This document shows, piece after piece, positions 1 through 64,000 of a stretch of DNA of 64,000 nucleotides. The notes beneath the pieces are model-generated. The model did not search any database. It worked only from the letters and a program-made list of their open reading frames with translations, and was not told the origin of the DNA. The stretch lies in assembly GCA_035285805.1 (NCBI GenBank), contig JAYKJE010000021.1, positions 156,956-220,955 on the forward strand, given 5' to 3'. The first letter of the stretch is position 1. The number at the start of each line of letters is the position of its first letter. A program made the translations under genes and the position numbers. The stretch is from a bacterium (lineage in GTDB: Bacteria > Cyanobacteriota > Sericytochromatia > S15B-MN24 > UBA4093).

Positions 1-426
1 CAGCTCGCCCACATGTGGGCGGTGCACTCGACGTGCTCCCGTGCCCGGGTCGGTGCCGTGATCACCACGGGTGATCTGCGCCGAACCGTCGCCCACGGAT
101 ACAACGGCGGCGGCGTCGGGATGGGGGACAACGCCTGTGCCCACGGGGGTACGTTGCCCGGCGCCTGCGAGCACCTGCACGCCGAAGAGAATGCGCTCCT
201 GTTCTGCAACTACGAGGGGCCGAAACTCCTGTTCGTGACCATCGAACCGTGCCTGATGTGCGCCAAGCGCATCGTCAACAAGGGCCAGATCCAGCGGGTC
301 TATTACGGGCGTCAGGCTTACCGCGACAAGCGCGGGATCGAGTATCTCGACCGTGCCCGCATCGAGGTGGTGTACTTCCCGGACCCTGGCTCAGTGGACG
401 GGATTTCGACTGAACAGCGCCCATAG
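1..426 (+). CDS. dCMP (deoxycytidylate) deaminase, 5'-truncated by window edge
   Basis: Zinc-binding cytidine/dCMP deaminase motifs HAEENA and PCLMCAK in the translation. The frame is open from nt 1 (QLAHMWAVH...), so the N-terminus lies upstream of the window. Confidence 0.75.
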   Translation, partial: QLAHMWAVHSTCSRARVGAVITTGDLRRTVAHGYNGGGVGMGDNACAHGGTLPGACEHLHAEENALLFCNYEGPKLLFVTIEPCLMCAKRIVNKGQIQRVYYGRQAYRDKRGIEYLDRARIEVVYFPDPGSVDGISTEQRP

Positions 427-1293
427 TCTCAGGACGGCCGGCCCGAGCGTCACGACGAACAGGGCCGGGAAGATGCAGAACACCAGCGGAAACAGCAACT
501 TCACGGGCGCCTGAAGGGCACGTTCCTTCGCCTGTTGCCGGCGGGTCTCGCGGATGCGATCGCGCTGTCCGCGCAACGTGCGCGTGAGTCCGGCGCCCGT
601 CTCCTCGGCCTGGACCCAGGCGTGGACGACGGCTTCCCAGGCAGGGACGCCCAGAGACCGCGCCCTGGAAAGCAGGGTCGAACGTCGGTCGGCTCCGAGA
701 GCCACGGCTGACTGCCATGCGCCGAGTTCTCCGGCGAGATCGGGGGCCAGGTGCCGGCCTCGCGTCACGAGACGGTGTACGGCTGCCTCGAATCCCTGTC
801 CTGCTTCGAGGCAGGCGATCCACAGATCCAGGACGTCGGGCAGGGAACGCGAGATGGCCTGGCTGCGGGCCGTACCCAGGCGCTGGACTCTCCAGACGGG
901 CCCGACCGCCCCCGCGATCGCCCCCGCGATCGCCCCGACCGCCCCTGCTCCGACGGCACCCAGGACGCCGCCGGTCAGGGCCAGCACGCCCGCCGAGAGC
1001 ACCAGCTGCTCGTGTTGACCCGGCGCGTCGAGGCCTGCCCGGCTCATCAGGGATTCGAACCGGTTCCACCGAGGGGTTCCAGGACCTCCGATGAGCCACC
1101 GCAGCGAGCCCGGGCGGAGCAGTCGTCGGAAGAGCGGCACCGAGAGTCGCCGCTCCCTCGCCGTTCGTGCTCCGTCCGTCGCTCCGCTCCTTCCGAGGGC
1201 CTCCAGACGTCGCTGGGCTCGGTCGGACGGACCTCCGAGGAAGAGCCAGGCGAGCAGCGTCGTGAGCACGAAACCCGTCCCTATCAAGGCCAT
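391..1293 (-). CDS. tadC: Tad pilus assembly inner-membrane protein TadC (GspF-like domain)
   Basis: Hydrophobic N-terminus and GspF/T2SS-F-like architecture. Follows tadB with a 3-nt gap inside the tad operon. Its 3' end converges on and overlaps the dCMP deaminase gene. Confidence 0.7.
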   Translation of the reverse strand: MALIGTGFVLTTLLAWLFLGGPSDRAQRRLEALGRSGATDGARTARERRLSVPLFRRLLRPGSLRWLIGGPGTPRWNRFESLMSRAGLDAPGQHEQLVLSAGVLALTGGVLGAVGAGAVGAIAGAIAGAVGPVWRVQRLGTARSQAISRSLPDVLDLWIACLEAGQGFEAAVHRLVTRGRHLAPDLAGELGAWQSAVALGADRRSTLLSRARSLGVPAWEAVVHAWVQAEETGAGLTRTLRGQRDRIRETRRQQAKERALQAPVKLLFPLVFCIFPALFVVTLGPAVLRLWALFSRNPVH

Positions 1294-1296
1294 GGA

Positions 1297-2220
1297 TCAG
1301 TCCTCCACCCGGATGGCCCGTCGCATCCAGACCACACCCACGAGTTGCAGCGCGATCGCCGACAGCAGGATCGTGCGTCCGACCGTGGCCGACCACATCG
1401 GACCCAGGTAGCCCGGGTCGATGGCCTGCAGGGCGGCGGCGACGGCGGCGGGCAACGCCCCCAGGACCCAGGCGGAAAGACGCCCCTGGGCCGTGAGGGC
1501 TTTCACCTCGGCGGCCAGGCGTCGACGCTCGCGCAGCGTGTCGTGAAGCCCGGTCAGGATCTCGCCGAGGTTGCCTCCCCAGGTTCGCTGGACGGCGATC
1601 GCCTCGACCATCAGATCCACCTCGGGGGCGCGGAGACCCCGCGCGAAATGGCCCAGCGCATCCTCGACCGGCAGGCCCCAGGCCGTCTCTTCCAGCACGT
1701 CCTGCCAGGGTCGCGCGGCCGCACCTCGCTGCTCGTCCGTGGCTCGCTGCCAGGCGGCCAGGAAACCTTGCCCCGACCTGAGTGCCCCGGTCATCGTCCA
1801 CAGGGCCGACGGCAGTCCGTCCAGGATCTCCCTCCGCACCCGCTCCGCGCTGGAGGCGAGCCAGGCGATGCTTCCTGCCAGCACGAGCAGGGCAGCCAGG
1901 GCCCCCGGAACGGGGGCCCGCATCGCGGAACCCACGACGAATCCGGCCACCAGCGCCGTGAGGCCGGTGATCACCCACCATTCTCGCCCCGTGAGGGACC
2001 ATCCGGCCCGATCGAGCCGGGTCTCGATCCATCCCACCCGCGATCGTCCGGGGCGGCGGGCCTCCTGGCGCTTCGACGCGGAGCGGGGCTTCGCCACGCC
2101 GTGCTCGAGGCGCGCCAGCCTGTTGAGGAGGTGCCTGTCGGTCAGCAGACCACCCGGCGCCGTCAGGGCGATCGGCACCAAGGTCCCGGCGGCGATCGCC
2201 GCGACGTGCCAGGTCAACAT
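1297..2220 (-). CDS. tadB: Tad pilus assembly inner-membrane protein TadB
   Basis: Membrane protein with T2SS-F-like topology. Overlaps cpaF by 7 nt (translational coupling). Canonical position between the ATPase and tadC. Confidence 0.7.
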   Translation of the reverse strand: MLTWHVAAIAAGTLVPIALTAPGGLLTDRHLLNRLARLEHGVAKPRSASKRQEARRPGRSRVGWIETRLDRAGWSLTGREWWVITGLTALVAGFVVGSAMRAPVPGALAALLVLAGSIAWLASSAERVRREILDGLPSALWTMTGALRSGQGFLAAWQRATDEQRGAAARPWQDVLEETAWGLPVEDALGHFARGLRAPEVDLMVEAIAVQRTWGGNLGEILTGLHDTLRERRRLAAEVKALTAQGRLSAWVLGALPAAVAAALQAIDPGYLGPMWSATVGRTILLSAIALQLVGVVWMRRAIRVED

Positions 2221-3560
2221 GAGGCCGTTTCCTCCGGTTCGATGAGCCGGTCCAGGGCGGCCGGTCGGATCCCCGTTGCCTCGTGCCGCTCACGGATGGG
2301 TACCCATCGGTGGAGTTCCTGCATCTGGATGATGTCACCTTCCATCCCGACCACCTCGGCCACACCCGTCACGCGACGCCGACCTTCCCGGCCCCGTTCG
2401 ACCTGGACGACGAGGTCGATCGCGCTGCGGATCTGTTCCCGGATCGCCCGGAGGGGGAGCTCGTGTCCTGCCATCAGGACCATCGTCTCGAGTCGCGACA
2501 GGGCATCCCGGACCGAGTTCGCGTGCAGCGTGGCGAGCGAGCCCTCGTGGCCCGTGTTCATGGCCTGGAGCATCGCGAGGGCCTCGGCACCGCGGACCTC
2601 ACCCAGGATGATCCGGTCCGGGCGCATGCGGAGGGCATGGCGCAGCAACTCGGACTGCGGAATGGCGCCCTGACCCTCGAGGTTGGGCGCCCGGGTCTCG
2701 AGGCGGACGACATGGGGTTGCTGGAGCTGCAACTCGGCCGCGTCCTCGATCGTCACCAGCCGTTCGCGCGGCGGGATGAACCCTGACAGGACGTTCAGCA
2801 AGGTGGTCTTTCCCGAACCCGTGCCGCCCGAGATCAGGATGTTGAGCTTGCTCTCGACCGCGCGCCGGAGGAAGGTCGCGATCCCGTCATCCCAGGAACC
2901 CCAGGCGAGCAACTCATCCGGGCGGATGGGGTCGCGCCGGAACTTCCGGATCGTCAGGCACGGCCCGTCGATCGCGAGCGGTGGCAGGATGGCATGAATG
3001 CGACTTCCGTCGGCGAGGCGAGCGTCGCAGGCCGGAGTGCTCTCGTCGACGCGACGGCCGACGGCCGACACGATCCGGTCGATGATCGTGCGCAGGTGCG
3101 TCACGTCCCGGAAGGCCACCTCGGTGAGCGTGAGCCGTCCCTCGCGCTCCACGTAGACCCGGTGGGGCCCGTTGACCATGATCTCGGTGACCCCGTCTTC
3201 CGCCAGCAACGGTTCTATCGGCCCCAGCCCCCGGACCTCGTGGAGGATGGCGCGAACGAGCGTGTCACGTTCCTGGGCGGCCCGGATCCGCCAGCTGGGC
3301 GGGGTGCCTGGCGCCTGCAGCACGCCCTGCAACTCGAGGGCGATCGCCGCTTCGAGCGCCTCCTGGGGCGTCTGCTCGTCGAGGGCGTGGGTCCGCATGT
3401 TGTCGACCAGGCAGCGATGGACCCGGGCTCGCAGCGCGTGGCCGGCCTCGATCTCCTCAGCGGGAGGGGTAGGCCGTCCGGGGTTCAGACCCGGTGCGGC
3501 GGGTGCGAGAGTCGCGATGGTCGCGGGGGGCGGCGGGGCGGGGCGAGCTCGTCGGAACAT
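2214..3560 (-). CDS. cpaF: Tad/Flp pilus secretion ATPase CpaF/TadA
   Basis: Walker A ISGGTGSGKTT, and the Asp/His boxes of T2SS-E-type ATPases (VTIEDAAEL..., LQAMNTGHEGSLATLHAN). Confidence 0.9.
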   Translation of the reverse strand: MFRRARPAPPPPATIATLAPAAPGLNPGRPTPPAEEIEAGHALRARVHRCLVDNMRTHALDEQTPQEALEAAIALELQGVLQAPGTPPSWRIRAAQERDTLVRAILHEVRGLGPIEPLLAEDGVTEIMVNGPHRVYVEREGRLTLTEVAFRDVTHLRTIIDRIVSAVGRRVDESTPACDARLADGSRIHAILPPLAIDGPCLTIRKFRRDPIRPDELLAWGSWDDGIATFLRRAVESKLNILISGGTGSGKTTLLNVLSGFIPPRERLVTIEDAAELQLQQPHVVRLETRAPNLEGQGAIPQSELLRHALRMRPDRIILGEVRGAEALAMLQAMNTGHEGSLATLHANSVRDALSRLETMVLMAGHELPLRAIREQIRSAIDLVVQVERGREGRRRVTGVAEVVGMEGDIIQMQELHRWVPIRERHEATGIRPAALDRLIEPEETASC

Positions 3561-3561
3561 G

Positions 3562-4725
3562 TCATCTCCTCCTCAGCCAGTCGAGCCAGGCGGCAGGCCC
3601 GGTGCGGACGGGGACCATGGCGCGCGTGGGCCCGAGTTCCCGGGCCAGCGTCTGGATCCGGCGGGACAGGGGATGGGACGGCGCCGCGACCAGGAGCGGT
3701 TCCCCGCGGTCGAGCGCCGTCTGGGTCGCCTCGGGGGCATGGGGCAACCGGTGACGGATGCGGCGCCCGATGGCCCGCTCGATGCTCTCCGGCTCGAAGC
3801 GACTGGGGGCATCCCAGAGCACGACGTTCCAGCGGGAGGTGTCCACCCCCTGGGCCTGCCAAACCTGTTCGGCCTGGCGGAGCTCCCGGAAGGCGATCAG
3901 ATCCGGGAACAGGGGCACGAAGGTGGTGTCCGCCGCCTGGAGCGTCTCGAGGGCCGCCTCCTGCGGTTCGCTCGGGACGTCCACCACGACCCATCCTCCC
4001 CGGGAGGTCAGCGTCGAGAGGGTGCGCCGGAAGCAGCCCTGGTGGATCAGGGTCGTCTCATCCGGTGATCGGGTCACGGCCAGCCAGCGGAGCCCGGAGG
4101 GGTGCGCGAGCGTCGCTTCCTCCAGCTCGTCGCCCCGGCCGGCCCGGACCAGCTCGGCGAGCGTCAGGGTCGGCTCCAGGTTCAGGACGAGATCGAGCGC
4201 CGGATAGGCAGGAACGGCCTCGAGCAGGGTGACTCCGCCCGGGACCATCCGCGTCAGGGCGATCGCCAGGTTGGTGGCGAGCGTCGTCTTGCCCGAGCCC
4301 CCTCGGGGCCCGTGGACGGCGATGATGCGTCCGGGTTCCTCGGGGCCCGGATCGGGGACGGCCCGTCGGAGACGCTCCTGGAACCTGGCCGCCCTGGCGA
4401 TCGCCGGTCCGAGCTCCGCCGGGCTTCCCACGACCTCGCGGATGCCCCCCTGCATGACCTCTGCCAGCTCCCGGGCTTCCAGGGTGGTCCCGACCAGCAG
4501 GACGGACAGCGTCGGATGACTGGCGAGCCAGACGTCCAGCGTCGCCTGGACGAGCGGAATCGGGAGGGGGAAGGGGGCTCTCCAGACGATCAGGTCGATT
4601 TCCCGGGGGGTGCCCGAGGCCTCGGCCCGTCGTTCGACGTCTCCCACGAGTTCGTGGGCGGCCAGAACCTCGTTCCAGGTTTCCAGGTCGGGGCCCGTCC
4701 CGACCAGCCAGGTCTTCAGTGCCAT
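3562..4725 (-). CDS. cpaE: CpaE/TadZ-type pilus assembly ATPase-like protein (N-terminal receiver-like domain plus MinD/ParA-type P-loop)
   Basis: Deviant Walker A VHGPRGGSGKTTLATNLA. N-terminal receiver-like region. Adjacent to cpaF with a 1-nt gap. Confidence 0.8.
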   Translation of the reverse strand: MALKTWLVGTGPDLETWNEVLAAHELVGDVERRAEASGTPREIDLIVWRAPFPLPIPLVQATLDVWLASHPTLSVLLVGTTLEARELAEVMQGGIREVVGSPAELGPAIARAARFQERLRRAVPDPGPEEPGRIIAVHGPRGGSGKTTLATNLAIALTRMVPGGVTLLEAVPAYPALDLVLNLEPTLTLAELVRAGRGDELEEATLAHPSGLRWLAVTRSPDETTLIHQGCFRRTLSTLTSRGGWVVVDVPSEPQEAALETLQAADTTFVPLFPDLIAFRELRQAEQVWQAQGVDTSRWNVVLWDAPSRFEPESIERAIGRRIRHRLPHAPEATQTALDRGEPLLVAAPSHPLSRRIQTLARELGPTRAMVPVRTGPAAWLDWLRRR

Positions 4726-4738
4726 GTCGCGTGCTCCC

Positions 4739-5686
4739 TCATCGCACAGCCGCGACGGGCGCGGGCACCGTCTCGTCGGCGAGCCTCACGGCGTACCGGA
4801 GCGCCGTACCGGCCACCTGGTCCTGATCCAGGGTCTCGAGGTAACGCCCCACGACCTCTCCGCGTCGCGTCGTGTAGCTGAGGTACACGCGTGCGAAACC
4901 GGCGATTGTGACGTTCGAGCGGCCCGAGGCCTCGAAGAAGTCCCGGTCCAGCAGGGCGACCGTGATCACCCGCGGGGTGCGCGTGCCGAGCTCGGCCTCC
5001 AGGAAGGACGTGGTGTCTCGCCCGATCAGCTGCTGCAGCGTCGCGGCCGTGGGACCGGCCATGTCTCCTGGTTCCGTGGGGATCATCTCCCCCTTCCTGA
5101 GCGTCCGCCGGGCCCCGTCGAGCAAGCTGGAACGGTAGGTCCGGGCTCCGGGACCATCGATCGCGAGGGCCTGGAAGTTGCCACGGATGTTGCCTGGACC
5201 GCTCCGTTTCAGCAGGATTTCCTCCCCTCGGGCATGTCGCTGGCCCGGCAGCCCCAGGGGACGCAGCCCCTGGGTGACGTCCACGCAATGGAGGTCCGCG
5301 ATCGAGCGAGCCCCGATCGCGAGCTGGCCAGGGCGTTCGCGTTCCGACGGCAGCAATCTCGACAGCTTCCCCACCCAGCTGGCCACGGGAGTGCGAAGCC
5401 GCACCGTCACGCGGCTCCCCTGCGTGATCGTGATGTCACCGTCCGCCGGAAGAAAGCCGTTCTGGCGGGCCAGGTCCCGGACGGCCTTGCGGGCCTGATC
5501 CGGCCCCTGCATCAGCCCCCGGGCACCGGCGAGAGCCGCCGCATCGCAGGCGCTCTGGAGCCGGGTGCGCTCGAGCGTGACGGCTCCCACGTCTGCCACC
5601 AGGCCGAGCACGAGCGTCAGGCCCAGGCCCCAGAAGGCCGTGATGACCATGGTGCTTCCGCATTCGGGATCGTGCATCGGCTTCAC
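4739..5686 (-). CDS. TadG-like pseudopilin/pilus assembly protein with TadE/G-like N-terminal domain
   Basis: N-terminal TM segment followed by ...LQSACDAAALAGARGL..., typical of the TadE/TadG-like family. Overlaps the secretin gene by 4 nt. Confidence 0.55.
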   Translation of the reverse strand: MKPMHDPECGSTMVITAFWGLGLTLVLGLVADVGAVTLERTRLQSACDAAALAGARGLMQGPDQARKAVRDLARQNGFLPADGDITITQGSRVTVRLRTPVASWVGKLSRLLPSERERPGQLAIGARSIADLHCVDVTQGLRPLGLPGQRHARGEEILLKRSGPGNIRGNFQALAIDGPGARTYRSSLLDGARRTLRKGEMIPTEPGDMAGPTAATLQQLIGRDTTSFLEAELGTRTPRVITVALLDRDFFEASGRSNVTIAGFARVYLSYTTRRGEVVGRYLETLDQDQVAGTALRYAVRLADETVPAPVAAVR

Positions 5687-6978
5687 CTCGCGGGGGGGGA
5701 GGGGGACGAGGACGGAGACGTGGAGGAAGTGGCCACGGGTGACGGGGGGGGCATGGTCCCGGAGGTCCCCAGGACGGTGGGGGTCACGAGGATGGCGAGT
5801 TCGGTCTCCTGGTGCTGGTATCGCGTCGATCGGAACAGTTCCCCGAGAATGGGTACGTCGCCCAGGAAGGGGAGCTTCTCCACGAGCTGCGAGCTGACGT
5901 CCTGCAGCAATCCCCCGATGGCGAGGCCCTCGCCCTGGGCCAGCACGACCTGGGTCTGGGCCCGGCGGGTCGTGATGGCCGGAACGACGAAATTGGCCAG
6001 GCGTACGGCATTGGCGACGTCGAGCTGGGAGACTTCCGGGGCGACCTGGAGCGAGACGCGTCCGTCATCCAGCACCTGCGGCGCCATGTCCAGCTTGATC
6101 CCGTAGGGTTTCCATTCGAAGGTGACCTGGTTGAGCTGCTGGCTCACCGGCACCGGGACCTCGCCCCCGGCCAGAAAGCTGGCCTTGCCTCCACTGACGG
6201 CGACCAGCTTGGGTCGGGCCAGGACGCGGGCATCGCCCCGGGCCACGAGCATGCTCAGGCGGGCGGCGATCCGCTCGTAGAGCCCGAAGGCCGTGCCGCC
6301 GAGGTCGGAAAGGGGCTGACCGGCTCGCGGGTTGCGGGCATCAGCCTGGGTGAGCCCCAGGTTGTCGGGCTCGAAACGGTCTTCGCCGTTCGACGAGCGG
6401 TTCATCTGGCCCCACTTGATTCCGAGCTCGTGACTGGCCGTCTTGCCCAGCTCCACCACCTGCACGTCGACCTGGACCTGCTGGACCGAGTCGGCCTCGA
6501 GCAGGTTGACGACCCGCGGGGCGAAGCTCTGGGCCAGCTTTTCCGCCTGCTGGGCCTGGCTCGTTCGGGCCACCCGACCCGTCAGCAAGACGGTGTCCTG
6601 GACGACCTGGACGCCGAGACCCCGGGCGCCCGTCACCCGGGCGATCGTGTCCTTCAGGAGGCTGGCGTCGAGACGCACCGAGACCTCGTACCGGGTCAGG
6701 CCCCGCTCCGTCCAGACGAAGCAATGGGTGCTACCGGCCCGCTTGCCGTTGACGAGCACGGCGTGACCGTCGAGGACCGCAACGTCCGCGATCGTCGGGT
6801 CCGTGACCGAGACTTTCGTGATGCGCGGCCCCGATCGGACGACCTCGGAATGCCCGACGTCCAGAGGCAAGGACATCGAGGCGATCGCCTCGGTACCCTG
6901 TGCCCTGGCGGGCGTCCAGGGGTGGAGGGTGATCCACAGGCATGGCAGGATCCAGCCGCGCAGCGTTCTGGAATTCAA
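5683..6978 (-). CDS. cpaC: Flp pilus secretin CpaC/RcpA
   Basis: Signal peptide, BON-like N-terminal region and a C-terminal secretin domain (LARPKLVAVSGGKASFLAGGEVPVP... VTPTVLG). Confidence 0.85.
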   Translation of the reverse strand: MNSRTLRGWILPCLWITLHPWTPARAQGTEAIASMSLPLDVGHSEVVRSGPRITKVSVTDPTIADVAVLDGHAVLVNGKRAGSTHCFVWTERGLTRYEVSVRLDASLLKDTIARVTGARGLGVQVVQDTVLLTGRVARTSQAQQAEKLAQSFAPRVVNLLEADSVQQVQVDVQVVELGKTASHELGIKWGQMNRSSNGEDRFEPDNLGLTQADARNPRAGQPLSDLGGTAFGLYERIAARLSMLVARGDARVLARPKLVAVSGGKASFLAGGEVPVPVSQQLNQVTFEWKPYGIKLDMAPQVLDDGRVSLQVAPEVSQLDVANAVRLANFVVPAITTRRAQTQVVLAQGEGLAIGGLLQDVSSQLVEKLPFLGDVPILGELFRSTRYQHQETELAILVTPTVLGTSGTMPPPSPVATSSTSPSSSPSPPAR

Positions 6979-7823
6979 CGGTTCACCTCTTCTGTTTGGG
7001 TGCCGCGGATGACGAGGATCCCCCGGGGTGCGGAAGGACGCTCGACGACCCGGACGGTCACGGGGACCCGGACGGGTACCCGGACCACGCGCTGGGCAGG
7101 CCCGGAATCGGGGGCCCGACGCGGGACCCCGAGCAGCGTATCGGGAGTCACCCCGGACGTCCTGGCCGTGCTGCTTTCGGCGTTCGAACGCATGGCGAGC
7201 CTGATCTTGCCGCGGTCGGCGGCCAGGATGAGACGTTCGGTGTCGGCCGGGGTCACGGCTAGCGTCGCCGACGACACCACCCGGGCGCCCTCACCGGAAG
7301 CCCGGTCGGCCTCCTGGGCGCAAGCCAGGACCCGGACGCGCTGGAGGAGGAAGTGCGTCGTCGTTTCACCCTCGACGTCCATCGTGCTCACCACGTCGAC
7401 CACCATGCCGGGTTGAACGAATCCCGCCACCCCGACGACCTCGTCGACGGCGACGGTCACGGCACGCATCCCGGGCGGAACGGGCAAGATCGCACGTTCC
7501 CTTTGACCGCGTGGCCAGAGGTGTTCCTCGAGCACGGGTTCTCCGGGAACCAGAGCGATGCGTCCCGAGCGCCCGATCAGGCCCTCGATCGAGTCCGTGG
7601 CTCCTGCCGGGGTGAAGCGTTCCGGGCGATCCTGCAGGGTCAGGTCGCGCGGGCCGATGGGTTCGTTCGGGGCCACGGTACGCAGGGCCACGACGACGGG
7701 GCGCGTGGCCTCCGGTGCGGCCTCGGAGGCCTGGACGCGGCTGAACCACCAGGTCATGCCGGCGCTCGAGGCGAGTCCGAGCCCGGCGGCGATGACGATC
7801 CGGGGAATGCGAACGGGGTTCAT
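6975..7823 (-). CDS. cpaB: Flp pilus assembly protein CpaB/RcpC
   Basis: N-terminal membrane anchor and CpaB-like composition. Overlaps the secretin gene by 4 nt, directly downstream of the tadE-like gene. Confidence 0.75.
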   Translation of the reverse strand: MNPVRIPRIVIAAGLGLASSAGMTWWFSRVQASEAAPEATRPVVVALRTVAPNEPIGPRDLTLQDRPERFTPAGATDSIEGLIGRSGRIALVPGEPVLEEHLWPRGQRERAILPVPPGMRAVTVAVDEVVGVAGFVQPGMVVDVVSTMDVEGETTTHFLLQRVRVLACAQEADRASGEGARVVSSATLAVTPADTERLILAADRGKIRLAMRSNAESSTARTSGVTPDTLLGVPRRAPDSGPAQRVVRVPVRVPVTVRVVERPSAPRGILVIRGTQTEEVNR

Positions 7824-8209
7824 GGAGCCTCCTGGCGCATCGTGGCCGTGGCGGCGAGCCAGAGCGGGACGGGAAGCCCGGGGATGCGCACGGTCACCTC
7901 GAGCGGGTGATCGAGCCGGACCTGCACGTCGGACCCGTCCGACGAGCGGGGGTGGCCGATCGATACCCGGGTCCCGGTGGTCTCGATCCCCGCACCGGAC
8001 AGGTACGCGAGCGTCGTCTCGCGCACCCGGCCGTCGGGGCGACCGAGGGCGCCCAGCCGGGCACCCTCGCGGGCAGCATTCGTGAGCACGAGCTGGGTCC
8101 CGAAAATCTGTCCCAGGGCGAAGATCCCCGTCACCAGGGCCAGGACCAGGGGCAGGGCCAGAGCCGTCTCGACGGTGGCCTGGCCAGAGACATCAGCAAG
8201 TCGCATCAC
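7820..8209 (-). CDS. tadE: TadE-like pilus assembly protein
   Basis: TadE motif ...ATVETALALPLVLALVTGIFALG...AREGARLGA. Start is GTG at 8209 or ATG at 8206. Confidence 0.7.
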   Translation of the reverse strand: MMRLADVSGQATVETALALPLVLALVTGIFALGQIFGTQLVLTNAAREGARLGALGRPDGRVRETTLAYLSGAGIETTGTRVSIGHPRSSDGSDVQVRLDHPLEVTVRIPGLPVPLWLAATATMRQEAP

Positions 8210-8218
8210 GTGTTTCCG

Positions 8219-8392
8219 TTACTTGCTGGTGCTGCTCAGCGTGTTGGCGATTGCTGATAGCATCTTGTTGACATTTGTGCCCATCATGGTCAGCGCACCG
8301 ACCGTCACGACGGCGATGAGGCCCAGGATGAGTCCGTACTCGGTCAGCGCCTGGCCGTCCTCGTCCCGGATGAAGTTCGCGAGCATGGTCAT
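8219..8392 (-). CDS. flp: Flp family type IVb pilin
   Basis: 58-aa product MTMLANFIRDEDGQALTEYGLILGLIAVVTVGALTMMG... with the Flp signature G/XXXXEY followed by a hydrophobic helix. GGAGGAG ribosome-binding site 6-7 nt upstream of the ATG at 8392. The ORF track's longer N-terminal extension is unlikely. Confidence 0.8.
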   Translation of the reverse strand: MTMLANFIRDEDGQALTEYGLILGLIAVVTVGALTMMGTNVNKMLSAIANTLSSTSK

Positions 8393-8474
8393 GGGGGATC
8401 TCCTCCTCGGTGGGGGGTGGGGGGCGAACGAGACCATCATCGTCGGCACGCGTGACGTCGCTTTCACGCTCGCG

Positions 8475-9380
8475 TTACGGCAGCTTTCGGATGTCCGTCA
8501 GGCGAGTCCAGGCGACCTCGACCTCGAGGGCGAGTCTCTCGAGTTCGCGGACGCCCCGGAGCCGGGTGCTCGCCCGCTCGAAGAGCCGAAGCCTCGCCCC
8601 GTGCTGGAGTCCGGCGTGCATGAGGGCTTTCAGCGTTGGCTCGCCGAGGCTCGCCCGGACCCCCGCGGGAAGGGTTTCCAGGATGGCTCCTGCTTCTCCC
8701 TCGATCCCCGTCAGTCGCGAGAGCACGCGATCGAGCAATTCGACCGGTGCCGAGGCACGGGCCCTCACCCGCAGGACGTGGTCATAGAAGGCAATCTCGG
8801 GGGCCAGTCGCTTCACGTGCATCGACAGGTCGGGCGTCCGGAGCACGAATCGCGGCTCGCGTCTCCCGCGGACGACATCCTCGATGTGGAAGCATCCGAG
8901 GTCCATCGCCGCCACGAAGTGCCACTTCAGTCCGAATCTGCGGTGCTGGACCAGGAAGGCATGGACATCCGCATCGGAGAGCCAGAGGAGTTGCTCGATG
9001 CGCCTCCGGACGGTGCGCAGGTCGCTCGAGTAAAGCACCGGGTGCGTGTGAAAGGCGCCCAGTTCCGCATGGACGAGGTCGTGGGGGCGGCAGCGATAGC
9101 GGACTCCGATCGTTCCGGTTCCCGGCGCCCGGACGGTCGCGGTCGTGAGGTTCTGGTACTCGAGGATCCGGTCTTCACAACCTCCCATCATCCCGGCCCG
9201 CTCGTCGAAGACCGGCAGCCGACGATGAAGGGATGAGGCGGAGGCAGTCAGGGTGTTGAGCATGCTCAGCCCGAACTCGTCGATGAGCCGGGCATGCATC
9301 GAGGCCGAAACGCGCAAGGGTTCTCCAGGGTGCACGGACGGAGGGGATCCGTTCCAAGGGGTATCCATCCTGGAGATCAC
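8475..9380 (-). CDS. hypothetical cytoplasmic protein (301 aa), first gene upstream of flp and divergent from dam
   Basis: Long ORF with GTG start (or ATG at 9368). No recognisable motifs. Coding-like codon bias. The promoter region is the GATC-rich AT-rich intergenic segment. Confidence 0.5.
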   Translation of the reverse strand: MISRMDTPWNGSPPSVHPGEPLRVSASMHARLIDEFGLSMLNTLTASASSLHRRLPVFDERAGMMGGCEDRILEYQNLTTATVRAPGTGTIGVRYRCRPHDLVHAELGAFHTHPVLYSSDLRTVRRRIEQLLWLSDADVHAFLVQHRRFGLKWHFVAAMDLGCFHIEDVVRGRREPRFVLRTPDLSMHVKRLAPEIAFYDHVLRVRARASAPVELLDRVLSRLTGIEGEAGAILETLPAGVRASLGEPTLKALMHAGLQHGARLRLFERASTRLRGVRELERLALEVEVAWTRLTDIRKLP

Positions 9381-9516
9381 GTGTTATTGTAAACATCGAG
9401 TTACGGAGACATCGATCACAGAGCACATTTGATCTATTGATCACATATTTCTGTCGATCAGCGTGATCAAATGTCTCCAGATGATCGTTGGCACTTACCC
9501 GGAGGACCCCCCGCGC
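9375..9516. promoter_or_regulatory. AT-rich divergent intergenic/promoter region with a dense cluster of seven GATC (Dam) sites
   Basis: GATC at about 9375, 9414, 9431, 9439, 9456, 9465 and 9483, including repeated TGATCA half-palindromes. About 85 bp of under 40% GC inside a roughly 70% GC genome. Lies between the 301-aa gene (start 9380, minus) and dam (start 9517, plus). Confidence 0.6.
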
Positions 9517-10347
9517 ATGGCCCGTACACGTTCCCTGTCTCTCCCCACCAAGGCGCAGCCCTTCCTGAAATGGGCGGGGGGGAAGACTCGCCTGCTGGCC
9601 CAGTTCGAGCCGATGTTTCCGCGGCGGTTCCGGCGCTACCACGAACCCTTCATCGGGGCGGGAGCCGTGTTCTTCCACCTGCAGGCACGCGAGGCCTTCA
9701 TCTCGGACACCAATCCGGACCTCATCACGTGTTACCAGGTCCTCCAGGCGGACCCGGCCAGCCTGATCGAGGTGCTCCGGTTGTACCGTCATGATCGCGA
9801 TTTCTACTATCACGTTCGCGATCTCGATCCCCGCGAGCTGAGTCCCGTCCAGCGGGCCGCGCGGATGATCTTTCTCAACAAGACCTGCTTCAACGGCCTC
9901 TGGCGCGTCAACCGGCAGGGGCGCTTCAACGTGCCATTCGGAGATTACAAGAATCCCCGGATCGTCGATGCCGACAACCTGGCTCTCGTTCACGCAGCCT
10001 TGCAGGACGTCCACATCCGGCAGGCCGGGTTCGAGCAGGCCCTGGCCGACGTCGAACGCGGGGATTTCGTGTACCTCGACCCGCCCTATCATCCGGTCAG
10101 CACGACGGCCCGATTCACGAGTTACGGGGCCGATGACTTCCGGGAAGCCGACCAGCGTCGACTCGCGGAGGAGTTTCGTCGCCTGGATGCGCGCGGTGCC
10201 CGGGTCATGCTGTCGAACTCCGACACGCCCCTGGTGCACGAGCTCTATGCCGGTTATCGGCTCGACCTCGTCACCTGCAACCGGGCGATCAACCGGGATG
10301 CCTCCAAGCGTGGCGCCATCCACGAGGTGGTCGTCCGGAACTACTGA
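9517..10347 (+). CDS. dam: DNA adenine methyltransferase (Dam family, GATC-specific N6-adenine MTase)
   Basis: FLKWAGGK AdoMet-binding motif and catalytic DPPY (YLDPPYHP), Dam-like length. GGAGGA ribosome-binding site 10 nt upstream of the ATG at 9517. The ORF track's start at 9463 (GTG) lies inside the AT-rich region. Confidence 0.85.
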   Translation: MARTRSLSLPTKAQPFLKWAGGKTRLLAQFEPMFPRRFRRYHEPFIGAGAVFFHLQAREAFISDTNPDLITCYQVLQADPASLIEVLRLYRHDRDFYYHVRDLDPRELSPVQRAARMIFLNKTCFNGLWRVNRQGRFNVPFGDYKNPRIVDADNLALVHAALQDVHIRQAGFEQALADVERGDFVYLDPPYHPVSTTARFTSYGADDFREADQRRLAEEFRRLDARGARVMLSNSDTPLVHELYAGYRLDLVTCNRAINRDASKRGAIHEVVVRNY

Positions 10348-10543
10348 GGTCGATCCGGAGCCGCTTCCGGGTATCTCTCTTCCGGGGGGAGGGCGATATC
10401 GATGCGTGGTGTTCCCGTGACCTGGAGGGGCCTCTGGCGATCGGCCGTGCTCGCGCTCTGGGCGTTGAGCCTCGTCGCCTGTCGGACGGATGTGCGAAAT
10501 TTCTGGGACCTGCCCTAGGCTTCGCGAGGTGGCCCCGGGCGTC

Positions 10544-11431
10544 TCACTTCGCGAGCATCTCGCCTGGCAGGTGATGGGTCCACACGAGCCCCGCGATGAG
10601 CAGGCCGAGGGCGATGCGGTAGCCGATGAAGCCCCACATCGACCGCTGCTGCAGGAACTGCATCAGGAACCGGATGCAGAGGTATCCCACGACGCCCGAG
10701 GTCACGATTCCCACGGCGAACGCCGGCAACTGCGGGCTCGCGAGGATGTGGTTCAAGATGCCGGCGGGTTGGGTTCCCTGCAGCCGGCTAGCGACGCCCT
10801 CGACGGTATCCTTGGCCTTGAACAGGCAACTGGCCAGGATGATGGGGAAGCCTAGCAGGAACGAGAACCGGGCGGCGGACTCGCGGCTGAACCCCATGAA
10901 CATCGCAGCCGTCATGGTCGCACCGGAACGCGAGGTGCCCGGTATCAGCGCGCAGGCCTGGGCGATCCCGATGGCGATCGCCTGGGGCAGGCGCAGGTGG
11001 GTGAGTTCCCGGACTCTCGACCCCACGACCTCGGCGAGCCCGAGCAGGAAGGCGACCCCGATGAGCATCGTGGAGATGACGAGGGGAGAACGGAAGGTGG
11101 TCTCGACGGCCTCTTCGAGCATGAGGCCGGCGGCGGCGGCAGGCACGCACCCCAGCACGACCATCCAGGCCAGGCGTGCCTCGTCGTTCCAGGCAGCCCG
11201 TCCCTTCGTCACGCTCAGCAGTCCTGCCCGTCCCATTCCGATGAAGTCGCGCCAGAAGTAAACCGCGACGGCGGTGAACGTGCCGAGATGCAGGGCCACG
11301 TCGAACGTCAGACCAGGGTCTTTCCAGCCCAGGAGTGCCGGGACGAGGATGAGATGTGCCGTGCTGGAAATGGGGAGGAATTCACTCACTCCCTGGACGG
11401 CGCCGAGCACGGCTGCCTGGAAGAGATCCAC
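10544..11431 (-). CDS. uppP: undecaprenyl-diphosphate phosphatase
   Basis: BacA/UppP family signature (VSEFLPISSTAHLIL...; multi-pass membrane protein). Confidence 0.9.
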   Translation of the reverse strand: MDLFQAAVLGAVQGVSEFLPISSTAHLILVPALLGWKDPGLTFDVALHLGTFTAVAVYFWRDFIGMGRAGLLSVTKGRAAWNDEARLAWMVVLGCVPAAAAGLMLEEAVETTFRSPLVISTMLIGVAFLLGLAEVVGSRVRELTHLRLPQAIAIGIAQACALIPGTSRSGATMTAAMFMGFSRESAARFSFLLGFPIILASCLFKAKDTVEGVASRLQGTQPAGILNHILASPQLPAFAVGIVTSGVVGYLCIRFLMQFLQQRSMWGFIGYRIALGLLIAGLVWTHHLPGEMLAK

Positions 11432-11522
11432 CGGATGGCCTTTCGGAAGGGGGGCGACGGACGCTCATGCTAGCACGGCGGACCTCCGCGGAGGCCCGCC
11501 GCATCGGCATGGCGAGTTCTTG

Positions 11523-12092
11523 TCAGTAGGAAATGCTCGATCCGAGGCCGATCGCCGCCTGGGACAGCAGGGCGAGTTCCTGCATGCTCGGCGGGGTGTA
11601 GGAGCGCCCCTCGTTGGCAGCGATCTCGAAAGCCTTGGCCGTCAGGGCCGCGAACAGCACGCCGCGCTGGATGTCCTGACCGAAGCCGGACCCCGAGTAG
11701 CGTGAGAGGTCACCGGGGCTCCGGATGCCCGACCGGACCATCAGGTGCGCGGCATCCGGGGACATGTTCCGGATTCGCATCATGTCGGCCATCTGACCGT
11801 ATACGATGAGCCGGTCGGCAGGGATGCCGGTGAGGAAGGACGTGATCGATCGTCGGAACCCTCCGCCCGTCGCAAAGCGCAACATGAACGGGTTTCCGGC
11901 GCCGACCATCCGCAACCGGTGAAGGTCCTGGTCGTTCCCGAGCAACCGGCTCATCAGGTACAGGTTAGCACTGCCCTGGCTTTCCATCACGGGCTGCCGG
12001 GCCAGGACGGGGGCGGCGCCACCTGCCTGGACGGCGCTGGTGGCCAGCGCGGGGCGTGCATAGGTGAGGGACGGGATGCCCTGGACTTGCAT
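11523..12092 (-). CDS. hypothetical protein (189 aa)
   Basis: ORF only. No recognisable motif. Moderate coding-like bias. Confidence 0.35.
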   Translation of the reverse strand: MQVQGIPSLTYARPALATSAVQAGGAAPVLARQPVMESQGSANLYLMSRLLGNDQDLHRLRMVGAGNPFMLRFATGGGFRRSITSFLTGIPADRLIVYGQMADMMRIRNMSPDAAHLMVRSGIRSPGDLSRYSGSGFGQDIQRGVLFAALTAKAFEIAANEGRSYTPPSMQELALLSQAAIGLGSSISY

Positions 12093-12243
12093 GGGGGTCC
12101 TCCTGCCACTGGACGGTCTGACGAGGGGCTTATCGGACCGGAGATGTTCCAGCTTTCTTAAGTCGGGTTCAAGCCCAGATGAACTCCCGGGTCATGCCAG
12201 GGTTTGACAACCTGCCCTGTCGCACGATAGGCTCCAGATGTCG

Positions 12244-12320
12244 CGGGGCGTAGCGCAGCTTGGTAGCGCATCTGCTTTGGGAGCAGAGGGTCGTGGGTTC
12301 GAATCCCACCGCTCCGACCA
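12244..12320 (+). tRNA. tRNA-Pro (anticodon TGG)
   Basis: Cloverleaf folded by hand. Acceptor CGGGGCG/CGCTCCG, D-arm GCGCAGCTTGGTAGCGC, anticodon stem-loop TCTGC-TTTGGGA-GCAGA, T-arm GTGGGTTCGAATCCCAC, 3' ACCA encoded. Confidence 0.85.
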
Positions 12321-12325
12321 GTCGC

Positions 12326-12397
12326 GCGGGTGTAACTCAGCGGTAGAGTTCCTGCCTTCCAAGCAGGATGTCGTGGGTTCGAATCCCATCGCCCGCT
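12326..12397 (+). tRNA. tRNA-Gly (anticodon TCC)
   Basis: Acceptor GCGGGTG/CGCCCGC, D-stem ACTC/GAGT, anticodon stem-loop CCTGC-CTTCCAA-GCAGG, T-arm GTGGGTTCGAATCCCAT. CCA not encoded. Confidence 0.85.
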
Positions 12398-12414
12398 CTC
12401 ACAGGTCGCTCACG

Positions 12415-12450
12415 CCGAGCCCTCCTCCTGGAGGGCTCGGTTGTTGTTCG
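12415..12450 (+). terminator. hairpin (GAGCCCTCC-tcc-t-GGAGGGCTC) plus TTGTTGTT after the tRNA pair
   Basis: Perfect 9-bp GC-rich stem followed by a T-rich stretch immediately downstream of tRNA-Gly. Confidence 0.45.
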
Positions 12451-12569
12451 AGGACCTCGGGTTCCTGCACGGCTTTGAGAAAATACCATTAAGTTTCCGT
12501 TTGCCCCCGTAAGCTTGCGTTTCGGCGGGGAAAAAACAGGCATGTCGGGACCGGTCAACGGAGAGTGTC

Positions 12570-13367
12570 ATGAGCAGTGCCATCCACGTCATTCCTGATC
12601 CTGCCCAGCTTCTGGCCGAGGCACGTGCTGCGATCGTCAAGAGCCGGTACTTCCAGCACGGCAGGACGGACCGCTACGGCCATGTCGTGGGGTTGCGCGA
12701 GTATCCCGCCGGACGCGTGCCCACGGATCATCAGGTTCATCACTACGACCAGGCCGGGCGAGTCATCCTGTTCGAGAAATACACGAGAGATTTCTCGAAG
12801 CCCACGTATCGACTGTATCGCTATGCTGGAAACGTCATGAACGAGGCCATCTGGATCGACCGCTATGGCCACATCGAACATCATCACTGCTTCCAGTACG
12901 ACCGGGTCACCGGTCAGATGGTCTGGCGGGCCGAGTACCAGCCCGACGGGACGCTGTTCTACAGCGTCGCATCCACCTACGACTCGGTCGGAAACCTCAT
13001 CGAGGATGCCTATTTCGACCGGAATGACGTGTTCGTGAAGCGGGAGGCTTACGAGCACGACAAGGCGGGAGATGTCACCCGCGAACGTTTCTATGACCAC
13101 GAGAATGCCCTGGTGGGGTTCAACACGTTCACCTACGACAAGCAGAGGCGGCTGACCGCTCGCATCTGGCATGGACCGGATGGCGTGCGACGTTCCCGTT
13201 TCGCCTACACCTACGATCGCCAGGACAGGCTGTCTCGTCTCACCGTGTATGGTCCCACCGACAAGAATCCTCTGGTCCAGGAGTTCACGTATGACGACGT
13301 GGGTAGCGTCACCCGGGAACGCTGGATGGAGGCCTCGGGACAGGTCGTCAAGGAACTCGTCTTCTGA
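12570..13367 (+). CDS. YD-repeat (Rhs/teneurin-type repeat) protein, 265 aa, no signal peptide
   Basis: At least six YD-type repeats (HYDQAGRV, YDSVGNL, YEHDKAGDV, YDKQRRL, YTYDRQDRLSRL, YDDVGSV). No Rhs core or toxin domain. The AT-richer region 12476-12545 upstream is a likely promoter. Confidence 0.7.
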   Translation: MSSAIHVIPDPAQLLAEARAAIVKSRYFQHGRTDRYGHVVGLREYPAGRVPTDHQVHHYDQAGRVILFEKYTRDFSKPTYRLYRYAGNVMNEAIWIDRYGHIEHHHCFQYDRVTGQMVWRAEYQPDGTLFYSVASTYDSVGNLIEDAYFDRNDVFVKREAYEHDKAGDVTRERFYDHENALVGFNTFTYDKQRRLTARIWHGPDGVRRSRFAYTYDRQDRLSRLTVYGPTDKNPLVQEFTYDDVGSVTRERWMEASGQVVKELVF

Positions 13368-13402
13368 GGCCTGCCGGTCTCACATTTCCCCCTGGAGGAG
13401 CC

Positions 13403-14479
13403 ATGAGCGATATCTCGGGTATCGATCCCATCAAACAGACCGTCAAGATCAATGCGGCGGCGATCGCCGCCGCCGCGGCGTCCGCGCAAGCCGTGCCCGG
13501 GGCCACCGAGGCCCCTGCCCGCGATCAGGTCAGCATCCAGACATCCGATGCGTCCGACCTGGGCCTGGGGGAAGCCGCAGGTCCCGGGGGGCAGCGCGGG
13601 CGCATCCTGCCCGAGGCCGCTCCTGCCGATCTCATGTCGGCCATCGGTAGCGCTCCCGTCGCGAGCGCGATGCCGGGGATGAGCGCTCCAGGCAAGTCGA
13701 TCGAGGTGCCACGACCCAAGCCGGCCCCCCCCATCCAGTCCACGCCTCGGTCGGACGTGCCCTCGAGCGTGTCCTACAGCTCTCCTTCCTCGGTCAAGCC
13801 CGAACCGCGCTATCTCGACGTCCAGGGCTGCACCGGCATGGGGGCCGCCTCGGGGAAGTCTTACAAGGTGCTCGAGAGTGATGCGATCGCCATGTACTCG
13901 CTGCTCAAGGAGAAGCCCCTCTGGAAGATGGATGAACTGAAGTACGCCCTCCAGGCCTACTTCGGGATCGAGGCCGAGGTGACCAAGGTGGATGGCCGCA
14001 ACGCCATCGTCGGGACCGACGGACGCATCATCGCTGTCGACACGGAGGGCAACGGGGCGATCGACATCAACGATCTCCAGTTCGGTCAGGCCCTCTCTGC
14101 GGCAGGCGTCGACATCTCGCAGATCAAGAGTGCCAGCGAGATGATGAAGGACCGTCTGAACGCGATGAATCTCGCGCTCAAGGTGTCGGAAGATCTCCAG
14201 AAGATGAACCAGGAGATCGCGGAACGCGAGATGACGATGGCCTCCATCCGAGCCAGCGCGGAAGCCGCCGATGCGAAGGCACGCGGTGCGGCTGCCGCGG
14301 TCGCAGCTTCCGGCCTGACCTCGGTGACCCCGTCCTCGAATCCGGGTTCTTCGTCGTCCTCGTCCTCGTCTTCGCCGTCGCCAGGGGCCTCGTCCGCCGG
14401 CGCGGCGGCCGCTGCGGCGGGGGCGTCGGCCGCCGCAGCACCGTCGGCACCTTCCGGCGGTGGTAAGGGAATGGCCTGA
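13403..14479 (+). CDS. hypothetical protein (358 aa) with Ala/Ser/Pro-rich N- and C-terminal low-complexity regions
   Basis: ORF 35 nt after the YD-repeat gene. Its stop overlaps the next start (ATGA). The C-terminus is SSSSSSSSPSPGASSAGAAAAAAGASAAA. Confidence 0.55.
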   Translation: MSDISGIDPIKQTVKINAAAIAAAAASAQAVPGATEAPARDQVSIQTSDASDLGLGEAAGPGGQRGRILPEAAPADLMSAIGSAPVASAMPGMSAPGKSIEVPRPKPAPPIQSTPRSDVPSSVSYSSPSSVKPEPRYLDVQGCTGMGAASGKSYKVLESDAIAMYSLLKEKPLWKMDELKYALQAYFGIEAEVTKVDGRNAIVGTDGRIIAVDTEGNGAIDINDLQFGQALSAAGVDISQIKSASEMMKDRLNAMNLALKVSEDLQKMNQEIAEREMTMASIRASAEAADAKARGAAAAVAASGLTSVTPSSNPGSSSSSSSSSPSPGASSAGAAAAAAGASAAAAPSAPSGGGKGMA

Positions 14480-14757
14480 TGGATACTCCGCTGCTCACCC
14501 GTGCCGAGGTCGTCGAGCGCATCGAGCGCTTCAATGCCTGCCTGGCTCGCGAACACGAACTCAAGAAGAAGCTGGTCACCATGAAGATCCGCGGCGATTT
14601 CCAGCGCGTGCGCGAGATGATGTCCGAGCACGACGCCCTCATCGCCGAGATCAGTCGCATCCAGCTCGAGGAGATGGTGCCCATCATCGTGGAGCTGGAC
14701 CGTTTCACCAAGGCAGGCCTCGCCGTCCTGGAAGCCTACAACCGTGACAAGTCGTAA
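14479..14757 (+). CDS. hypothetical small helical protein (92 aa)
   Basis: Start overlaps the upstream stop (ATGA). The downstream rSAM gene begins 14 nt before its stop, so it is translationally coupled on both sides. Confidence 0.5.
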   Translation: MDTPLLTRAEVVERIERFNACLAREHELKKKLVTMKIRGDFQRVREMMSEHDALIAEISRIQLEEMVPIIVELDRFTKAGLAVLEAYNRDKS

Positions 14758-16588
14758 AGCCCTGCTGGTCTTTCCCCCGCAGTGGACCCCCCAGAATCCG
14801 CACTTCGCCCTGCGCGCTCTGGCGGGTCACCTGCGGGCCAACGGTATCGAGGTCGCCGTGCGCGACCTCAATGTCGAGTACTACGATTCCATCCTGACGC
14901 CGGAAAGCCTCTCGCTGGCCCGGGATCGGATCCGTCTGGACCTGGAGTACCTCGGATATCAGACCATCATCCGGCAGATGATCGACGAGCAGAGCCACCA
15001 GGCGGACGTCGACGCAGCTCGGTTCATGGCCATGAAGCGATTCGAGGACAACCATCCCGGTGCCCTCGATCGCCTGCCGGGCCTGATCCTCGACGCGAAG
15101 GAGACTCTCCGCGATCCACGCCGCTATTACAACCCGGATTACCTGATCGACGCGTTCCGGACCATCGATCTGGCGTTGCAGGCCCTGTCGTTGCCGTACC
15201 ATCCGGCCAACCTCTCGTACATCTACTTCGACCAGCCGGATGCCCGGTTCACGATCCGCACGGCGCACGAGTTCGCCAGCTCACCCACGGCGAACATGTT
15301 TCATGCGTTCTTCGAGGCGCAGATCGATTCGCTCCTGGCCGAGGAGGCATCCTACATCGGCATCTCGATCAACTCGTTCTCCCAGGTGCTGCCGGGCCTC
15401 ACGCTGGCGCACATGCTGCGGAAAGCCGCGCCGCCCGGTGTCCATATCGGACTGGGGGGCAATCACCTGGGGCGCGTCAAGGAGACGTTGCTCGAGAGAC
15501 CCGATTTCTTCGAGTTTTTCGCCCACAGTCTCGCGACCAGCGAGGGCGAGCAGCAACTGGTCCACATGGTCCAGGCCCTCGTGGACGGACGGAGCCTCGA
15601 GGATGTCCCCAACATCTTGTATGTCGGCGAGGACGGCGTGCCCCGGGCCTCGAAGGCGGCGAAGCCGCCGCAGATGGACCGGATCGGTCACCAGGACCTG
15701 GCCGGTCTGCCCATGGACCTCTACTTCTCCCCCGAGCCCTTGCTGACCATCCAGGCCAGCAAGGGGTGCTACTGGGGTAAATGCTCGTTCTGCGATTCGT
15801 TCTTCGGAGTCGATCTCGACTTCAAGTCGATCGACAAGCTCGTCGCCGAGATCCGTCATCTCAAGGAGACCTACGGCGTCCGGTTGTTCCAGTTCATCGA
15901 CGAGGCGCTCCCACCGAACTACATGGAGGCGATGGCCCGACGCTTCATCGAGGAGAAGCTGGACATCCAGTGGTTCAGCAACGGACGCCTCGAGACGGGC
16001 TTCACCCCGGAGCTCATGAGCCTCCTGCATGAGGCCGGTCTGCGCATGGTCCTGTGGGGATACGAGACGGGGGCGCCGCGCATCCACAACCTCATCAAGA
16101 AGGGGGTGGCGTTCAGCCGGCGCCATGACATCCTTCGCGGGGCGGCAGAGGCGGGCATCTTCAATTTCGCGTACATCTTTTTCGGCTTTCCCTCCGAGAC
16201 CCTCGAGGAGGCAAACGCCACGATCGATGCCATGTGCGAGAACACGGACATCATTCACGCGTACGGACGCTCGGTCTTCACCCTCGGCAAGCAGAGCCCG
16301 CTCTACGCCGATCTGGAGAAGAACGGAGACATTCTCGAGGCCGTCGTGGACATCGAGGATCTGTCGTCCAACATCTCGTTCAAGACCCGTGGTGGCATGT
16401 CCGACGAGGAACTGCATGCGGTCATGAAATCGTGCACCACCCGGTGCGCCGAGGCCTATGACCACGCGCTGTGGTTCTACCTCCGGAGCCGGGAGAACAT
16501 CCACTACTACCTGGCCCGGTTCGGGGCCGAGCACGTGCGGAAGGCCACGTTCAAGCGATTCCATGCCCAGCCCGTCGAGCAGGCCTGA
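14744..16588 (+). CDS. B12-binding domain radical SAM protein (class B rSAM-like) with variant CX4CX2C cluster motif
   Basis: N-terminal B12-binding-like region (KALLVFPPQW...). Fe-S motif KGCYWGKCSFCDSF. Elongated TIM-barrel-like rSAM core. 614 aa. Confidence 0.8.
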   Translation: MTSRKALLVFPPQWTPQNPHFALRALAGHLRANGIEVAVRDLNVEYYDSILTPESLSLARDRIRLDLEYLGYQTIIRQMIDEQSHQADVDAARFMAMKRFEDNHPGALDRLPGLILDAKETLRDPRRYYNPDYLIDAFRTIDLALQALSLPYHPANLSYIYFDQPDARFTIRTAHEFASSPTANMFHAFFEAQIDSLLAEEASYIGISINSFSQVLPGLTLAHMLRKAAPPGVHIGLGGNHLGRVKETLLERPDFFEFFAHSLATSEGEQQLVHMVQALVDGRSLEDVPNILYVGEDGVPRASKAAKPPQMDRIGHQDLAGLPMDLYFSPEPLLTIQASKGCYWGKCSFCDSFFGVDLDFKSIDKLVAEIRHLKETYGVRLFQFIDEALPPNYMEAMARRFIEEKLDIQWFSNGRLETGFTPELMSLLHEAGLRMVLWGYETGAPRIHNLIKKGVAFSRRHDILRGAAEAGIFNFAYIFFGFPSETLEEANATIDAMCENTDIIHAYGRSVFTLGKQSPLYADLEKNGDILEAVVDIEDLSSNISFKTRGGMSDEELHAVMKSCTTRCAEAYDHALWFYLRSRENIHYYLARFGAEHVRKATFKRFHAQPVEQA

Positions 16589-16589
16589 C

Positions 16590-18173
16590 GTGGCGCCGGG
16601 GCGATCGGTCTCGTTCTCCCTCCGGGTGGCATGTGCCATCCTCCTGGTCACGGGATGCACGACTGCGGTCCTTCCAGGCACGGGGTCGCCATCCCGCGGG
16701 CAGACACCATCATCGGTGGGCGAGGACGCACGTTCCGTGTCCGTCTCGGGGCAGGTTCTCGGGGAGGATGGAGTCCCCGTGGCCGGGGTGCGCATCCGGA
16801 TCTATCCGGCACCGGAGGATCCGCTCAAGACGGTGGCCCCGCTTCGCACGGTCGCTCCCCTGAAAAGCGTGGCTCCCTACCGCGCCCTCGCTGCCACCGA
16901 CGCCCGTGAGACCGTGACCGATGAGTCCGGGCAATACCGGATGGCGGGGCTTGCCGGGGGGCCCTGGGCCGTGCTGGCCGAGCAAGGTGATCGCCTCAAG
17001 GCCTTTGCCCGGATCGAGGTGGGTGATGGCGCCCCTCCGGGCGTCTCCTTGCGCCTTCAGCCGACCGGTGGCATCCGCGGGGTGGTCACGGCACCCGACC
17101 AGCCCCTCGTGAACGATTTCACGCGGGTGGAAGTGTTCGTCCCCGGTTTACCGTACGTGGTCCGACCTTCCGAGAACGGGACCTTCCTGATCACCGGATT
17201 GCCCGTCGGAGATCACGTGCTGCGCGCTTACCGCGAGGGCCTCGGTGAGGCCGGACGGGGCGAGGTCAGGGTCGAACCCGGCGGGGTCACGGACGTCGGG
17301 GCGATGGTGCTCACCCGGAGGGTGCCGCGTCTGACTCGCCTCGATCCCCCGTACGTGCCAGAAGGCGGCGTCTTGCGGCTGGTCGGCGAGAACCTGGGCA
17401 TCCAGACGGGAGATCCCTTCCAGGTGTACATCGACGGGAAGGTCGTCCGTGGCGCCAGGGCCATCGATGCGGCCACGATCGAGGTGCCAGTCACGTCGGG
17501 CGTGGCTTCCGGCAAGGTCTTCGTCACGGTGGGCTCCCTCGAGAGCAACGAACTGCCGTTCCAGAAGATCGTCGACCTCGCGATCGGCGTTCCGGACGGT
17601 GCTCTCGCCCTGTCGCTCGGGCAAACGCGACGGATTCCCACCGCCATCGGGATTCCGGACGATGGCTACGAACCGGTACACCTGGCCGTCGGTCCGGTCT
17701 GGACCCTCTCGGGAACCGCGGCTACCATGGACGCGGATCGGGTGCTGCGGGCGGTCCGGGAGGGGGACGGCGAACTCTCCCTCACGTGGGGGGAGCTCCG
17801 GGCCACCCGGAACATTCGCGTGTATCCGTCGGATTCGTGGACACCCTCTGCGCTCGTCGGGCAGCATCTCGTCTTGGGGGATGACGATGGACCCGCGGAT
17901 CGAGCGTTCCTGCGCGGCCCGTCGCAACTCGTCTTCGATGCTCGCGGGCGTCTCATCCTCGCAGATGAAAACCCTTCGGAAGACGGCGAGACCTTCGACC
18001 CCGGTCCGGAGGCGAGCCGGCTTCGCATCCTGGACGATGGGGTCCTGCGCCCCTGGAGCGTGCACCTCCCGGGCGGAGAGCCCTTCTCGTTCGTTCAACC
18101 TCGCGGCATGGCCTCGCGCCGGACGGTGGCGTGCTGGTCGCAGACGCCGGTTTGCAGCAAGTCTACCGCGTGA
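16590..18173 (+). CDS. lipoprotein with two CarboxypepD_reg-like domains, an IPT/TIG domain and NHL repeats (5' portion; reading frame appears disrupted near 18110)
   Basis: GTG start 2 nt after the rSAM stop. Signal peptide with lipobox LLVTGC. Motifs VSGQVLGEDGVPVAGVRIRIY, TDESGQYRMAGL (CarboxypepD_reg), GGVLRLVGENLG (TIG), and PSQLVFDARGRLILAD (NHL). The track's ATG at 16458 lies inside the rSAM gene. Confidence 0.7.
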   Translation: MAPGRSVSFSLRVACAILLVTGCTTAVLPGTGSPSRGQTPSSVGEDARSVSVSGQVLGEDGVPVAGVRIRIYPAPEDPLKTVAPLRTVAPLKSVAPYRALAATDARETVTDESGQYRMAGLAGGPWAVLAEQGDRLKAFARIEVGDGAPPGVSLRLQPTGGIRGVVTAPDQPLVNDFTRVEVFVPGLPYVVRPSENGTFLITGLPVGDHVLRAYREGLGEAGRGEVRVEPGGVTDVGAMVLTRRVPRLTRLDPPYVPEGGVLRLVGENLGIQTGDPFQVYIDGKVVRGARAIDAATIEVPVTSGVASGKVFVTVGSLESNELPFQKIVDLAIGVPDGALALSLGQTRRIPTAIGIPDDGYEPVHLAVGPVWTLSGTAATMDADRVLRAVREGDGELSLTWGELRATRNIRVYPSDSWTPSALVGQHLVLGDDDGPADRAFLRGPSQLVFDARGRLILADENPSEDGETFDPGPEASRLRILDDGVLRPWSVHLPGGEPFSFVQPRGMASRRTVACWSQTPVCSKSTA

Positions 18174-18850
18174 GTGCCGACGGCGAGGTGACCCTCGTGG
18201 CCGGATCGGGCGATGAAGGCTTCACGGACGGGCCGGCACTCGCGGCGCGTTTCTCGAATCCCTGGGCGATCGCCGTGGCGTCCGATGGCCGGATCGCCGT
18301 GAGCGATCTCGGCAACCATCGCATCCGGCTCATCGTGAACGGGGCCGTCTCGACTCTTGCCGGGACGGGTCAGGATGCGCTCGTCGATGGGCCTGTCGGA
18401 ACGGGGTGCCTGCATCAGCCGTACGGGCTGGCATGGGCTCCTGATGGCGTCCTCTGGAGCTCGGATGTGGGGGGGAACTGCCTGCGAACCATCGATCCAG
18501 CGGGCGACATCCGGACCGTCAGCCGCAAGGTGGGGCTACTCGACGGGCCCCTGCTCGATGCCCTGTTTGCGTCTCCCACGGCTGAAGGTCCGCTCGGCGA
18601 GGTCGATTTTCGCTGGCCATACGGCATCCGTTTCGACCGGGAGGGCACACTCTGGGTCTGCGACTGGCAGAGTACCCTGATCCGGCGCGTGAAGGACGGC
18701 CTCGTGTCGACCGTCAAGAGACGGGACAGGGAGTTCGTCGAAGGCTTGCCCTTTCAGGGAATCACGGGGAACTACGCGATCGACTTCGATCCGGACGGTC
18801 ACGCGGTCGTCAACAACGTCTGGTGGCACACGATCATCCGTCTGCAGTGA
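18131..18850 (+). CDS. NHL-repeat protein, probably the 3' continuation of the 16590 lipoprotein gene after a frameshift
   Basis: NHL repeats (APDGGVLVADAGLQQVYRV, PWAIAVASDGRIAVSDLGNHRIRLI, PYGLAWAPDGVLWSSDVGGNCLR, PYGIRFDREGTLWVCDWQSTLIRRV). The frame is open upstream to 17969 and, joined with the upstream frame, reconstitutes a perfect NHL repeat. Confidence 0.65.
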   Translation: MLVADAGLQQVYRVSADGEVTLVAGSGDEGFTDGPALAARFSNPWAIAVASDGRIAVSDLGNHRIRLIVNGAVSTLAGTGQDALVDGPVGTGCLHQPYGLAWAPDGVLWSSDVGGNCLRTIDPAGDIRTVSRKVGLLDGPLLDALFASPTAEGPLGEVDFRWPYGIRFDREGTLWVCDWQSTLIRRVKDGLVSTVKRRDREFVEGLPFQGITGNYAIDFDPDGHAVVNNVWWHTIIRLQ

Positions 18851-18856
18851 CAGGTC

Positions 18857-19861
18857 TCAGGTTGCCGAGCGCACGACCAGGTAGCTCTTGACGAGGCGTC
18901 CGTCCGTGCGAGTCTCGGCCTTGCCTGGGACGAGCATGTGGCTCGAACCCCCACCGTCGAGTGCGTAGGCTTCCACGGCGCCGAGGCGCTTCAGCAGGAG
19001 CGCGCCCTCGGCCATGTTGCCGCCGGCCCCGCGATTGCTGCCCTCGCCCAGCGTCACGGCCAGGAGTCGTCCCTGGGCATCGAGCCCCACGAAGGTCCGG
19101 GCGATCGAACTGGCCAGGTCGACGTTCGGGAAGCTCCGGTCGGCCACGCCCCGGTCGAGCCGAGCCCGGAATGCGCCGGTTTCGACGTCGCGTTCGAGCC
19201 GCACGGCCTCTTCGGGACCGAACAGGCGCCCCAGGCCACCGATGAAGCCCTTCACGTCCTGGCGAGCCAGACCCGACTCGACCAGCCCACCCTTCACGAA
19301 CCGGAGGCTGCCATCCTCGAGGGAGGCCAGAGACCAGCGGCGATCGCTGATCTGGTCGTAGCCGCGATTGGGATTGTCCTCGTCGAGAACCGCTTTCCCC
19401 AGGCCCACCAGATCGCCGTAGGTGGCTTCGCCCTGACCCATGCCGAAGAAGGTCGCGTTGACGGCAGCGAGCATGCCCGGAATCTGCCGGATCGCCGAGG
19501 GGGGGACGCCCGTCTTGCCGTCGTAGAAGCCGGCTTCTACCTTCACCTGCCGGGGATCGATCAGCAGCACCCGTGCCAGGGAGCCGTCCGCGGTGCGACG
19601 GGTATCATCCAGCCAGAGGCCCGGGACGACCTCGACCCGCTTGCGGGTGAAGCCCATGAAGCCCCCCATCCAGTCCATGAACCGGAGCACGGGAGAGGGC
19701 CATTCGAAGCGAAGCAACCGTTCGCGCGTGCTCTGGCTCGTTCCGAAGCGAGCGATGTCGCGGGCGGGGGCGCTGGCTGCCCGGAAAGACCCTCCGGACG
19801 CTCGTGGGGCTACTCCTGACGGATGGGCTGTCCGGGGCGGGGCATCGAGACGGGACACCAT
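18857..19861 (-). CDS. phosphodiester glycosidase family protein (NAGPA/DUF2233-like)
   Basis: Family-typical LDGGGSS motif and FFGMGQGEATYGDLVG region. Start uncertain (the N-terminus of the ORF is Arg/Ala-rich, so an internal Met start is likely). Confidence 0.65.
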   Translation of the reverse strand: MVSRLDAPPRTAHPSGVAPRASGGSFRAASAPARDIARFGTSQSTRERLLRFEWPSPVLRFMDWMGGFMGFTRKRVEVVPGLWLDDTRRTADGSLARVLLIDPRQVKVEAGFYDGKTGVPPSAIRQIPGMLAAVNATFFGMGQGEATYGDLVGLGKAVLDEDNPNRGYDQISDRRWSLASLEDGSLRFVKGGLVESGLARQDVKGFIGGLGRLFGPEEAVRLERDVETGAFRARLDRGVADRSFPNVDLASSIARTFVGLDAQGRLLAVTLGEGSNRGAGGNMAEGALLLKRLGAVEAYALDGGGSSHMLVPGKAETRTDGRLVKSYLVVRSAT

Positions 19862-19947
19862 GCGGGACGACCTCCGGATTCAACGAACCTTCACGCCGTC
19901 TTATCTATCGCACACTCTCCCGGTGATCTTGCCTCCCGGAATTCACG

Positions 19948-19983
19948 CGGCGAGCCGGTTTCCGTCAGGAAACCGGCTCGCCG
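19948..19983. terminator. perfect 16-bp inverted repeat hairpin (CGGCGAGCCGGTTTCC-gtcag-GGAAACCGGCTCGCCG) between the glycosidase and grxD genes
   Basis: Seen directly in sequence. No flanking U-tract on either strand. Likely a transcription stop or RNA-stability element downstream of grxD. Confidence 0.4.
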
Positions 19984-20006
19984 GGAATCGCAGGGGCGTG
20001 ACGTGC

Positions 20007-20375
20007 TCAGGCGGGGTTCTTCTCGAAGGCCGCCTTGAGGACTTCCACGATCTCACCGGATTCGGCCATCGGATCGAGGATGTCCGTATCACCGTAGAAC
20101 TCGCCACCGATGAACACCTTGGGGAGCGTTGGCCAGTCGGTCATGCGCGAGAGGAGGTTGCGCTTCGGCATGTTGTGCAGGATGTCGATGACCTTGAACG
20201 GATGACCGTACCGCTCGAAGTAGACGACCGTCTCGCGGGTGAAGCCGCACATGGGCATCTCGCGCGTGCCCTTGCCGTAGATGAGGACCGTGTTCTCGGC
20301 GACCTCGCGACGGATCTCGGCTTCGAGGACGTCCTCGGAAACCGTGGGGGCCATCTTGAAGAGTTCTTCGCTCAT
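20007..20375 (-). CDS. grxD: monothiol glutaredoxin (Grx4/GrxD family)
   Basis: CGFT active site in place of the classical CGFS, and a GG motif. GGAAGG ribosome-binding site upstream of the ATG at 20375. The classic bolA-grxD pair. Confidence 0.85.
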   Translation of the reverse strand: MSEELFKMAPTVSEDVLEAEIRREVAENTVLIYGKGTREMPMCGFTRETVVYFERYGHPFKVIDILHNMPKRNLLSRMTDWPTLPKVFIGGEFYGDTDILDPMAESGEIVEVLKAAFEKNPA

Positions 20376-20425
20376 GAGGGGGACCTTCCTCTGAAGGGGG
20401 GTGGGCGAGGGGAGGGGCGAGCCGC

Positions 20426-20665
20426 TCAACCTTCGGACCGGGGAATCGCCCGGATCTCGAGGGCGTGGATGCGCCCATCTTCCATCGGTTCACGGAGGGC
20501 GGCGTACACGAGCCGCTGGCGGTCGAGGGGTTTGACGCCGGTGAAGGCGGATGACGTGACGGCCACCCGGAAGTGATCCGACATGCCCGTCTTGTCGAGG
20601 ACCTCGACCTCGGCATCGGGCATGGCGGCGCGGATGTGGGCGGCGAGTTCCTCGGGCGCGATCAT
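20426..20665 (-). CDS. bolA: BolA family protein
   Basis: 79 aa, BolA-like helix-turn-helix region (SDHFRVAVTSSAFTG). Overlaps the grxD start by 4 nt. Confidence 0.8.
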   Translation of the reverse strand: MIAPEELAAHIRAAMPDAEVEVLDKTGMSDHFRVAVTSSAFTGVKPLDRQRLVYAALREPMEDGRIHALEIRAIPRSEG

Positions 20666-20817
20666 CGGGGCGCTTCCTTCCGTGCTGGATGCGATCGTGG
20701 CGTGTGCCAGCGTTCATGGTAAGGACCGGTGGTGCCCGTGTCAAAGGTCGGGGTGAGGCGGCCTCGCGGCCCTTGCGCGGATGCCGCTCTTCCGCTACAG
20801 TAGATGAGCGTGCTCTG

Positions 20818-20893
20818 GCGCTCGTAGCTCAGGGGATAGAGCAGCCGCCTTCTAAGCGGCTGGTCGCTGGTTCGAATCCAGCCGGGCGCGCCA
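20818..20893 (+). tRNA. tRNA-Arg (anticodon TCT)
   Basis: Acceptor GCGCTCG/CGGGCGC, anticodon stem-loop GCCGC-CTTCTAA-GCGGC, T-arm GCTGGTTCGAATCCAGC, CCA encoded. Confidence 0.85.
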
Positions 20894-20907
20894 GACTCTC
20901 GATTCAT

Positions 20908-20981
20908 GGTGGGTGTAGCCAAGTGGTTAAGGCACTGGGTTGTGGTTCCAGCATACGTGGGTTCGATTCCCATCATCCACC
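20908..20981 (+). tRNA. tRNA-His (anticodon GTG) with encoded G-1
   Basis: G-1 plus acceptor GTGGGTG/CATCCAC, anticodon stem-loop CTGGG-TTGTGGT-TCCAG, T-arm GTGGGTTCGATTCCCAT, discriminator C. Confidence 0.85.
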
Positions 20982-21050
20982 CCTCGAGAAGCCCTGACTC
21001 CAGTCAGGGCTTCTTCCCTTGTCTTGCGCGTACATGGAAAGGATCCCCGC

Positions 21051-21548
21051 ATGTTCAGAGCCCTCGGTCTCGCCTGCCTTCTCGCCGTGGGCCTCGGAGC
21101 CCCGGCCTGGTCCTATCCGAAGATCGCGCCGGATTTCACGCTGCCGCGCAGCGGAGATGCCCGCCCTGTCAGCCTGAGCGACTTCAAGGGCAAGGTCCGT
21201 CTGGTCAACTTCTGGGCCACCTGGTGCCCACCCTGTCGTGCCGAGATTCCGGCTTTCATCGAGCTGCGCCACCAGCTCGCGGGCAGACCCTTCGAGATCA
21301 TCGGCATCGCGCTCGACCGTGAAGGCGACGAGGCGGTCAGCCCCTTCATCCGTGAACATGGGATGGATTATCCCGTCGTGATCGGAGATTCCGGCGTCAC
21401 CCGTGCCTACGGCGGGATCCGAGGTATTCCGACCACCTTTCTCCTGGATCGTCAGGGCAAGGTCGTCCACCGCTGGGTGGGGCCGCCCGGCGGCGAAGAG
21501 GCTGCGATCATCCCCACGCTGATGCAGCACATCAAGCCGCTCCTCTGA
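21051..21548 (+). CDS. TlpA/ResA-like thiol:disulfide oxidoreductase (thioredoxin fold), secreted
   Basis: Signal peptide MFRALGLACLLAVGLGAPAWS. WCPPC active site. GGAAAGGA ribosome-binding site. The upstream part of the ORF track entry overlaps tRNA-His and is not coding. Confidence 0.8.
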   Translation: MFRALGLACLLAVGLGAPAWSYPKIAPDFTLPRSGDARPVSLSDFKGKVRLVNFWATWCPPCRAEIPAFIELRHQLAGRPFEIIGIALDREGDEAVSPFIREHGMDYPVVIGDSGVTRAYGGIRGIPTTFLLDRQGKVVHRWVGPPGGEEAAIIPTLMQHIKPLL

Positions 21549-22084
21549 TGCTGATACCCCTCTCTTCCGTCCTGGCGGCTGCGGCGCCTCCGGCCTCCCC
21601 CTCTGCTCCGTCCGCGGCGGCACTTCATCAGCCCGCCACCCTCCTGCTGAAGCACGGAGCCTGGGAAGCCTTCTTGCGCCCGGTTGCGGCACGACCCGAT
21701 ATCCTGTTCGATCGCGGAGTCGAGGTCGAGGGGCCCGATGACGCGGGCGAGGGCCGGCATTTTCTCCTGAAGGGTTACGCGCCCTTCGAGGGGGGGATCG
21801 ATCTGTACACGGACTCCCGCGGTTTCGTGACCGAGGGCGTGTTTTACCTGGTGGCCGGTCCCCTGTACCTCCAGTCCCAGATCGACGAGGCGTGCAAGCA
21901 GGGTTCCCCCTGGACGCTCTCCGATCTCGAGACCGTCTATGGTCCCCCTGACACCCGCGGAGTGGCGAAACGAACGGGGGCAACGTTCGCCACCTGGAAG
22001 CGCGGGGCTCATCTCTTGCGCGTGCAGACCCTTCCGGGTTCCGCCGGGGTGCATCGCCTCGAGGTCACCCGGGATGCCTTCTGA
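21548..22084 (+). CDS. hypothetical secreted protein (178 aa)
   Basis: Start overlaps the upstream stop (TGATG). Ala/Pro-rich, N-terminus looks like a signal peptide. Confidence 0.45.
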   Translation: MLIPLSSVLAAAAPPASPSAPSAAALHQPATLLLKHGAWEAFLRPVAARPDILFDRGVEVEGPDDAGEGRHFLLKGYAPFEGGIDLYTDSRGFVTEGVFYLVAGPLYLQSQIDEACKQGSPWTLSDLETVYGPPDTRGVAKRTGATFATWKRGAHLLRVQTLPGSAGVHRLEVTRDAF

Positions 22085-22241
22085 GCACCTGGCCAGTGGG
22101 CTCCACTATCTTGAGCGTATATTTCTTCAAGGTTAACCGTCGCTTGAGGTTCAGGGCGTCAGCCCTTCAGGTGCCTGGTGGATAGATGTTGATCGGCGTC
22201 GCCTTGCGCCGTCGGGGAACCGGATGGTATCGTGAGGACGT

Positions 22242-22314
22242 GCGCCTGTAGCTCAGTGGATAGAGCGCTTGCCTCCGGAGCAAGAAGTCGCAAGTTCGAG
22301 TCTTGCCAGGCGCG
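22242..22314 (+). tRNA. tRNA-Arg (anticodon CCG)
   Basis: Acceptor GCGCCTG/CAGGCGC (perfect), D-stem GCTC/GAGC, anticodon stem-loop CTTGC-CTCCGGA-GCAAG, T-arm GCAAGTTCGAGTCTTGC. Confidence 0.85.
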
Positions 22315-22323
22315 CTGTGCGAG

Positions 22324-22362
22324 GTCCAGCCTTCGAAAGGAGGCTGGACCTTCGTCTTTTGG
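22324..22362 (+). terminator. rho-independent terminator-like hairpin GGTCCAGCCT-tcgaaagg-AGGCTGGACC plus TTCGTCTTTT
   Basis: 10-bp perfect stem followed by a T-rich tract directly after tRNA-Arg(CCG). Confidence 0.6.
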
Positions 22363-22951
22363 GCCGCGTTCACCGGACGTCCTGGCCCGGGATGTTTTCC
22401 TCGCGTTGCGTCCCTGGCAAATCTTGATGTCTTTCCCCGGCAGAAGCCCGAGTCGGGGAATACGAAACTCGGGTTCACGGTCCAATGGCGGACCAACCGG
22501 AGAGGGGCGACCCGATGGACGTCCGGAGCAAGCAAGGCGCGATGGCGCGTCAGCTGTGGCAGGAATTGCAGGACTCGACCTTGCAGGCCGGTCAGGCGCG
22601 CCGGCGAGAGCGCGCAGACGCCCTCGAGGCCAGGGAACGATCTTCCGGGACGGCCTCGAACCGGCCGGGAGCGGCTCCCGGCCCCGCGGGAGCCGCGGCG
22701 ACCAGGCCAGAAGCTCCGGGCCAGCTTTCTGCCGGGACCCGGTCCGGGGCCGGGGGGGCGCGCCCGCAGGTGCCCGAAATCCCCCGTCAACGTGAGGCGA
22801 CTGAAATCTCGGGTACGGCCAGCCCCGCGCTCAGAGCTTACCGGGCTGCCATGACGGGCGGCATGGTCCCGCACCAGTGGGACCTTCAGGCCTGAGCCCA
22901 CCGCGGTGTACCTGGACGCCGCGATGGGCTTGCGGGCGTGGCCCGTACGGA

Positions 22952-23518
22952 TCAGCGAACGTGCGGGACCGGGAAGGTGTCGAGGTCGAACAAGTAGTTC
23001 TTGCCGTCATTCGAGTCCCAGGTCAGGTAGCCATGACGGTCCGCACCGAAGAACGCAAACTCGATGTGAAGCGGGTTGTCCTGGGTGAGGGCCTGACGGA
23101 ACCGCTCGTCCATGCGGAAAGCCGTCGGATCCCCTTCGAATCCTTTGACCCGGCTGAGCATCGCCTGCGGCTTCTCGATCACCTCACCGCTTTCCATCAC
23201 CAGCCGGACATAGGCATAGATGATGTCGCGCTGCCCGAAGAAGTTCGTGCGGTCCGTGTAACGCATGAGGATCCGACCATCCGGATCGAGTCCGCGGTTG
23301 TAGTCGAACTTCGGCATCGTGAAATCGAGGTCGAGCTGGTTACCGGTGGTGGTCGGCAGGCGCATCTGCCAGCGATGGGTGTCGGGAGTGACGGCGCTGG
23401 CGTTCATCTTGGTCCCGGCGGTGGGGGGCAGAGAGGGCATCAGCCCGCATCCGGTCAGCATCACGAGGGCAGCGGGGGGCAGGGCACGGCGGAACACGCA
23501 TACTCCGATCTTCAGCAA
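22952..23518 (-). CDS. hypothetical lipoprotein (188 aa)
   Basis: Signal peptide with lipobox LVMLTGC. No other motif recognised. Confidence 0.55.
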   Translation of the reverse strand: MLKIGVCVFRRALPPAALVMLTGCGLMPSLPPTAGTKMNASAVTPDTHRWQMRLPTTTGNQLDLDFTMPKFDYNRGLDPDGRILMRYTDRTNFFGQRDIIYAYVRLVMESGEVIEKPQAMLSRVKGFEGDPTAFRMDERFRQALTQDNPLHIEFAFFGADRHGYLTWDSNDGKNYLFDLDTFPVPHVR

Positions 23519-23600
23519 GGCTTTACCATATCTTTATAGATGCAAGGTGGGTGATCTTGCGCAACCGCGTGAGCGCCTCCGGGGTGAAAGGAGCCAGCGC

Positions 23601-24215
23601 GTGAAGGTCGTACTGTTCGGTGCCACGGGGCGGACGGGGCGCCTGCTGCTCGAGGGGGCCGTCCAGCGCGGCTGGACGGTCACGGCAGCGGTGCGGGAGC
23701 CTGGAAAGCTCGAGCCCGTCCCCCCGGGCGTCGAGGTGGTCCGCATCGAGGCACGGGACGGCGAATCCATCGCGCGGGCGATCGCCGGTCAGGAGGTCGT
23801 CCTCAGCGCGCTCGGGGGTGAGGGGCTCTCCCGGTCGGACGTCCTTGCCACCGCGATGCGATACATCGTGGCGGGCATGAACGCCCACGGGGTCCAGCGG
23901 ATCGTCTGGATTGCCTCGGCCGGGATCGATGGCGAGATCCCGGGGCCCTTCGGCTGGCTCGTCCAGTTCATCCTGCGCCACGTGCTGGCAGACCACCGGG
24001 GTGCGGTCGAGCAACTCAGGGCGAGCAGTCTCGCCTGGACCGTGCTCAGGCCGATGGGCCTCACGGATGGGCCGCTGACCCGGAACGTCCGGCTGGCTCT
24101 CGAGGGCATTCCGCCAGGGGGGCGCAACGTCTCGCGCGCGGATGTCGCCCATGTCGTTCTCGAGGCGATCGCGCAAGCGAGCCACGTGCGTGAAGCTCCG
24201 GCCGTGTCCGGTTGA
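23601..24215 (+). CDS. NAD(P)H-binding protein, SDR/NmrA-like
   Basis: GTG start preceded by GAAAGGAG. Rossmann motif VVLFGATGRTG. The track's upstream ATG is out of context. Confidence 0.7.
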   Translation: MKVVLFGATGRTGRLLLEGAVQRGWTVTAAVREPGKLEPVPPGVEVVRIEARDGESIARAIAGQEVVLSALGGEGLSRSDVLATAMRYIVAGMNAHGVQRIVWIASAGIDGEIPGPFGWLVQFILRHVLADHRGAVEQLRASSLAWTVLRPMGLTDGPLTRNVRLALEGIPPGGRNVSRADVAHVVLEAIAQASHVREAPAVSG

Positions 24216-24385
24216 ACCTTTTCTGGTGGTTCCTGCGTGACGGGCATCATCGGCAAATTCACATTTTGGGAGGTAAAGTGCTCATGACGTGCAATGCTCC
24301 GGTGTTGCAGGGGTACACAGGGCATCAGGTAGTCGTGTCTCTTGCCGGGCTCCAGTCCCGGTGACATGGGGGTTGGGTAGTTGCC

Positions 24386-26053
24386 ATGATTCGGGTGCGT
24401 GATTGGGCGTTGCCGGCCGTGCTGGCGTCGGGAATCCTCGGCGGAGGATTGTGGGTCCACTCCGGGCTCGAGTTGCTGTCGCGCCAGGAGGCGCTGCTGA
24501 CCACCCACCTCGAAAAACTCAGTAAGGCCGCCAATCCGGGGTCGGCCGTTTCCGAGGCTTGGCTGTCCGAGATGCAGGACAGCCGGAAGGCGATCGCCAC
24601 CCACGTGGCCACCACGCGCCAGCAACTGCTGCTCGGCGTCTCGGCCCTGGCCCTGCTTTCCCTCTTTGTCGGCTTCCTCGTCTCCCGGCGGACCCGGCGT
24701 GGGGCCGAGCGGCTGCTCATGGAAGCCGACCGGCTGGTCTCGGGCTCTGGGGCCGATACCCAGGCGTTCTCCCGGGAACTCGGGGGGGTCGGCGACGGAC
24801 TCATCCGGCTGGTCGACCATTTCCACGAGTCTCTGACCGAGGTCGGCCAGGCCGCGCGCATCGTCGCCCAGAACCTCGAGCAGATCGGGGCCGGTACCGA
24901 GGAACTTGCCCAGACCTCCAAGATCCAGGCCTCCACCGCGGCGGACACCACCCGCGCCGTCGAGCAGATGGCTCGCAACGGTGAATTGCTTGCCCGGAAC
25001 GCCTCGGACCTCTCGGCCCAGGTCGAACTGACCTCGACGGCCCTGCAGCAGATCGTCGCGGGGACCTCGTCGGTCGTGTCCAATGCGGACGTCCTGTCAG
25101 GCGTCGTCAACCAGATGGGTGCGGCCATCCAGGAGATGTCCGCCTCGATCGATTTCGTGGCCCAGAACGTTCGCGAGGCGGCGAACGACGCGGTGCAGAC
25201 CTCCGAAGCCGCTCGCGAGGGCCGGGAGGCCGTTGACGCCACCGTGGCGGGCATCCAGGACGTGTTCCAGGTCATGTCTGGGATCCGCGTCGCCATCGAC
25301 CTGCTGGGCCAGCGGTCGAAGCAGATCGGGACCATCCTGGGGGTCATGGAGGACATCGCGGCCCAGACGAACATGCTGGCCCTGAATGCCAGCATCGAGG
25401 CGGCGCGCGCCGGTGAGGCCGGACGCGGTTTCAGCATCGTCGCCGTCGAGGTTCGAAAGATGGCGGACCGGGCAGCGGCATCGACTGCCGAGATCCGTGA
25501 CCTGGTCAAGGCCATCCAGACGGATACCCAGAGTGCGATGCGGATCAGCCACGAGGGCGAACTCGCCATCTCGGCGGGTGCCGACGTCGCGGGCCAGGCG
25601 GGCTACTATCTGGAGACGATCGTCAAGCGGATCGAAGATCTCGCCACCCGCATCTCCGTCATCGACCGGGCGACCCACGAGCATGCGATCGTGGCCCGGG
25701 ACACCCTGAGCGCCACGGAGCGTCTCGACCAGGGCACGCGTCGCATGACCGAATCTGCCCATCAGCAGGACGTGGCCAGCCAGCGGATCGGCAACTCGGC
25801 CGCGGCGATGCGAGATGTCGTGTTGCAGGTGGCATCCAGTTCCCTTGACCAGCAGAACCAGGCCCGCGAGATGGTGACCGTCATCCAGGGGATGAACTTC
25901 TCGGCTCAGGAATCGGCGATCGCCACCGATACGATCGCCCAGTCGGCCGTCATCTTGCAGAACCAGGCCCATCGCCTGCTCGAGGTGCTCCGCAAGTATG
26001 ACCTGCATGACGAACACACGGTCTCGAACTCGCGGTCGCTGGCGCTTCGCTGA
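24386..26053 (+). CDS. methyl-accepting chemotaxis protein (orphan)
   Basis: N-terminal TM and sensor region, HAMP-like segment, and a highly conserved MCP signalling domain ([72 protein letters not shown]). Confidence 0.9.
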
Positions 26054-26073
26054 CGCTGGCCAGCACCAGGTTC

Positions 26074-26113
26074 GAGACGGGGGGGGCCACCACGTGGTGG
26101 CCCTCCCCGTCTC
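26074..26113 (+). terminator. nested palindromic hairpin GAGACGGGGGGGGCCACCACGTGGTGGCCCTCCCCGTCTC after the MCP gene
   Basis: About 18-bp perfect palindrome nested in an outer 9-bp stem, 20 nt after the MCP stop. No U-tract. Confidence 0.45.
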
Positions 26114-26497
26114 GCTTGCGTGACCGCGACGGAACCGCCGGTTCAGAACCCATCGGACATGCGCACGCCATCCTCTTCGCCCCAGTGGGCCCAGAGAGGG
26201 GACCATTCCCCGTCTTCCCAGGGGAGTTCATCGTCCCAGGTTTCACGGGAGCATCCCTCCGAGGGTTCCCAGGGGGACGTGACCGGGACGAGCATGGGGG
26301 TGAAGGAGCGAGAATCCAGATTCATGGGCACCTGCCAGCAGAATGACGGGGGATGAACATGAATCAATTATACATGATATTTTATTATTTCAAAACGATT
26401 TCATAAAAATCAGGCACGAAATGGGGGCTCAAGTGCGGGGTGAGCTTGACGATGTGATCGGTGTCACCGCTTCACTGACTTCGAAAGGAGCCCGACC

Positions 26498-26695
26498 ATG
26501 ACCTGCCTGCACGGCCACCCGTCGAAACTGGCCCCCCGCACCATCGAACTCGAACTGCCACATCCGCGCGGACTCGCTCGGTTCGAAGGGGTTCCTGCTC
26601 TCGTCTGTCCGGCGTGCGGCTTCGTGGCCATCGAGCGCGCCACGTCACGTGCCATCGATGGCTGGATGGAAAGGCTGGGGCGGGAGGCTGCCTGA
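26498..26695 (+). CDS. YgiT-type zinc-finger protein (MqsA-N-terminal-like, antitoxin-type), 65 aa
   Basis: FEGVPALVCPACGF matches the YgiT-type zinc-finger consensus (..EGVPALVCxxCGE..). N-terminal C-x-H-x-H pair. AAGGAG ribosome-binding site 8 nt upstream. Sits in an AT-rich islet. Confidence 0.6.
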   Translation: MTCLHGHPSKLAPRTIELELPHPRGLARFEGVPALVCPACGFVAIERATSRAIDGWMERLGREAA

Positions 26696-27009
26696 GGAGG
26701 CGTCAGCGAGCCGTCGCGAGGTCGGGTGCGACCCAGATCTCGTGGATCTGACGCTCGATCGACTCGCGGTCGGGGCCAGTGAGGCCTGGACCCGCAGAGT
26801 CCAGACGCTGACCGGACCAGCTGTCCGCGGTCTCGCGCTGCACCATCAGAACAATCACTTCGCGGTCGCGCACGTTCGCCTCCTGCATGGGATCCCGTTA
26901 CGGGATCAATACGTTGTCTATACCACGGATGTCTCTTTTTCGAACGGGATGGCTGGATTCCGGAACCCTGACGGCCTGAAACGTCACGTTCATCCCCTAT
27001 GATGGGGGC

Positions 27010-28752
27010 ATGCATGTCATGGACAGCCTGATGGTGGCCGCCACCATCCACGAGCTACGCCACATGGTCGTCGGGTCTCGCATCGACCGGATCCATCTCC
27101 CCACGGCCTGGGAGATGGTGTGGATCCTCCGCGGCCCGGGAGGGCCGCGTCGCCTCCTGTTCTCGGCCCGGGGCGTGCATGCGCGCCTCCATCTCACGGA
27201 GCGTCGCTTCGAGAATCCGGCTCAGCCCCCGGCTTTCTGCATGCTGCTGCGCAAGCATCTCGAGGGGGCTCGCATCCTCCGGATCGAGCAACCCGGTCTC
27301 GAGCGGGTCGTCCAGATCGTCTGTACCGGTCGGGACGAACTCGGGGACCCCACGGAACGCGCGCTGGTGGCCGAGATCACCGGCAAGCATGCCAACTGGC
27401 TGCTGCTCGATCGGCCCTGGGGAAACATCCTGGGCCTCCTCCGTCCCGTCAGCGAACGCGAGAGCCGGGAGCGCCAGTTGCTTCCCGGTCTCCCCTACGA
27501 TCCTCCCCCAGTTCCGGCTGATCGTCTCGATCCGGGAGCGTTCGATCCCTTTTCCCTGCCCGTGGGGCCCGGAGCGACAGAACGCCCTGTCCGGGAGGTC
27601 CTTCTGGCACGGGTGCACTCTCTCTCGCGGGCCGCGCTCGGGGAACTGCTCGCAGCGGCCGGGATCGACCCGACGCTCCCGGCATGCCAGCTCGAAGTGA
27701 CGGCGCGTTCGCGCCTGGCCGAGGTCTGGGAGACTTTCCGGAAGGAACTGGCAGAGGGGGACTTCCGGCTCACGCGAACCGCCGAGGGTTTCGAGGTGCT
27801 GCGGCTGGGCCGTCCGGGGGATTCACTGCCGCCGGGGGAGACCCTGGATGCCTGGTTCGGTGCTCGCTGGGACCGGGAGGCCATCGAGCGCCAGCGCCAG
27901 CACCTGCAGCGCGAGGTTCGGGAGCGGTTCGACCGGCTCGATTCCCGACGTCATGCTCTTGAAGGGGCGCTCGAGCGCGTCGATACGGCTACCGACTGGA
28001 AACTCTGGGGAGATCTGCTCCTCACCTTCGCCCACGAAGTGCCACGCGGTGTCTCGAGTCATGCGCTTCCGGACATCCAGAGCGACGACTCCCGGCTCGT
28101 CACCATCCCTCTCGACCCCACGCTGGATGCCACCCAGAACGCCCAGCGCCACTACCGGCGCTATCAGAAGGCGCGCTCGGGCGAGCAGGTCACGCGCGAC
28201 CTGCTCGCAGCCGCCTCGGTAGAGCGGGCTTACTGGGAGGGGGTCGCCATCGCGGTCGAGCGTGCCACCGACCTCGAAACCCTCGCGGAAATCTCTCATG
28301 AGGTCCGGCCACCCGTGTCCCTGCCGGGGCGCCAGCGAACCCGTTCACCCGAGCCTCGGCCGCTTCAACTCGTGTCCCGGGATGGTTTCACCGTCTGGCT
28401 CGGCCGCAACAATCGCCAGAACGACTGGTTGACCTTCAAGCTTGCCCGTCCCGAGGACTGGTGGTTCCATGCGCGCAACATTCCGGGCTCGCACGTCCTC
28501 GTGCGCGCTGAAGGCCAGGGCGAGCTTCCGGAGCGCACCCTGCTGGATGCAGCCATGCTCGCTGCTGGATTCAGCCAGGCTCGCCTGTCGAGCGGCGTCC
28601 CCGTCGTCTACACGCGTCGGAAGCACGTCTGGAAACCCTCGGGGGCGCTACCGGGCTTCGTTCATTACGAGCGGGAGCGTACGGTCCACGTGACGCCCGA
28701 CGCCGATCCTGTGGCCCTGTTTCAGGTCGGGGCCAGCGCATCCAGGGAGTAG
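27010..28752 (+). CDS. rqcH: Rqc2/RqcH homologue (NFACT family, fibronectin-binding protein A-like) ribosome quality-control protein
   Basis: NFACT-N region (..LRKHLEGARI..) and C-terminal NFACT-R/DUF814 (GFTVWLGRNNRQNDWLTFKLARPEDWWFHARNIPGSHVLV). Confidence 0.85.
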   Translation: MHVMDSLMVAATIHELRHMVVGSRIDRIHLPTAWEMVWILRGPGGPRRLLFSARGVHARLHLTERRFENPAQPPAFCMLLRKHLEGARILRIEQPGLERVVQIVCTGRDELGDPTERALVAEITGKHANWLLLDRPWGNILGLLRPVSERESRERQLLPGLPYDPPPVPADRLDPGAFDPFSLPVGPGATERPVREVLLARVHSLSRAALGELLAAAGIDPTLPACQLEVTARSRLAEVWETFRKELAEGDFRLTRTAEGFEVLRLGRPGDSLPPGETLDAWFGARWDREAIERQRQHLQREVRERFDRLDSRRHALEGALERVDTATDWKLWGDLLLTFAHEVPRGVSSHALPDIQSDDSRLVTIPLDPTLDATQNAQRHYRRYQKARSGEQVTRDLLAAASVERAYWEGVAIAVERATDLETLAEISHEVRPPVSLPGRQRTRSPEPRPLQLVSRDGFTVWLGRNNRQNDWLTFKLARPEDWWFHARNIPGSHVLVRAEGQGELPERTLLDAAMLAAGFSQARLSSGVPVVYTRRKHVWKPSGALPGFVHYERERTVHVTPDADPVALFQVGASASRE

Positions 28753-29744
28753 CGCGACCGCGCGGCCAGGTCCGGGGTGGCCACGCGGCCCACGCGGAGC
28801 AGCTCGGTCCCCAGTCCCGCGATCATGGCGGCATTGTCGGTGCATAGCTCCATCGGAGGGGCGACGAACGTCCATCCCCGCTTCTCGGCCACCGTGGCCA
28901 GCCGCGCCCGGAGTTCCCGGTTGGCGGCCACACCTCCCGCGACGGCCAGGACCTCGAGGCCTTCCTGTTCCGCCAGTTTCTCCATCCGGTGCGCGAGGAC
29001 GTCCACGATGGCGCGCTGGAAACTGGCCGCCACGTCTGCCACCGGGATGGGCATCCCTGCCTCGACGTGACGCTCGGCCAGGCGCCGGACGGCGGTCTTG
29101 AGGCCCGAAAACGACATGTCGAGCCCCTCGGACATGCTGGCCCGCGGAAAGGCGAACGCATTCGGATTGCCCTCGGCGGCCAGTCGGTCGATGGCGGGTC
29201 CACCCGGGTAGCCGAGGCCGAGCAGACGTGCCGTCTTGTCATAGGCCTCGCCCACGGCATCGTCGCGGGTCCGGGCCAGACTCCGGAAGTGCTCGGGGCC
29301 GTCCACCCGAACGACCTCGGTGTGCCCGCCCGAAACCAGGAGGCACAGGAACGGCAGGGGCAGATCATGATGGGCCATCCGGTTGGCCCAGATGTGGGCC
29401 GCCAGGTGATGCACCCCCACCAGAGGCACGTCGAGGCCCCAGGCCAGCCCCTTGGCGGTCATCAGACCGACGAGGAGTGCACCTTGCAGGCCTGGGGCGA
29501 AGGTCGTGGCGATTGCATCCAGGTCTTGCAGGCGACAGTCTGCGCGGTCGAGGGCTTCCACCAGCAGCGGACCGATGGCCTCGATGTGGCCGCGAGAGGC
29601 GATCTCGGGCACGACGCCGCCGAACCGTTCATGCAGACCGATCTGGGAGGAGACGACATTCGAGAGGATCTTCCGCCCGTCCTCGACGATCGCGAGCGAG
29701 GTCTCGTCGCACGAGGATTCGATCCCGAGCACGCGTACCGGCAT
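28722..29744 (-). CDS. tsaD: tRNA N6-adenosine threonylcarbamoyltransferase
   Basis: Kae1/TsaD signatures (LGIESSCDETS..., HIEAIG, ..GGVAAN..). Confidence 0.9.
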   Translation of the reverse strand: MPVRVLGIESSCDETSLAIVEDGRKILSNVVSSQIGLHERFGGVVPEIASRGHIEAIGPLLVEALDRADCRLQDLDAIATTFAPGLQGALLVGLMTAKGLAWGLDVPLVGVHHLAAHIWANRMAHHDLPLPFLCLLVSGGHTEVVRVDGPEHFRSLARTRDDAVGEAYDKTARLLGLGYPGGPAIDRLAAEGNPNAFAFPRASMSEGLDMSFSGLKTAVRRLAERHVEAGMPIPVADVAASFQRAIVDVLAHRMEKLAEQEGLEVLAVAGGVAANRELRARLATVAEKRGWTFVAPPMELCTDNAAMIAGLGTELLRVGRVATPDLAARSRYSLDALAPT

Positions 29745-30622
29745 CAGATCTCCCCCGTGACGAGGGTGACCTCGGGTTCGTCCACGTCCGTCGACGCACC
29801 TGGCTTACCCGAGAGGGACCGGTAATAGGCGATCGCCCCGTGACCAAGCGCGAGCGTGCCCGCGTACCCCACCAGCGAACCGAGCAACCACCGGGGCCCG
29901 GGTATGCGCCGGGAAAGCCAGCGAACCAGGCCTCGCAGGCCGTATCCGCCCCCCACCACGAGGGCGCCTTCCGGCGTGCGCGACCAGTCCACGGGCTGGC
30001 CGAAGAGCGCCGCGATCCTCAGCAGCATTTTCACCTGGTTGGCCGTCATCAGAGGCATGTCCGCTCCGAGGACCGGTAGCAGCCCCAGCATCCCATTCTG
30101 CTTGGCGGTATCTCGCACTTCCCATCTGGCCAGGTGGACCTGCAGCAGAGGAAATTGCCGGGATAGCGGCAGCACCAGGTCCCCGTGATGCGTGACGAGC
30201 AGGTCGGCCAGACAGCGGGGAAGATCCTGCCAGGACAGCGGGGTCAGGACCCGTTCGGCGGGAAGTTCAAGGGTCTGGCGGATCGCCTGGGCCCGGGCGT
30301 GCACGGGCCCTCGGGCAGCACCCGGCACGATCGCCACCGTATGGGTGGGCGGGCACTCCCGGGCTGCCCGGAGACGTTCGGCGCCTGCCAGGACCAGGTA
30401 CAGTTCGGCCACGGGAACGGCCTCGGCCAGGGGATCGGCCACCAGGACCCGGTGAGGATGCGGGCTGTCCAGCTGAAGGTGCTCCAGCAGGCTCTCCCGC
30501 TCCGCTCCCGGTTCCGCGATGACGACGACATGCACCGGGTGGTCCCGGGCCGCCTCCAGTTCACGCCAGATCCGGTAGAGGTCCTGCAGGGGGGTGGTCC
30601 AGTCCGCGCTCAAGGGCATCAC
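29744..30622 (-). CDS. hypothetical protein with degenerate GTPase-like N-terminal region and DUF697-like C-terminal segment
   Basis: Overlaps the tsaD start by 1 nt (coupled). C-terminal amphipathic/hydrophobic region (ANQVKMLLRIAALFGQPVDW...GGGYGLRGLVRWL) resembles DUF697. Low-certainty call. Confidence 0.45.
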   Translation of the reverse strand: MMPLSADWTTPLQDLYRIWRELEAARDHPVHVVVIAEPGAERESLLEHLQLDSPHPHRVLVADPLAEAVPVAELYLVLAGAERLRAARECPPTHTVAIVPGAARGPVHARAQAIRQTLELPAERVLTPLSWQDLPRCLADLLVTHHGDLVLPLSRQFPLLQVHLARWEVRDTAKQNGMLGLLPVLGADMPLMTANQVKMLLRIAALFGQPVDWSRTPEGALVVGGGYGLRGLVRWLSRRIPGPRWLLGSLVGYAGTLALGHGAIAYYRSLSGKPGASTDVDEPEVTLVTGEI

Positions 30623-30724
30623 CTCCGTGGGGTGGTGGGCATCATATCACGCCCGACCCGGTTGCCGGCGATCGCCCGGAGGACCTACCATGCGAGTGTC
30701 GCCCGGCCTTCCGGAGGTGCTCTC

Positions 30725-32212
30725 TTGTTCCGCATCCCTCGTATCCTGTCCACGGGCTTGCTCGTCTCGCTCCTGTTCGCCGCACAGGCTCCCGCGCTGG
30801 GCGTCCCGCAGGATCTGACGATCCTGCATACCAATGACACGCACGATCACCTGTTACCTTTCGATACACGGCATGGCCGGGATCTCGGCGGCATCGCGCG
30901 CCGGGCGACCCTGATCCGTCGCATCCGTGCCGAGGCGACCCGCTCGCTGGTGCTCGATGCGGGGGATACGTTCCAGGGAACGCCGATCTTCACCTTTTTC
31001 GAGGGGGAGGCCGACACGCTCACGATGGACATGGCCGGGTACGATGCGAGCACCGTCGGCAACCACGACCTCGACAACGGACTTCCCAATCTCCAGAAGC
31101 AGCTGGCCGGGCACCACTTCCGCATGATCTGCTCCAACCTGGTTGACCAGGTGTCAGGCGAGCCCATCTTCGAACCGTCCCATGTCTTCGAGCGCGATGG
31201 CCTCAAGATCGGTGTGTTCGGGATCATGGGCGAGGATGCCCTGGAGGCCGTGGCCCGCAAGAACCGCCCCACCATCCGGTACCTCGATCCGGTCGAGGTG
31301 GCGCGTGAGCAGGTGCGTGACCTCCGGTCGCGGGTCGATCTCGTCGTCATGCTCTCGCACTCGGGCTTCGAGCAAGATCTGGACCTGGCCTCCCGGGTCG
31401 AGGGCATCCACCTGATCCTGGGGGGGCACTCCCACACCCGGGTCGATGAGCCGCGTCCCGTCCGGTGTGGTGCCTGGACGACCTACGTCGCGCAGGATTT
31501 CCAGTGGGGTGAACTGCTGGGACGGATCGATCTCACGGTCGACGAGGGCCGGATCACCGCGTTACGAGGACGTCTGCTGCCAGTCGATGCCTCGATCCCG
31601 GCCGACCGGTCCTTGCAGGACGTGGTCAACCTGTACGACAGCCAGATCCGCACGCGGATGGCCGAGATCGTGGCTCAGGCTCCCGCCGGGCTGGCCTCCG
31701 ACGACAAGTACGCCCGGGATTGCGAGCTCGGCAACTGGACGGCGGATGTCATCCGCGGGAAGACCGGGGCCGAGATCGGCATCATGAATGCGGGCGGCCT
31801 GCGGGCTCCTCTCCTGCCCGGTCCGGTGTCGGTCGGCACGCTGTACAGCATCTTCCCGTTCGACAATGCCCTCGTGACGGTCTCTCTGCCGGGCAAGACC
31901 TTGCAGGCGCTGTGCGATGCGAATGCTTCCGATCCGGCGCGACTGGGAGCCCTCCAGTTCTCGAACCTGACGTTCCGGGCGTCGGGTGGTCGGGCCGTGG
32001 ACGTGAGGGTCGGTGACAGACCGCTGGATGCCGGACGGGACTACCGGGTGGGCACCATCGATTACCTGGCTGACGGGAACGACGGGTATCGTCTGTTCAA
32101 GGACGGGAAGGATGCCCGGGCGATGGGGGTGCTTCTCCGGGACGCCGTGCTGGAGGCCGCGCGCCACCAGAAGGTGCTGCGTTCGCCCGGAACGGGGCGG
32201 ATCCGCGGCTGA
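30725..32212 (+). CDS. 5'-nucleotidase / UDP-sugar hydrolase family metallophosphoesterase, secreted
   Basis: TTG start preceded by GGAGGTG. Signal peptide FRIPRILSTGLLVSLLFAAQAPALG. Metallophosphatase motifs (ILHTNDTHDHL, GDTFQG, GNHDLDNG) and a C-terminal 5'-nucleotidase domain. The upstream part of the ORF track entry overlaps the convergent 29744-30622 gene. Confidence 0.8.
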   Translation: MFRIPRILSTGLLVSLLFAAQAPALGVPQDLTILHTNDTHDHLLPFDTRHGRDLGGIARRATLIRRIRAEATRSLVLDAGDTFQGTPIFTFFEGEADTLTMDMAGYDASTVGNHDLDNGLPNLQKQLAGHHFRMICSNLVDQVSGEPIFEPSHVFERDGLKIGVFGIMGEDALEAVARKNRPTIRYLDPVEVAREQVRDLRSRVDLVVMLSHSGFEQDLDLASRVEGIHLILGGHSHTRVDEPRPVRCGAWTTYVAQDFQWGELLGRIDLTVDEGRITALRGRLLPVDASIPADRSLQDVVNLYDSQIRTRMAEIVAQAPAGLASDDKYARDCELGNWTADVIRGKTGAEIGIMNAGGLRAPLLPGPVSVGTLYSIFPFDNALVTVSLPGKTLQALCDANASDPARLGALQFSNLTFRASGGRAVDVRVGDRPLDAGRDYRVGTIDYLADGNDGYRLFKDGKDARAMGVLLRDAVLEAARHQKVLRSPGTGRIRG

Positions 32213-32220
32213 AGCGACTG

Positions 32221-32748
32221 CTACGGAATGGGGGGCATGAGGCGGACCAGTACGGTCGCCTCCCCTCGGCCGTTGCGCCCTATCCCCCAGACACGACCGC
32301 GTGCGGGCCCCTGGCGTTCGATCATCACGAGGCCTGGACGATTGCCCATCTGGCTTCGAAGCTCTTCCGGGGCAGGCCCGGCGTCCGTCTGGGCCCGATC
32401 CAGGTTCACGACGGGGATGGCCCCGCCTCCCCCCAACTCGGCCGGGTCATCCGGGAGGGCCCCCCCGTGGTCGTGCTGATAGCGCACCAGCCTTTCCTGG
32501 ATCTTCAGCGTGCTCGCGAAGACCTCCGCCTGGCCGGTCACCATGGGCTCGGACGCCACGAGTGGCCTCCGGCTCACCTCTGGATCGGGCCGACGGAGCA
32601 AGATGATGCCGCCCGCCCCGAGGCCCAGCAAGGCTCCCAGCACGACCAGGCGCCGGACGAGATAGGTGTTCCTGAAGGGCTTTTGCTTCCCGTTTCTACC
32701 CGTCCGGGATGCACCGCGACTGCGCGTGTCCTTATGCCCGGTCGTCAT
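32221..32748 (-). CDS. hypothetical membrane-anchored protein (175 aa)
   Basis: Basic N-terminus then one TM helix (LVVLGALLGLGAGGIILL). Overlaps the tcdA stop by 4 nt. Confidence 0.45.
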   Translation of the reverse strand: MTTGHKDTRSRGASRTGRNGKQKPFRNTYLVRRLVVLGALLGLGAGGIILLRRPDPEVSRRPLVASEPMVTGQAEVFASTLKIQERLVRYQHDHGGALPDDPAELGGGGAIPVVNLDRAQTDAGPAPEELRSQMGNRPGLVMIERQGPARGRVWGIGRNGRGEATVLVRLMPPIP

Positions 32749-33509
32749 CGTGCTCCTCCCGGCATGTCGCTACCCAGCAGGTATCGGATCCCCTCGGCCG
32801 CGAGCATCAGCCCGAAGATCGGGGGCATGTAGCTGATCGTCCCGTTCACGGTCTTCTGGGGCCCTGCTCCGGGAACGAACTCCCGTTCCGGATGAGGGAG
32901 CGGTCGCTCGGGTGAGAACACGGCGCGCACTCCGGTCTGGACTCCCCACCGCCTGGCCAGCTTCCGGACGGCCGTCGCCATCGGACAGCCGTGGGTCTCG
33001 TACAGATCGCCCACCCGGACCTGGGAGGGATCCAGCCGGGCAGCGGCCCCCATGCTTCCTGCCACGAAGATCCCCCGTTCCTGGGCGGCCCGGTAAAGGG
33101 CGACCTTCGAGGTGATGGCATCGATGCAGTCCAGGACCACGTCGACGCCTTCCGGCAGGAAATCGGGAATCTCGGGGGGGCTCAACCGTCTCGCCTCGCA
33201 GACGAGGGTGATACCCGGTTGGATGTCTCGCGCCCGCTCGGCCATCACCTCGACCTTGAGGCAATCGAGGGTCGAGTGCAGGGCCACGACCTGTCGGTTG
33301 CAGTTGCTGGCCACGACCCGATCGAAATCGACGAGCGTCAGCTTGCCGACCCCCGCTCGCGCCAGGGCCTCCACGCAGTTCCCGCCGACGCCTCCGACGC
33401 CGGCGACCAGCACGTGGGCCTCCGATAACCTTTTTATCCCGACATCTCCGAGCAGCAGGTGGGTGCGCTCGTTGGCGAGGGTCCGGTGCCGGTGAGCCAT
33501 AGGGGTCAT
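32745..33509 (-). CDS. tcdA: tRNA threonylcarbamoyladenosine dehydratase (ThiF/MoeB-family, TcdA/CsdL-like)
   Basis: Rossmann motif VLVAGVGGVGGNCVEALARAGVG and E1-like fold. Start taken at the internal Met (MTPMAH), giving a 4-nt overlap with tatD. Confidence 0.75.
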   Translation of the reverse strand: MTPMAHRHRTLANERTHLLLGDVGIKRLSEAHVLVAGVGGVGGNCVEALARAGVGKLTLVDFDRVVASNCNRQVVALHSTLDCLKVEVMAERARDIQPGITLVCEARRLSPPEIPDFLPEGVDVVLDCIDAITSKVALYRAAQERGIFVAGSMGAAARLDPSQVRVGDLYETHGCPMATAVRKLARRWGVQTGVRAVFSPERPLPHPEREFVPGAGPQKTVNGTISYMPPIFGLMLAAEGIRYLLGSDMPGGAR

Positions 33510-34264
33510 GGGCGCGAGGTCTCCAGGAAGGATGGCGGGAGGCGATACAGGCGGCAAGCATTGTCCCATGTGCGGGCAGCGACCGTCTCGAGATCGCGGT
33601 CACAGAGGCGGGCCACCGCGCTGGCGACGGGTTCCAGGTCGAGGCCCATCAGGGGGGCCGTCGCGTCGCGTACCGGGGCATCGCTCTCCAGCACGAGGTG
33701 GTCGAGTCCCACGGCCCGGACCGTATCCGCCAGCCGTGGCGATCTGAGAATCTGGCGCCCCACGCCCAGCTTGTAACCCCGTCGCACGTACTCGCGAGCC
33801 AGGTCGGGTGCCCCCGTGAAGGCGTGCACCACTCCGGCGGGAGGACGGATGCGGTCCAGGATCTCGAGCACCTGGCCGTGCGCGTGGACGACGTGCAGGA
33901 TGACGGGGAGATCGTGATCCCTGGCGAGCTCGCACTGTCGCGCCAGGACGTCCACATCTCCCGGATGTCGGTGCCCCCGATCGAGGCCGCACTCGCCCAC
34001 CGCCACCCGTTGATGACGTTCGAGAGAGCGGGCCATCGTGTCCAGGTCGGTCGGCGATGCCGGGTACCACGGGTGAAGCCCGATCGCGCGTCCGATCCAG
34101 GTTCCACCGGGAAGGGGGCCGGGCAGACGGGACGGTTCTCCCCGGACGCCGGGCACGACCCACGCGCGCGGCCCCATGTTCGCCAGGGCAGCCATCCGCG
34201 CTTCCCAGCCGGGTTCGAGGCCAGGATCGTCCAGGTGGGCATGGGTGTCGAACCACCGGTGCAT
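33506..34264 (-). CDS. tatD: TatD family metal-dependent hydrolase
   Basis: FDTHAHLD N-terminal motif at the internal Met. (EH..)GLDxxH-type motifs. The ORF track's N-terminal extension overlaps the divergent desulfurase gene start. Confidence 0.8.
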   Translation of the reverse strand: MHRWFDTHAHLDDPGLEPGWEARMAALANMGPRAWVVPGVRGEPSRLPGPLPGGTWIGRAIGLHPWYPASPTDLDTMARSLERHQRVAVGECGLDRGHRHPGDVDVLARQCELARDHDLPVILHVVHAHGQVLEILDRIRPPAGVVHAFTGAPDLAREYVRRGYKLGVGRQILRSPRLADTVRAVGLDHLVLESDAPVRDATAPLMGLDLEPVASAVARLCDRDLETVAARTWDNACRLYRLPPSFLETSRP

Positions 34265-34305
34265 GGTCGTATCGTACCCGAGAGCGGCCGTGTTAGGCTG
34301 GGAGC

Positions 34306-35457
34306 ATGTCCGACCCGCTCGTCTATCTCGATCACAACGCCACATCCCCTCCCGACCCCCGGGTCCTCGAAGCGATGGCGGAGTTCGAGCATACCCCTCA
34401 CGCCAACTCCCGCAGTGCTCACCTTCCGGGACGGGAGGTGGCACGGGCCATCCAGGAGGCCCGCGAACGGGTCGCGACGTGTCTGGGGTGTGAACCCGAC
34501 GAGGTCGTCTTCACCAGCGGGGGGACCGAGGCCAACAACCTGGCCATCAAGGGGCTTGCATGGTCCCGAGGCGGGGTGTCACGGTTCGCCCACCTTGCCG
34601 TGGAACATTACAGCGTGACCCGGGCCATGGCCTTCCTGGCGCGCCAGGCGCATGGTGTGGACATCATCGCGGTTCAGACCACGGGCTTGCCCGACGCCGC
34701 GAGCCTGGACCGTGCGCTCGCTGCTCGCCCCGCGCTCGTGGCCATCCAGCACGCCAACAACGAGGTCGGAACCGTCCAGGACGTGTCCGGTCTAGCCGCC
34801 CGGATTCACGAGAGAGACGGCCTGATCCTGGTCGATGCCGCCCAGTCGGTGGGAAAGTTGCCGATCCGGTTCCGGGCCGATGGTCTCGATTTTCTGACGG
34901 GATCGGGCCACAAGTTCGGGGGCCCGGGTGGCATCGGATTCCTGGTGCGGCGCCAGGGGATCTCACTCGAGCCCCTGCACCACGGTGCGGGTCACGAGGA
35001 AGGGCTGCGTTCGGGGACCCATGCCGCGGCCCTGATCGTCGGCCTCGGCAAGGCCTGCGAACTCGCGGGTCGCGAGCAGGTGGCCGATGCAACCCGGATG
35101 GCCGCCTTGCGCGATCGCCTCCAGGCGCACTTGCAGGCAGGGTTACCTGAGCTCGTCGTGAACGGACATCCGACCCTGCGCTTGCCCCACACCCTCAACG
35201 TATCCGTCCCGGGTTTGCTCGGTCTCGAGTGGCTCCAGGCGACTCCGAGGGTCGCCGCGACCACGGGAGCGGCCTGTCATTCCGACCGCGTTGAGCCGTC
35301 CGCTGTCATGAAGGCGCTCGGAGTTCCCCTCGCCGTTGCAGGCGGCGCCATCCGCCTCAGCCTCGGGCGCGCCTCCACCATGGACCAGGTGGACGAGGCC
35401 GCCGGTTTGCTCGTCGCCTCGGCGCGGGCGTTGCTCGACCGCGTCGAGAAGGAGTGA
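34306..35457 (+). CDS. cysteine desulfurase (class V aminotransferase, IscS/NifS-like)
   Basis: VYLDHNATSP N-terminus, SGGTEANN. PLP-lysine region SGHKFGGPGGIGFL. Active-site loop ..ATTGAACHS... Confidence 0.85.
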   Translation: MSDPLVYLDHNATSPPDPRVLEAMAEFEHTPHANSRSAHLPGREVARAIQEARERVATCLGCEPDEVVFTSGGTEANNLAIKGLAWSRGGVSRFAHLAVEHYSVTRAMAFLARQAHGVDIIAVQTTGLPDAASLDRALAARPALVAIQHANNEVGTVQDVSGLAARIHERDGLILVDAAQSVGKLPIRFRADGLDFLTGSGHKFGGPGGIGFLVRRQGISLEPLHHGAGHEEGLRSGTHAAALIVGLGKACELAGREQVADATRMAALRDRLQAHLQAGLPELVVNGHPTLRLPHTLNVSVPGLLGLEWLQATPRVAATTGAACHSDRVEPSAVMKALGVPLAVAGGAIRLSLGRASTMDQVDEAAGLLVASARALLDRVEKE

Positions 35458-35460
35458 CCC

Positions 35461-36747
35461 ATGGCCGGTTCTTCCGCTTCGTCCTTCCGGGAAGCCTTGC
35501 AGGTCCTCAGGCCCGGCCCCTTCCGTCGCTACATCGTGGGCGAGGGGATCTCCATGACGGGCACCTGGATGCAGACCATGGCCCAGAGCTTCGTCATGGC
35601 CTCGCTGACGGACCGGGCAGTCTGGCTCGGGGCGGTCAATCTGGCCTCGGGGATTCCCATGCTGCTTCTCACGATGGTGGGGGGTACCGTCGCAGACCGT
35701 GCGGACAAGCGCCTGGTGCTGATCATCTGCCAGCTCGTGCAGATCGCGCTTGCCGTGGGGATGGGCACGCTCGTGGCCACGCATCGTCTCGATGCCTCGA
35801 CCATCTGGCTGGTTCCTACCTTCGCGCTCGTGCTGGGCGTGTCGAATGCCTTCGAGATGCCTGCCGCATCCGCCCTCGTGCCGGAACTCGTCGACAGGAC
35901 GGAAATCGGTTCGGCCGTGGCGATCGACCGGGCCGTGTTCCATGCCACCCGGCTCGTGGGACCTGCTGTCGCCGGCATTGCGGTGGCGACGCTCGGGCCT
36001 GCCGTGGCTTACTACGTCAATGCATTGACCTTCCTGGCCCTCATCGTCGCCCTCTGGAGCCTGCCCGTCTCCCGCTCACCTCGGGCCGAGGAGGAGAACC
36101 ACGATGGTGGAGGCTTCAAAGCGGGAGTGCGGCACGTCGTATCGGATCGACCCACCCTCGCGATGGTCTCGATGCTCGCGATGACGACGGTCTTCGTCTT
36201 TCCGTTCGTGCTGATCCTCATGCCCCTCTACGTGACCCGTGAGTTGCACCTGCAGGCCACCCAGATGGGGTTCCTCATGTCGATGGCCGGAGTCGGTTCG
36301 CTCAGCGGGGCCGTCGGCCTGCTGAGCATTCCGCGGTCGCGCCGTCCTGCTGCGCTCACCCTGGCGCTCTTTCTCGTGGCCTCCGCCCTGGCTTGCCTCA
36401 GCTTGGCGCACCATCTGGTGGTCGTGGCTGTCTGTCTGGTCCTCATGACGGCGAGCGTCTCGACGATGGTCGGAATAGGCAACACCATCGTCCAGGAAAG
36501 GGCGCCCTCGGCCATCCGCGGACGCGTTTCCGCCGTGGCAGGGCTGAGCTTTTTCGGGCTGCAGCCGATCGCCGGCATGGTCATGCCGTCCCTGTCTGAC
36601 CACATCGGCATGCGGCCGACGCTCCAGCTGGCCGTCTTCTGCTTCCTGCTCGGGGCGAGCTACCTGCTCTTCGGCCCGGCGCGGGTCCTGTCCCATGCGA
36701 GTCAAGAGCCGGAGGTCGAACCTCGGGACCTTCCCACCGGGGCCTAG
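35461..36747 (+). CDS. MFS transporter
   Basis: 12-TM topology, MFS motif A-like (GTVADRADKR). Confidence 0.85.
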   Translation: MAGSSASSFREALQVLRPGPFRRYIVGEGISMTGTWMQTMAQSFVMASLTDRAVWLGAVNLASGIPMLLLTMVGGTVADRADKRLVLIICQLVQIALAVGMGTLVATHRLDASTIWLVPTFALVLGVSNAFEMPAASALVPELVDRTEIGSAVAIDRAVFHATRLVGPAVAGIAVATLGPAVAYYVNALTFLALIVALWSLPVSRSPRAEEENHDGGGFKAGVRHVVSDRPTLAMVSMLAMTTVFVFPFVLILMPLYVTRELHLQATQMGFLMSMAGVGSLSGAVGLLSIPRSRRPAALTLALFLVASALACLSLAHHLVVVAVCLVLMTASVSTMVGIGNTIVQERAPSAIRGRVSAVAGLSFFGLQPIAGMVMPSLSDHIGMRPTLQLAVFCFLLGASYLLFGPARVLSHASQEPEVEPRDLPTGA

Positions 36748-37382
36748 ACGGCCCTGAAGCGGCGTTCCGCTTCGCGCATCGCCCCGTCGTCGAACAGTTC
36801 GAGCTCCAGTGCAATCACCCGGAAAGCCAGTCGTACCTCCAGCAGATCGTGGACGATGGCGACGAAGATGCAGGTCAGCCCCCCCAGGAAGGTGACTCTC
36901 GGCCCCCATGCTTGCCATGAGGTGCGGCCGGGCAATGTCTGGACGGCCGCCAGCGCCACGGAGGTGACGACCAGGAATCCGATCGCTGCGTAGAGAAGAA
37001 ACTGCGAGTCCCTGAGGTGTCTGGCACGCCGCACGAGGAGGGCGATCTGGCGTTCCACGCTGCGGATCCGCGTGGCGCTCTGGGGCGAAAGGACCTGTTC
37101 GCCGGACAGCTGCCGTCGTTCCGCATGCAGGCCCCGGATCCGATCGACCAGGGCCGAGTACTTGCTCTGGGTCTGGGAGGCCAGAACGGCGGAGCCTGAC
37201 ACCCCGAGCATCGGGGCGAGGGCGGCCGAGATGAAGGACGAGGGATCCAGCAGCGGGCTCATGGCGACCATGCTAGGTCGTGTCGCACCGCGTGACAAGC
37301 CGATCTTCCCCATTTGCCTGACTTGCGACATCCCGGACCGTATCCGGTGGAGAATCCGCCATGGCGCCACCCTCGGGGGCAA
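36744..37382 (-). CDS. hypothetical membrane protein (DUF2721-like); start uncertain (alternative Met starts at 37331 and 37271)
   Basis: Two C-terminal TM helices and an amphipathic middle. Overlaps the MFS stop by 4 nt on the opposite strand. Confidence 0.4.
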   Translation of the reverse strand: MPPRVAPWRILHRIRSGMSQVRQMGKIGLSRGATRPSMVAMSPLLDPSSFISAALAPMLGVSGSAVLASQTQSKYSALVDRIRGLHAERRQLSGEQVLSPQSATRIRSVERQIALLVRRARHLRDSQFLLYAAIGFLVVTSVALAAVQTLPGRTSWQAWGPRVTFLGGLTCIFVAIVHDLLEVRLAFRVIALELELFDDGAMREAERRFRAV

Positions 37383-37414
37383 GGCATCCTGGGGGCCACC
37401 GAGAGGAGGACCGC

Positions 37415-38149
37415 ATGCCTGGGCCGATATCCGGGAGCCGGTACGCGTGGGGGCTTGCCTTGCTCATCGTCACCGCGTGTGGGGGAGCGGTTCCGCATGC
37501 CGTGTCATCCGGGGGCCACGCCCTTGTCCGGCCCCACGGCCAGCTCCCCCCCTATCCAGCAGGTACCCTCATCGATCCCGTTCTCGCACCGATGGAGGTC
37601 GGAGGGGGCATCCTCGACCGCGGTCGGCCCGCCGCGGGAGTGGAGGTGTCCCTGGTGGAAGAACGCACATGGCGATCGATCTCGCTCAGGACGGGGGCCG
37701 ACGGGGTTTACCGGTCGCGGATCATGCGTCCGGGAAGGTATCACATCCACTATTACAACGATCGCGATCAGGACCGGGTGGGATTCTGGAAAACGCGCAC
37801 CCTGGTCCTGCTCGCAGGGCAATCAGGGGTCTGGCCAGCCTGGGACGTGCATCTGCGCGGGATGCGAAATGACCCTCCCCAGGGGGCGACGGTCGCCCTT
37901 CCCCTGTCCGTGCGTATCGTGCCACACCCTCAGGCCCTGCGAGTCTGGTTTCGGCTTCATGACCGGGGTGGCCCCGGCGGTCAGGCCCATTTCGTGAGTC
38001 CGGTGCTGGCGGGCCAGGGTCTGGAAAGGTACACGTACCCATCCGGAGCAGCTCGCCCCGGCTTCCAGCTCTGGGGTTACCAGTGGGATGCCGGGGCGGC
38101 TGGAGAGGGCGGCTGCCTCTTCCAGGACGTGTCGATTCGCGGTCAGTAG
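37415..38149 (+). CDS. lipoprotein with CarboxypepD_reg-like domain
   Basis: GAGAGGAGGA ribosome-binding site. Lipobox LLIVTACGG. AAGVEVSLVEE...TGADGVYRS motif. Confidence 0.55.
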   Translation: MPGPISGSRYAWGLALLIVTACGGAVPHAVSSGGHALVRPHGQLPPYPAGTLIDPVLAPMEVGGGILDRGRPAAGVEVSLVEERTWRSISLRTGADGVYRSRIMRPGRYHIHYYNDRDQDRVGFWKTRTLVLLAGQSGVWPAWDVHLRGMRNDPPQGATVALPLSVRIVPHPQALRVWFRLHDRGGPGGQAHFVSPVLAGQGLERYTYPSGAARPGFQLWGYQWDAGAAGEGGCLFQDVSIRGQ

Positions 38150-39513
38150 AACCGATCCGGATTCACCGCGCGTCCGTTCATCCGCACCTCGAAGTGCAGA
38201 TGAGGACCCGTCGCGTGGCCCGTCTGGCCCACGGTGGCGATGCGTTCGCCGCGCGACACGCGGTCGCCCTCGCCGACGTAGAGCCTGGCGCAGTGGGCGT
38301 AGCGCGTCACCATCCCGTTGGCATGGCGGATGTCGATCATGCGGCCGTAAGCACCGCTCCAGCCAGCCGACACGACGACTCCGTCCCGGACGGCCTTGAT
38401 GGGGGTACCCACGGTGTTGCAGATGTCCAGTCCCTGGTGCATGTGGCCATCACGCACCCCGAACCCGCTGGAAACGCGACCCGCTGCGGGCCACAGGAGA
38501 CGCTTCGCGGCCAGTCGCCCCAGGTCACCCAGGAGCCCACGCGAGGCGATCTTGCGACCATCCCGGAGACGGTACTTCCGGTCGAGACCTACGCTTCCGT
38601 CTTTCCCGGTGCTCTTCAACGTGGCATCGGTCGGCACGACGAGCAGGTCCCCGATCTGGAGCCGTGAGTGCGGCGTGAGACCGTTTGCTGCCAGGAGCGC
38701 CCGTGTCTTGACCCCGAGGCGATGGGCGATGACGGACGGGTTGTCGCCGGACTGGACCCGGTAGGTGCCAGGGCGACGGGAAGCGGCAGCGCGATGGCTT
38801 GCTCGGTCACCCTCATGACTCTCTGCCCGGGCGATCTCGTGGCGCTCCTGCGGGCGGTTCGCCCGGGCGAGCACGCGACTGACGGTTTCACCGCGCCGAA
38901 CGGCTGCGAGTTGCCCGGCCGCCTCCGTGCCGGTATAGCCTCCGCGATGCACCTCGTAGGTCGCGGCCAGGGCCGAACCGTCGCCCGTGCCCGGTTCGGT
39001 GGTGAAGACGACGATCCCCTCGGGCAGGCGGAGGACATCACCGGGGTGAAGGCGTCGCGGATCGACTCCGGGGTTGGCCTGCCGCAGCACGCGGGTCTTG
39101 ATCCCGAAGCGATGCGCGATGCCCGACAGGGTGTCTCCCGGACGGACGGCCACCTGCGTCAGGGGCACGGCGCGCGTCACGGGGGACGACGGCTTTGACG
39201 CCTGACGGAAAGTCAGCAGACGCGGACCGCCCAGCAGCACGGTCGGGAGCATCACGAGCACCGCCCCGGCAAGCAAGGCCCGGCGAGCAGCGGCACGGCG
39301 CACGATCGGGCGACGCCGACCCGGGTTGGTCATCGCGTATCTGAGGACACCCATTCCATCGAAGCTCGGCTGTTCCTGGTGAGTGGCCTTCTTGCGCGGG
39401 ATCCAGCGCTCCCAGCGATGCGTGGGCTCGCGGCGGCGCCGCGAATCGACCTGGAAGGCCGAGATCTCGGGCAGATCGGACGTGCTCGTGGGTGCGTTGT
39501 CAGACTCGAACAA
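38143..39513 (-). CDS. LysM-domain M23 family peptidoglycan endopeptidase
   Basis: Three LysM repeats (e.g. VRPGDTLSGIAHRFGIKTRVLRQANP). C-terminal M23 domain (HQGLDI...GTP..., HLHFEV). Confidence 0.85.
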   Translation of the reverse strand: MFESDNAPTSTSDLPEISAFQVDSRRRREPTHRWERWIPRKKATHQEQPSFDGMGVLRYAMTNPGRRRPIVRRAAARRALLAGAVLVMLPTVLLGGPRLLTFRQASKPSSPVTRAVPLTQVAVRPGDTLSGIAHRFGIKTRVLRQANPGVDPRRLHPGDVLRLPEGIVVFTTEPGTGDGSALAATYEVHRGGYTGTEAAGQLAAVRRGETVSRVLARANRPQERHEIARAESHEGDRASHRAAASRRPGTYRVQSGDNPSVIAHRLGVKTRALLAANGLTPHSRLQIGDLLVVPTDATLKSTGKDGSVGLDRKYRLRDGRKIASRGLLGDLGRLAAKRLLWPAAGRVSSGFGVRDGHMHQGLDICNTVGTPIKAVRDGVVVSAGWSGAYGRMIDIRHANGMVTRYAHCARLYVGEGDRVSRGERIATVGQTGHATGPHLHFEVRMNGRAVNPDRFY

Positions 39514-39549
39514 GCAAGAACCTCCAGGAAATGAACCGGCGGAAAACCA

Positions 39550-41694
39550 TCAGGAGTCGCTGATGGCCATCAGGAATTCGGCGTTGGACTTGGTCCGGCT
39601 GAGGCGATCGGCCAGGAACTCGGTGACCTCCGCGGTGTCACCTGCGTCCATCGTCTTGCGCAGGATGCGCTGCTTGCGCAGCTCTTCCGGGGAGAGCAAG
39701 AGCTCTTCCTTGCGCGTGCTGCTGCGCTTGATGTCGATCGCCGGGAAAATTCGACGATCGGCCAGCCGGCGATCGAGCGTGAGCTCGGAGTTGCCGGTCC
39801 CCTTGAACTCTTCGTAGATCACCTCGTCCATCCGCGAACCGGTGTCGATCAGCGCCGTCGCGATGATCGTGAGGGATCCCGACCGCTCGAGCTTGCGAGC
39901 CGCACCGAAGAAGCGCTTGGGCTTGTGCATCGCGTTGGGGTCGAGACCGCCCGAGAGGGTTCTCCCCGAGGGAGGCATGGCCGAATTGTAAGCCCGGGCC
40001 AGCCGCGTGATGGAATCCAGCAGGATCACGACATCGTGGCCGAGTTCGACCATCCGCTTGGCTCGTTCCATGACCAGCTCGGCGACCCGGACGTGATTTT
40101 CGGGCAACTCGTCGAAGGTCGAGGCGATGACCTCACCCTTGATCGAGCGCTGCATGTCCGTGACTTCCTCGGGGCGTTCGTCGATCAGCAGGGCCATCAG
40201 GTGCACTTCCGGATGGTTGTCCGTGATCGAGTTGGCCACCTGCTTGAGCAGCGTGGTCTTGCCTGCCTTGGGCGGCGACACGATCAGGGCGCGCTGGCCC
40301 TTGCCGAGCGGATTGAACAGGTCCATCAGCCGCATGCTGAGGTTGCTCGCGGTGGTCTCCAGGCGAAGGCGCTCGCACGGGTAAATCGGCGTGCGATTTT
40401 CGAAGGGGACGCGCCGCATGGCCTGGTCAGTGGGTTGTCCATTGACCGTTTCGGGACGGACGAGCACCTGGAACTTCTCACCCTCGCGGGGCGACCGGAT
40501 CTCACCCGCGACGATGTCGCCGGCCCAGAGGTCGTGCCGACGGATCATGCCCTGGCTGACGTAGATGTCGTCCGGCGACGGCAGATATTCGGAGACCCGC
40601 AAGAAACCGTATCCCTCACCGAGAATCTCGAGCACCCCGGAAGTGCGGACCGGCGTCCCTTCGGTCTGCCGGGTCTGGAGGACACGGATGACGAGTTCAC
40701 TGCGCCGCATCTTGCGGTAATTCCAGATACGCAGGGCCCGTGCGAGCTCGTGGAGCTCGGTGATGTCCATCTGAGGGACTGCCTGCGGATCGAACTGGAC
40801 CTCCGGGATTTCCGCATCCAGCCCCTGTTCGGCCATGATCGCTTCGTGAAGTTCCCGAGCCTCGCGGAGCTCGCGCATCTCGCGTTCGTTGGCCCGGTTG
40901 CCCCGGTTGTCGTCACGGAAGCCTGGATGAGGACGTCCGCCTCCACGGTTGTCCTGTCCGCGGCCACCGCGATCGCGTCCCCTGTCCCGATCCCGATCCC
41001 GATCCCGATCCCGGTCACGGTCACGGTGGCGTCCACCTTCCCGGAATCCCTGCTGCTGGCGGCCTTCACGCCCTCCCTCGGTGCGCTGTCCTTCCGGACG
41101 GCCTTCACGGCCTCCCTCGGTGCGCTGTCCTTCCGGACGGCCTTCACGGCCTCCTTCGGTGCGCTGTCCTTCCGGACGGCCTTCGCGGCTTCCCTCGGTG
41201 CGCTGTCCCTCCGGACGGCCTTCACGGCTTCCTTCGGGGCGCTGTCCCTCCGGGCGTCCTTCACGGGTGCCTTCCGGACGTCCGGCGCGGGGACCTTCGG
41301 CACGCTCGGTCTCCCTCGGTGCCCGCTCGCGACTTTCACCACGTGGCGGTCGTGAGGGCTGCGTCCCTGGCTCACCGTCGCTTTCGGGTCGCCTGACCGC
41401 GTTCTGGGCAGGAGCAGAACCTCCAGCCGGGGCCACTGCGGATTCCGTGGCAGGAGCGGACTCCTTACGTCGGGAGGTGCGCTGGGTGCGGGCAGGAGGG
41501 GTGGATTCAGCTGCAGCGGGGCTCTGTTCGGTCACGACAGGGGCCGAGGCAGCCTCGGCCTGAGCGGCCTGCCGGGCCTGAGCGGCGCGCGTGGGGCGTC
41601 GGCGGCTGCTGGTGGCAGGTTGGGTGTCCGGAAGGGCAGCAGAGCCGGGGGCCGTGGCGTCGGACGGAGCCGGACGCGTCGCGGAAGTATCCAA
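39550..41694 (-). CDS. rho: transcription termination factor Rho with about 290-aa N-terminal R/E/G-rich low-complexity insertion domain
   Basis: C-terminal about 420 aa is canonical Rho (CSD-like RNA-binding domain, Walker [13 protein letters not shown] loops, [20 protein letters not shown]). The N-terminus contains ([13 protein letters not shown])x5 and (RD)x8. Confidence 0.95.
40985..41265. repeat. in-frame tandem repeats inside rho: about five copies of a 39-bp unit (GGCCTTCACGGCCTCCCTCGGTGCGCTGTCCTTCCGGAC) and a (CCCGAT)n hexanucleotide run
   Basis: Seen directly in lines 40981-41280. Encodes the [13 protein letters not shown] and RDRDRD repeats of the Rho N-terminal insertion. Confidence 0.8.
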
Positions 41695-41814
41695 GAGCCA
41701 GTCTCTCGCTTTCGAAGAGGAGATCCCCCTGAAGTCGCAGGCTTGAAATCAGATGTCAGGGGAAGTGACCACGGTCACCGTGCCACGCTAGCACGGCTGA
41801 CCTCAGTACGTCAA

Positions 41815-42078
41815 TCAGAAGGCTGCGGTCGCGAGCACGCGAACGAGCACCTGGACGACCAGCTGATAGACGAATACGGCGATCAGGGGCGAAATATCGA
41901 TGCCCCCGAGCGGCACGAGTCCCCGGAAGGGGCGCAGGGTCGGTTCCAGCAATCGATCCAGCAGCTGGACGGCCGGATGGTGCCGAGGAACGGACGGAAT
42001 CCAGGACAGGATGACCCAGATGAACAGCGCGAGTTGCCAGACCTGGAACACGTTCTGCACGAAGCGGGCGAGAAACAT
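41815..42078 (-). CDS. yggT: YggT family membrane protein (Ycf19-like)
   Basis: YggT signature (..VWQLALFIWVILSWIP...LEPTLRPFRGLVPLGGIDISPLIA..). Start at the internal Met avoids overlap with proC. Confidence 0.7.
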   Translation of the reverse strand: MFLARFVQNVFQVWQLALFIWVILSWIPSVPRHHPAVQLLDRLLEPTLRPFRGLVPLGGIDISPLIAVFVYQLVVQVLVRVLATAAF

Positions 42079-42079
42079 G

Positions 42080-42895
42080 TCAGGGGGCCTCCTGTCGACC
42101 GAGTTCACGCGAGCGGAGTGTCGCTGCCTTGACGGCCAGACAGAGCGTGGCGCGCACGGCAGCCTCTTCCAGGACCTGCAGGCCGGCCGCGGTGGTACCG
42201 GCGGGCGTGACGACCTGGTCCTTCAGTTCCGCAGGATGTTTGCCTGATTCCTGAACCAGGCGCGCTGCGCCGATGACGGTCTGGCAGACGAGATCGCGGG
42301 CGATCCGCCGCGGCAGGCCTTGCTGGACCCCGGCATCGATGAGGGCTTCCAGGATCAGAGTGACATAAGCGGGACCGCTGCCTGACAGCCCCGTCACGGC
42401 ATCAAAGTAGGCCTCGGGCAGGTCGAGAACTCGTCCGACGGCCCGGAACAGGCTCCTGGCCCGCTCCATGTGCGGTTCGGTCACGCTGGCGTTGCCGGCG
42501 AGGGCAGAAATGCCCTCGCCGATGACGCAGGGGGTGTTCGGCATGGAGCGGATCACGGGGGTGCCCGGGGGCAGTGCCTGTTCGAACCGCTCGAGACGGG
42601 CGCCGGCCACGATCGAGATTCCGAGTGTCCCCGGGCGCCAGGCCGACCCGACTTCGTGAAGGACCAGATCCAGCTGGACGGGCTTGATCGCGAACACCAC
42701 GGTCTCGCTGGACAGCGAGACCCGATTGTCAGTCGTGGTTCTCACTCCGTAGGTCGCGTTCAACCAGTCGAGACGCGCGTCGAGCGGGTCCGATACGGTG
42801 ATGCGGTGCGGCTGGACGCCATGCGTCACGAGGCCCTTGATGAGGGCCTCGGCCATGGTTCCACCACCTATCAGGGAGAGGGAACCCTCGACCAT
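42080..42895 (-). CDS. proC: pyrroline-5-carboxylate reductase
   Basis: LIGGGTMAEALIKGL Rossmann motif and ProC C-terminal dimerisation domain (..PAGTTAAGLQVLE..). Start is ATG at M25 of the track ORF, overlapping the sepF stop by 1 nt. Confidence 0.85.
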   Translation of the reverse strand: MVEGSLSLIGGGTMAEALIKGLVTHGVQPHRITVSDPLDARLDWLNATYGVRTTTDNRVSLSSETVVFAIKPVQLDLVLHEVGSAWRPGTLGISIVAGARLERFEQALPPGTPVIRSMPNTPCVIGEGISALAGNASVTEPHMERARSLFRAVGRVLDLPEAYFDAVTGLSGSGPAYVTLILEALIDAGVQQGLPRRIARDLVCQTVIGAARLVQESGKHPAELKDQVVTPAGTTAAGLQVLEEAAVRATLCLAVKAATLRSRELGRQEAP

Positions 42896-43377
42896 CAGCG
42901 AACGCGCCAGAACAGCTTGTCGTTGCTCGCTGCGGCTGCGGGAGCCTGCACCTGGGCCACCATCCACTGGGTGTCGTGGGAGAGGGCATTGATCTTCACG
43001 TTCGACGGCGTGAAGAGGAAGATGGCCTCACCGATCCGTTCCTGGTGTCCGTCGAGAGCGTGGCAGGCGCCAGAGACGAAGTCCACGAGCCGCTGGGACT
43101 GTTCGGAGGTCAGGCCCTGGAGGTTGAGGATCACGGCGCGGCGCGTGCGCAGGTTGTCGATGATGCTCAGTGCGTCATCGAACGATCGCGGCTCGAGGAC
43201 GACCATCTCGGACTGGGGCGCCGTCGGGAAGCCCACGATGTTGTTGCCCGGAGTCTTGTTGCTGCCCGGACGCGTGGCCTTGGGTTCGTCCGTCTGCTCC
43301 TCGACCTGATCGTGCTCGAACGTCTCGTCCGGCTCGAAGCCGAGAAACTTCTGCAAGTTACTCCAAATGGCGCTCAT
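42895..43377 (-). CDS. sepF: cell division protein SepF
   Basis: N-terminal amphipathic helix MSAIWSNLQKFLGF. Conserved C-terminal SepF domain (..AVILNLQGL...RLVDFVSGA..). Confidence 0.8.
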   Translation of the reverse strand: MSAIWSNLQKFLGFEPDETFEHDQVEEQTDEPKATRPGSNKTPGNNIVGFPTAPQSEMVVLEPRSFDDALSIIDNLRTRRAVILNLQGLTSEQSQRLVDFVSGACHALDGHQERIGEAIFLFTPSNVKINALSHDTQWMVAQVQAPAAAASNDKLFWRVR

Positions 43378-44105
43378 GGACCCTCCTGAATGTGTGACCC
43401 CGCTCCCGTGGGGCGTTCGCCGAAAATTGCCCTGCCGATTCGCACCAGGGTCGCCCCTTCCTCGATGGCCACCTCGAAATCCGTCGACATCCCCATCGAC
43501 AGTTCGAGACCGCCCGGCCAGTCCGTGACGTCCTGCAGATCCTGCGTCGCGAACTCTCTCAACCTCCTGAAGACCGGTCTGACCTCCTCCGGATCATCGA
43601 CCCGGGGCGGAATGGTCATGAGCCCCCTGACGCGAACCCCTGACCAGCCTTGACAAGTTTTGAGTGCGGTCGCTACCTGGTCAAGCATGAAGCCTGACTT
43701 GGTCACCTCCCGGGCGACGTTGACCTGGAGGAGGACGTCCTGAACCCCGTTCGACGAACGAGCGCACCGGTCGATCGAGGCCAGGAGTTCCAGGCTGTCG
43801 ACCGAGTGGATGAGCTTGAACCGGGAACCACAGCGCCCCACCTTGTTGCGCTGCAGGTGTCCGATGAAGTGCCATTCGAAGTCGCAGTCAGCCAGGGCTT
43901 CCTGTTTCTCGATGGCCTCGACCACCCTGCTCTCTCCCACGAGGGCCCCTTCCAGCCATGCGGCTTGCCGCACCGTCGCGGCTGGAACCCCTTTGGTGAC
44001 CAGAACGACACGAACCGCCTCGGCGGGTCGCCCCGATCGTTCGGCCCGGGCACGCACGCGCGCCAGAACCTCGGTCATCCGTTCGTGGACAGAGAGCTTG
44101 TTCAC
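43374..44105 (-). CDS. yggS: YggS family pyridoxal-phosphate homeostasis protein (alanine racemase N-terminal-like fold)
   Basis: Motifs VVLVTKG...LEGALVGESRVVEA, HFIGHLQRNKV, SVDS. Overlaps the sepF start by 4 nt. Confidence 0.85.
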   Translation of the reverse strand: MNKLSVHERMTEVLARVRARAERSGRPAEAVRVVLVTKGVPAATVRQAAWLEGALVGESRVVEAIEKQEALADCDFEWHFIGHLQRNKVGRCGSRFKLIHSVDSLELLASIDRCARSSNGVQDVLLQVNVAREVTKSGFMLDQVATALKTCQGWSGVRVRGLMTIPPRVDDPEEVRPVFRRLREFATQDLQDVTDWPGGLELSMGMSTDFEVAIEEGATLVRIGRAIFGERPTGAGSHIQEGP

Positions 44106-44301
44106 GGCATCAAGTCAACATCACGTCTTGATTGCACTCTATCACCTCACGGTGACTCAGACAATAAACCGCGCCGTCGTTCCGTTCGGTAACCCCGATC
44201 ACGCGTCTCACGAAGTCCTCCGTGCGGGCTGGACGATGCGTTTTCCCTGCTCGATCGTCACGATCCGGGACCACGCCCGGCTGGCGGGGCGGGAGGTGTC
44301 C

Positions 44302-45366
44302 ATGCGTCCTGGGATCCTGCGGTCAGGTTCGTGTGCCGTGCTGGTGAGCCTGGTCCAGGCCTGTGCCGTGTCTCAACCGTTCATGGTGTCACATGCCGCA
44401 TGGTCCATCCAGGCAACCGTCTCGCAGGCGAAGGGAGAGACCCCTCCGTACCCGGAGTCGTGGGTCTTGCAGCGGATCCGGGGGCCCCGTTCCGTATCCG
44501 TCGAGGGCGCAGGTCCCGTCGTCGCGGTCCTGGACACGGGGGTCGATCCTGACCACCCTGCCTGGAAGGGGCGCGTGCTTCCCGGGATCGATCTCCTGGG
44601 TGGGGAAGTCTGGCAGCATCAGGGACAGCGTTTCGAGTATCGCGGCCGCGATGGTCACGGACACGGAACCCACGTGACGGGACTCGTCCTCGCGTCGACC
44701 ACGGCCTGTCCGGGGATCCGGGTCCTGCCCATCAAGGCCATGAGCCTCGCAGGCACGGGTGAGGACGATACGCTGGCTCGCGCCGTCCGCGAAGCGCTGC
44801 GCTGGCGAGGTTCCACCGGGGAGCGCGTTCGCGTGATCAATCTCTCGGTGGGGTCCAGGGCTCCCTCGTGGACGCTCAGGGAGGCACTCGCGGAGGCCTT
44901 GCGAGCCGGGGTGCTCACGGTCGTGGCCGCAGGCAACCGGGATCTCGGGATCGACTATCCGGCCGCCTGGCCCGAGGCCCTCGCGGTGGGGGCGACCACC
45001 CGGGACGATCTGCTGGCCCCGTATTCCAATCGCGGGAGCCAGCTGGCCATGTGCGCTCCAGGCGGCGATGAACTGGAGCCGGTACCTTCCTCATGGCCTT
45101 CCTATCTGACCTCGGTGGATCGGCAGACTGGTAGGGAAACCGTCCACCTGGTGGGTCATCTCGCGGGTACCTCGATGGCTGCCCCGCTCGTCAGCGGTGC
45201 AGCTGCCATGCTCTTCGCTCTCGCACCGGGGGCCTCTCCGGAGCAGGTGCGCGTGCACTTGCTCTCGCGGGCCGTGCCGCTGGGGCCTCAAGGTCCCGAT
45301 CCGTACTTCGGGGCCGGACGTCTCGACCTGACACGCCTGCTCGCGCCCTGGCTGGGGGCCTCGTGA
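44302..45366 (+). CDS. S8 family (subtilisin-like) serine peptidase, secreted
   Basis: GGGAGGTG ribosome-binding site. Signal peptide. Catalytic triad contexts VAVLDTGVD, HGTHVTG, GTSMAAPLVSGAAA. The upstream part of the track ORF overlaps yggS on the other strand. Confidence 0.85.
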   Translation: MRPGILRSGSCAVLVSLVQACAVSQPFMVSHAAWSIQATVSQAKGETPPYPESWVLQRIRGPRSVSVEGAGPVVAVLDTGVDPDHPAWKGRVLPGIDLLGGEVWQHQGQRFEYRGRDGHGHGTHVTGLVLASTTACPGIRVLPIKAMSLAGTGEDDTLARAVREALRWRGSTGERVRVINLSVGSRAPSWTLREALAEALRAGVLTVVAAGNRDLGIDYPAAWPEALAVGATTRDDLLAPYSNRGSQLAMCAPGGDELEPVPSSWPSYLTSVDRQTGRETVHLVGHLAGTSMAAPLVSGAAAMLFALAPGASPEQVRVHLLSRAVPLGPQGPDPYFGAGRLDLTRLLAPWLGAS

Positions 45367-46235
45367 AAGCAGGGCGTGTCAAGTCCATGCGGTTCATCGC
45401 GCTACTGCTGGTGACGGGCATCCCGTCTTGCTCCGGCACCGGTCCGCTCCTGGCCGAGTTCCGGGTGGTCGATCCCGCCGGTCAGCCGATCCCGGGTGCC
45501 GTCGTGTTCGATGGTGCCCGGTCGTGCCTGACGGACGATCGGGGTCACGTGCGGGTGAATGCCGGTGTCCTGAGGATCCACAAGCCCGGATACCTCGAGG
45601 TGCGAAGCGAGCGGCACTCCCGGGCAGACGTGAGGCTCGCCACCACGAGCCTGTCCATCGACGTCGATGCCCGGGGAGACGAGGTTCCCTGGAAGGTGAG
45701 TCAGCGTTCCGGCGAGCGCATCTTTACCCGGCCTGATGGTCGTCCTTCCGCGGGGCAAGTCTGGGTGACCCATGCCCGCAAGGGCCTCGATCCCTCCTGG
45801 CGGGAGTGGGTTGCGGCCGGCCATACTGCCTGCCTGGTCGTGGGGCCTCCTTCTGACCTCGAGCAAGATCTGGCCTCGGTGCGCGACTTTCTGGCGGGGT
45901 CGGGACTGGAGGTCCTTTCCGGGGTCATCTGGCCGGTGGGTGGTGAACCGGGGGGGGGCGTCCCCCTCCTCGTGGGACGCGAGCTCGGGATCTCCGGGGT
46001 GGCGATCGCCGCCTACCGGCCTGGACGCCTCGGTGGACGCTCTCCTGCCCGGATGCTCGCGGCCACGGCAATGCCCACTTGGACCGTGATGGGGGCCGAG
46101 GCGACGGCACCTTCCAGCGTGACCTGGGTCGCAGGGGCCGGGCCGCTCGGGGCGGGAAAGGTCACGGTCCTGGTCGATTCGAGTCCCCTCGGGTCCGGGA
46201 GCACGCCGCTGCTCGAGGCCCTGCTGAGGTACTGA
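45363..46235 (+). CDS. hypothetical lipoprotein with CarboxypepD_reg-like N-terminal domain
   Basis: Start overlaps the S8 peptidase stop (4 nt). Lipobox LLVTGIPSCS. PIPGAVVFDGARSCLTDDRGHVRV motif. Confidence 0.5.
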   Translation: MKAGRVKSMRFIALLLVTGIPSCSGTGPLLAEFRVVDPAGQPIPGAVVFDGARSCLTDDRGHVRVNAGVLRIHKPGYLEVRSERHSRADVRLATTSLSIDVDARGDEVPWKVSQRSGERIFTRPDGRPSAGQVWVTHARKGLDPSWREWVAAGHTACLVVGPPSDLEQDLASVRDFLAGSGLEVLSGVIWPVGGEPGGGVPLLVGRELGISGVAIAAYRPGRLGGRSPARMLAATAMPTWTVMGAEATAPSSVTWVAGAGPLGAGKVTVLVDSSPLGSGSTPLLEALLRY

Positions 46236-46246
46236 ATCCGTGGACG

Positions 46247-48133
46247 ATGGCCCGGGTACCAGGTACCATGGTGCCTGTCGCCCCCAGCCTCAGAGAGCCG
46301 ATGCCGAGCCCCGATTCCGTCACGCGGAACCGAACCGTCAAGAACGTCGACCCGCGCAAGCGTCGCGTCGAGATTGCCGTCATCCTGCTCAAATACGGCT
46401 GGGATACCCTCATCTACCTGCTGTCGCTCTCGGAGTTCGTGCCATCCGGCCTGCGACAGAAGCTGGCCGTCTCGTCTTTCCTCCGGCAGGAAGTGGAGGC
46501 AGGTTCCGAGGAACTGCCCGACCTGAGCTTGCCGCTGCCGAGCGTGCTGCGTCAGATACTCGAGGAGCTCGGTCCCACCTTCGTCAAGCTGGGTCAGGTC
46601 CTCTCGACCCGCCCCGATCTGCTGCCTCCCGAGTACGTCGAAGAACTCTCGAAGTTGCAGGAGCAGGTCCGCCCGGCCCCCTGGTCGGACATGGAGCAGG
46701 TTCTGCTCAGCGAATGGAACCAGCGCCAGGGTGTGCGCGCCCTCGCGACCTCCGTCCGGGACATCTTTCCCGAGTTCGATACCATCCCGCTGGCTGCCGG
46801 GTCCCTGGGGCAGGTTTACAAGGCCAGGCTCGCGGATCCCGACGGTGCCCAGCGGACCGTCATCGTCAAGCTGCTGCGTCCCAACATCGAGGAGACGGTA
46901 GAGGGTGACATCGCGGTCCTCATGGACTTTGCGCGCACCCTCGCGACGCGAACACGCTGGGGTCAGTGGAACAACGTCGAGGGGCTCGCGGCGGAGTTTT
47001 CCCAGGTCATCCGCAACGAGCTCGACTTCACCCGCGAGGCGGAACATACCGAGGAAATCGGTCGAAATCTCCACCGCGATGGCGGCACCTGGATCAAGGT
47101 TCCACACATCCATCGCGAGCACTCGTCGCGTCGCATGATGACCGTCGAGTTCGTCACGGGTGTCAAGGTTTCGCAGCTATTCCCGGGGCGAGACGGCTCT
47201 CCTCCCGTCGTCGCGCTGACGCTACCCCAGCGCCAGAAGCTCGCCGAGACGCTCACGCACGCCTTTCTGCGTCAGATCTTCGTCGACGGGTTCTTCCATG
47301 CCGACCCGCACCCCGGCAACGTCATGTTCCAGTTCAGGGATGGTGACACCACGCGGCTTCCCATCCTGGTCCTGATCGATTTCGGGATGGTGGGGCGCCT
47401 CGATCCGCGATCCCGAGACATTCTCATCGACTTTCTGCTGGCTCTGCTGCAGTTCGATGCCGCTCGGGCCACCGAGCGGATCCTCGAGTACGGCTTCCCG
47501 CAGCAGCTCGTGGACAAGTACCGCCTGACGGTCGAGCTCGACCACGTCATGCGAGAGTTCCTCGGACGTCCTGTCAGCGAGATCCAGATCGGAGCGCTGC
47601 TCAACCAGGTGACGTCCTTGCTCATGCAGTATCGGGTCCGGATGCCGACCTCGTTCCTGCTGATCGCCCGCGTCCTGGCCCTCACGGAAGGGATCTGTCG
47701 CCAGCTCGACCCGCATTACATGCTCATCGAGGTGGCCGGCCCCTTCATCACGGGGATGATGCGCCGGCAGTTCACGGACCTGTTCAAGGGGCCCGAGCTG
47801 ATGCGCCTGGGCCTCGATCTCAAGAACGTGCTCATCCGCTCGCCTCGACGGTTCGATGACCTGCTGACGGCGCTCAATTCCGGTCAGCTCCGCTTCGAGA
47901 CGGAGGTGCGCCATCTGGCGCGCCTCGAGCGTACGCTCGTCACGATCGGGAACAAGGCGGCATTCAGCGTGCTGAACGCCGGCCTCGTCCTGGCAGGAGC
48001 GCTGCTGGCTCCACTTCCCGGGGGACCGCACGTGCTGGGCATTCATGTCCTCGGCTTGCTCCTGCTCGGTGTCAGCGGGGTCCTCGGCCTCGGCCTCCTC
48101 TGGGCGATCCTGCGTTCCGGCACCCTCAGGTAG
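46247..48133 (+). CDS. ABC1/UbiB family atypical protein kinase
   Basis: LGPTFVKLGQVLSTRPDLLP, IPLAAGSLGQVYKA and HADPHPGN motifs. C-terminal TM helices. Confidence 0.85.
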   Translation: MARVPGTMVPVAPSLREPMPSPDSVTRNRTVKNVDPRKRRVEIAVILLKYGWDTLIYLLSLSEFVPSGLRQKLAVSSFLRQEVEAGSEELPDLSLPLPSVLRQILEELGPTFVKLGQVLSTRPDLLPPEYVEELSKLQEQVRPAPWSDMEQVLLSEWNQRQGVRALATSVRDIFPEFDTIPLAAGSLGQVYKARLADPDGAQRTVIVKLLRPNIEETVEGDIAVLMDFARTLATRTRWGQWNNVEGLAAEFSQVIRNELDFTREAEHTEEIGRNLHRDGGTWIKVPHIHREHSSRRMMTVEFVTGVKVSQLFPGRDGSPPVVALTLPQRQKLAETLTHAFLRQIFVDGFFHADPHPGNVMFQFRDGDTTRLPILVLIDFGMVGRLDPRSRDILIDFLLALLQFDAARATERILEYGFPQQLVDKYRLTVELDHVMREFLGRPVSEIQIGALLNQVTSLLMQYRVRMPTSFLLIARVLALTEGICRQLDPHYMLIEVAGPFITGMMRRQFTDLFKGPELMRLGLDLKNVLIRSPRRFDDLLTALNSGQLRFETEVRHLARLERTLVTIGNKAAFSVLNAGLVLAGALLAPLPGGPHVLGIHVLGLLLLGVSGVLGLGLLWAILRSGTLR

Positions 48134-48233
48134 GACGGGGAGGACGACCAGGGATGGCCATCCCGTACACCCTTCCTGGCATCCTGCTCGCCCAGCATGG
48201 GAACTCGTCCCCGAGTTTCCTGGAGGTGCTGAC

Positions 48234-49658
48234 ATGAACGTCTGCGTGATCGGTACCGGATATGTCGGTCTCGTCACGGGAGTCTGTCTGGCCCACGTGG
48301 GGCACGACGTCCGGTGCGTCGACCGGGACGCGTCCAAGATCGCCCTGCTCGAGCGCGGTCAGTCGCCCATCTACGAGCCCCATCTGGACGACCTTCTCGC
48401 CACGGTCCAGGCCAGCGGAAATCTGCAATTCACCCTCGATCTGCAGGCTGGGCTGCATGATGCCCAGGTGGTCATCATCGCGGTCGGCACTCCTCCCCTG
48501 CCATCCGGTGAGCCCGACCTCTCCGCGGTTGAGCAGGTGGCGCTGTCCATCGGAGAGGCGATCGCCGCGCATCCGGATGCCCCCCTGCGGATCATCGTCA
48601 ACAAGAGCACCGTCCCCATCGGCTCGGGCAACTGGGTGGAGGCCCTCGTGGATGAAGGGGGAGCACGCCTCCTGGCGCGTGCCGGAGGCAGATCCGACGA
48701 ACGGCCCCGGGGGGGCACCGGGCCCCTGACGGGACGGTTCATCGTGGCGTCCAATCCCGAGTTCCTCCGGGAGGGCTCGGCGATCGCCGACACCTTCTAT
48801 GCGGACCGCATCGTCCTCGGGGCGAGCGACTCCAGGGCGATCGCCGCCCTGCGCGAGATGTACGCGCCCATTCTCGAGCAGACGTTCACGCCGCCGATGT
48901 TCCTGCCCCGGCCCGAACAGCTGACGGGGGTGCCGCTCGTCACGACCGATCTGCAATCCGCCGAGCTCATCAAGTACGCCGCCAATGCCTTCCTCGCGAC
49001 CAAGATCTCGTTCATCAACGAGATGTCGAGCCTCTGCGAGAAGGTGGGCGCGGACATCCTCGAGGTCGCTCGCGGCATCGGGCTCGATCCGCGCATCGGG
49101 CACCGCTTCCTGCAGGCGGGGGCCGGCTGGGGCGGGTCATGTTTCGGCAAGGATCTCAGTGCGCTGATGGCCACCCAGCGCGAGTACCATCTGGAACCGC
49201 GCATCCTGGAGGCGGCGGTGGCCGTCAACCGGGCGCAGCGTGATCGCATCGTCATCAAGCTGCAGGAAGGCCTCAAGGTCCTCAAGGGACGGACCATCGG
49301 GGTCCTGGGCCTCGCCTTCAAACCGGGGACGGACGACCTTCGGGATGCGCCGGCCCTGGACATCGCCAGGAGTCTCGTGCGGCTGGGCGCCCGCGTGCGG
49401 GTTCACGATCCCGTCGCGATGACACGGTGCCGGCAGCAGCATCCGGACCTCGACGTCGTCTATGCCGACGACCCCGTCGACCTGGCTGCAGGCACGGACG
49501 CCCTGGTTCTCGTCACGGAATGGGAAGCTTACCGCGTGCTGGACTGGCGCGAACTGACCGCGGTCAGTCGCGGCCGACTGGTGGTCGACGCTCGCAATGC
49601 GCTCGATCGCGAGCGGATCGTGGCTGCAGGCTGGACCTGGGTCGGCGTCGGTCGCTAG
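48234..49658 (+). CDS. ugd: UDP-glucose 6-dehydrogenase
   Basis: GGAGGTG ribosome-binding site. [16 protein letters not shown] Rossmann motif. Catalytic GGSCFGKD. C-terminal UDP-binding domain. Confidence 0.9.
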
Positions 49659-49676
49659 TCGCCTGGAGGAACGTTC

Positions 49677-50636
49677 TTGCGCGTCGTCTTGACCGGCGGA
49701 GCCGGTTTCATCGCCTCCCACTGGATCGACCGTCTGCTCGCCGACGGGCACGAGGTCGTGGCCCTCGACGACCTGAGCACGGGAGACCTCACCAACCTGG
49801 CCCATCACGAGGGAAATCCGCGGCTCCACTTCCGGCGACACGACGTGTGCGATCCGTTCGACGTGGAGGGCCGGGTGGATCGGGTGTTGCACCTCGCCAG
49901 CCCGGCCAGCCCCATCGATTATCTCCGGCTTCCGGTGCAGACCCTGCGTGTGGGATCGGAAGGCACCCGGCATGCCCTCGAACTGGCGAGGCGAAAGGGG
50001 GCGACGTTCCTGCTCGCTTCCACCTCGGAGGTATATGGCGATCCGCTGGAGCACCCGCAGCGCGAGACTTACTGGGGCCACGTGAATCCGATCGGGCCGC
50101 GGTCGGTCTATGACGAGGCCAAGCGATATGCCGAGGCCATCACGATGGCCTATCACCGCGCCCACGATGTCGACACGCGCATCGTCCGGATCTTCAACAC
50201 GTACGGACCTCGCAACCGGCTCGACGATGGCCGGGTCGTGCCTACCCTGATCGCCCAGGCCCTTCGCGGGGAGGCGCTCACCATCTTCGGAGATGGCTCT
50301 CAGACCCGGAGCTTTCTTTACGTGGAAGATCTCGTGGCAGGGTTCGAGGCCGTCCTGGCCCATCCCTCGGGAGACCCCTTCAACCTGGGGATTCCCCGTG
50401 AGACGACGGTCCTCGAGTTTGCCGAACGCATTCGCGAGATCACCGGTTCTCGCAGTCCGATCGTCTTCCGACCTTTGCCGCAGGACGATCCGAAGCAGCG
50501 GCGCCCCGACATCTCGCGCGCCCGAGAGGTGCTGGGCTGGGAGCCTCGCGTGACGCTGGCAGACGGTCTGGCCCGGACCATTGCCTGGTACCGGAACCGC
50601 ATCGCTCAGGAGGTCGCCCATCCGGATCGGGTTTGA
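49677..50636 (+). CDS. uxs: UDP-glucuronate decarboxylase (UDP-xylose synthase)
   Basis: TTG start after [16 protein letters not shown] motif, YDEAKR, and the UXS-typical RIFNTYGPR. Confidence 0.85.
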
Positions 50637-51729
50637 CGCGCGCCTCCAGGACCATACGGGGATCGGGCGCTACATCCACGGTCTGTTGCCGGCTCTGGCG
50701 GAGCAGGGGGTGGAGGTGTTCGCCTGGATGAGTCCCGAGCAGGTCGAAAGAGGCAACTTGCCCGGGGTCCGGGCCATCCCGGTGCCGGAGGCGCCCCCGC
50801 TCACCTTGCGCGGACAGCGGGCGATCGCCCGGGCGATCGCCCGGGAACGGGTCGACCTGGTCCACTTTCCGCACCTTGACGTGCCTCGCTGGGTTCGCTC
50901 ACCGCACGTCGTGACCGTACACGACCTCATCCCGCTTCGCGTCGCGGATCCCACGCGACCGCCGTGGAAGCGCCTCGCCTTCCGGTGGGTGGCCTCCACC
51001 GTCCCTCGCCGTGCGACTCGTGTCTTCACGGTTTCGCACCACACGCGCCAGGATCTCGAGACGTACCTCGGTCTGCCGCCGGGACGCATCCTCGTCACGC
51101 CTCCCGGGGTCGAGGAACGGTTCTTCGACCCGGTTCCGGACGGGGCGATCGCCGAGCTGCGGACCCGGATGGCCCTCCCCGGTCCTTTCGTCCTGGTCGT
51201 GGGACAGACGAAGCCCCACAAGAATCTCGACCTGCTGTTCGAGGTCTTCGCTGCGCTCGAAGACCGGTATCCCGCCCTGCGCCTGGTGGTGGCCGGAATG
51301 CCCGATTCTGCCTCCAGGCTGGAATCGCGCATCCTGGAGCGCGGTCTGGCCGCGCGCGTCCGCCTGGTGGGTCGGGTCGACGAGGACGACCTGCACGGTC
51401 TCATGGCCGCGGCGACCTGCCTGGCTTTCCCGTCGTGGTACGAGGGTTTCGGCCTGCCTCCGCTCGAGGCCATGGCCCACGGCACCCCCGTGCTGGCCAG
51501 TTCGGCCACTTCCGTACCGGAAGTCGTCGGAGATGCGGGGCTGCTGCTCGATCCGGCCAACATGCTAGAATGGCGCTCGGCCCTCGAGCGTATCCTCGAA
51601 TCGGCCGAACTCCGTGACGCCCTGCGGTCCAGGGGGCAAGCCAGGGCCCGCATGTTTCGCTGGAGCGAGACGGCTCGCGTGACGGTCGAGGGGTACCGCG
51701 CCACGCTCGGCTTGGCGCCCGGGGACTGA
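50581..51729 (+). CDS. glycosyltransferase family 4
   Basis: IRIGFDAR N-terminus typical of GT4. C-terminal [17 protein letters not shown] motif. The ATG at 50581 overlaps the uxs 3' end by 56 nt, so the true start may be internal. Confidence 0.75.
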
Positions 51730-51749
51730 AGACTGGGGACTTCGATACC

Positions 51750-52862
51750 TTGAAGGTCGCGATCATCCACGACTGGCTGACCACGCTGGGTGGCTCGGAA
51801 CGCGTGGTCTGGGCCCTTCACGAGATGTTCCCCGGGGCGCCGGTGTTCACGAGCGTCCATCGACGTGGGTTGCTCCCGCGCCCGTTCGAGGAACTGGACG
51901 TCCGGACCTCGTTCTTGCAGCGGCTCCCGGGATCCACGCGACTCTATCCGCGCCTGTTGCCGCTGATGCCTCTGGCCTTCGAGCAGTTCGATCTCTCCGA
52001 GTTCGACCTGGTGATCTCTTCCAGCCATGCCTGCGCCAAGGGTGTCATCACGCGCCCCGACCAGGTCCACGTCAGCTATGTCCACGCCCCCATGCGCTAT
52101 GCCTGGGATCTCACGCACGCCTACCAGCGAAGCCTGCCAGCCCCCCTCCGGCCCGCGGCGGCGATGCTGCTCAGCGGCCTGCGCCAGTGGGACGTACTCA
52201 GCGCCAACCGGGTCGATGCCTTCGTGGCCAACAGTCGCGAGGTGGCCGGGCGCATCCGCAAGCATTACCGTCGCGAGGCGACCGTGGTGCATCCCCCCGT
52301 CGACGTCGACCGCTTCGAGGTCCTGCCCGCATCGCACGTCGGCGACCACCTGGTGGTGCTTTCCCGGCTGGTCCCTTACAAGCGCGTGGATATCTGCATC
52401 GAGGCGGCCAACCGCACGGGCCGCCGTCTCAGGGTCATCGGCGACGGGCCGCTCTATCGCGACCTCCGGGCCCAGGCCGGACCCACCGTCACCTTCCTGG
52501 GCAACCTGCCGGACGAGGCCGTTGCCCGGGAGCTGGCCGGGGCCTCGGCGCTGCTGTTCGCGGCCTTCGAGGATTTCGGGATCGTGCCCGTCGAGGCGAT
52601 GGCGTGCGGGCGTCCCGTGATCGCCCTCGGGCATGGTGGGGTCCGGGATACCGTCCTGGACGGAGTGACGGGCACGTGGTTCGACGAGCCCCGGCTCGAG
52701 AGTCTCGTCGCCGCGCTGGAACGTCATGACCGCTTCGAGTGGGATCCCGCGCAGATCCGGACGCATGCCGAGCGATTTTCCCCGGCGGCCTTCCGGCGGG
52801 GCATGCAGGCCGTGATCGATGGGGCGCTGGCACGGGAGGTGGGCGAGGTGACCCTTGTCTGA
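51750..52862 (+). CDS. glycosyltransferase family 4
   Basis: MKVAIIHDWL N-terminus. C-terminal EDFGIVPVEAMACGRPVIA motif. Confidence 0.8.
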   Translation: MKVAIIHDWLTTLGGSERVVWALHEMFPGAPVFTSVHRRGLLPRPFEELDVRTSFLQRLPGSTRLYPRLLPLMPLAFEQFDLSEFDLVISSSHACAKGVITRPDQVHVSYVHAPMRYAWDLTHAYQRSLPAPLRPAAAMLLSGLRQWDVLSANRVDAFVANSREVAGRIRKHYRREATVVHPPVDVDRFEVLPASHVGDHLVVLSRLVPYKRVDICIEAANRTGRRLRVIGDGPLYRDLRAQAGPTVTFLGNLPDEAVARELAGASALLFAAFEDFGIVPVEAMACGRPVIALGHGGVRDTVLDGVTGTWFDEPRLESLVAALERHDRFEWDPAQIRTHAERFSPAAFRRGMQAVIDGALAREVGEVTLV

Positions 52863-54384
52863 ACCCGTGCTCCAGATCCCGCTCATCGACGATTCCTCCG
52901 CCTCGCGGGTGTCTCGCTTCGACTGGTTGCGGCGGCACGTCTTCACGGTCGGGCGTCCCCTCGTCGTCCTCGCCGACTGGCTGGTCGTGTTCAGCGTCTT
53001 CCAGCTCGTTTACCAGGTGCGATTCGTGTGGAAGGCGTGGGCTGCCGTCGAACAGGCCCCTCCCGTCGGTCCTTATCAGGTGGCCACGGCGGTGGTTGCG
53101 ACGGTGCTCATCGGTGTGCTGGCCGTGCTCGGCCTGTACCGGATCCGGCGCCTCGCCTCCCGTTTCGATGATACCGTTATCCTCGTCACGGGCCTCACCC
53201 TGGGCGCCTTGCTGGCGCTCGGCCTGGGCTTCTTCTACCGCGGTTTCAGCTACTCCCGTCTGGTCTTCGTGACGAGTCTCGGGGCCAGCTTCCTGGCACT
53301 CTGGATCGGTCACCTCGGGTTGCGGTGGCTCCAGGACCGGCTTCATGCCCGGGGCTGGGGAACCCTCAACGTGGTCATCGTGGGCTGCAACTCCCTCGGC
53401 AACCTGATGGCCGAGCGATTTCGCCGTGCTCCTCAGATGGGGTACCGGGTCGTGGGCTTCGTGCCCGCTCCGGGTGAGTGGATCGAGGGTGATTCCTGGC
53501 TCACGACGATCCGGACCGGAGAGCTCCGGGAGACGCCACGCGAGGTCTGTGGACCGTTCCTGGGGGACTTCGATCGGCTCCCGGAGATCCTGAGCTGGAT
53601 CGCGCTCGACATGCTGGTCGTGGCGCGTCCCGGAGCCAGCCTGTCCTCGCTGTTCGAGACGATCCTGGCCTCGGGGGTCGGCCCGGACGTGACCATCCGC
53701 ATCGTGCCGGATCTGCTGGAACTGATGACGGCGAAGATCCGGATGGTCGAACTCGACGGAGTCCCCACGCTCGAACTGGGCGAGGTGCCCCTCCGACGCT
53801 GGACCAACCGCTTCCTCAAGCGGGCCATGGACATCGTGCTCTCGGCCATGGGCCTGCTCGGAACCTTGCCCGTGATGCTGGTGGCGGCCGTGCTGGTCAA
53901 GCTCTCCAGTCCTGGACCCGTCTTCTATCGTCAGGAACGCATGGGCCGCGACGGTCGCCTGTTCAACATCTACAAGTTCCGGTCCATGCGCGTCGATGCC
54001 GAGGCCTCCACGGGGCCCGTCTGGGCGACTCCCGGTGATGCACGCGTCACTCCCGTGGGGCAGTTCCTCCGGCGAACCAGCATCGACGAGCTTCCCCAGC
54101 TCTGGAACGTCCTCGTGGGGGACATGTCCCTCGTGGGGCCGCGCCCGGAGCGTCCGCACTTCATCGAGCAGTTCCGCCAGCAAGTGCCCAAGTACATGGA
54201 CCGGCATCTCGTGCGCAGCGGCCTGACGGGCTGGGCCCAGGCCAACGGGCTGCGGGGTGAAGAGGGGACGATCGAGGAGCGGACGCGGTACGACATCTAC
54301 TACATCGAGAACTGGTCGCTGCTCTTCGATCTGCGGATCATCTTCAAGACGGCGCTCGAGGTTCTCGGACACCGGGCATACTGA
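52855..54384 (+). CDS. undecaprenyl-phosphate hexose-1-phosphate transferase (WbaP/polyprenyl glycosylphosphotransferase family)
   Basis: N-terminal TM helices plus a conserved C-terminal sugar transferase domain ([22 protein letters not shown]...[24 protein letters not shown]). Confidence 0.9.
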
Positions 54385-54416
54385 GGCACGGACCTCTGGA
54401 ACGGAGAACGGAGCGC

Positions 54417-55415
54417 ATGGCGAAGGGCAAGATCCTGGTGGTAGGAGGGGCGGGCTACATCGGCTCGCACGCCGTGAAGGCACTGGACGCGCGGGGATAT
54501 GACCTCGTGGTCCTCGATGATCTCTCGACCGGCTTCCGGGACGCCGTCGTGGCCGGGACCTTCGTCGAGGGCGACCTCGGCGATCGCCCGACGCTCGACC
54601 GTCTGTTCACGTCGCATGCCATCGAGGCGGTCATGCACTTCGCGGCCTTCGCCTACGTGGGTGAGAGCGTCCAGCAGCCCGGCAAGTATTACCGGAACAA
54701 CGTCGCGGCCACGCTCACGTTGCTCGAGGCGATGCGCGACCACGGGATCCGGAACTTCATCTTCTCGTCCACCTGTGCGACGTATGGCATCCCGCAGCAG
54801 GTCCCGATCCCCGAAACGCATCCGCAGTGGCCCATCAACCCGTACGGCTGGACCAAGCTGATGGTCGAGCGGATGCTGGCCGACTTCGACCGGGCCCACG
54901 GTCTTCGCTACGTCGCCTTCCGGTATTTCAACGCGGCCGGTGCGGATCCGGACGGTTTCCTCGGGGAACGCCACGATCCCGAGACGCATCTGATCCCGCT
55001 CGTGCTCCGGGCGGCGGACGGGGGTGAACCGCTCAAGGTGTTCGGGGACGACTACCCCACGCCGGATGGCACCTGCATCCGCGACTACATCCACGTCTCG
55101 GATCTCGCCGATGCTCACGTGCTCGGCCTCGAACGCCTGCTGGCCGGGGGAGAGAGCACGGTCTACAACCTGGGCAACGGTCAGGGGTTCTCCGTCAAGG
55201 AGGTCATCGCGGCCGCGGAGCGGGTGACCGGGCGGCCGGTCCCGCATGCGTTCGCCCCGCGCCGGGAAGGCGATCCGCCTGCCCTGGTCGGCTCGGCCGG
55301 GCGGGCCCGCGAGGAGCTCGGCTGGCAGCCTCGCTTCGCGGACCTCGAGACGATGATCGCGACGGCCCACCGCTTTCACCAGCGGCGTGTCCCGATGGGA
55401 GGACATCATGGGTAA
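54417..55415 (+). CDS. galE: UDP-glucose 4-epimerase
   Basis: VVGGAGYIGSH, YxxxK (YGWTK) and full-length GalE-like sequence. Confidence 0.9.
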   Translation: MAKGKILVVGGAGYIGSHAVKALDARGYDLVVLDDLSTGFRDAVVAGTFVEGDLGDRPTLDRLFTSHAIEAVMHFAAFAYVGESVQQPGKYYRNNVAATLTLLEAMRDHGIRNFIFSSTCATYGIPQQVPIPETHPQWPINPYGWTKLMVERMLADFDRAHGLRYVAFRYFNAAGADPDGFLGERHDPETHLIPLVLRAADGGEPLKVFGDDYPTPDGTCIRDYIHVSDLADAHVLGLERLLAGGESTVYNLGNGQGFSVKEVIAAAERVTGRPVPHAFAPRREGDPPALVGSAGRAREELGWQPRFADLETMIATAHRFHQRRVPMGGHHG

Positions 55416-56769
55416 GTACTTCGGCACCGACGGCATCCGGGGCCTCGCCAACCATGAGCTGCAGCCCGAACTGGCCTTCCGGCTGGGTCGCGCCGTCGCG
55501 GACGTGCTGGTCGGCGAGTCCAGCGGGCGCCCGGTCTTCTTCATCGGTCGGGACACCCGTCGCTCGGGCTCCATGCTCGAAGCTGCCCTCGCCGCCGGAC
55601 TGGCCTCGGCCGGGGTCGATGTCGAGTTGCTGGGCGTCGTGCCCACGCCGGCGGTCGCATGGCTGGTCGCCCGGCACGGGGCCGCGGCAGGGGCCATGAT
55701 CTCGGCCTCGCACAACCCCGCTCCCGACAACGGCATCAAGCTCTTCAGCGCTTCCGGTCACAAGCTGCCTGACGCCGTCGAGGCCCGGATCGAGGCGCTC
55801 CTCGATGCCGCCCTCGATACGTTGCCCCGACCCACGGGGGAAGGCGTCGGCGTCGTCACCGCGCGCGAGGATCGTGTCGAGACCTACGTCCAGCACCTGC
55901 TCACCCAGGCAGGTTCCAGGTTCGAGGGCAAGCGCGTCGTGCTGGATGTCGGTCACGGGGCTGCCACGGCCCTGGCGCCGCGGGTCCTGCGCGTGCTGGG
56001 GGCCGAGGTGACGGTGCTCCACGACGCTCCTGATGGAGACAACATCAACCGTGGGTGTGGCTCGACCCACCTGGAGGTGTTGCAGCAGGCGGTCCTCGAG
56101 GGATCCTACGACCTGGGGATCGCCTTCGACGGGGATGCCGATCGGATGCTCGCCGTGGACGAACGCGGGCGCATCGTGGATGGCGATCGCCTCCTGTTGA
56201 TCGCGCTCAGGCACGGGCTCGAGACGGGGCGCTACCCGATGCCTCGCGTGGTTTCCACGGTGATGAGCAACCTCGGGTTCGAGGAGGCCGTCCGGAATCT
56301 CGGAGGCGAACTGGTGCGGACCCCGGTCGGCGATCGGTACGTTCTCGAGGCCATGCGCGAGCAGGGGATCCTGCTCGGGGGCGAGCAGAGCGGCCACGTG
56401 ATCTTCCTGGATGCCAATACCACGGGTGACGGGCTGCTCTCGGCGGTCCGGCTCCTCGCAGCCGTGGTGGCGGCAGGTAACCGGCTCTCTGAACTGGCGG
56501 ACACGATGGTCGATTTTCCGCAGATTCTCCGGAACGTGCGGGTGCGCTCGACGGCCGGCTGGCAGGATCACGCCGTCATCCGGGAGGCGATCGCCGTCGC
56601 CACCTCCGAGCTGGAGGGGGTCGGTAGGGTGCTGGTCCGGGCTTCCGGCACGGAACCGCTCATTCGCATCATGGTCGAGGCGCGGGACGCGACGCTCGTG
56701 GAGTCGACGGTCACCCGCCTGGCCGACGTCATCACGGCCGCTCTGGAGGCCGTCGAACCCGTCGCCTAG
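55408..56769 (+). CDS. glmM: phosphoglucosamine mutase
   Basis: MGKYFGTDGIRG N-terminus and active-site serine loop. GGGAGGA ribosome-binding site. Overlaps the galE 3' end by 8 nt. Confidence 0.9.
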   Translation: MGKYFGTDGIRGLANHELQPELAFRLGRAVADVLVGESSGRPVFFIGRDTRRSGSMLEAALAAGLASAGVDVELLGVVPTPAVAWLVARHGAAAGAMISASHNPAPDNGIKLFSASGHKLPDAVEARIEALLDAALDTLPRPTGEGVGVVTAREDRVETYVQHLLTQAGSRFEGKRVVLDVGHGAATALAPRVLRVLGAEVTVLHDAPDGDNINRGCGSTHLEVLQQAVLEGSYDLGIAFDGDADRMLAVDERGRIVDGDRLLLIALRHGLETGRYPMPRVVSTVMSNLGFEEAVRNLGGELVRTPVGDRYVLEAMREQGILLGGEQSGHVIFLDANTTGDGLLSAVRLLAAVVAAGNRLSELADTMVDFPQILRNVRVRSTAGWQDHAVIREAIAVATSELEGVGRVLVRASGTEPLIRIMVEARDATLVESTVTRLADVITAALEAVEPVA

Positions 56770-57827
56770 CGCTCGGGCCGGATGAATCCCTGGAGGCGCT
56801 TCCGGAAGTCCTCCAGGGAGAGGCTCTCGATGCCACCGGACGCTTCGCGCGTGCGTACGGGGCTGGACTTTCCGTTCGTCGTGCTGCCCGTGAGCCCCGT
56901 GTTTCCCCATGGATTGCGGAAGATCACGCGGTTGCCCTCGATCTTGAGGACGAGCACCATGTGCTCCGAGTGCGTCTTTTCGCCCTGGCCGCGCCAGTCG
57001 AGCATGACGGGCGCTTCTCCGTGGCGCGCCAGTGTCTCGCGCAACCCCTTCATCAGGCCATCGATGCCCCAGTTCGTGAAGGGCACCCGCCCGAGCAGAG
57101 GGACGACTTCCACGGCTTCATGCGGCTTGCCTGTCAGAGCCGTGGCGGCACGGGCCACCTGGATGCTCAGCAGACCGCCCGGGAAGGGCGTCCATGGGCC
57201 AAAACCGTGGCGGTCCGCGCCGTTGCGGTAGTCGACGACGCCGTTGGCCAGGTCCATCATGGCCGCCTCGAACAACCGGCTTGCGGCCGTCCGGCTCGAG
57301 CGATCGTCCTGGAGGCTGTCCTCCACCCGTACCAGGTCTTTCCCACCCGCCGTCTTGACCCGGCCTGAAGGGCTCGCCAGGCCCGTGACGAGACGGACGT
57401 ATTCGGCCGGATCCCGTCTGGCCAGGCTGTACTCGAGGGTGGTGACCGTGCAGGTGCCCCGGTCTCCCTGCTGGATCAGCCCCGGATCGGCGACCTGCTG
57501 CACCAGGTCGCTCATCAGACGGCCCCGGTCGAGACCGGGCGCGAGGGGCGCCGTGGCCAGCCTCGCAAGTTGCTCGAGCAGCGAGGGCTTGCCGCCGGGA
57601 TCCCGCTGGCCGTCGAGGGCGCCGGAGCGGTCGAGGCGTTCGAGGGCCACGGTCCCTGGCCAGTCGAGCACGTGTTTCACGGTGGCCAGCCGCTGGCTGC
57701 GGATGCCGCGGGTGTAGACGTCCTGCGTGCTGCTCTCCCGAGCCGCCACGGGGTTCGTGGACGGGCCCGGTGGTGGGCCCTTGCGCTGGCGGGGTTCGAG
57801 TGGATTCGGGGCGATCGCGAGACGCAT
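56766..57827 (-). CDS. hypothetical protein with papain-like (clan CA) cysteine-peptidase signature
   Basis: Candidate catalytic Cys in IQQGDRGTCTV (Gln six residues upstream, like the papain oxyanion Gln). Candidate His/Asn in HSEHMVLV...VIFRNPWGN (compare papain H...NSWG). GGAGAGGTG ribosome-binding site before the ATG at 57827. Confidence 0.45.
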   Translation of the reverse strand: MRLAIAPNPLEPRQRKGPPPGPSTNPVAARESSTQDVYTRGIRSQRLATVKHVLDWPGTVALERLDRSGALDGQRDPGGKPSLLEQLARLATAPLAPGLDRGRLMSDLVQQVADPGLIQQGDRGTCTVTTLEYSLARRDPAEYVRLVTGLASPSGRVKTAGGKDLVRVEDSLQDDRSSRTAASRLFEAAMMDLANGVVDYRNGADRHGFGPWTPFPGGLLSIQVARAATALTGKPHEAVEVVPLLGRVPFTNWGIDGLMKGLRETLARHGEAPVMLDWRGQGEKTHSEHMVLVLKIEGNRVIFRNPWGNTGLTGSTTNGKSSPVRTREASGGIESLSLEDFRKRLQGFIRPER

Positions 57828-57964
57828 GCGGACACCTCTCCTTCGAGGGATTCTTCCTCCGTTGTCGGTGCACCGAGGGAGTGCTGACGTGAAGAAGCTG
57901 TTAACTTCTGGGGTCGGGGCCTCGGATAGCCCTGGCGGCCCTGCGGGTATGAACAAGTTGAGGA

Positions 57965-58834
57965 GTGGACCTCATGGTGCGGAACATCGACCCCTCTCGA
58001 GGGCGCCAGCCCTTGCCCGTCACCGGACAGGCCGTCGGCCCCGTGCCAGTCGCCCCTTCCGGTGCGCGCGCGAAGCCACGGCCGGCCAGACGTTCCTGGA
58101 TGCAGGAACTGCTTTTCGAGGCCGGGCTTGCCCGGGGTGAGGACCCATCAGCCACGGAATCCGGACCGGGAGAACGTGCCGGACGCGCGCTCCAGCCCTC
58201 CCGCGAGGCGTTGCTGGCTCTGACCTCCGAACCGGGTCGGGTCATCGCTTCCGTCGAAGAGTATCGCCGTCTCTTGCACGCGCGGTTCGATCCGGCCGTG
58301 CACCGCGCCATCGAATTGCTCGCATCCGAGCCCGTCATGTCGGCGGCCGTCCGGGTCTGGCGACCCGGGCACGGTCAGGACAACCGGCGCATCGGGGAAT
58401 CCCTCGTGACGTATCTGGGACAGGCCCTCGGGGAAGCGTACGGCTTCGATCCCGTGCCCGTCGTGTTCGATGACCAGCGTGCGGCAGGCTTCCGGGGCCT
58501 CTACGACCGACGCTTCGATCGCGTGTATCTGCCAAACCGGCTGACAGCCGGCTCGCTCCACGACTTCCTTGACGTCGTGACCCACGAGCAGATGCACGCC
58601 TTCCAGGATCGCCTGATCGGTCGTCTCCAGTTGCTGAAGGGAGAACCGCTCCCGACTCTCGACCGGATGCTCGCCACCTACTGGAAGCACGAGGAAGGGA
58701 AGTACCGGGCCCTGATGGCCAGCGGTTCGGACATGAGTGCGGAGACTCGTGAGAAGTACCGCAACATCGGACAGGAATATCACGCGATCGCCACGGGCCT
58801 GGCGATCGCGGGGGCACTGGATCCCCGAGAGTGA
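57965..58834 (+). CDS. hypothetical protein with HExxH (zincin-like) motif
   Basis: VVTHEQMHAFQD motif. No signal peptide. Translationally coupled to the downstream gene (GTGATGA overlap). Confidence 0.45.
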   Translation: MDLMVRNIDPSRGRQPLPVTGQAVGPVPVAPSGARAKPRPARRSWMQELLFEAGLARGEDPSATESGPGERAGRALQPSREALLALTSEPGRVIASVEEYRRLLHARFDPAVHRAIELLASEPVMSAAVRVWRPGHGQDNRRIGESLVTYLGQALGEAYGFDPVPVVFDDQRAAGFRGLYDRRFDRVYLPNRLTAGSLHDFLDVVTHEQMHAFQDRLIGRLQLLKGEPLPTLDRMLATYWKHEEGKYRALMASGSDMSAETREKYRNIGQEYHAIATGLAIAGALDPRE

Positions 58835-60093
58835 TGAACCGGGGCTACCTGGCAGGAATCGCCGTGAACGTCGTCGTGCTGGGTTTCGTTCTTTCCGGTC
58901 CCGCCCGGGCAGACGAGGTTTCTCCGGGTTTGCCGTTCCCCGCTTCCCCCGGTTATCCATCGGCCTCCGGTGCGTCGGCCCCATCCACGTCCCGCGGGAC
59001 CGCTCCCGCCGTGCTGGCGGTCGACTCGCGAATCGAGCTGGTGCAGCAGCCCCGTCCCGACCCGTCGTGGGTTCTTCCGGAGCTGGCCGGGTTGCTCCCG
59101 CAGGCCTGGATGGGGCGTGTTTCGCGACTGGGACTGACTCTCGAGCAGGATCTTCTGCCGGGCGTGCGAGGCGTGATCGCCGCCCGGGCCGTCCAGGACC
59201 TCGAAGAACCGCTCTTGAACCCCGACTGGCATGACACGGCCCGGAACCGCCTGGAGGCCCTCCGGCGGGGTGGTTCCGACCTCCGTCCCCTGTATCTCCC
59301 CGAACTGCACCGGGCGATGATCGTGTGGCGGGACGTCGAGCGGGGTGGAGAAATCTCCGTCGGGCAGATGGTCGTGCCCATGGACTTCGAGGACGCCTGG
59401 GCAGCCCATCCATCCCCCGCGCTTGCGCCTCGCTTCACGCCCCTCACCACCTGGCTCTCGGGACGGTCGACAAGCCTGTATGAACCCTCCATCGGCAGCC
59501 GGTTCCGGGATGTCGGGGCCAGAATGGCCGTCGATACGGGGCCCTTCCCGTGGTCGATCGGCCTGTTCAACGGCAGCGGTCCCAACCGCCTGGACGATGG
59601 TCCCGAGAAGCACGTCTTTGCCCGCCTCGACTGGCGCGCACGCCCCACCGACCGGATCGGGGCAAGTCTGTTCTGGGGAACCGAGACCCTGCATCCGTCC
59701 GGATTCGACGTGCCCGGAGTCCGGCTCGACCGAAAGCGCTGGAACGTCCATGCCGAGTTCGAGACCGGGGGACTCACCTGGCGCGGTGTCTGGGGGCGGG
59801 ACGACCGGGGCGACGGTCAGGCCTTGCGAGAAGGCGGATGTTTCGAGGTCGCGCAGCCTGCGGGAGACGGCGGACGCTGGTATGCGAGAGGCAGCTGGTT
59901 CACGGACCCGAAGGCGATGTCCGACGTCGATTACCGGACCCGCGAGGCCCTGGTGGGTTTTTCCCGGGCCTGGACTCCCGGCTGGACCTGGCGCAGCGAG
60001 GCGTGTTACCGGTGGGAAGATGCCGGGACCACCCACACGGAAGATCTCCGGTGGCTCTCGGCTCTCGATCTGCGCTGGACCATCGAACCGTGA
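58831..60093 (+). CDS. hypothetical secreted protein, possibly an outer-membrane beta-barrel
   Basis: Signal peptide (AGIAVNVVVLGFVLSGPARA). C-terminal alternating aromatic/hydrophilic beta-strand-like pattern ending ...LSALDLRWTIEP. Confidence 0.4.
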   Translation: MMNRGYLAGIAVNVVVLGFVLSGPARADEVSPGLPFPASPGYPSASGASAPSTSRGTAPAVLAVDSRIELVQQPRPDPSWVLPELAGLLPQAWMGRVSRLGLTLEQDLLPGVRGVIAARAVQDLEEPLLNPDWHDTARNRLEALRRGGSDLRPLYLPELHRAMIVWRDVERGGEISVGQMVVPMDFEDAWAAHPSPALAPRFTPLTTWLSGRSTSLYEPSIGSRFRDVGARMAVDTGPFPWSIGLFNGSGPNRLDDGPEKHVFARLDWRARPTDRIGASLFWGTETLHPSGFDVPGVRLDRKRWNVHAEFETGGLTWRGVWGRDDRGDGQALREGGCFEVAQPAGDGGRWYARGSWFTDPKAMSDVDYRTREALVGFSRAWTPGWTWRSEACYRWEDAGTTHTEDLRWLSALDLRWTIEP

Positions 60094-60100
60094 GGTTGCC

Positions 60101-60691
60101 ATGATACCCATCCCTCGACATGCACCCCTCGTCCTGGCCTCGGCGTCTCCGCGCCGCGCCCAGTTGCTCGAGCAGGCCGGGATCCCTTTCCAGGTCGACG
60201 TGAGTGCCATCGAGGAGATCCTCGATCCGACGTGGTCTCCCGCCGAGGCCGTGGTGGAACTCGCGAGGCAGAAGGCGCGTGACGTGGCCGTCCGGCATCT
60301 CGGTGGGGAGGTCGTGCTCGCCGCAGATACCGTCGTCGTCGTCGAGGGCCGCATTCATGGAAAGCCACGGGATGAGGCCGACGCGCGCCACATGCTGGCG
60401 GCCCTGTCGGATCGCTGGCACGAGGTCTACACGGGCTGGTGTCTCGTCCTCCCGGAGGGTGAGCGCGTCGGTGTCGAGCGCACGGATGTGCACTTCGCCC
60501 CGCTCGACGAGGAGACCATTGCACGCTACGTGGCGACCGGTGAGCCGCTCGACAAGGCCGGGGCCTATGCCATCCAGGGGCGGGGCAGCCTGTTCGTGGA
60601 CGCCATCCGCGGAGACTACCACAACGTCGTCGGCTTGCCCGTCCACGCCATCGGGCGAGCCTTGCTTCAATCGGGCTTTCTCGTGATATAA
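60101..60691 (+). CDS. maf: Maf-like nucleoside triphosphate pyrophosphatase
   Basis: [11 protein letters not shown]-terminal motif. 196 aa. Directly upstream of mreBCD, the conserved arrangement. Confidence 0.85.
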
Positions 60692-60731
60692 CCCTATTTC
60701 GAGTGCGTCCACACCGTCAGGGAGCCCCGGA

Positions 60732-61766
60732 GTGTTCAACCAGCTGATCAGCCGCTTCTCGCGCGATATCGGGATCGATCTCGGTACCGCGAATACCCTC
60801 GTGTACATGCGGGGCAAGGGCATCGTGCTGCGGGAACCCTCCGTCGTCGCGCGTCACGCTCACGGCGGTCGCGGGGGGGCCGTGGCGGTCGGTGAAGACG
60901 CGAAGATGATGATCGGCAGGACCCCGGGCGATATCGAGGCCGTGCGCCCGCTCAAGGATGGCGTCATCGCGGACATCGATTGCGCCGAGCACATGCTCAA
61001 GCACTTCATCGAGAAGGTGCACGCCAAGTCGGGTATCTGGCGCCCGTACATGGTCATCGGGATCCCTTCGGGTGTCACCGAGGTCGAAAAGCGTGCCGTC
61101 GAGAATGCTGCCCAGCAGGCGGGAGCCCGCAACACGCCATTCCTGATCCCGGAGCCGATGGCCGCCGCGATCGGCGCCGACCTGCCCGTCGAGGAGCCCA
61201 CCGGCTCGATGATCGTCGATATCGGTGGAGGGACCACCGAGGTGGCCGTCATCTCCCTCGGTGGGATCGTCGTCGCCCGGTCGGTTCGCGTCGCAGGTGA
61301 CGAGTTCACTGACGCGATCATCCAGTACATGCGCAAGGTGCACAACCTCAGCATCGGTGAGCGCACGGGCGAGGACATCAAGATCAAGCTCGGTTCCGCC
61401 TATCCGCGCATCGATGACCAGGAGATGGAAGTTCGCGGACTCAACCTGCTCTCGGGACTTCCCAGGACCGTCCGGGTCAACGGCGCGGAGATCCGCGAGG
61501 CACTTCAGGAGCCCGTCCAGCAGATCGTCGATGCCGTCCGGGACACCCTGGAAAGGACGCCTCCCGAACTCGCGGCCGACATCATCGACCGCGGCATCGT
61601 GCTGGCTGGCGGCGGTGCGCTTCTCCAGGGACTCGACGAACTGATCGCGCACGATACCGAGATCTCGGTCCACGTCGCGGATGATCCCCTCTCGTGTGTC
61701 GCCCTCGGAACGGGGAAGATCGTCGAAAACCCCAGGCTGCACCACGCGTTGCGGAACTCTCGCTAG
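60732..61766 (+). CDS. mreB: rod shape-determining protein MreB
   Basis: Actin-fold phosphate motifs ([29 protein letters not shown]). Full-length MreB-like. Confidence 0.95.
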
Positions 61767-61776
61767 GGACACGTAA

Positions 61777-62589
61777 GTGTCCACCTTCCGCCGGGTCGCC
61801 ACCCGGGATGTCGTCTTCGTCCTGGCCTTGATCGGTTCGGCGCTCCTGCTGGGTTTGATGACCGGGAGAAGTGCGCTCCTGGTCCAGCTGCTGGCCCCTG
61901 CATGGCGCGTCGTCGAGCAGGCGGTGGCGAGCGGGAAACTCGTCGTCGGCCGCTTCGAGCGGGTTTCGTCGTTACAGGCAGAGAATGTCCGGTTGCGAGA
62001 CCAGGTGTCGGCCTTGCAGGTGGATCTGGCCCGCGTCCGCGAACACGTCCTCGAGACCGAACGTCTTGCCCACTTGACGAACCTGGTCACGCCCGGGGTC
62101 GAACAGGGGGTAGTGGCCCACGTCGTGGCACGCTCACCCGTCAACTGGCACCAGGTCTGCACGATCGACCGCGGTGCCGAGGACGGAATCGGGGTCGATT
62201 CGGTCGTGCTTTCGGGGGACGGGGTCTGTGGACGCGTGCAGAGGGTGAGTGCCCACGCGGCCGTCGTCGGCCTGCTCACCGACATCGGTCAGGCCTGTGG
62301 CATTCTCGACCAGCGCTCGCGGAGTCCCGCCGTGCTGCAGGGGCAAGGCAACCTGTCCCTGCAACTGGCTTTCATGCCCCAGCAGGTGGACTGGCGCGTG
62401 GGGGACCTGCTCGTCACCTCGGGGTACGGGGGCATCTACCCCAGGGGCCTACCCGTCGGCCGCGTCGCCCGGGTCGAGCAGTCTCCGGGTGATCCCTCAC
62501 CCACCGTCGAGGTCTCGCTCACCACGGACCTGGATCGACTCGAGATCGTGCGGGTGCTGGCCCCGCGTCAGCGCTTCGAGGAACCCTGA
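61777..62589 (+). CDS. mreC: rod shape-determining protein MreC
   Basis: N-terminal TM and coiled-coil, C-terminal beta-rich domains. Position between mreB and mreD. Confidence 0.85.
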   Translation: MSTFRRVATRDVVFVLALIGSALLLGLMTGRSALLVQLLAPAWRVVEQAVASGKLVVGRFERVSSLQAENVRLRDQVSALQVDLARVREHVLETERLAHLTNLVTPGVEQGVVAHVVARSPVNWHQVCTIDRGAEDGIGVDSVVLSGDGVCGRVQRVSAHAAVVGLLTDIGQACGILDQRSRSPAVLQGQGNLSLQLAFMPQQVDWRVGDLLVTSGYGGIYPRGLPVGRVARVEQSPGDPSPTVEVSLTTDLDRLEIVRVLAPRQRFEEP

Positions 62590-62590
62590 C

Positions 62591-63091
62591 GTGCGCATCG
62601 TCGTCCCCCTGGTCTGGATCCTGGCTGCGCTCTTCTTGCAGGCTTCCGCCCTGAACCAGATCCTGCCCTTTCGCCTGGATCTGATGCTCGGGTTCTCCAT
62701 CGTGTGGGCGGCCCTGGCAGGGCCCGCACCCGGCGCGCTCACCGGTTTTTTCGGTGGGGCGGCGCTCGGCTGGGTGGCCGGTGGTGGATGGATACGGCCC
62801 GCGGTTCGATTCCTGATCGGCTACGGGATCGGGGCGCTCAAGCCGGTCCTGTACACGCGGCAGTCGGTGCTCCTGCCCCTGGTGGCGATCGCCACCGTCC
62901 TCGAAGAGACGATCGCTTCGCTCGTCTGGCTACTTTCCGGGCATCTCGCTCCCATCGAGGCCCTACCGCGGACGCTTTCCTGGCTCGTTCCGGGGAACGT
63001 GCTGCTCGTCTGGCCGTTGCTGGGCCTCATCAAGATCACCTTCGAGTTCCAGCGGGACCGCTGGGTCGAACGTTCCGAGCGGCTCGTCTGA
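62591..63091 (+). CDS. mreD: rod shape-determining protein MreD
   Basis: GTG start 1 nt after the mreC stop. 167-aa polytopic membrane protein. The track's upstream ATG lies inside mreC. Confidence 0.65.
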   Translation: MRIVVPLVWILAALFLQASALNQILPFRLDLMLGFSIVWAALAGPAPGALTGFFGGAALGWVAGGGWIRPAVRFLIGYGIGALKPVLYTRQSVLLPLVAIATVLEETIASLVWLLSGHLAPIEALPRTLSWLVPGNVLLVWPLLGLIKITFEFQRDRWVERSERLV

Positions 63092-64000
63092 TGTTCGCCT
63101 CGCGTGGTCGGTTCCAGGGCGCACTCATCCTGGTGGCCCTGGCGACGGGGATCCTGGTGGCCCGGCTCGTCTACCTCCAGATCGTGGGGCAGGCCGATTT
63201 CTCGGCCCGTGCCGACGGGAATCGTCTGCGAGTCGTCTTCATTCCCGCCCCGCGTGGCGTGATCCGCGATCGCAACGGGGTCATCCTGGCAGCCAATCGC
63301 CTGTCGTACGCTGTCACCCTGTATCCAAGCGATTCCCCCCCCGAGGAGCGCGACAGGGTGGCGACTCGGCTGGCAAAACTGCTGGGCCTCGATCGCGAGG
63401 AGATCCGGCTGCGGTGGCGCAAGGCCAACCGCTCGGCGCGACCGGTCCAGCTGCTGCAAGATGTCTCGCCCGAGAACATCGCGATCATCACCGAGAACCA
63501 GCGCGTGCTCGGGGGGGTGACCATCGAACCCGTCACCGTGCGCTTCTACCCGCGAGGGCCCCTGGCCTCTCACCTGATCGGGTACACGGGGGAGATCGCG
63601 GATCAGGACCTCGAACGCCTCTCGGAGCAGGGATACCGGGCGGGTGATATAATCGGGAAGACGGGGGTGGAACGTGTCTATGACCTCGAGCTCCGGGGGA
63701 CCCCGGGGCGACAGCAGATCGAGGTCGATGCGCGAGGCAAGCTCATCCGGATCCTGGCGAAGGTGCCGCCCATCCCGGGCAAGGATCTGACCCTCACCCT
63801 CGATAGTCGACTCCAGGAAGTCGCCGACAGGATGCTCACGGGATCGCGTGGCTCTCTGGTCGCCATGGATCCTGGCAATGGTGAGGTACTCGCTCTGGCT
63901 TCGGCACCGGCATTCGATCCCAACTGGTTCGTGGGGCGCATCACCCCGGACCGCTGGAAGGTCCTCAATGGCCCCGACCATCCGCTGCTGAATCGGGCGA
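63091..64000 (+). CDS. mrdA: penicillin-binding protein 2 (MrdA), 3'-truncated by window edge
   Basis: ATG overlaps the mreD stop (TGATG). N-terminal TM anchor. PBP dimerisation-domain motifs (RGVIRDRNG, RFYPRGPLASHLIGY, GKTGVE). Open to the window end. Confidence 0.8.
   Translation, partial: MFASRGRFQGALILVALATGILVARLVYLQIVGQADFSARADGNRLRVVFIPAPRGVIRDRNGVILAANRLSYAVTLYPSDSPPEERDRVATRLAKLLGLDREEIRLRWRKANRSARPVQLLQDVSPENIAIITENQRVLGGVTIEPVTVRFYPRGPLASHLIGYTGEIADQDLERLSEQGYRAGDIIGKTGVERVYDLELRGTPGRQQIEVDARGKLIRILAKVPPIPGKDLTLTLDSRLQEVADRMLTGSRGSLVAMDPGNGEVLALASAPAFDPNWFVGRITPDRWKVLNGPDHPLLNRA

Follow-up and report, generated by a model that had tools for sequence, protein, structure and literature searches.

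The 199-bp spacer (9318-9516) between the methyltransferase gene dam and the divergent x280-flp-tad operon contains an array of GATC sites, all of them non-coding. Conservation in three clades of Sericytochromatia, the invariance of its GATC positions and its absence from syntenic loci without dam support the view that the array is a selected regulatory feature linked to Dam. We put at about even (roughly 0.5) the probability that it is a set of cis-regulatory Dam targets belonging first to the control region of dam itself, where it would provide feedback according to methylation state. The window is the whole analysed stretch of 64,000 nucleotides (64 kb).

Annotation confirmed the gene order proposed in the first-pass annotation, in which a D12/Dam methyltransferase gene faces a divergent gene followed by flp, tadE, rcpC and a secretin gene:

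9517..10347, plus strand, dam: orphan D12-class N6-adenine methyltransferase, predicted to be GATC-specific; Shine-Dalgarno (SD) sequence GGAGGA at 9501-9506
8475..9317, minus strand, x280: 280-aa protein with a JAMM/MPN fold, heading the flp-tadE-rcpC-secretin operon
8219-8467, minus strand, flp: Tad pilus gene downstream of x280
7820-8209, minus strand, tadE: Tad pilus gene downstream of x280
6975-7823, minus strand, rcpC/cpaB: Tad pilus gene downstream of x280
5683-6978, minus strand, secretin gene: Tad pilus gene downstream of x280 (flp to secretin spans 5683..8467)

The dam product matches PF02086 (1.4e-61) and TIGR00571 (289 bits, cut-off 115). Its nearest solved relatives, DpnM (2dpm, 1e-73) and E. 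coli Dam (5e-41), are both GATC enzymes, and GATC specificity is predicted for it by homology. No restriction endonuclease gene adjoins dam in the window, where its neighbours are a 38-aa lipoprotein-like ORF, bacA and x280; assignment of dam to a type II restriction-modification (R-M) system was rejected on this ground. The ORF at 10402-10518, the sole conserved small ORF sought as a co-transcribed partner of dam, was considered as a small DNA-binding gene (e.g., ribbon-helix-helix) and set aside because it looks like a lipoprotein signal peptide with a 12-aa mature peptide. The start of x280 is TTG at 9317, with the SD sequence GGAGAA (9326..9321) 3 nt upstream. An upstream ATG is out of frame in the related locus L001 and homologues are about 280 aa long, so the 301 residues first assigned to this protein were corrected to 280. 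Searches of x280 against Pfam, NCBIfam and PADLOC gave no match, and its AlphaFold model (pLDDT 88) resembles JAB1/MPN proteases. With no database match and a protease-like rather than DNA-binding model, x280 was rejected both as a cognate restriction enzyme and as a regulator of the array.

GATC sites in the spacer start at 9375, 9414, 9431, 9439, 9456, 9465 and 9483, giving seven sites in 112 bp (9375-9486). This agrees with the seven sites in about 110 bp between divergent starts that had been reported, and an eighth lies at 9346. Both strings quoted in that report, TTGATCTATTGATCACA and TCGATCAGCGTGATCAAATG, are present in the sequence, and the region is AT-rich as described (42-43% GC in the array segment vs. 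67% in the window). The eight sites are 34-171 bp upstream of the dam ATG, and seven or eight of them are within 170 bp of the x280 start. The elements of the spacer are as follows:

9346..9349, eighth GATC: GGATCC in the x280 leader region, clade-specific
9375..9378, GATC site 1: downstream of the TACAAT hexamer on the x280 side, not conserved in L001
9387..9396, conserved box TTGTAAACAT: tad-side edge of the array, reading ATGTTTACAA on the minus strand
9406..9478, core conserved GATC array: five sites (9414, 9431, 9439, 9456, 9465)
9414..9417, GATC site 2: inside GGAGACATCGATCAC
9425..9474, perfect 10-nt inverted repeat: ACATTTGATC / GATCAAATGT, arms 30 nt apart
9431..9442, GATC sites 3 and 4: GATCtattGATC, 8-bp spacing
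9456..9468, GATC sites 5 and 6: GATCagcgtGATC, 9-bp spacing
9483..9486, GATC site 7: GATGATC, present only in the window, L006 and L025 (GGTC in L001)

Two GAGACAT(N1-2)GATCA motifs in inverted orientation mark the limits of the core; within the window, this pair is unique to the array. The two inverted GAGACATnGATCA copies are 51 bp apart, and no further copies of relevance were found elsewhere in the window. A second GATC cluster, of five sites, is located inside the dam coding region (9765-9870). It was not accepted as part of the element, since its positions are only partly common to the orthologues and fall at conserved codons.

GATC occurs 581 times in the window, or once per 110 bp, which is far from the once per 350 bp that had been expected. 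The spacer is enriched about sevenfold over this background and holds the densest GATC cluster of the window, the runner-up having five sites in 112 bp. In first-order Markov simulations of the window (n = 300), 4.7% reached at least seven GATC in 112 bp somewhere, and the cluster taken alone is therefore borderline (p about 0.05 within a single window). Because of this, the case for the array rests on its conservation in relatives. The four other AT-rich segments of the window have zero or one GATC each.

The array occupies the same position in about 13 Sericytochromatia loci from three clades, in which Dam is 57-99% and x280 45-99% identical. The loci with dam next to x280 are L001, L002, L006, L008-L012 and L025-L029. 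Their spacers have four to eight GATC per 112 bp, and the spacer cluster is the densest of its locus in 12 of the 13, the exception being L027, where the densest cluster, also of five sites, is elsewhere. Spacings between the sites are 8-9, 16-18 or 25 bp. The core is nearly identical in the window, L006 and L001, although x280 is only 62% identical in L001. Of the seven sites first described, the five at 9414, 9431, 9439, 9456 and 9465 are kept in L001 and the others are not. In the conserved block, the invariant columns were 20/20 for GATC vs. 43/55 for other positions in clade 1 (p = 0.029), 12/12 vs. 41/71 in clade 2 (p = 0.003) and 29/33 vs. 46/63 in clade 3 (p = 0.12). The variable positions within the block are the 4-5-nt spacers between GATCs; at sites 5 and 6, for instance, the 5-nt spacer differs among relatives while both GATCs are retained. 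Where clade 1 has the inverted repeat, clade 3 has direct repeats instead. Loci with the syntenic order duf4332-bacA-x280-flp-tad but no dam (L007, L020, L022, L024) are missing the array as well as its neighbouring box, and both are also absent from the other x280 loci without dam. Absence from these loci would also be expected if Dam controlled tad through the array. Every Sericytochromatia dam recovered adjoins x280, and for this reason the array cannot be assigned to dam over tad within the class.

A strict scan of 9250-9600 for sigma-70 promoters and terminators returned nothing, and when -35 and -10 elements for dam were placed by hand in the Sericytochromatia array, the clades did not agree on any one solution. 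Each of the 12 dam-adjacent Sericytochromatia loci examined has the box of 9387..9396 beside its array; otherwise the box has one match in the window, in coding sequence. Within it lies the spacer's best -10-like hexamer, TACAAT (9391..9386, minus strand), as well as TAAAC/GTTTA. On the tad side, TACAAT/TACATT/TACAAC is the sole -10-like hexamer that recurs across clades. The tad operon of clades 2 and 3 retains a distinct, conserved proximal promoter module, which is also found in relatives without dam, and the array is 100-250 bp beyond it. This module had no matches in the window's clade at up to three mismatches. That leaves the tad promoter there no place but next to the array, within the 199-bp spacer, so an effect of the array on tad is plausible.

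Evidence from other lineages bears on the choice between the two genes. An upstream GATC cluster was present at empirical p ≤ 0.05 in 19 of 80 dam-family loci (four expected), and these include lineages with no tad neighbour. In group B (L034, L039, L043, L096), the invariant upstream sequence is cTTGACAc-N14-GATCAAsGATCC, which we read as a -35 element, a 17-18-nt spacer and a -10 element (AAsGAT), placing GATCs at the spacer end, in the -10 and near +1. Seven nucleotides after these dam genes is a gene whose product matches PADLOC REase_II (8.5e-53), and the group B loci are type II R-M operons with their own sites in a consensus promoter. Locus L049 has six GATC in 45 bp upstream of dam, and L093/L103 have six to seven in the upstream cluster. 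Most sampled dam homologues have no such cluster, including those of Obscuribacterales (L107) and Anaerolineales (L108); an upstream GATC cluster is not a general property of dam genes. Of the two options first suggested, clusters at related dam genes without a tad neighbour give autoregulation of dam better comparative support than control of pilus expression.

In the feedback that we propose, Dam would methylate the five to eight GATCs upstream of its own gene. Replication or a shortage of Dam would leave the sites unmethylated or hemimethylated, and sufficient Dam would leave them fully methylated. Methylation state would alter how RNA polymerase, a methylation-sensitive factor or Dam itself binds, and the altered binding would feed back on dam transcription, most likely negatively, resulting in homeostasis. 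In the window's clade, the array probably also affects pilus expression in a CfrBI-like divergent layout, as the spacer must hold the only candidate promoter of x280-flp-tad, which the array probably touches. We infer that the array sites are methylated, that methylation alters transcription, and with these the sign of the feedback and any effect on tad. Counting against this reading, conserved bases flanking several GATCs (GAGACATnGATCA, ACATnnGATC) suggest that a sequence-specific protein also reads the region.

Autoregulation of dam had been cited as a model for this architecture, but in E. coli it is not, to our knowledge, an established GATC-dependent precedent; the real ones are ccrM and CfrBI. 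As in those systems, the predicted target sites of the enzyme are upstream of its own gene here. In the present case they are retained in orthologous loci beyond neutral expectation. Its own GANTC sites are described as “most probably” controlling the methyltransferase gene ccrM (Stephens et al., 1995, as cited in PMC3973325). Like dam here, it encodes an orphan, chromosomally conserved adenine methyltransferase with its own target sites in a control region thought to be regulated by methylation. It differs in enzyme class and motif (GANTC), in having two sites rather than an array, and in acting jointly with CtrA and the cell cycle, the array having no known partner of that kind. In CfrBI, the divergent M and R genes share a promoter region that holds the CfrBI site (Beletskaya et al., 2000, as cited in PMC3874152; bioRxiv 10.64898/2025.12.04.692298), and these citing accounts state that control through methylation of that site was demonstrated and that the methyltransferase limits its own expression. 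Here too one short regulatory spacer, carrying the predicted target of the enzyme, is common to a methyltransferase gene and the gene divergent from it, and the group B relatives of dam, which belong to genuine type II R-M operons whose promoters overlap GATCs, strengthen the likeness. In the present case the methyltransferase is an orphan, x280-flp-tad, a pilus operon, takes the place of the restriction enzyme gene in the shared spacer, and five to eight sites form a regular array vs. one site in CfrBI. The IS10 transposase promoter pIN has a GATC in its -10 hexamer. Group B dam promoters, with GATCs at the spacer end, in the putative -10 (AAsGAT-C) and near +1, appear to follow the same methylation-sensitive core-promoter logic, whereas in the window's clade no GATC is convincingly within a -10 or -35 of dam and the array is more like an upstream operator.

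The Dam-dependent phase-variation switches of Enterobacteria include pap (Lrp), agn43, opvAB and gtr (OxyR). What defines switches of the pap/agn43 type is that their GATCs fall within Lrp or OxyR sites and that undermethylation is heritable; they are not linked to the dam gene. Regulators that block methylation in switches of this kind are Lrp, OxyR, Fur and HdfR. A switch of this type for the Flp/Tad operon, in which a DNA-binding protein and Dam compete and heritable ON/OFF methylation states set x280-flp-tad transcription, is in our judgment unlikely here. It would fit several GATCs (at least two) in the regulatory region of a surface-appendage operon near a gene for a Dam that is GATC-specific by homology, and the adjacency of dam and x280 in every recovered Sericytochromatia dam locus. 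It also accords with the missing tad-proximal module in the window's clade, which places the tad promoter within about 100 bp of the array, with TACAAT (9391..9386) abutting it; the two-fold layout of the inverted GAGACATnGATCA pair and the 10-nt inverted repeat could give alternative binding sets. However, neither a regulator nor a known regulator motif was found at the array, the protease-like fold of x280 is not a DNA-binding one, and bistability is not inferable from sequence. The array tracks dam rather than the pilus operon. Related dam genes without pilus genes also have GATC clusters, and in clades 2 and 3 the tad operon has its own module at a distance. The original proposal of methylation-state control is thus upheld in that the array is selected and Dam-linked and that comparison favours autoregulation of dam, but phase variation of Flp expression has no specific support. 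A bolder combination appears improbable to us: the array as the core of a bistable epigenetic switch in an uncultured lineage outside the Proteobacteria, in which a reader protein on a GATC lattice of about 8.5 bp competes with Dam and governs the expression of dam and of the Tad pilus reciprocally, making methyltransferase dosage and surface attachment co-inherited as alternative states of the cell, the module having come from an R-M promoter domesticated when dam became an orphan.

Rather improbable as well is an operator reading, in which the array would bind a sequence-specific transcription factor, or Dam as a repressor independent of methylation, with GATC incidental to the recognition sequence and its methylation without a role. 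Conserved bases beside the GATCs (GAGACAT(N1-2)GATCA in clades 1 and 2, ACAT/ATGT at many sites) are in keeping with it, and the regular spacings of 8-9 and 16-18 bp resemble protein-binding sites in tandem. For E. coli Dam, binding to a non-cognate element, GTYTA/TARAC, beside GATC sites is reported (PMC4417163), and TAAAC in the box TTGTAAACAT fits TARAC; this motif, however, is short, degenerate and easily present by chance. The three clades and groups B, C and D share GATC alone while the flanks differ, and that a methylation-blind regulator of dam should have the Dam target as its core in several independent lineages would be hard to put down to coincidence. Very improbable is the reading without a regulatory function, as a chance or compositional cluster or one of the replication-origin, iteron or phage pac-like kind. 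The borderline single-window statistic and the high frequency of GATC in this genome are compatible with chance, but recurrence of the array with invariant GATCs at about 13 loci that are not near-identical strains (Dam identity down to 57%), together with the near absence of GATC from the other AT-rich spacers, largely refutes it. Known GATC clusters include those of E. coli oriC and of P1 oriR and pac, with seven TGATCA/G hexamers in pac; they resemble the array in packing GATC or TGATCA repeats densely into a short AT-rich stretch. The array differs in having no DnaA box (≤1 mismatch, 9300-9520), no iterons, no rep, packaging or phage genes beside it and no GC-skew switch in the window; it lies in a conserved chromosomal spacer, with syntenic housekeeping and pilus genes on its flanks, and 9100-9700 gave no Rfam match at E ≤ 1.

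Methylation feedback on dam is the reading that we favour. Literature searches on Dam/GATC control of tad loci, on dam genes with upstream GATC clusters and on methylation in Sericytochromatia found nothing specific. Mechanistic knowledge of Dam-based control comes nearly entirely from Gammaproteobacteria, and that of CcrM from Alphaproteobacteria, while Sericytochromatia are the non-photosynthetic sister lineage of Cyanobacteria. A conserved Dam-target array before an orphan dam in this lineage, with look-alikes before related R-M operons, suggests that self-sensing through methylation of own sites may be a recurrent design that orphan methyltransferases inherited from R-M ancestors. At 70 bp, the array is compact enough for direct tests in dam+ and dam- strains of E. 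coli. If it also gates the Tad pilus operon, it would be a first candidate epigenetic switch for surface attachment in the phylum.

The 199-bp spacer (9318-9516) between dam and the divergent x280, the 280-aa gene heading the Tad pilus operon, contains eight GATC sites, and its centre has only 42-43% GC in a window of 67% GC. The features concerned are:

9346, 9375, 9414, 9431, 9439, 9456, 9465, 9483: starts of GATC in the spacer (sequence scan)
9501-9506, forward strand: GGAGGA, a hexamer at the Shine-Dalgarno position of dam
9517-10347, forward strand: dam (PF02086, 1.4e-61; TIGR00571 "dam", 289 bits against a cut-off of 115)
8475-9317, reverse strand: x280, followed in the annotation by flp, tadE, rcpC/cpaB, and a secretin gene

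The first-pass annotation had reported seven GATC sites at 9375-9486 (112 bp), and the sequence scan confirmed these together with the strings quoted for them. It had also described the divergent gene as encoding 301 aa; this was revised to 280 aa, because homologues are about 280 aa long and TTG 9317 is preceded by GGAGAA. In the related locus L001, the upstream ATG is not in frame with the conserved x280 reading frame. With the start of x280 at TTG 9317, all eight GATC sites are therefore non-coding.

The earlier figure of one site per 350 bp follows from base composition; GATC actually occurs every 110 bp in the window (581 observed vs. 517 +/- 20 in dinucleotide shuffles). The array is the densest GATC cluster in the window, with seven sites vs. 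five in the runner-up, and at least seven sites per 112 bp occurred somewhere in 4.7% of first-order Markov simulations of the window; from the window alone, the significance of the cluster is borderline. Equal GATC density in AT-rich DNA generally had been named as grounds for refutation, and it was not seen: other AT-rich segments (8188-8287, 12760-12860, 26284-26489, and 44067-44170) have 0-1 GATC. Across the window GATC is over-represented with no sign of avoidance, which would fit methylation with a protective or regulatory role rather than GATC restriction that goes unopposed. Loci with x280 and dam have 7-10.6 GATC per kb, and x280 loci lacking dam tend to be lower (3.6-6.9 per kb in several).

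Comparison loci were fetched via x280 (24) and via Dam (80). The x280 family, which has no annotated domain, is restricted to Sericytochromatia-like MAGs. The closest genome locus is L006, from a "Candidatus Sericytochromatia bacterium" MAG (Dam 98% and x280 94% identical). Synteny is conserved as duf4332-bacA-[dam]-x280-flp-tadE-rcpC-secretin, dam being found in only some of the lineages. Thirteen loci have dam divergently adjoining x280 (L001, L002, L006, L008-L012, L025-L029; Dam 57-99%, x280 45-99% identical), and all 13 have 4-8 GATC per 112 bp in the spacer. This cluster is the densest of its locus in 12 of them; L027 has an equally dense cluster (five sites) elsewhere. No array-like cluster was found upstream of x280 in about 15 loci without dam, including L007, L020, L022, and L024, where bacA is the direct neighbor of x280. 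Alignments were made within each of three clades, and in these a conserved block, comprising a box TTGTAAACAT and the GATC array, is surrounded by variable, indel-rich sequence. Inside the block GATCs are kept while the 4-5-nt spacers change (e.g., GATC-ggat/ctgc/tttc-GATC).

Invariant alignment columns within each clade
Clade 1 (the window's clade): GATC 20/20; other 43/55; Fisher p 0.029
Clade 2: GATC 12/12; other 41/71; Fisher p 0.003
Clade 3: GATC 29/33; other 46/63; Fisher p 0.12

Spacings are multiples of about 8.5 bp: 17-8-17-9-18 in clade 1, about 16-17 in clade 2, and 25-8-9-8-18 in clade 3; the arrays of clades 1 and 3 extend over about 69 bp. This lattice (window 9414-9486; L010-L012, L028, L029) is not in register with the helical repeat of DNA. 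In clade 3 (L010, L011, L012, L028, L029), two direct copies of CACTTGCTTG flank the array, and a palindrome of 15 bp directly follows the last GATC, about 85-100 bp upstream of the dam ATG; it is perfect (GGACGCACTGCGTCC) in L011 and L012 and has 1-2 mismatches in L010, L028, and L029. Another factor could bind at these sequences, neither of which occurs in the window's clade.

The closest solved relatives of the window Dam are DpnM (2dpm, 1e-73) and E. coli Dam (5e-41), both of which methylate GATC. Segments FLKWAGGK, NGLxR, and FNVPFG are kept in its alignment with E. coli Dam; we take these to hold the GATC-contacting residues described in structure papers on E. coli Dam. No restriction enzyme was found among the genes neighboring dam, and a restriction-modification (R-M) system was rejected for this locus on that ground. 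Downstream of dam are a conserved 38-aa lipoprotein-like ORF and then bacA. This ORF (window 10402-10518, forward; L001 3804-3932, reverse) has a lipoprotein-like signal (LVAC/LTAC) and a mature peptide of 12 aa, CRTDVRN(F/I)WDLP; a similar short peptide (…CRNGLGN-FD-W) seems to occupy the same place, divergent from x280, in dam-less L020, L022, and L024.

Pfam, NCBIfam, and PADLOC searches gave no match for x280. Its AlphaFold model is confident (pLDDT 88) and matches JAB1/MPN metalloproteases such as an Rpn11 homologue (6fno) and AF2198 (1oi0). Invariant residues E39, H90-x-H92, S114, and D117, followed by a C-terminal helical domain, fit the JAMM motif and a JAB1/MPN (JAMM) metalloprotease-like fold, and x280 is not a nuclease and has no obvious DNA-binding character. 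The gene stands before flp in every locus seen, and a JAMM protein does not appear to have been described before as a conserved part of Tad loci.

Of the 80 dam-family loci, 19 have an upstream GATC cluster at empirical p of at most 0.05, vs. 4 expected; these include related dam genes without a pilus neighbor. Six GATCs lie within 45 bp upstream of dam in L049, and 6-7 lie upstream in L093/L103. Most other sampled homologues, including those from Obscuribacterales (L107) and Anaerolineales (L108), have no such cluster, and the feature is lineage-specific. Group B (L034, L039, L043, L096; nearest named relative an Acidiferrales MAG) has an invariant upstream sequence, cTTGACAc-N14-GATCAAsGATCC, which we read as a promoter whose -35 is separated by 17-18 nt from a -10 AAsGAT; its GATCs fall on the end of the spacer, on the -10, and close to +1. 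In the Acidobacteriota-like group operon, three GATCs cover these positions of TTGACA-N17/18-AAsGAT, and the leader is almost absent. Seven nt after dam, group B encodes a DUF6996-DUF6997-DUF7226 protein with a full-length PADLOC REase_II match (8.5e-53); group B is thus a type II R-M operon whose promoter carries the system's own sites. Such pairs occur in L034 (3890-6068), L043 (480-2663), L039, L096, and L108 (3001-5529). This pairing and the REase_II match indicate that the protein is probably a GATC-type type II restriction enzyme. The window's array may be inherited from an R-M-type promoter.

Between array and x280 in clades 2 and 3 lies TTTACAAAAGTTG, followed 29-51 nt later by GTAYAnA. 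This element occurs upstream of x280 with or without dam (L003, L008-L013, L017-L019, L027-L029). The simplest reading is that it forms the promoter region of the tad operon itself, in which case box and array would form a separate, dam-side module. The element had no match in the window with up to three mismatches allowed, and is also missing from L001, L006, and L025. Because this proximal module is absent in the window's clade, the tad promoter must lie within this 199-bp spacer. The strongest -10 candidate, TACAAT (9391..9386), falls inside the box adjoining the array, and thus an array effect on pilus expression is plausible in this organism. A pap-like phase-variation switch of the pilus is unlikely in our assessment, and a methylation-independent operator array is slightly less probable still. 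A chance or origin-like cluster is highly improbable; the borderline window statistic stands beside retention in every dam-adjacent locus, and a replication origin was rejected on the absence of DnaA boxes and of a skew switch.

We favor, with a probability of about one half, the reading that the array controls dam itself through its Dam target sites, by methylation-state feedback, and is shared with the divergent tad operon in the window's clade. GATC clusters at pilus-free dam genes point to an array that belongs to dam. Dam expression would respond to the methylation state of the array GATCs, which could be read by RNA polymerase, a methylation-sensitive factor, or Dam itself. An inverted GAGACAT(N1-2)GATCA pair at the array and a perfect 10-nt inverted repeat within it suggest a protein recognizing more than GATC. 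Caulobacter ccrM is "most probably" controlled through its own GANTC sites (PMC3973325), and CfrBI, an R-M system with divergent M and R genes, is a second precedent for control via its own target site (Beletskaya et al. 2000, cited in PMC3874152). The array shares two sequence-level properties with this kind, its own target upstream and sites retained in orthologues, and would work like it. Binding of E. coli Dam to GTYTA/TARAC beside GATC sites has been reported (PMC4417163), and the box (window 9387-9396) contains a matching TAAAC/GTTTA; this is a single lead and could be coincidence.

In our literature search, we came across no GATC arrays described upstream of dam genes, and nothing on control of tad loci by Dam or on the methylation biology of Sericytochromatia. 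The underlying principle is already known; what we rate as new is a many-site, regularly spaced array before an orphan Dam, shared with a pilus operon, in an uncultured lineage. The array is real, conserved, and cheap to test.

Follow-up and report, generated by a model that had tools for sequence, protein, structure and literature searches.

We describe a gene cassette, built around an unnamed family of class-B radical SAM enzymes, that recurs in hundreds of uncultured bacteria, gut relatives of cyanobacteria included, and that we tentatively read, at a probability of roughly 45%, as a protein maturase system in which a B12-radical SAM enzyme (g4) acts on a co-encoded protein (g2), or on a unit of g2 and a small helical protein (g3). 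The cassette lies in a window of 64,000 nucleotides (contig JAYKJE010000021.1 of GenBank assembly GCA_035285805.1), where five co-directional genes, g1 to g5, follow one another on the forward strand (Table 1). Its functional unit consists of g2, g3 and g4, joined in one branch by g1, a four-gene cassette rather than the five-gene operon proposed in the initial annotation of the locus.

Class-B radical SAM enzymes catalyze some of the hardest C-H functionalisations known, and few of their families have an assigned substrate. To our knowledge, methyl-coenzyme M reductase (MCR) is essentially the only one of these substrates to date that is a protein and not a short peptide. Because the enzyme family analyzed here has a fixed set of co-encoded partners, it comes with a ready-made substrate hypothesis. 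Its members abound in groups that have hardly been studied by experiment (Sericytochromatia, gut Melainabacteria and Eremiobacterota). Should g2 prove to be the substrate, the gain would be a protein modification of a new kind, a function for YD repeats that is new outside toxin shells, and three protein families not described before, namely those of the g2 core, of g3 and of the short YD protein; otherwise, the cassette would still mark a B12-dependent pathway worth naming in annotation resources.

Table 1. Features of the cassette and its immediate surroundings, in window coordinates.
Feature	Position	Strand	Description
tRNA-Pro(UGG)	12244..12320	+	ARAGORN and Rfam; context, outside the cassette
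tRNA-Gly(UCC)	12326..12398	+	ARAGORN and Rfam; context, outside the cassette
Intrinsic-terminator-like hairpin	12414..12441	+	3' of the tRNA genes; GC-rich, 12 pairs (9 G-C), then a T-rich tail
AT-richer leader	12476..12545	+	5' of g1; composition and conservation
g1	12570..13367	+	265 aa; YD-repeat protein
g2	13403..14479	+	358 aa; partner protein, candidate substrate
g2 folded core	13808..14113	+	Beta-hairpin with G-x-GMG loop, two helices, three strands, calcium-type loop, helix
g2 EF-hand/dockerin-like loop	14039..14074	+	DTEGNGAIDIND; most conserved positions of the family
g3	14479..14757	+	92 aa; helical hairpin
g4	14744..16588	+	614 aa, GTG start; class-B (cobalamin-domain) radical SAM enzyme
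g4 [4Fe-4S]/SAM cysteine motif	15767..15793	+	CYWGKCSFC, CX4CX2C; C342, C347 and C350
g5	16590..18850	+	GTG start at 16590; lipoprotein gene, split by a frameshift

Homologous loci number 81 in total, and 68 of them have enough flanking DNA for counts. A g2-like gene is present in 62 of these 68 (51 with the g2-type core, 62 when the divergent c5 type is included), a small helical gene also in 62, and four loci carry none of the partner genes. The loci range over Sericytochromatia, Melainabacteria, Eremiobacterota/Vulcanimicrobiota, Armatimonadota, Myxococcota, UBP9, Chloroflexota and Bacillota MAGs; at least 334 relatives of the g4 family occur in GTDB species genomes, and the cassette is spread over at least seven phyla, with two to five copies in a genome for gut Gastranaerophilales and other Melainabacteria. 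The association also holds reciprocally: the three distant g2 homologues (E down to 9.5e-4) whose contigs continue past the gene each have an 80-82-aa gene next and then a 612-633-aa radical SAM gene, the contig of a fourth ending at the g2 gene itself. The neighborhood comparison suggested in the initial annotation finds g2 and g3 co-conserved with the enzyme across phyla and the YD-repeat gene in a subset, and this tight co-conservation makes a dedicated enzyme-partner system, possibly one of post-translational modification, a reasonable reading. Outside the cassette, no gene is common across lineages at the approximately 80 loci, where recurrent neighbors reflect within-order synteny only, and no conserved transporter, exporter, protease, lipid or small-molecule pathway gene was found around them.

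Neither the flanking tRNA genes nor the last gene of the originally proposed operon share this conservation. The tRNA genes adjoin the cassette in close relatives only and are recent local neighbors, as is g5, which is lineage-specific and lies outside the conserved cassette. The lipoprotein character of g5 is borne out by a signal peptide with an LVTGC lipobox (VAPGRSVSFSLRVACAILLVTGC, matching [LVI][ASTVI][GAS]C; GLVAC in the L003 orthologue), two CarboxypepD_reg domains and an NHL propeller; the IPT/TIG module also attributed to it is absent from Pfam searches at E <= 1, and the reading frame is broken. A 1-nt deletion (a G missing between 18112 and 18113) splits the gene into fragments 16590-18173 and 18131-18850, and the contigs of sister strains (L082 and L083, 98% identical) read ATGGCGCTCGCG and encode an intact 753-aa protein. 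That in this window, as in L003, L082 and L083, g5 starts one nucleotide past the radical SAM stop, and that some g2 homologues carry LysM, would suit a single surface-display or export system of five genes in which g5 anchors or exports the modified product. We regard such a system as very improbable: L001-L003, L082 and L083 are the only loci with g5 after the radical SAM gene, and it is absent beyond the closest relatives (enzyme identity of at least 92%), occurring in the three closest and missing from about 78 other loci; it is frameshifted in the window strain while g1-g4 are intact; it has no detected TIG domain; and export genes are not conserved. Since g5 is confined to the closest relatives and is frameshifted here, the export, anchoring and surface-display role first suggested for it is unsupported.

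The catalytic core of the cassette is g4, which belongs to the radical SAM superfamily (PF04055, 59.5 bits against a cut-off of 29.5). The three cysteines of its cluster motif are invariant in an alignment of 36 sequences (A1), and their spacing is that of OxsB in a HMMER alignment. The fold is that of class B, in which a Rossmann-like cobalamin-binding domain at the N-terminus is linked to a radical SAM barrel; the Pfam B12-binding match is sub-threshold (19.1 against 32.1), and the protein adds a 4-helix insertion (residues 42-152) within the Rossmann domain and a distinct C-terminal domain. Cobalamin use by g4 is probable; circumstantially, a cobalamin riboswitch and a TonB-dependent receptor lie directly 5' of one cassette (L030), and BtuB-like receptors adjoin those of L009 and L010. 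The best curated sequence models are TIGR03975, for RiPP maturation radical SAM C-methyltransferases (102.8 bits, cut-off 281.85), and PhpK (102 against 600), both far under cut-off, and g4 also falls short of HpnJ (73.6 against 577.6), the MCR glutamine methylase model TIGR04014 (49 against 360), BchE (46.1 against 481), the ladderane-lipid B12-radical SAM model (43.6 against 360) and HpnR (36.1 against 650). Because it fails every curated cut-off, with remote best solved relatives, g4 is not an orthologue of a characterized enzyme; it is such orthology that the initial annotation had named as speaking against a novel system.

Structure comparison places MgmA, the McrA glutamine C-methylase and thus an enzyme with a protein substrate, as the second-best match to g4. 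With respect to the MCR methylases MgmA (PDB 9ccb, glutamine) and Mmp10 (PDB 7qbs, arginine), g4 is approximately 160-200 residues longer, differs by its 4-helix Rossmann insertion and its distinct C-terminal domain, and has partners unrelated to McrA. The other top structural matches (TsrM, AprD4, CysS, TokK and OxsB) all act on small molecules, which lends some weight to an alternative in which g4 builds or modifies a small molecule, a lipid or a cofactor and g1-g3 are scaffold, regulatory (e.g. Ca-sensing) or carrier proteins. The weak matches to PhpK, HpnJ, ladderane-lipid, HpnR and BchE models point the same way, as does a g2 core that is well folded and shows no evident conserved target residue. 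We nonetheless consider this alternative unlikely, since these model matches are all 3- to 20-fold under cut-off, no biosynthetic, transport or lipid gene is conserved around the loci, and, in the manner of substrate-enzyme pairs, the partners co-diversify with the enzyme and are multiplied within genomes. Sequence identity of g4 to TsrM, OxsB, TokK, CysS, AprD4 and PhpK is 14-19%, and none of the biosynthetic neighbors of those enzymes is present at the cassette.

The protein maturase reading centers on g2, which consists of a disordered Ala/Ser/Pro-rich N-terminal arm, a folded core of about 100 aa, a coiled segment and a Ser/Ala/Gly-rich tail, its composition agreeing with the Ser/Ala/Pro-rich tails first noted. 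No Pfam or NCBIfam family matches it above cut-off, and members of its own family are rare, accounting for 28 of 1.84 billion representative clusters. The description of the core draws on alignment A3 and on an AF2 model of a homologous g2-g3 fusion (P0137), in which the core has a pLDDT of about 95, and it has no structural match in the PDB. The D/G/G/D columns of its calcium-type loop are the sole invariant g2 residues. By inspection, the loop fits the 12-residue DxDxDG pattern, in which positions 1, 3, 5 and 12 hold acidic or amide ligands, position 6 is Gly and position 8 is hydrophobic; its profile weakly matches EF-hand proteins (6kth, E 0.005, and calerythrin), and Pfam EF-hand matches are weak (E ~0.02-0.03) in two of 21 family members. 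The invariant positions of this predicted loop could be conserved for structure alone.

Several patterns bear on the role of g2. It diverges fastest, with an identity to its L004 counterpart of about 32%, compared with 40% for g3, 44% for g1 and 59% for the enzyme; its family members carry one to three tandem core domains; it is duplicated beside a single enzyme in L037, L032 and L053; in L031, conversely, a single g2-like gene has five tandem paralogues of the enzyme beside it; and the clades of the enzyme similarity tree match partner type. On these grounds g2 resembles a substrate or a structural partner more than a subunit with a catalytic function. The calcium-type loop is present in all g2 homologues and LysM in two, which together suggest an extracytoplasmic fate, yet a signal peptide is absent; members with LysM and the conserved motifs at the termini raise the possibility that the modified protein has a role in structure or outside the cytoplasm.

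The small gene g3 lies directly 5' of the radical SAM gene in 39 loci and is joined to the C-terminus of g2 in one open reading frame in at least six proteins from two phyla (L009-L011, L019, P0133 and P0137). The all-helical character initially ascribed to its product is upheld by the AF2 model of the fusion homologue P0137, where the g3 part forms a helical hairpin (pLDDT ~95). No family was found for g3 in Pfam, the PDB or above NCBIfam cut-offs, the small helical protein of Melainabacteria (c1) has no detectable homology to it, and no protein fused to the enzyme was found. We propose that g3 is a docking or adaptor module. Its small size, its position directly 5' of the enzyme and its translational coupling to it could also fit protein modification with g3 (or g1) as the substrate and g2 as a recognition or chaperone part, by analogy with PqqA/PqqD/PqqE triads, whose layout is alike (genes for an enzyme, a small helper protein and a proteinaceous partner lie close together and are fused in some cases). 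Class-B enzymes C-methylate proline in bottromycin, and the one invariant residue of g3 is P68; the g2 core has faint winged-helix and PqqD-type matches, and g3 sits at the C-terminus of g2 in the fusions. This arrangement appears quite improbable, since g3 is modeled as a confidently folded helical hairpin and is not a leader/core peptide, the PqqD-type match stands at E 0.08, structure comparison with the RiPP recognition element (RRE) fold gives no match, no g3 is recognizable in melainabacterial loci and g1 is missing from most loci. PqqE is moreover a SPASM enzyme and g4 a class-B enzyme; the analogy is one of layout only.

A conventional RiPP pathway differs from the cassette in further respects. 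The TIGR03975 family (rSAM_ocin_1; proteusin-type) resembles g4 in overall length (606-position model) and in its N-terminal B12-type domain. The features of a RiPP cluster (a precursor peptide, an RRE/PqqD-like domain, a protease or exporter) were not found at the cassette, which has no short leader/core precursor, NHLP/Nif11 leader, RRE or conserved protease or exporter. Its partner is, unlike a RiPP precursor, a 250-580-aa protein with a folded domain, and gaps of at most 35 nt between cassette genes leave no room for a hidden peptide gene.

The remaining member, g1, is an accessory component in one branch of the enzyme family: it adjoins the radical SAM gene, usually just downstream, in 28 of all 81 loci and in 23 of the 68 that are sufficiently flanked, and is missing from two thirds of the loci. 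Its YD repeats score 17.1 with TIGR01643 (cut-off 15.8) and 20.7 with Pfam RHS_repeat, just below the cut-off of 22, and its profile matches Rhs 7q97 (E 5e-8) and the teneurin YD shell (E 5e-5). Scans with Pfam, NCBIfam and PADLOC returned repeats only, with no toxin or other domain, and no signal peptide was found, in keeping with its first description as a signal-less YD/Rhs-repeat protein lacking a toxin domain. With Rhs and teneurin shells it shares YD repeats detectable by profile; it differs from Rhs proteins in having no N-terminal secretion/plug domain, Rhs core motif, aspartyl protease or C-terminal toxin. It likewise lacks the full set of Rhs toxin traits (a shell of more than 700 aa, a core/self-cleavage motif, a C-terminal toxin and a secretion-linked N-terminus), and at only 265 aa and about ten repeats it is too short to close a shell.

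In the maturase system that we favor, a cytoplasmic g4 would use SAM, a [4Fe-4S] cluster and probably cobalamin to install a radical-chemistry modification, most probably C-methylation, on the co-encoded g2. The g3 module, which some genomes attach to g2 and which is here coupled in translation to the enzyme, would dock or adapt, and g1 would play an accessory part by holding the substrate's disordered arms. We advance with greater reserve the full version of this scheme, an unrecognized post-translational modification system that places C-methyl or other radical marks on the calcium-loop protein g2, with g3 as adaptor and g1 as a miniature YD holder.

The immediate setting of the cassette largely matches its first description. 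The tRNA-Pro/Gly pair and a terminator-like hairpin upstream of an AT-richer segment are confirmed, and the hairpin sequence is kept in L002, L082 and L083. The leader has a GC content of 47%, where the window averages 67%, which places it within the lowest 0.34% of 70-nt windows, and it is conserved in relatives; searches of it for a sigma-70-type promoter consensus and, with Rfam, for a riboswitch gave no match, and a promoter role is plausible. The close gene spacing stands (g1 and g2 are 35 nt apart, g3 and g4 overlap by 14 nt, and 1 nt separates g4 from g5), except that the reported ATGA overlap of g2 and g3 is in fact TGATG, the stop of g2 sharing 1 nt with the start of g3. PADLOC anti-phage defence models do not match g1-g5, and PHROG phage models give one match, a generic radical SAM at 28 bits. 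Gene calls in the region are confined to the forward strand in three public assemblies, and its long antisense open reading frames are best read as the usual high-GC artefacts.

Scanning an alignment of g4, the radical SAM enzyme (rSAM), against one genome per GTDB species yielded 334 relatives, and the best 80 of these 334 loci were fetched and surveyed with tblastn, iterated HMMs over six-frame ORFs and ORF clustering, restricting partner counts to the 68 loci whose flanks extend 1.5 kb or more upstream and 1 kb or more downstream. Among these well-flanked loci, 62 carry a gene resembling the 358-aa partner g2 (either its core type or c5, a second g2-like type with an MDTDGDGTIE loop) and 62 encode a small helical protein, which is either g3, immediately upstream of the enzyme, or c1, an unrelated-looking protein of ~120 aa located 9 nt downstream in Melainabacteria. 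The YD-repeat gene g1 is present in 23 of the 68, usually directly downstream of the enzyme, and four contain no g2-like, small helical or g1 gene. The usual order is g2-g3-rSAM-g1, with g1 moved to the front in the window and in L004-L006. A reciprocal search from distant g2 homologues recovered, in all three contigs with downstream sequence, a gene for an 80-82-aa protein and then one for a radical SAM protein of 612-633 aa; g1 also follows in one of the three, and a fourth contig ends at the g2 gene. Fusions of g2 and g3 were identified at L009-L011 and L019 and in the proteins P0133 and P0137, no partner fused to the enzyme was found, and the longer radical SAM homologues (647-680 aa) searched for such fusions contain only low-complexity loop insertions. 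Many genomes harbor two or more cassettes, and average-linkage clustering on sequence identity groups the enzymes by partner type (c5, c3, g3 with g1, and g3 only). No transporter, protease or biosynthetic gene is conserved around the cassettes, where only lineage-level synteny was detected.

Selection acts on g2/g3/g4 as a unit, which g1 joins in one branch. The initial annotation had read g1-g5 as a five-gene operon constituting a candidate modification or surface-display system, and the co-conservation on which that reading depends holds for g2, g3 and g4, extends to g1 in a single branch and fails for the lipoprotein gene g5, which follows the enzyme only in L001-L003 (L001 being a Logan contig 100% identical to the window) and in the 98% identical sister-strain contigs L082 and L083. 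We consider this reading very improbable. Furthermore, g5 is not intact in the window: its frame shifts at PRGMA/LAPDG, where one G is absent (ATGGC-CTCGCG, also in L001), breaking a 753-aa lipoprotein gene into two ORFs. The corresponding site in L082 and L083 is ATGGCGCTCGCG, encoding an uninterrupted 753-aa protein, and the orthologue in the 92% relative L003 is likewise in a single frame. The break reflects a pseudogene at the strain level or else an error in the assembly; g5 is a recent neighbor, apparently dispensable to the source strain. Pfam analysis of the intact allele confirmed the CarboxypepD_reg (two domains) and NHL modules initially assigned to g5, and detected no IPT/TIG domain. 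A peptide repeat, PLKTVAP-LRTVAP-LKSVAP, lies within the first CarboxypepD_reg domain and recurs in the L003 orthologue (PLKTVAPLKTVAPLKTVAP); at the DNA level it falls under the Tandem Repeats Finder threshold.

Identical plus-strand gene calls for the g1-g5 region appear in three public assemblies, which represent this strain or sister strains. The window belongs to a Candidatus Sericytochromatia MAG, and the closest records to it are JBIIHZ010000024 (97% enzyme identity) and proteins MEB3186890-92. The g2/g3 overlap was found to be 1 nt (TGATG) rather than ATGA. In a window of ~67% G+C, the leader preceding g1 contains 47% G+C and ranks in the bottom 0.34% among 70-nt windows. Its sequence is kept in relatives; comparison with the sigma-70 consensus returned no promoter match, and comparison with Rfam no riboswitch or other RNA family.

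Coordinates of features in the window and, where a locus is named, in homologous loci
Feature	Locus	Position	Strand	Remarks
Genes 5′ of tRNAs	window	~6975-8392, 9463-10347, 10544-11431	-, +, -	Pfam labels from L082
tRNA-Pro(UGG)	window	12244-12320
YrlA match	window	12265-12380		36 bits (gathering score 69)
tRNA-Gly(UCC)	window	12326-12398
GC-rich hairpin	window	12414-12441		12 bp, T-rich tail, after tRNA-Pro/tRNA-Gly
Leader	window	12476-12545
g1	window	12570-13367	+	265 aa
g2	window	13403-14479	+	358 aa; GGAGGA Shine-Dalgarno; 35-nt gap after g1
g2 predicted calcium loop	window	14039-14074
g3	window	14479-14757	+	92 aa; 1 nt shared with g2
g4	window	14744-16588	+	614 aa; GTG start; 14-nt overlap with g3
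g5	window	16590-18850	+	GTG start, 1 nt past g4 stop
g5 peptide repeat	window	16821-16877
g5 missing G	window	between 18112 and 18113
Downstream features	window	18857-19861, 20818-20983, 22242-22315	- (first)
LysM protein P0152	L088	3663-4871
LysM protein	L028	6015-7586
YD-repeat protein	L089	3463-4332		289 aa
Cobalamin riboswitch	L030	5748-5870		84 bits
TonB-dependent receptor gene	L030	6014-7876
Five radical SAM paralogues	L031	1235-11812
g2-like gene	L031	8811-9629	-
Small helical gene	L031	11827-12171

The enzyme g4 matches the Radical_SAM profile with 59.5 bits and the B12-binding profile under threshold. Orthology to a characterized enzyme, which the initial annotation had named as speaking against its reading, was not found: all NCBIfam matches fall far below cut-off (RiPP C-methyltransferase TIGR03975, 103 bits against 282; PhpK, 102 against 600; ApyD, 75 against 750; HpnJ, 74 against 578; MCR Gln methylase, 49 against 360; BchE, 46 against 481), and g4 is therefore not the orthologue of any of them. 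With 36 homologues as input, AlphaFold2 (AF2) gave a confident model (pLDDT 90.8, pTM 0.90) that comprises a Rossmann-type domain, broken by a four-helix insertion (residues 42-152), as well as the radical SAM barrel and a domain at the C-terminus. The cluster motif CYWGKCSFC (CX4CX2C) is invariant across the family and common to OxsB. In sum, g4 is a class-B radical SAM enzyme with a dedicated partner. Assignment as a membrane-spanning-lipid synthase was rejected on family scores and structural comparison. Cobalamin use by the enzyme finds circumstantial support in a cobalamin riboswitch preceding a TonB-dependent receptor gene ~1 kb upstream of the g2-g3-rSAM cassette at L030, and in BtuB-like receptors, lacking a riboswitch, downstream of the cassette at L009 and L010.

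When 1.84 billion representative proteins were scanned exhaustively with HMMER, its partner g2 proved to have 28 relatives only, and a word-index protein search with its core returned no matches, despite the g2 protein being in the collection. Neither g2 and g3 nor the partner types c1, c3 and c5 of related loci match a family in Pfam, NCBIfam, PADLOC or PHROGs, except for a LysM peptidoglycan-binding domain at the end of two g2-family proteins. The structural check proposed for g2 and g3 did provide confidently predicted folds, through an AF2 model of the homologous g2-g3 fusion P0137. Along g2, a disordered N-terminal arm rich in Ala, Ser and Pro leads into a ~100-aa core, which is followed by a coiled segment and then a Ser/Ala/Gly tail. 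The modeled core (pLDDT ~95) opens with a beta-hairpin bearing a G-x-GMG loop, continues through two helices and three strands, and closes with a loop and a helix, unlike any solved structure compared with it. The most conserved element, D-x-[NE]-G-[ND]-G-x-[LI]-x-x-x-[DE]-x-x-F (DTEGNGAIDIND in the window), is predicted from sequence to be an EF-hand/dockerin-type calcium loop, and the best PDB matches of the g2 profile are EF-hand proteins, weakly. All g2 proteins contain this predicted loop and lack a signal peptide; they bear one to three tandem cores (three in P0130, two in P0131) and recurring M-x-[IV]-[ND]-like motifs at their N-termini, with non-cyanobacterial members showing arms rich in Met, Gln, Asn and Gly and, at the C-terminus, a conserved W.D..W.N....F..A..YA motif. 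The smaller g3 is modeled as a helical hairpin (pLDDT ~95) with proline as its sole invariant residue, and hhalign revealed no homology with the Melainabacterial c1 (probability 0.5%).

The description of g1 as a signal-less YD/Rhs-repeat protein without toxin domain was borne out: it scores above the TIGR01643 cut-off, its profile matches Rhs 7q97 (E 5e-8) and teneurin shells, and neither a signal peptide nor a toxin domain was found. These matches identify g1 as a true YD-repeat protein of small size, having the repeat alone in common with Rhs toxins. A word-index search with g1 returned three matches only. The distant match P0158, found in a mobile-element setting with no radical SAM gene, was rejected as belonging to a different family. 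At locus L089, a distant YD-repeat protein sharing 24% identity with g1 stands alone in a mobile-element setting (integrase, RadC) without a radical SAM gene; short YD proteins thus exist outside the cassette too.

We infer that the system is best modeled as a maturase whose substrate is a protein encoded alongside it, with a probability of roughly 0.45. We prefer this model because the enzyme retains a dedicated partner that diversifies with it, evolves fast and carries repeated domains, because small-molecule pathway genes are absent beside it, and because C-methylases that modify peptides and proteins are among its closest relatives, both curated and structural. Under the maturase model, g2 would be the favored substrate, g3 may provide a docking module, tethered or free, and g1 could hold the disordered arms; a system in which g3 or g1, instead of g2, is modified seems quite improbable. 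Against the maturase, the partners offer no nominable target residue, no RRE was found, and the majority of structural neighbors of g4 act on small molecules. The latter observation favors a small-molecule or lipid role for g4, with g2, g3 and g1 as scaffolds, which we deem unlikely, though worth serious consideration, given that no pathway gene of this kind accompanies the cassettes. The cassette follows a logic akin to that of MCR-type protein methylases and RiPP class-B methyltransferases, but falls short of the thresholds for membership in either group and lacks the RiPP hallmarks of a short precursor, RRE, protease or exporter. No match to the cassette was obtained in PADLOC and only one weak, generic radical SAM match in PHROG, and full-text literature searches returned no description of it. 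A protein-modification system shared by several phyla, with additional copies in gut Melainabacteria, would be new, a prospect that we advance tentatively and at less than even odds.

Several further observations concern the surroundings of the cassettes. In a Melainabacteria MAG (L031), five tandem radical SAM paralogues accompany a single g2-like gene and a single small helical gene. The additional radical SAM gene seen close to some cassettes (a mycofactocin-like SPASM enzyme in L019, MoaA/activase-like genes in Gastranaerophilales) was discarded as a cassette member, being heterogeneous and resembling lineage synteny. Flanking tRNAs are limited to the close relatives in which g5 follows the enzyme, and a tRNA-linked island was rejected on these grounds. 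The sub-threshold Rfam match to YrlA (Y RNA-like) spans the two adjacent tRNA genes and was dismissed as a tRNA-like-structure artefact. Tad/Flp pilus genes (RcpC, TadE, Flp pilin), a D12-class DNA methyltransferase and BacA lie 5′ of the tRNAs, and the region downstream of g5 contains, in order, a convergent NAGPA-family (phosphodiester glycosidase) gene, glutaredoxin and BolA genes, a tRNA-Arg(UCU)/tRNA-His pair and tRNA-Arg(CCG).

Follow-up and report, generated by a model that had tools for sequence, protein, structure and literature searches.

A fixed-length, signal-less YD-repeat protein co-inherited with the cassette of a putative B12-domain radical-SAM enzyme across bacterial phyla

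To our knowledge, nearly all that is understood of YD repeats concerns their role as walls, either of secreted toxin containers or of teneurins. The Rhs shell of Tse5 is closed by 40 hairpins (PMC10684867). In such a shell the tyrosines of the YD repeats point into the cavity, and the shell "functions as a chaperone" towards a toxin fragment that is flexible or disordered; a DPXGX18DPXG aspartyl protease motif is among the defining features of Rhs toxins (PMC10684867). Rhs, Tc-BC and teneurin shells (Tse5, RhsA, TcdB2-TccC3, and teneurin-2) are the best structural matches of a 265-aa protein encoded in the window (i.e., the whole 64-kb stretch of DNA analysed here, with a G+C content of about 67%), and share with it the beta-hairpin unit, which turns at Y-D-x-x-G and recurs about every 26 aa. 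However, Rhs-type shells comprise about 40 hairpins against eight in this protein, which has neither a closed cocoon nor plugs and lacks the Rhs secretion or targeting domain, the DPXGX18DPXG protease and the toxin. Moreover, the partner of Rhs-type shells is a secretion system, whereas that of the predicted cytoplasmic YD protein is an enzyme cassette. Repeat and fold place the protein in the YD-repeat superfamily, but it fails the other defining features of Rhs toxins.

Small secreted or lipoprotein YD proteins of 260-450 aa, such as the 289-aa P0003 of a Bacteroidota-like integrative element, carry the same repeat (24% identity over most of the length), but they have signal or lipoprotein N-termini, are found without radical-SAM neighbours and reach no more than about 100 bits with the model of the orthogroup described below, whose members score 195-372 bits. 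Regarding the enzyme, class B radical-SAM proteins (OxsB, the TIGR03975 RiPP C-methyltransferases, and PhpK) share with that of the window the radical-SAM core, which in the latter is preceded by a putative B12-binding-type domain; in contrast, the window's enzyme has a CX4CX2C motif, and no characterised member has partners resembling P358, P92 and the YD protein. The recognition elements of radical-SAM peptide maturases in RiPP pathways (PqqD-like peptide chaperones) provide a functional analogy only, in that a small non-catalytic partner, encoded together with the enzyme, is proposed to hold an extended polypeptide; their fold is unrelated to that of the YD protein.

In the window, the YD gene heads a same-strand block, since a terminator-like hairpin follows tRNA-Gly and a GGAG precedes its ATG. 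The hairpin, located downstream of tRNA-Pro (12244-12320) and tRNA-Gly (12326-12398), is the upstream boundary of the cassette; a sigma-70 promoter scan, uninformative in this lineage, returned no site. The block is compact, with a 35-bp gap between the YD and P358 genes, a 1-nt overlap (ATGA) between P358 and P92, and a 14-nt overlap between P92 and the radical-SAM gene. The features are the following:

12414-12441, + strand: terminator-like hairpin, with a 12-bp stem in which 9 pairs are GC, and a T-rich tail after it
12560-12563, + strand: Shine-Dalgarno-like GGAG, 7-10 nt 5' of the ATG at 12570, as read from the sequence
12570-13367, + strand: gene of the YD-repeat protein, ATG start, 265 aa (open reading frame list, homologues, and AlphaFold2)
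12570-12719, + strand: N-terminal non-repeat segment, residues 1-50 (AlphaFold2 and 20 orthologues)
12720-13364, + strand: eight YD beta-hairpin repeats, residues 51-265 (register alignment, AlphaFold2, and Foldseek)
13403-14479, + strand: P358, cassette partner of 358 aa, conserved in cassette loci
13775-14212, + strand: conserved core of P358, about residues 125-270, with a G-x-G-M-G motif (alignment; pLDDT 80-90)
14039-14074, + strand: EF-hand-like loop DTEGNGAIDIND in P358 (pattern conservation; weak Pfam EF-hand matches)
14479-14757, + strand: P92, helical hairpin of 92 aa, whose start overlaps the P358 stop
14744-16588, + strand: radical-SAM enzyme of 614 aa, putatively of class B architecture, with a candidate B12-binding-type domain at the N-terminus (Pfam and profile match to OxsB)
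15767-15793, + strand: cluster-binding motif C342-x4-C347-x2-C350, which reads GCYWGKCSFC and does not vary among 16 homologues

Residues 51-265 of the YD protein form eight in-register repeats with a period of about 26 residues, of which six are clear and two degenerate, each laid out as a strand, a Y-D-x-x-G turn, a strand and a G/D turn. The initial annotation had counted about six repeats; all six motifs that it quoted are present, and two more complete the register. For the 265-aa protein alone, the sequence evidence for YD repeats would be considered marginal, as the NCBIfam model TIGR01643 passes (17.1 bits vs a cut-off of 15.8) and Pfam RHS_repeat (PF05593) falls just under its cut-off (20.7 bits vs 22); in the orthologues L062 and L042 the latter exceeds the Pfam threshold, with 34.5 and 26 bits, respectively. 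The AlphaFold2 model is confident (mean pLDDT 88.7, pTM 0.74), with a helix at residues 11-21 followed by about 19 consecutive strands, and each of the top 30 Foldseek matches in the PDB was a YD-shell protein, such as an Rhs effector, a BC component of a Tc toxin or a teneurin (E 4e-10 to 2e-6, probability 1.0), with single-layer-sheet OspA variants next in the list. The low TM-scores against YD shells (0.15-0.41) are what one would expect for an open strip set against a closed cocoon. In this context, the eight-repeat register, the AlphaFold2 model and the top Foldseek matches settle the YD identity, so that the structure prediction called for at the outset speaks for YD rather than for a different beta-repeat family. 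Among other beta-repeat families, DUF2963 remained below its cut-off (20.2 bits vs 22.6, E 3.9e-4) and no MORN-type match was obtained; structure and orthologues point to YD.

The repeats are preceded by a segment (residues 1-50) composed of an amphipathic helix (11-21) and a conserved loop, G37..EYP..P51, in which P51 is invariant and G37 nearly invariant among 20 YD orthologues. The model is less confident in this segment than in the repeats, and least so in the loop 29-55. No hydrophobic N-terminal segment was found in the protein (maximum 12-residue hydropathy of 1.15), no signal-like N-terminus in the 14 orthogroup members, and no secretion or targeting domain in the Pfam, NCBIfam and PADLOC searches; accordingly with its description as a signal-less 265-aa protein without Rhs core or toxin, DPxG is absent from the protein, and DPxG-x(15-22)-DPxG from all six frames of the 64-kb window. 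The protein, which stops with the eighth repeat, has no C-terminal toxin, and its orthologues either stop at the same point or run into a tetratricopeptide-repeat (TPR) domain. From these sequence features, a cytoplasmic location is predicted.

A word-index search retrieved an identical protein from a metagenome-assembled genome (MAG) ("hypothetical protein VKP72_05555") and two relatives only, P0002 (46% identity) and the lipoprotein-like P0003 (24% identity); the wider family was found through a radical-SAM-anchored locus scan and iterative HMMs. An exhaustive profile search yielded 25,692 cluster representatives of YD-type proteins at E <= 1e-3. YD repeats had been regarded as normally confined to very large proteins, a view that needs qualifying, as 62 of the best 150 of these representatives are under 450 aa, 44 of the 62 with a signal- or lipoprotein-like N-terminus. 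When a discriminating model was built from radical-SAM-linked YD proteins only, 14 proteins scored 195-372 bits over their full length, and the rest of the top 150 reached at most about 100 bits over partial length. Furthermore, all 33 family copies in radical-SAM-bearing loci align as one domain (model positions about 6-265), and therefore the family, which is a rare one, has fixed boundaries and a fixed repeat number. Additions occur outside this domain: Myxococcota orthologues have a fused C-terminal TPR domain, and a Bacillota-type clade has long disordered N-terminal extensions, which in P0124 and P0126 are low-complexity and without homology to P358 or P92. No Rosetta-stone fusion of the YD protein with P358 or P92 was found among family members.

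The YD gene belongs to a cassette of four, together with P358, P92 and the radical-SAM enzyme with its putative B12 domain. On the P0002 contig, a 91-aa protein is followed by a 624-aa radical-SAM enzyme and a 260-aa YD protein, the first two being homologous to P92 and the enzyme of the window (32 and 53% identity, respectively), and the contexts of other radical-SAM homologues show the same gene set in other arrangements. In a radical-SAM-anchored scan of 79 loci (one genome per species; six-frame open reading frames against iterated HMMs of the four window proteins), the YD gene adjoined the cassette in 28 loci. Within the clade with recognisable P358 and P92, these represent 28 of 34 assessable loci, five further loci cut off on the relevant side having been left out; the six remaining loci (L026, L035, L037, L044, L047, and L049) have at least 4 kb of flank 3' of the radical-SAM gene and no YD gene. 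Reciprocally, when an alignment of seven closer YD sequences was used to scan metagenome contigs, cassette genes were adjacent in 10/10 loci. The homologue neighbourhoods, whose inspection the initial annotation had recommended, thus place the YD orthogroup beside the radical-SAM cassette from both directions.

The commonest order is P358, P92, radical-SAM and YD, with the YD gene directly 3' of the enzyme in 23/28 loci and a radical-SAM-to-YD spacing of 8-70 bp in most of them. In the window and its closest relatives (L007/L013, the 97% identical L010, L012, and L014), the YD gene stands at the front; describing it as the first gene of the operon is correct for the window, but this order is derived, YD-last being ancestral. 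Adjacency has been kept despite the rearranged order (YD first or last) in some lineages. By record title, YD-positive loci were found in Sericytochromatia and Tanganyikabacteria (together the window's own lineage) and in "Cyanobacteria bacterium" MAGs, as well as in MAGs labelled Bacillota, Chloroflexota, Vulcanimicrobiota, Deltaproteobacteria and Myxococcota, and in one labelled Pseudomonadota. In a neighbour-joining tree of the radical-SAM enzymes, all YD-positive loci fall in one clade, and absence corresponds to a UBP9-type subclade plus L026. This pattern is one of long-term co-inheritance and not of chance adjacency, and the YD protein is an obligate cassette member in one large clade. 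The functional tie to the adjacent radical-SAM gene proposed from the window is therefore borne out by a linkage that holds in both directions, crosses phyla and follows the enzyme tree. Altogether, we consider it highly probable that this is at once a real gene, a YD fold and a dedicated cassette member. In our literature search, no paper was found that joins YD/RHS repeats with radical SAM or describes the cassette, and nothing relevant on cobalamin radical SAM in Melainabacteria or Sericytochromatia.

Outside this clade, about 24 Melainabacteria loci (radical-SAM proteins 33-40% identical) have no adjacent YD gene, and keep a divergent P358-like gene (profile-profile probability of 90%, E 1.4e-6, same D-x-N-G-N-G loop) and, after the enzyme, a helical protein of about 110 aa that is weakly P92-like. 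A set of P358-like, small helical and radical-SAM genes that has no YD gene beside it is thus found in the UBP9-type subclade, in L026 and in all Melainabacteria sampled. The widely conserved unit is formed by these three genes, with the YD gene added or retained in one large clade. Since YD-less clades keep the other three genes, the YD protein is probably an accessory and not a universal substrate. On the other hand, one MAG carries both a YD-positive (L022) and a YD-negative (L035) cassette; therefore, cassettes that lack the gene might be served in trans by a YD protein from another locus, which weakens the argument for dispensability. The cassette is prominent in non-photosynthetic relatives of Cyanobacteria, namely Sericytochromatia and, for the three-gene core, Melainabacteria.

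The enzyme matched the radical-SAM core PF04055 well above the cut-off (59.5 bits vs 29.5, E 6e-16), and the B12-binding PF02310 weakly (19.1 bits vs 32.1), the latter domain being annotated in several homologues. Its profile aligned with OxsB, the closest solved structure, over positions 192-483 (E 1e-12), covering both domains, and the nearest NCBIfam models, TIGR03975 and PhpK, stayed far under cut-off (103 vs 282 bits). The canonical radical-SAM cluster motif is CX3CX2C; this form is absent from the enzyme, whose CX4CX2C is one residue longer. The cassette is widespread, includes a large clade of putative B12-domain radical-SAM enzymes with CX4CX2C, and has no component with a curated family or a solved relative; it offers a well-delimited place to look for a new radical-SAM reaction. 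The substrate could be a small molecule, the protein partners then having other roles.

The initial annotation missed P358 and P92, the more widely conserved companions of the enzyme. P358 had no match among curated families, and its layout comprises a low-complexity N-terminus, an alpha/beta core, a long helix (coiled coil) and an Ala/Ser-rich tail. The core (about residues 125-270), for whose model no significant fold match was found, is duplicated in L014 and L032, and contains the EF-hand-like loop VDTEGNGAIDINDLQF, with the pattern D-x-[DNSEAG]-G-[DNS]-[GN] present in every full-length family member examined; Pfam EF-hand matches were weak (E 0.05-0.3). Low-complexity sequence flanks the core on both sides, of the Ala/Ser/Pro/Gly type or, in some phyla, the Met/Gly type, and many members end in a hydrophobic F-x-x-A-Y-x-Y-A-type tail. 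P92 is conserved over its whole length as a helical hairpin, its profile gave nothing significant against PDB and Pfam, and it is joined to the P358 C-terminus in six loci (L008, L017, L018, L019, L026, and L072). Judging by its whole-length conservation and helical hairpin, P92 does not look like a precursor peptide. The only PqqD-like signal in the four proteins was an insignificant one in P358 (TIGR04353 at residues 149-191, E 0.08). Given that the compact operon leaves no room for a precursor peptide gene and that there is no clear recognition element, the cassette is not a classical RiPP cluster.

Regarding function, the YD protein had been suggested to act as a carrier or encapsulating partner of the modification enzyme. 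Encapsulation by a single molecule has to be abandoned, because one chain, with its eight hairpins, has roughly a fifth of the 40 found in Tse5 and cannot enclose anything; a carrier or adaptor role is plausible. Tentatively, and with slightly less than even confidence, we favour a beta-sheet that stays open, encloses nothing and works as adaptor or holdase for one of the cassette proteins. According to this proposal, a short capping helix and loop would precede a single-chain strip of eight YD hairpins, and the open sheet would serve as a binding platform, its tyrosine-lined face, as in Rhs shells, binding an extended segment. The most plausible ligand would be the long low-complexity N-terminal region of P358, and the bound segment may thereby be kept available to, or protected around, the radical-SAM enzyme. 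It should be mentioned that the sheet's role as a binding platform, its ligand and the chemistry of the enzyme are what we infer. Hints of a protein-binding role come from the Myxococcota TPR fusion, the Bacillota-type disordered extension, the longer P358 region and the chaperone precedent of Rhs shells. Indeed, TPR domains are protein-binding modules. The P358 low-complexity region spans 93-272 aa in YD-positive and 29-85 aa in YD-negative loci, a comparison that is phylogenetically confounded, the YD-negative loci being essentially two or three clades; net charge showed no complementarity between the YD protein and P358 segments (Spearman p 0.23-0.87).

A fixed-length, signal-less protein of eight YD hairpins, co-inherited across phyla, suggests that this repeat can work as an open intracellular module, and would offer a small and tractable model for the holding of polypeptides by YD sheets. 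A more specific version, which we regard as rather unlikely though worth retaining, is a protein-directed radical-SAM system in which the YD sheet is the recognition or holding module and the enzyme modifies the disordered region of P358 or the YD protein itself. If true, this would be a new system, with a counterpart of RiPP recognition elements built from a toxin-shell repeat.

Among the alternatives to the adaptor, the YD protein might itself be the substrate of the radical-SAM enzyme (e.g., a conserved residue could be C-methylated or altered by some other radical chemistry), with the other two proteins aiding recognition. We consider this unlikely: the usual position of the YD gene directly 3' of the enzyme with short gaps, the residues P51, R120, E122 and W200, invariant in 20 orthologues and outside the YD consensus, and the conserved, least confidently modelled loop 29-55, which could be an exposed target, would fit a substrate, as would the presence of peptide or protein C-methyltransferases among the nearest NCBIfam models, all far under threshold; nevertheless, some clades have kept the P358-like, helical and radical-SAM genes together with no YD gene beside them, which points to another substrate in those clades, and the sequence alone gives no sign of modification.

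Assembly of several strips into a closed, cocoon-like cage around the enzyme product or P358 seems improbable to us. YD sheets are intrinsically spiral-curved, five copies would approximate the 40 hairpins of a Tse5-type shell, and no orthologue departs from the fixed length and number of repeats, but such a cage would need room for the conserved cap at the N-terminus and for the extensions, TPR or disordered, and free-standing single-layer sheets (the OspA variants) are also among the structural matches. Comparably doubtful is the idea that the YD protein, rather than helping the enzyme, captures what the cassette finally makes, for self-protection or storage. Its place as last gene in the ancestral order and its loss in some enzyme-keeping clades are consistent with product binding; however, nothing hints at a toxic product, the clustering of neighbours across phyla revealed no shared gene besides those of the cassette (i.e., no conserved transporter, protease or immunity-like gene) and PADLOC defence models matched none of the four cassette proteins.

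Finally, it is extremely improbable that the YD gene was left behind when a large rhs- or teneurin-like gene was disrupted, or that it lies next to the radical-SAM gene without being related to it, because, although a protein with a teneurin-type NHL domain is encoded 3-5 kb downstream, the NHL gene is not kept beside the cassette in other loci, the Rhs core motif occurs in no frame of the 64-kb window (which agrees with the lack of flanking rhs remnants noted initially), one-domain, full-length orthologues with the same boundaries exist in more than 35 loci from several phyla, and the gene has a ribosome-binding site and is under purifying selection. In fact, comparison with the 97%-related genome gave 32 synonymous and 5 non-synonymous codon differences in the YD gene, a ratio similar to that of the radical-SAM gene (66:17).

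The four-gene cassette (YD, P358, P92, and radical-SAM enzyme) is slightly poorer in G+C (window 12001-16000) than the remaining window, with values of 59.5% for the YD gene, 60.6% for the gene of the helical hairpin P92, and 62.6% for the radical-SAM gene, against 67% for the window overall; furthermore, two tRNA genes are located directly upstream. This lower G+C content and the adjacency to tRNA genes, together with the patchy spread of the cassette over phyla, are compatible with horizontal acquisition. On both sides, genes encoding a DNA methyltransferase, BacA, and an NAGPA-domain protein are ordinary flanking genes, and two small ORFs upstream look, from their translations only, like a TadE-like protein (MMRLADVSGQATVETALALPLVL...) and a Flp-type pilin (…GQALTEYGLILGLIAVVTVGAL…). 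The features surrounding the cassette are the following:

7820-8467 (-): two small Tad/Flp pilus-like ORFs
9463-10347 (+): D12-class N6-adenine DNA methyltransferase (E 1.8e-61)
10544-11431 (-): undecaprenyl-diphosphatase BacA (E 9e-78)
16563-18173 (+): lipoprotein-like gene, with a lipobox (MPSPSS...LLVTGC) and CarboxypepD_reg domains
18131-18850 (+): apparent NHL-repeat continuation of the lipoprotein-like gene
18857-19861 (-): NAGPA-domain (phosphodiester glycosidase) protein

The lipoprotein-like gene starts 26 nt ahead of the radical-SAM stop codon. In other lineages, neither this gene nor its NHL-repeat part is conserved beside the cassette. The two parts of the gene appear to be separated by a frameshift near 18100-18135, as judged from the reading frames, where 'PRGMA|SRR...' in one frame is followed by '...APDGGVLVADAGLQQVYRV' in the next; this split may reflect either a pseudogene or an error in the assembly.

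In the radical-SAM enzyme, the cluster-binding motif C-x4-C-x2-C (GCYWGKCSFC; residues 342-350, window 15767-15793), which differs from the canonical CX3CX2C, was invariant across 16 homologues with identities down to 41%, and C564 and C568, close to the C-terminus, were nearly invariant. The remotest relatives of this enzyme (31-34% identity) were identified in Nitrospinota (L084, L085, L087, and L088), where they are arranged as tandem paralogue pairs, and in Dehalogenimonas (L086); none of the three partner genes (P358, P92, and YD) was detectable at these loci.

The 358-aa partner P358 carries a loop of conserved pattern:

14039-14074 (residues 213-224): EF-hand-like loop DTEGNGAIDIND, with only weak Pfam EF-hand matches

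The pattern D-x-[DNSEAG]-G-[DNS]-[GN] is kept by all full-length members of the P358 family, including those of Melainabacteria, whose divergent version reads DANGNGALE. In two Sericytochromatia genomes, the core bearing this loop is tandemly duplicated within one protein (L014 6484-7701 and L032 135-1352). Regarding the termini, a Myxococcota homologue (L059 6186-7700) has a final stretch of 45 residues finishing in '...DLQNMLQKQQQTLQLLSNISKMLHDNAMSVIRKLSA', which resembles the helix at the C-terminus of needle or filament subunits in type III secretion, and the N-termini of several Myxococcota and Deltaproteobacteria members (MTTINTSYNINVFQN..., MAVNLNIQTNVNIQ...) seem similar to those of flagellins; neither likeness was backed by Pfam.

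Among YD orthologues of the Bacillota-type clade, a short amphipathic motif (e.g., 'YAALQKAAGMF', 'FQALKQTAGIF', and 'FAALMKTAAVF') recurs in the disordered extensions preceding the YD domain (P0124, P0126, L009 8945-9343, L025, and L023), and could serve for docking. The surroundings of two of these loci, L009 and L025, yielded no P358 gene.

Finally, a single genome can carry two paralogous cassettes. In the MAG JAZDOK01 (L022 and L035), one has a YD gene and the other lacks it. In the Myxococcales MAG CAYXDO01 (L045 and L062), both bear YD-TPR fusions.

Follow-up and report, generated by a model that had tools for sequence, protein, structure and literature searches.

A subfamily of probable cobalamin-dependent radical SAM enzymes with a conserved set of partner genes in several bacterial phyla

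Introduction

Class B radical SAM enzymes attract interest for their ability to methylate unactivated carbons. A gene in a 64,000-nucleotide stretch of a Sericytochromatia genome (contig JAYKJE010000021.1, positions 156,956 to 220,955; hereafter the window, meaning the whole stretch analysed) was initially annotated as a B12-binding radical SAM enzyme with the cysteine spacing CX4CX2C, which was held to be rare and possibly the mark of a distinct subfamily. We therefore asked whether this spacing is new, and what the enzyme and the genes beside it may do.

The window encodes a radical SAM enzyme, very probably of class B

14744..16588, + strand: gene of the B12-type radical SAM enzyme (614 aa), with a GTG start and a 14-nt overlap with the stop of the upstream gene

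The start is shared by a 97%-identical homologue, also of 614 aa. A profile HMM comparison gave the enzyme 59.5 bits against Pfam Radical_SAM (cut-off 29.5), and fold comparison of its AF2 model (pLDDT 91.6, pTM 0.91) returned TsrM, MgmA, CysS, TokK and OxsB as top matches, so the protein has both the radical SAM profile match and the partial TIM-barrel core fold. When the PDB was searched with the family profile, OxsB came first (E 1.5e-15), in an alignment that covers the B12 domain and the core and in which the cysteine motifs fall in register, as does G-x-S-x-N. These results bear out the initial annotation of a radical SAM enzyme whose N-terminal domain is of the B12-type Rossmann kind; the N-terminal sequence that it quoted was also correct. 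The three N-terminal-domain cysteines of a MiaB/RimO-type second cluster are absent from the window enzyme.

Against NCBIfam, the best matches were methylases, all below cut-off: TIGR03975 (RiPP C-methyltransferase; 102.8 against a curated cut-off of 281.85), the P-methylase PhpK (TIGR04479; 102 against 600) and ApyD (NF050148; 75.2 against 750). HpnJ (TIGR03471; 73.6 against 577.6), HpnR and a ladderane-type lipid protein were also matched weakly, and no curated NCBIfam subfamily had a threshold that the enzyme passed. Its Pfam B12-binding score was 19.1, under the cut-off of 32.1, which several family members exceed. Because the enzyme lies under the Pfam B12-binding cut-off and far under all NCBIfam cut-offs, it has no characterised orthologue; it belongs to an uncharacterised subfamily of class B radical SAM enzymes. 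Its own placement in class B (cobalamin-dependent) is very probable from sequence comparison.

The CX4CX2C spacing is common to a large clade

15767..15793, + strand: C342-YWGK-C347-SF-C350 (CX4CX2C), the predicted [4Fe-4S] site, which aligns with OxsB SRGCDYSRCTFC
15896..15904, + strand: I385-D386-E387, putative equivalent of the 'GGE' SAM motif at the end of core strand 2, assigned by position only

The cysteine motif, in its context SKG-C342-YWGK-C347-SF-C350-D, had been described as the sole three-cysteine motif of the enzyme, and this is the case. The protein has six cysteines in all (342, 347, 350, 498, 564 and 568), so that the protein contains no hidden CX3CX2C. We estimated the expectation of a chance C-x4-C-x2-C in 614 residues at ~1% Cys to be ~6e-4. 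The motif was present in 120/120 best homologues, in 138 of 147 representatives (50% identity), in 254 of the 255 full-length members of the family-profile alignment, and in 8/9 sampled distant relatives that are encoded on plasmids of cultured bacteria. Cys342, Cys347 and Cys350 align column for column with the cluster cysteines of the OxsB crystal structure. The cysteine loop (residues 341-360) was modelled with lower confidence (pLDDT 74-78), which we regard as normal in a model built without cofactors. Conservation and alignment thus strongly support Cys342, Cys347 and Cys350 as the predicted site of the [4Fe-4S] cluster that would bind and cleave SAM. The putative GGE equivalent follows model strand 381-384 and has A361-D362-E363 as its OxsB counterpart, at a point where the HMM alignment to OxsB is off by a few residues; D386 is kept in 252/255 members and E387 in 208/255. 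The pair C564-x3-C568 was considered as an auxiliary cluster site and rejected: it occurs in about half of the family, with no third or fourth cysteine.

The claim of rarity did not hold. CX4CX2C is seen in the crystal structure of OxsB, a solved cobalamin radical SAM enzyme (PMC9204698), and is documented in archaeal Elp3 (PMC2996862), in one RadicalSAM.org megacluster (PMC9477430) and in GenD1 (PMC4340712), which has the same spacing but acts on an aminoglycoside. Queuine lyase (PDB 6P78) has near-identical motif letters, C-IWGK-C-SF-C-D, in a protein of 251 aa that matches only the radical SAM core (query 335-464). By contrast, MgmA/QCMT (9ccb) carries CX3CX2C and shows a one-residue gap when aligned to the window enzyme, and the one TIGR03975 member inspected carries CX7CX2C. 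Since OxsB, GenD1, queuine lyase, Elp3 and 8/9 sampled relatives have it in common, CX4CX2C is, as judged by these alignments, the mark of a large clade and not of the window enzyme's subfamily. Being structurally documented in OxsB, the spacing adds no novelty. The less ordinary aspect of the locus is the conserved set of partner genes beside the enzyme, not the cysteine spacing.

The N-terminal domain carries the motifs of His-off cobalamin binding

14744..15643, + strand: N-terminal Rossmann-like domain, predicted to bind cobalamin (residues 1-300)
15359..15373, + strand: G206-I-S208-I-N210, the 'downstream Cbl-binding motif', which aligns with G182-x-S184-x-N186 of OxsB
15455..15463, + strand: G238-G239-N240, Gly-Gly motif on strand 4, predicted dimethylbenzimidazole-tail pocket (motif as in PMC9204698)
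15542..15550, + strand: E267-G268-E269, Gly-Glu motif at the start of B12-domain helix 5, placed by conservation and the OxsB alignment

The strands of the Rossmann-like domain are predicted at residues 5-10, 36-41, 204-208, 234-238 and 262-264, and a helical insertion of ~150 residues (42-198) separates strands 2 and 3. TsrM, TokK, CysS and MgmA all lack this insertion, and they act on unrelated substrates and lie in unrelated gene contexts. The downstream motif has the class form G-x-S-x-(L/N/R/W), and in OxsB Asn186 keeps in place the water molecule that serves as lower cobalt ligand; the lower-face residues of TsrM (Arg69) and TokK (Trp76) differ from that of the window enzyme. S208 is conserved in 245/255 members, and N210 in 126/255, the others having S, A, T or V. 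The Gly-Gly motif was found in 38/38 aligned sequences (G238 in 252/255 and G239 in 255/255 members), and G268 and E269 are each kept in 244/255.

The initial annotation had also pointed to the lack of DxHxxG, the MetH-type His-ligand motif. It is indeed absent from the whole window protein, and His20, in the loop between strand 1 and helix 1, is conserved in 29/38 sequences only; the absence is in no way peculiar. OxsB, which shares the Gly-Glu motif, also lacks the His ligand, and OxsB, TsrM and TokK bind cobalamin base-off/His-off, DxHxxG having been called 'a bit of a red herring' (PMC9204698). Because the solved enzymes of the class bind B12 with no histidine ligand, the missing motif is normal here. 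It is strongly supported by the alignments that the N-terminal domain carries the three motifs which hold base-off/His-off cobalamin in the solved enzymes.

The enzyme gene is accompanied by conserved partner genes

12570..13367, + strand: gene of a cytoplasmic YD/Rhs-repeat protein (265 aa; weak RHS/YD matches), the first gene of the operon
13403..14479, + strand: gene of the EF-loop protein (358 aa), whose ends are of low complexity and whose central domain (~120 aa) is conserved
14039..14074, + strand: D213-TEG-N-G-AIDIN-D224 of the EF-loop protein, an EF-hand-like putative calcium-binding loop (D213 and G216 invariant, n=67)
14479..14757, + strand: gene of a small all-helical protein (92 aa), translationally coupled on either side

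The enzyme gene is the last of a four-gene operon whose genes overlap or abut. Among 58 loci with enough flank, the EF-loop protein adjoins the enzyme gene in 52 and the small helical protein lies beside it in 51, plus four fusions (in L003 and L011-L013 it forms a single protein with the EF-loop protein); in ~35 loci, homologues of the 92-aa protein are directly 5' of the enzyme gene. The YD-repeat gene adjoins the enzyme gene in 20/58 loci, from Sericytochromatia, Chloroflexota, Bacillota, Armatimonadota, Vulcanimicrobiota and Myxococcota. These results strongly support the EF-loop and small helical proteins as core partners that accompany the enzyme in several phyla.

Of the features of the EF-loop protein, the EF-hand-like loop alone is nearly universal. 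The protein matches no family in Pfam or NCBIfam; weak EF-hand Pfam matches occurred in 11/67 members. The homologue search for this protein returned 3, then 9 proteins, because a word prefilter performs poorly with a low-complexity family. The 92-aa protein likewise had no match in family databases, and none of the partner proteins matched PqqD. We considered it as a long-leader precursor peptide and set this aside, unproven either way: its C-terminal tails are 6-50 residues long, charged and unconserved, and have no cleavage or core pattern. A small helical protein of ~119 aa lies 3' of the enzyme in Vampirovibrionia; with an hhalign probability of 0.7% it was rejected as a homologue, and it resembles the 92-aa protein by position and size only. 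An apparent enzyme-YD fusion in L027 (a 1024-aa ORF) was also rejected, since this ORF runs out of frame through the high-GC enzyme gene into the YD gene.

A PADLOC scan of the four operon proteins for anti-phage defence gave zero matches, and a simple scan of 12100-19000 found no promoter-like site. The local context of the operon includes the envelope genes BacA and NAGPA and Tad pilus genes. The locus is of interest as a member of a large uncharacterised B12 radical SAM subfamily that is linked by gene context to three partner proteins outside known families. If the partners are substrates, this would be a new protein or peptide modification for the class, and it would give a function to several hypothetical-protein families.

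A sister clade carries a peptide-recognition domain

Clustering at 50% identity divides the subfamily into at least 150 groups, and it forms part of a superfamily of ~48,000 representatives; 4,873 representatives reached E <= 1e-30. Its members are found chiefly in little-studied lineages, gut Melainabacteria among them, and some of these carry up to five copies in tandem. In the literature collection searched, no relevant paper on the family turned up for Melainabacteria, Sericytochromatia or Gastranaerophilales. A C-terminal PqqD-like peptide-recognition (RRE) domain is present in 32 of the 147 best representatives, and among the ten representatives scanned against Pfam it exceeded the cut-off in four. 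This sister clade (e.g. P0161, P0170, P0181 and P0183) shares with the window enzyme the B12 domain, CX4CX2C and a full-length family-profile match (400-520 bits), and differs from it in its C-terminal domain and in sequence (~30% identity). The genes beside distant relatives encode peptidases, an ATP-grasp enzyme, and a DUF692 enzyme accompanied by an ORF of 41 aa.

Proposed function

The explanation that we favour, and consider probable as a whole, is a class B enzyme whose methylation target is a gene-encoded peptide or protein. The reduced cluster would cleave SAM to a 5'-deoxyadenosyl radical, this radical would take hydrogen from an unactivated carbon, and methylcobalamin, recharged by a second SAM, would then donate the methyl group. 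The likeliest candidate substrate would be the EF-loop protein, encoded two genes upstream. Methylation is favoured by the best NCBIfam matches, all methylases: ApyD methylates a Tyr C-beta in a peptide, and MgmA, among the top fold matches, a Gln in a protein. For a peptide or protein substrate speak the RRE domains of the sister clade, the neighbours of the distant relatives, the conservation of the EF-loop and small helical proteins as the only steady neighbours of the enzyme, and the overlapping or abutting genes of the operon. TIGR03975, ApyD and PhpK resemble the window enzyme in length and in the kind of N-terminal strand-loop-helix start, and ApyD and TIGR03975 members modify ribosomal peptides; unlike these families, the window enzyme has neither an RRE domain nor an NHLP-type precursor alongside. 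Taken part by part, a peptide or protein substrate is slightly favoured, methylation stands level with all other chemistry, and the EF-loop protein as the specific substrate is a tentative choice. Several observations count against the favoured explanation: OxsB, which is the closest solved relative by sequence and the one with both CX4CX2C and the Asn of G-x-S-x-N, does not methylate; an RRE is lacking in the window enzyme; its Pfam B12-binding and NCBIfam scores lie below the cut-offs; the small helical proteins of Vampirovibrionia correspond to the 92-aa protein in position and size only; and no gene for cobalamin synthesis or uptake was seen among the annotated window genes.

The first of these leads to an unlikely alternative, in which a cobalamin radical SAM enzyme does not methylate and instead performs an OxsB-like rearrangement or ring contraction, or forms a C-C or C-S bond. 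OxsB (oxetanocin A biosynthesis; PDB 5UL2-5UL4) is the top PDB sequence match and shares, in register, both CX4CX2C and the G-x-S-x-Asn motif under the corrin, and the residue at the Asn position has been proposed to tune cobalamin chemistry (PMC9204698). However, identity to OxsB is just 14-15%, the Asn is found in only about half of the family members, and most characterised class B enzymes, like the best NCBIfam matches, are methylases. OxsB also has an extra N-terminal domain and contracts the ring of a nucleotide together with the HD-domain protein OxsA; an OxsA-like HD-domain gene was sought among the neighbouring genes here and in related loci and was absent.

It is likewise improbable that the enzyme acts on a small molecule, a lipid or a component of the cell envelope, with the neighbours as structural or regulatory partners. 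The weak matches to PhpK and to the lipid and hopanoid families (HpnJ, HpnR and the ladderane-type lipid protein) and the envelope genes nearby speak for such a substrate, as does the lack of a clear precursor peptide of the classical type among the partner proteins. Against it, those envelope genes are not kept beside the enzyme in other lineages, no second enzyme gene was conserved next to this subfamily across the compared loci, and the sister clade has fused peptide-recognition domains.

As AprD4 illustrates, the fold alone is not proof of cobalamin binding, and an enzyme of that kind, with a Rossmann-like domain that no longer binds cobalamin and the 5'-deoxyadenosyl radical as its only reagent, is very improbable here: the equivalents of Ser208, Gly238-Gly239 and Gly268-Glu269 form the cobalamin-tail contacts of OxsB, TsrM and TokK, their conservation in 244-255 of 255 members makes a vestigial site unexpected, and relatives pass the Pfam B12-binding cut-off.

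Returning to modification of a peptide or protein, we tentatively propose a widespread, previously undescribed module of the B12 radical SAM enzyme, the EF-loop protein and the small helical protein, with the YD-repeat protein in some lineages, which may modify the Met/Gly-rich EF-loop protein itself by radical chemistry, probably through C-methylation. This gene set was found in two groups of non-photosynthetic Cyanobacteria relatives, Sericytochromatia and Vampirovibrionia, and in Eremiobacterota, Armatimonadota, Chloroflexota and Myxococcota, and it is expanded into several tandem copies in gut Gastranaerophilales.

Architecture and motif of the enzyme

The enzyme belongs to a known class, of which it is a new member that has yet to be characterised. 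The following features were located, with the Rossmann strands taken from an AlphaFold2 model:

14744-16588, + strand: enzyme ORF, GTG start, 614 aa
15767-15793, + strand: CX4CX2C motif C-YWGK-C-SF-C, residues 342-350, read from the sequence
Residues 5-10 and 36-41: Rossmann strands 1 and 2
Residues 204-208, 234-238 and 262-264: Rossmann strands 3-5

Pfam Radical_SAM matched residues 339-495 with 59.5 bits (cut-off 29.5), and the Pfam B12-binding match was sub-threshold (19.1 vs 32.1), a cut-off that several relatives pass. With a family profile built from 38 members, the closest solved relative was OxsB (E 1.5e-15), the match spanning query residues 191-472, i.e., part of the Rossmann domain and the core. 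The AlphaFold2 model, computed from the family alignment, was confident (pLDDT 91.6, pTM 0.91), and its top Foldseek matches were TsrM, MgmA, OxsB, AprD4, and CysS. In this model the Rossmann domain is split, strands 2 and 3 being separated by about 150 inserted helical residues. Together, the Radical_SAM match, the OxsB profile match and the modelled fold indicate that the predicted architecture is that of a cobalamin-dependent (class B) radical SAM enzyme, as the initial annotation had proposed. A methylthiotransferase was ruled out because residues 1-341 contain no cysteine. No curated NCBIfam family claims the enzyme, and the best matches were all far under their cut-offs (TIGR03975, 103 bits vs 282; PhpK family, 102 vs 600; ApyD, 75 vs 750; HpnJ, 74 vs 578).

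The enzyme contains only six cysteines (342, 347, 350, 498, 564, and 568), and therefore no canonical CX3CX2C was overlooked; CX4CX2C is its sole three-cysteine motif, as first read. All 120 best homologues had CX4CX2C and none had CX3CX2C. At the 50% identity level, 138 of the 147 best representatives carried the motif, the 9 exceptions being 7 giant multi-domain proteins and 2 fragments, and alignment of 255 full-length sequences to the family profile showed all three motif cysteines in 254. Judged from these sequences, the CX4CX2C motif is not a chance feature.

Separately, a C564-x3-C568 pair in the C-terminal helix (window 16433-16447) recurred in 35-36 of the 38 close relatives but, across the wider family, in just about half the members; its cysteines are too few for an auxiliary cluster. 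Among the compared proteins, seven predicted giants of 1500-2331 aa (P0166, P0169, P0188, P0227, P0263, P0267, and P0275) gave 6-8 separate family-profile matches each, and every one bore canonical CX3CX2C motifs; these may be real fusions that join several B12 radical SAM units, or the result of merging separate gene calls.

Spacing in known enzymes and distant relatives

The CX4CX2C spacing had been taken as rare and as a possible mark of a distinct subfamily, a reading that the comparison did not support. In the profile alignment, OxsB SRGCDYSRCTFC aligned with SKGCYWGKCTFC of the enzyme, each column matched, and queuine lyase 6P78 carries C-IWGK-C-SF-C-D. The spacing has also been documented in the solved enzyme OxsB itself (PMC9204698), in GenD1 of gentamicin biosynthesis (PMC4340712), in archaeal Elp3 (PMC2996862) and in one megacluster of RadicalSAM.org (PMC9477430). 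We sampled nine distant relatives, all plasmid-borne in cultured bacteria, and found CX4CX2C in eight (Rhizobium phaseoli, Bacillus cereus, Vitreoscilla filiformis, Sinorhizobium meliloti, Desulfocapsa sulfexigens, Parabacteroides distasonis, Ideonella dechloratans, and Streptomyces sp. N50); the exception was a Streptomyces clavuligerus protein with CX7CX2C, whose annotation is RiPP maturation radical SAM C-methyltransferase. From its occurrence in OxsB, queuine lyase, GenD1, Elp3 and these eight relatives, we infer that CX4CX2C is the marker of a large clade of B12-domain enzymes, an already documented variant rather than a subfamily signature.

Cobalamin-binding motifs

A search across the enzyme sequence confirmed the reported absence of DxHxxG, but this is not a peculiarity, since OxsB, TsrM, and TokK all hold cobalamin base-off and His-off and the Asp-X-His-X-X-Gly motif has been termed 'a bit of a red herring' (PMC9204698). 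Absence of the His motif is the norm for class B. The same review describes three cobalamin-contacting motifs: motif 1, of the downstream G-x-S-x-L type, whose last residue lies towards cobalt (Asn186 in OxsB, Arg69 in TsrM, Trp76 in TokK), and motifs 2 and 3, Gly-Gly on strand 4 and Gly-Glu on helix 5 (PMC9204698). The enzyme possesses all three. G206-I-S208-I-N210 aligned with OxsB G182-x-S184-x-N186, and neither G238-G239-N240 nor E267-G268-E269 varied across the 38-sequence alignment. Among 255 members, S208 was kept in 245, Gly238 in 252, Gly239 in 255, and both G268 and E269 in 244. At position 210, 126 of the 255 have Asn and the others Ser, Ala, Thr, or Val, a variation that fits the prediction of the equivalent position as a chemistry-tuning hotspot (PMC9204698).

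The loop between strand 1 and helix 1 has ten residues (PPQWTPQNPH), and as its His20 is retained by just 29 of the 38 sequences, a role as cobalamin ligand is unlikely. Cobalamin binding by the enzyme, although well supported at the sequence level, is a prediction; AprD4 has the same fold and is not known to use the cofactor.

A conserved operon with unannotated partners

The enzyme gene is the last in a set of four closely packed genes:

12244-12441: tRNA-Pro(TGG), tRNA-Gly(TCC), then a strong hairpin resembling a terminator (12 pairs, 9 G-C), directly upstream of the operon
12570-13367: 265-aa YD-repeat protein gene, first of the four
13403-14479: 358-aa protein gene, low-complexity ends
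14039-14074: EF-hand-like loop within the 358-aa protein gene
14479-14757: 92-aa helical protein gene, start overlapping the preceding stop by 1 nt
14744-16588, + strand: enzyme gene, overlapping the 92-aa gene by 14 nt

The same gene set reappears, in variable order, in unrelated lineages. Across 58 loci with sufficient flank, a relative of the 358-aa protein lay within 4 kb in 52, a small helical protein lay within 1 kb in 51, the helical protein was fused to the 358-aa protein in 4 further loci, and the YD-repeat protein occurred in 20. The downstream CarboxypepD_reg, NHL, and NAGPA genes were conserved in the closest relatives only. None of the three partners matched a family in Pfam, NCBIfam, or PADLOC, and a literature search of limited reach found no description of the module. 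The locus is of modest interest for these conserved, wholly unannotated partner genes and for the lineages bearing them.

The 358-aa family comprises three divergent groups, which profile comparison connects at probabilities of 95%, 76%, and 43%, and its sole near-universal feature is the EF-hand-like loop, D213-TEGNGAIDIN-D224. Some members contain Met/Gly-rich segments and cysteine runs. Two such EF-loop proteins, P0124 and P0126, contain stretches of 4-6 cysteines in a row (GCFCCCCS, SCCCCCCS) as well as low-complexity segments rich in Met, Gly and Gln, and both finish with a conserved C-terminus, W-M-x-x-F-x-x-A-F-Q-M-A-A; a third member, P0127, has Met/Gly-rich segments and the same C-terminus without the cysteine run, and its gene is followed immediately by genes for an 85-aa protein and a 612-aa radical SAM protein.

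The enzyme and the 358-aa-type partner have both been duplicated in gut Gastranaerophilales. Five enzyme paralogues stand in tandem on one strand in locus L033:21-9815 (MAG 'Cyanobacteria bacterium OH_PDB_230'), the first cut by the locus end; a single EF-loop gene separates copies 4 and 5, and the last copy is followed by a small helical gene. Loci L030 and L038 have two enzyme copies each, in divergent orientation.

Likely function

Among the 147 best representatives, 32 were about 30% identical to the enzyme, carried CX4CX2C and ended in an additional C-terminal stretch of about 100 residues, a PqqD-like RiPP recognition element that scored above the Pfam cut-off in four of ten scanned representatives (P0161, P0170, P0181, and P0183). 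The genes beside distant relatives encode peptidases, an ATP-grasp enzyme, or, together with a 41-aa ORF, a DUF692 enzyme. Those characterised relatives whose substrate is a peptide or protein are methylases: the target of MgmA is a glutamine of methyl-coenzyme M reductase, and the product of ApyD is beta-methyltyrosine (PMC10635010). In the compared loci, no conserved enzyme gene other than the enzyme itself was found nearby. The recognition element of this sister clade, the neighbours of the relatives, the methylase relatives and the lack of another conserved enzyme gene suggest that the substrate is most likely a gene-encoded peptide or protein and the reaction most likely C-methylation. 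The EF-loop protein would be the best substrate candidate, given that no other neighbour is as constant and that it has been duplicated together with the enzyme.

Against this reading, the enzyme has no recognition domain, the partner proteins gave no clear case of a leader/core layout, and the modelled EF-loop domain had no significant fold match. A cobalamin enzyme of the OxsB kind that does not methylate is plausible, given the motifs common to the enzyme and OxsB, and a small-molecule or lipid substrate retains some likelihood. An AprD4-like enzyme independent of cobalamin is unlikely, as the cobalamin tail-binding residues are conserved.

On Bacillus cereus plasmid CP128128.1 (L089:2282-6162), a 41-aa ORF, a CX4CX2C B12-type radical SAM gene and a DUF692 (MNIO-type) gene follow in succession. 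This array resembles a RiPP cluster, as yet uncharacterised, in an organism available in culture, and could be a tractable model for the CX4CX2C clade.

Distribution

The profile search covered 1.84 billion representatives and matched 48,666 proteins at E <= 1e-3, of which 4,873 reached E <= 1e-30, with every score among the best 150 matches above 400 bits. A Candidatus Sericytochromatia MAG locus (L004) was 97% identical. The subfamily was found in Sericytochromatia, Vampirovibrionia (Gastranaerophilales), Eremiobacterota/Vulcanimicrobiota, Armatimonadota, Chloroflexota, Bacillota, Myxococcota, and some Proteobacteria MAGs.

Other observations in the window

Six long ORFs (396-758 aa) in 50670-62285 had no Pfam match at E <= 1e-4, and some may be wrong-frame ORFs in high-GC sequence. 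At 16458-18850, two overlapping ORFs of 571 aa (CarboxypepD_reg domain) and 239 aa (NHL repeats) correspond to a single 753-aa gene on the compared contig L084. L084 is 98% identical to the window overall and more diverged in this region (95% identity, 9 gaps); the split therefore stems from an assembly error or from a frameshift that distinguishes the two sequences. A Tad/Flp pilus gene set occupies 275-10400 on the - strand, with two ATPases annotated in the window:

2214-3560, - strand: T2SSE ATPase
3562-4725, - strand: CpaE/BcsQ-like ATPase

The gene calls of L084 include Flp, TadE, and RcpC, together with a D12 DNA methyltransferase and BacA.
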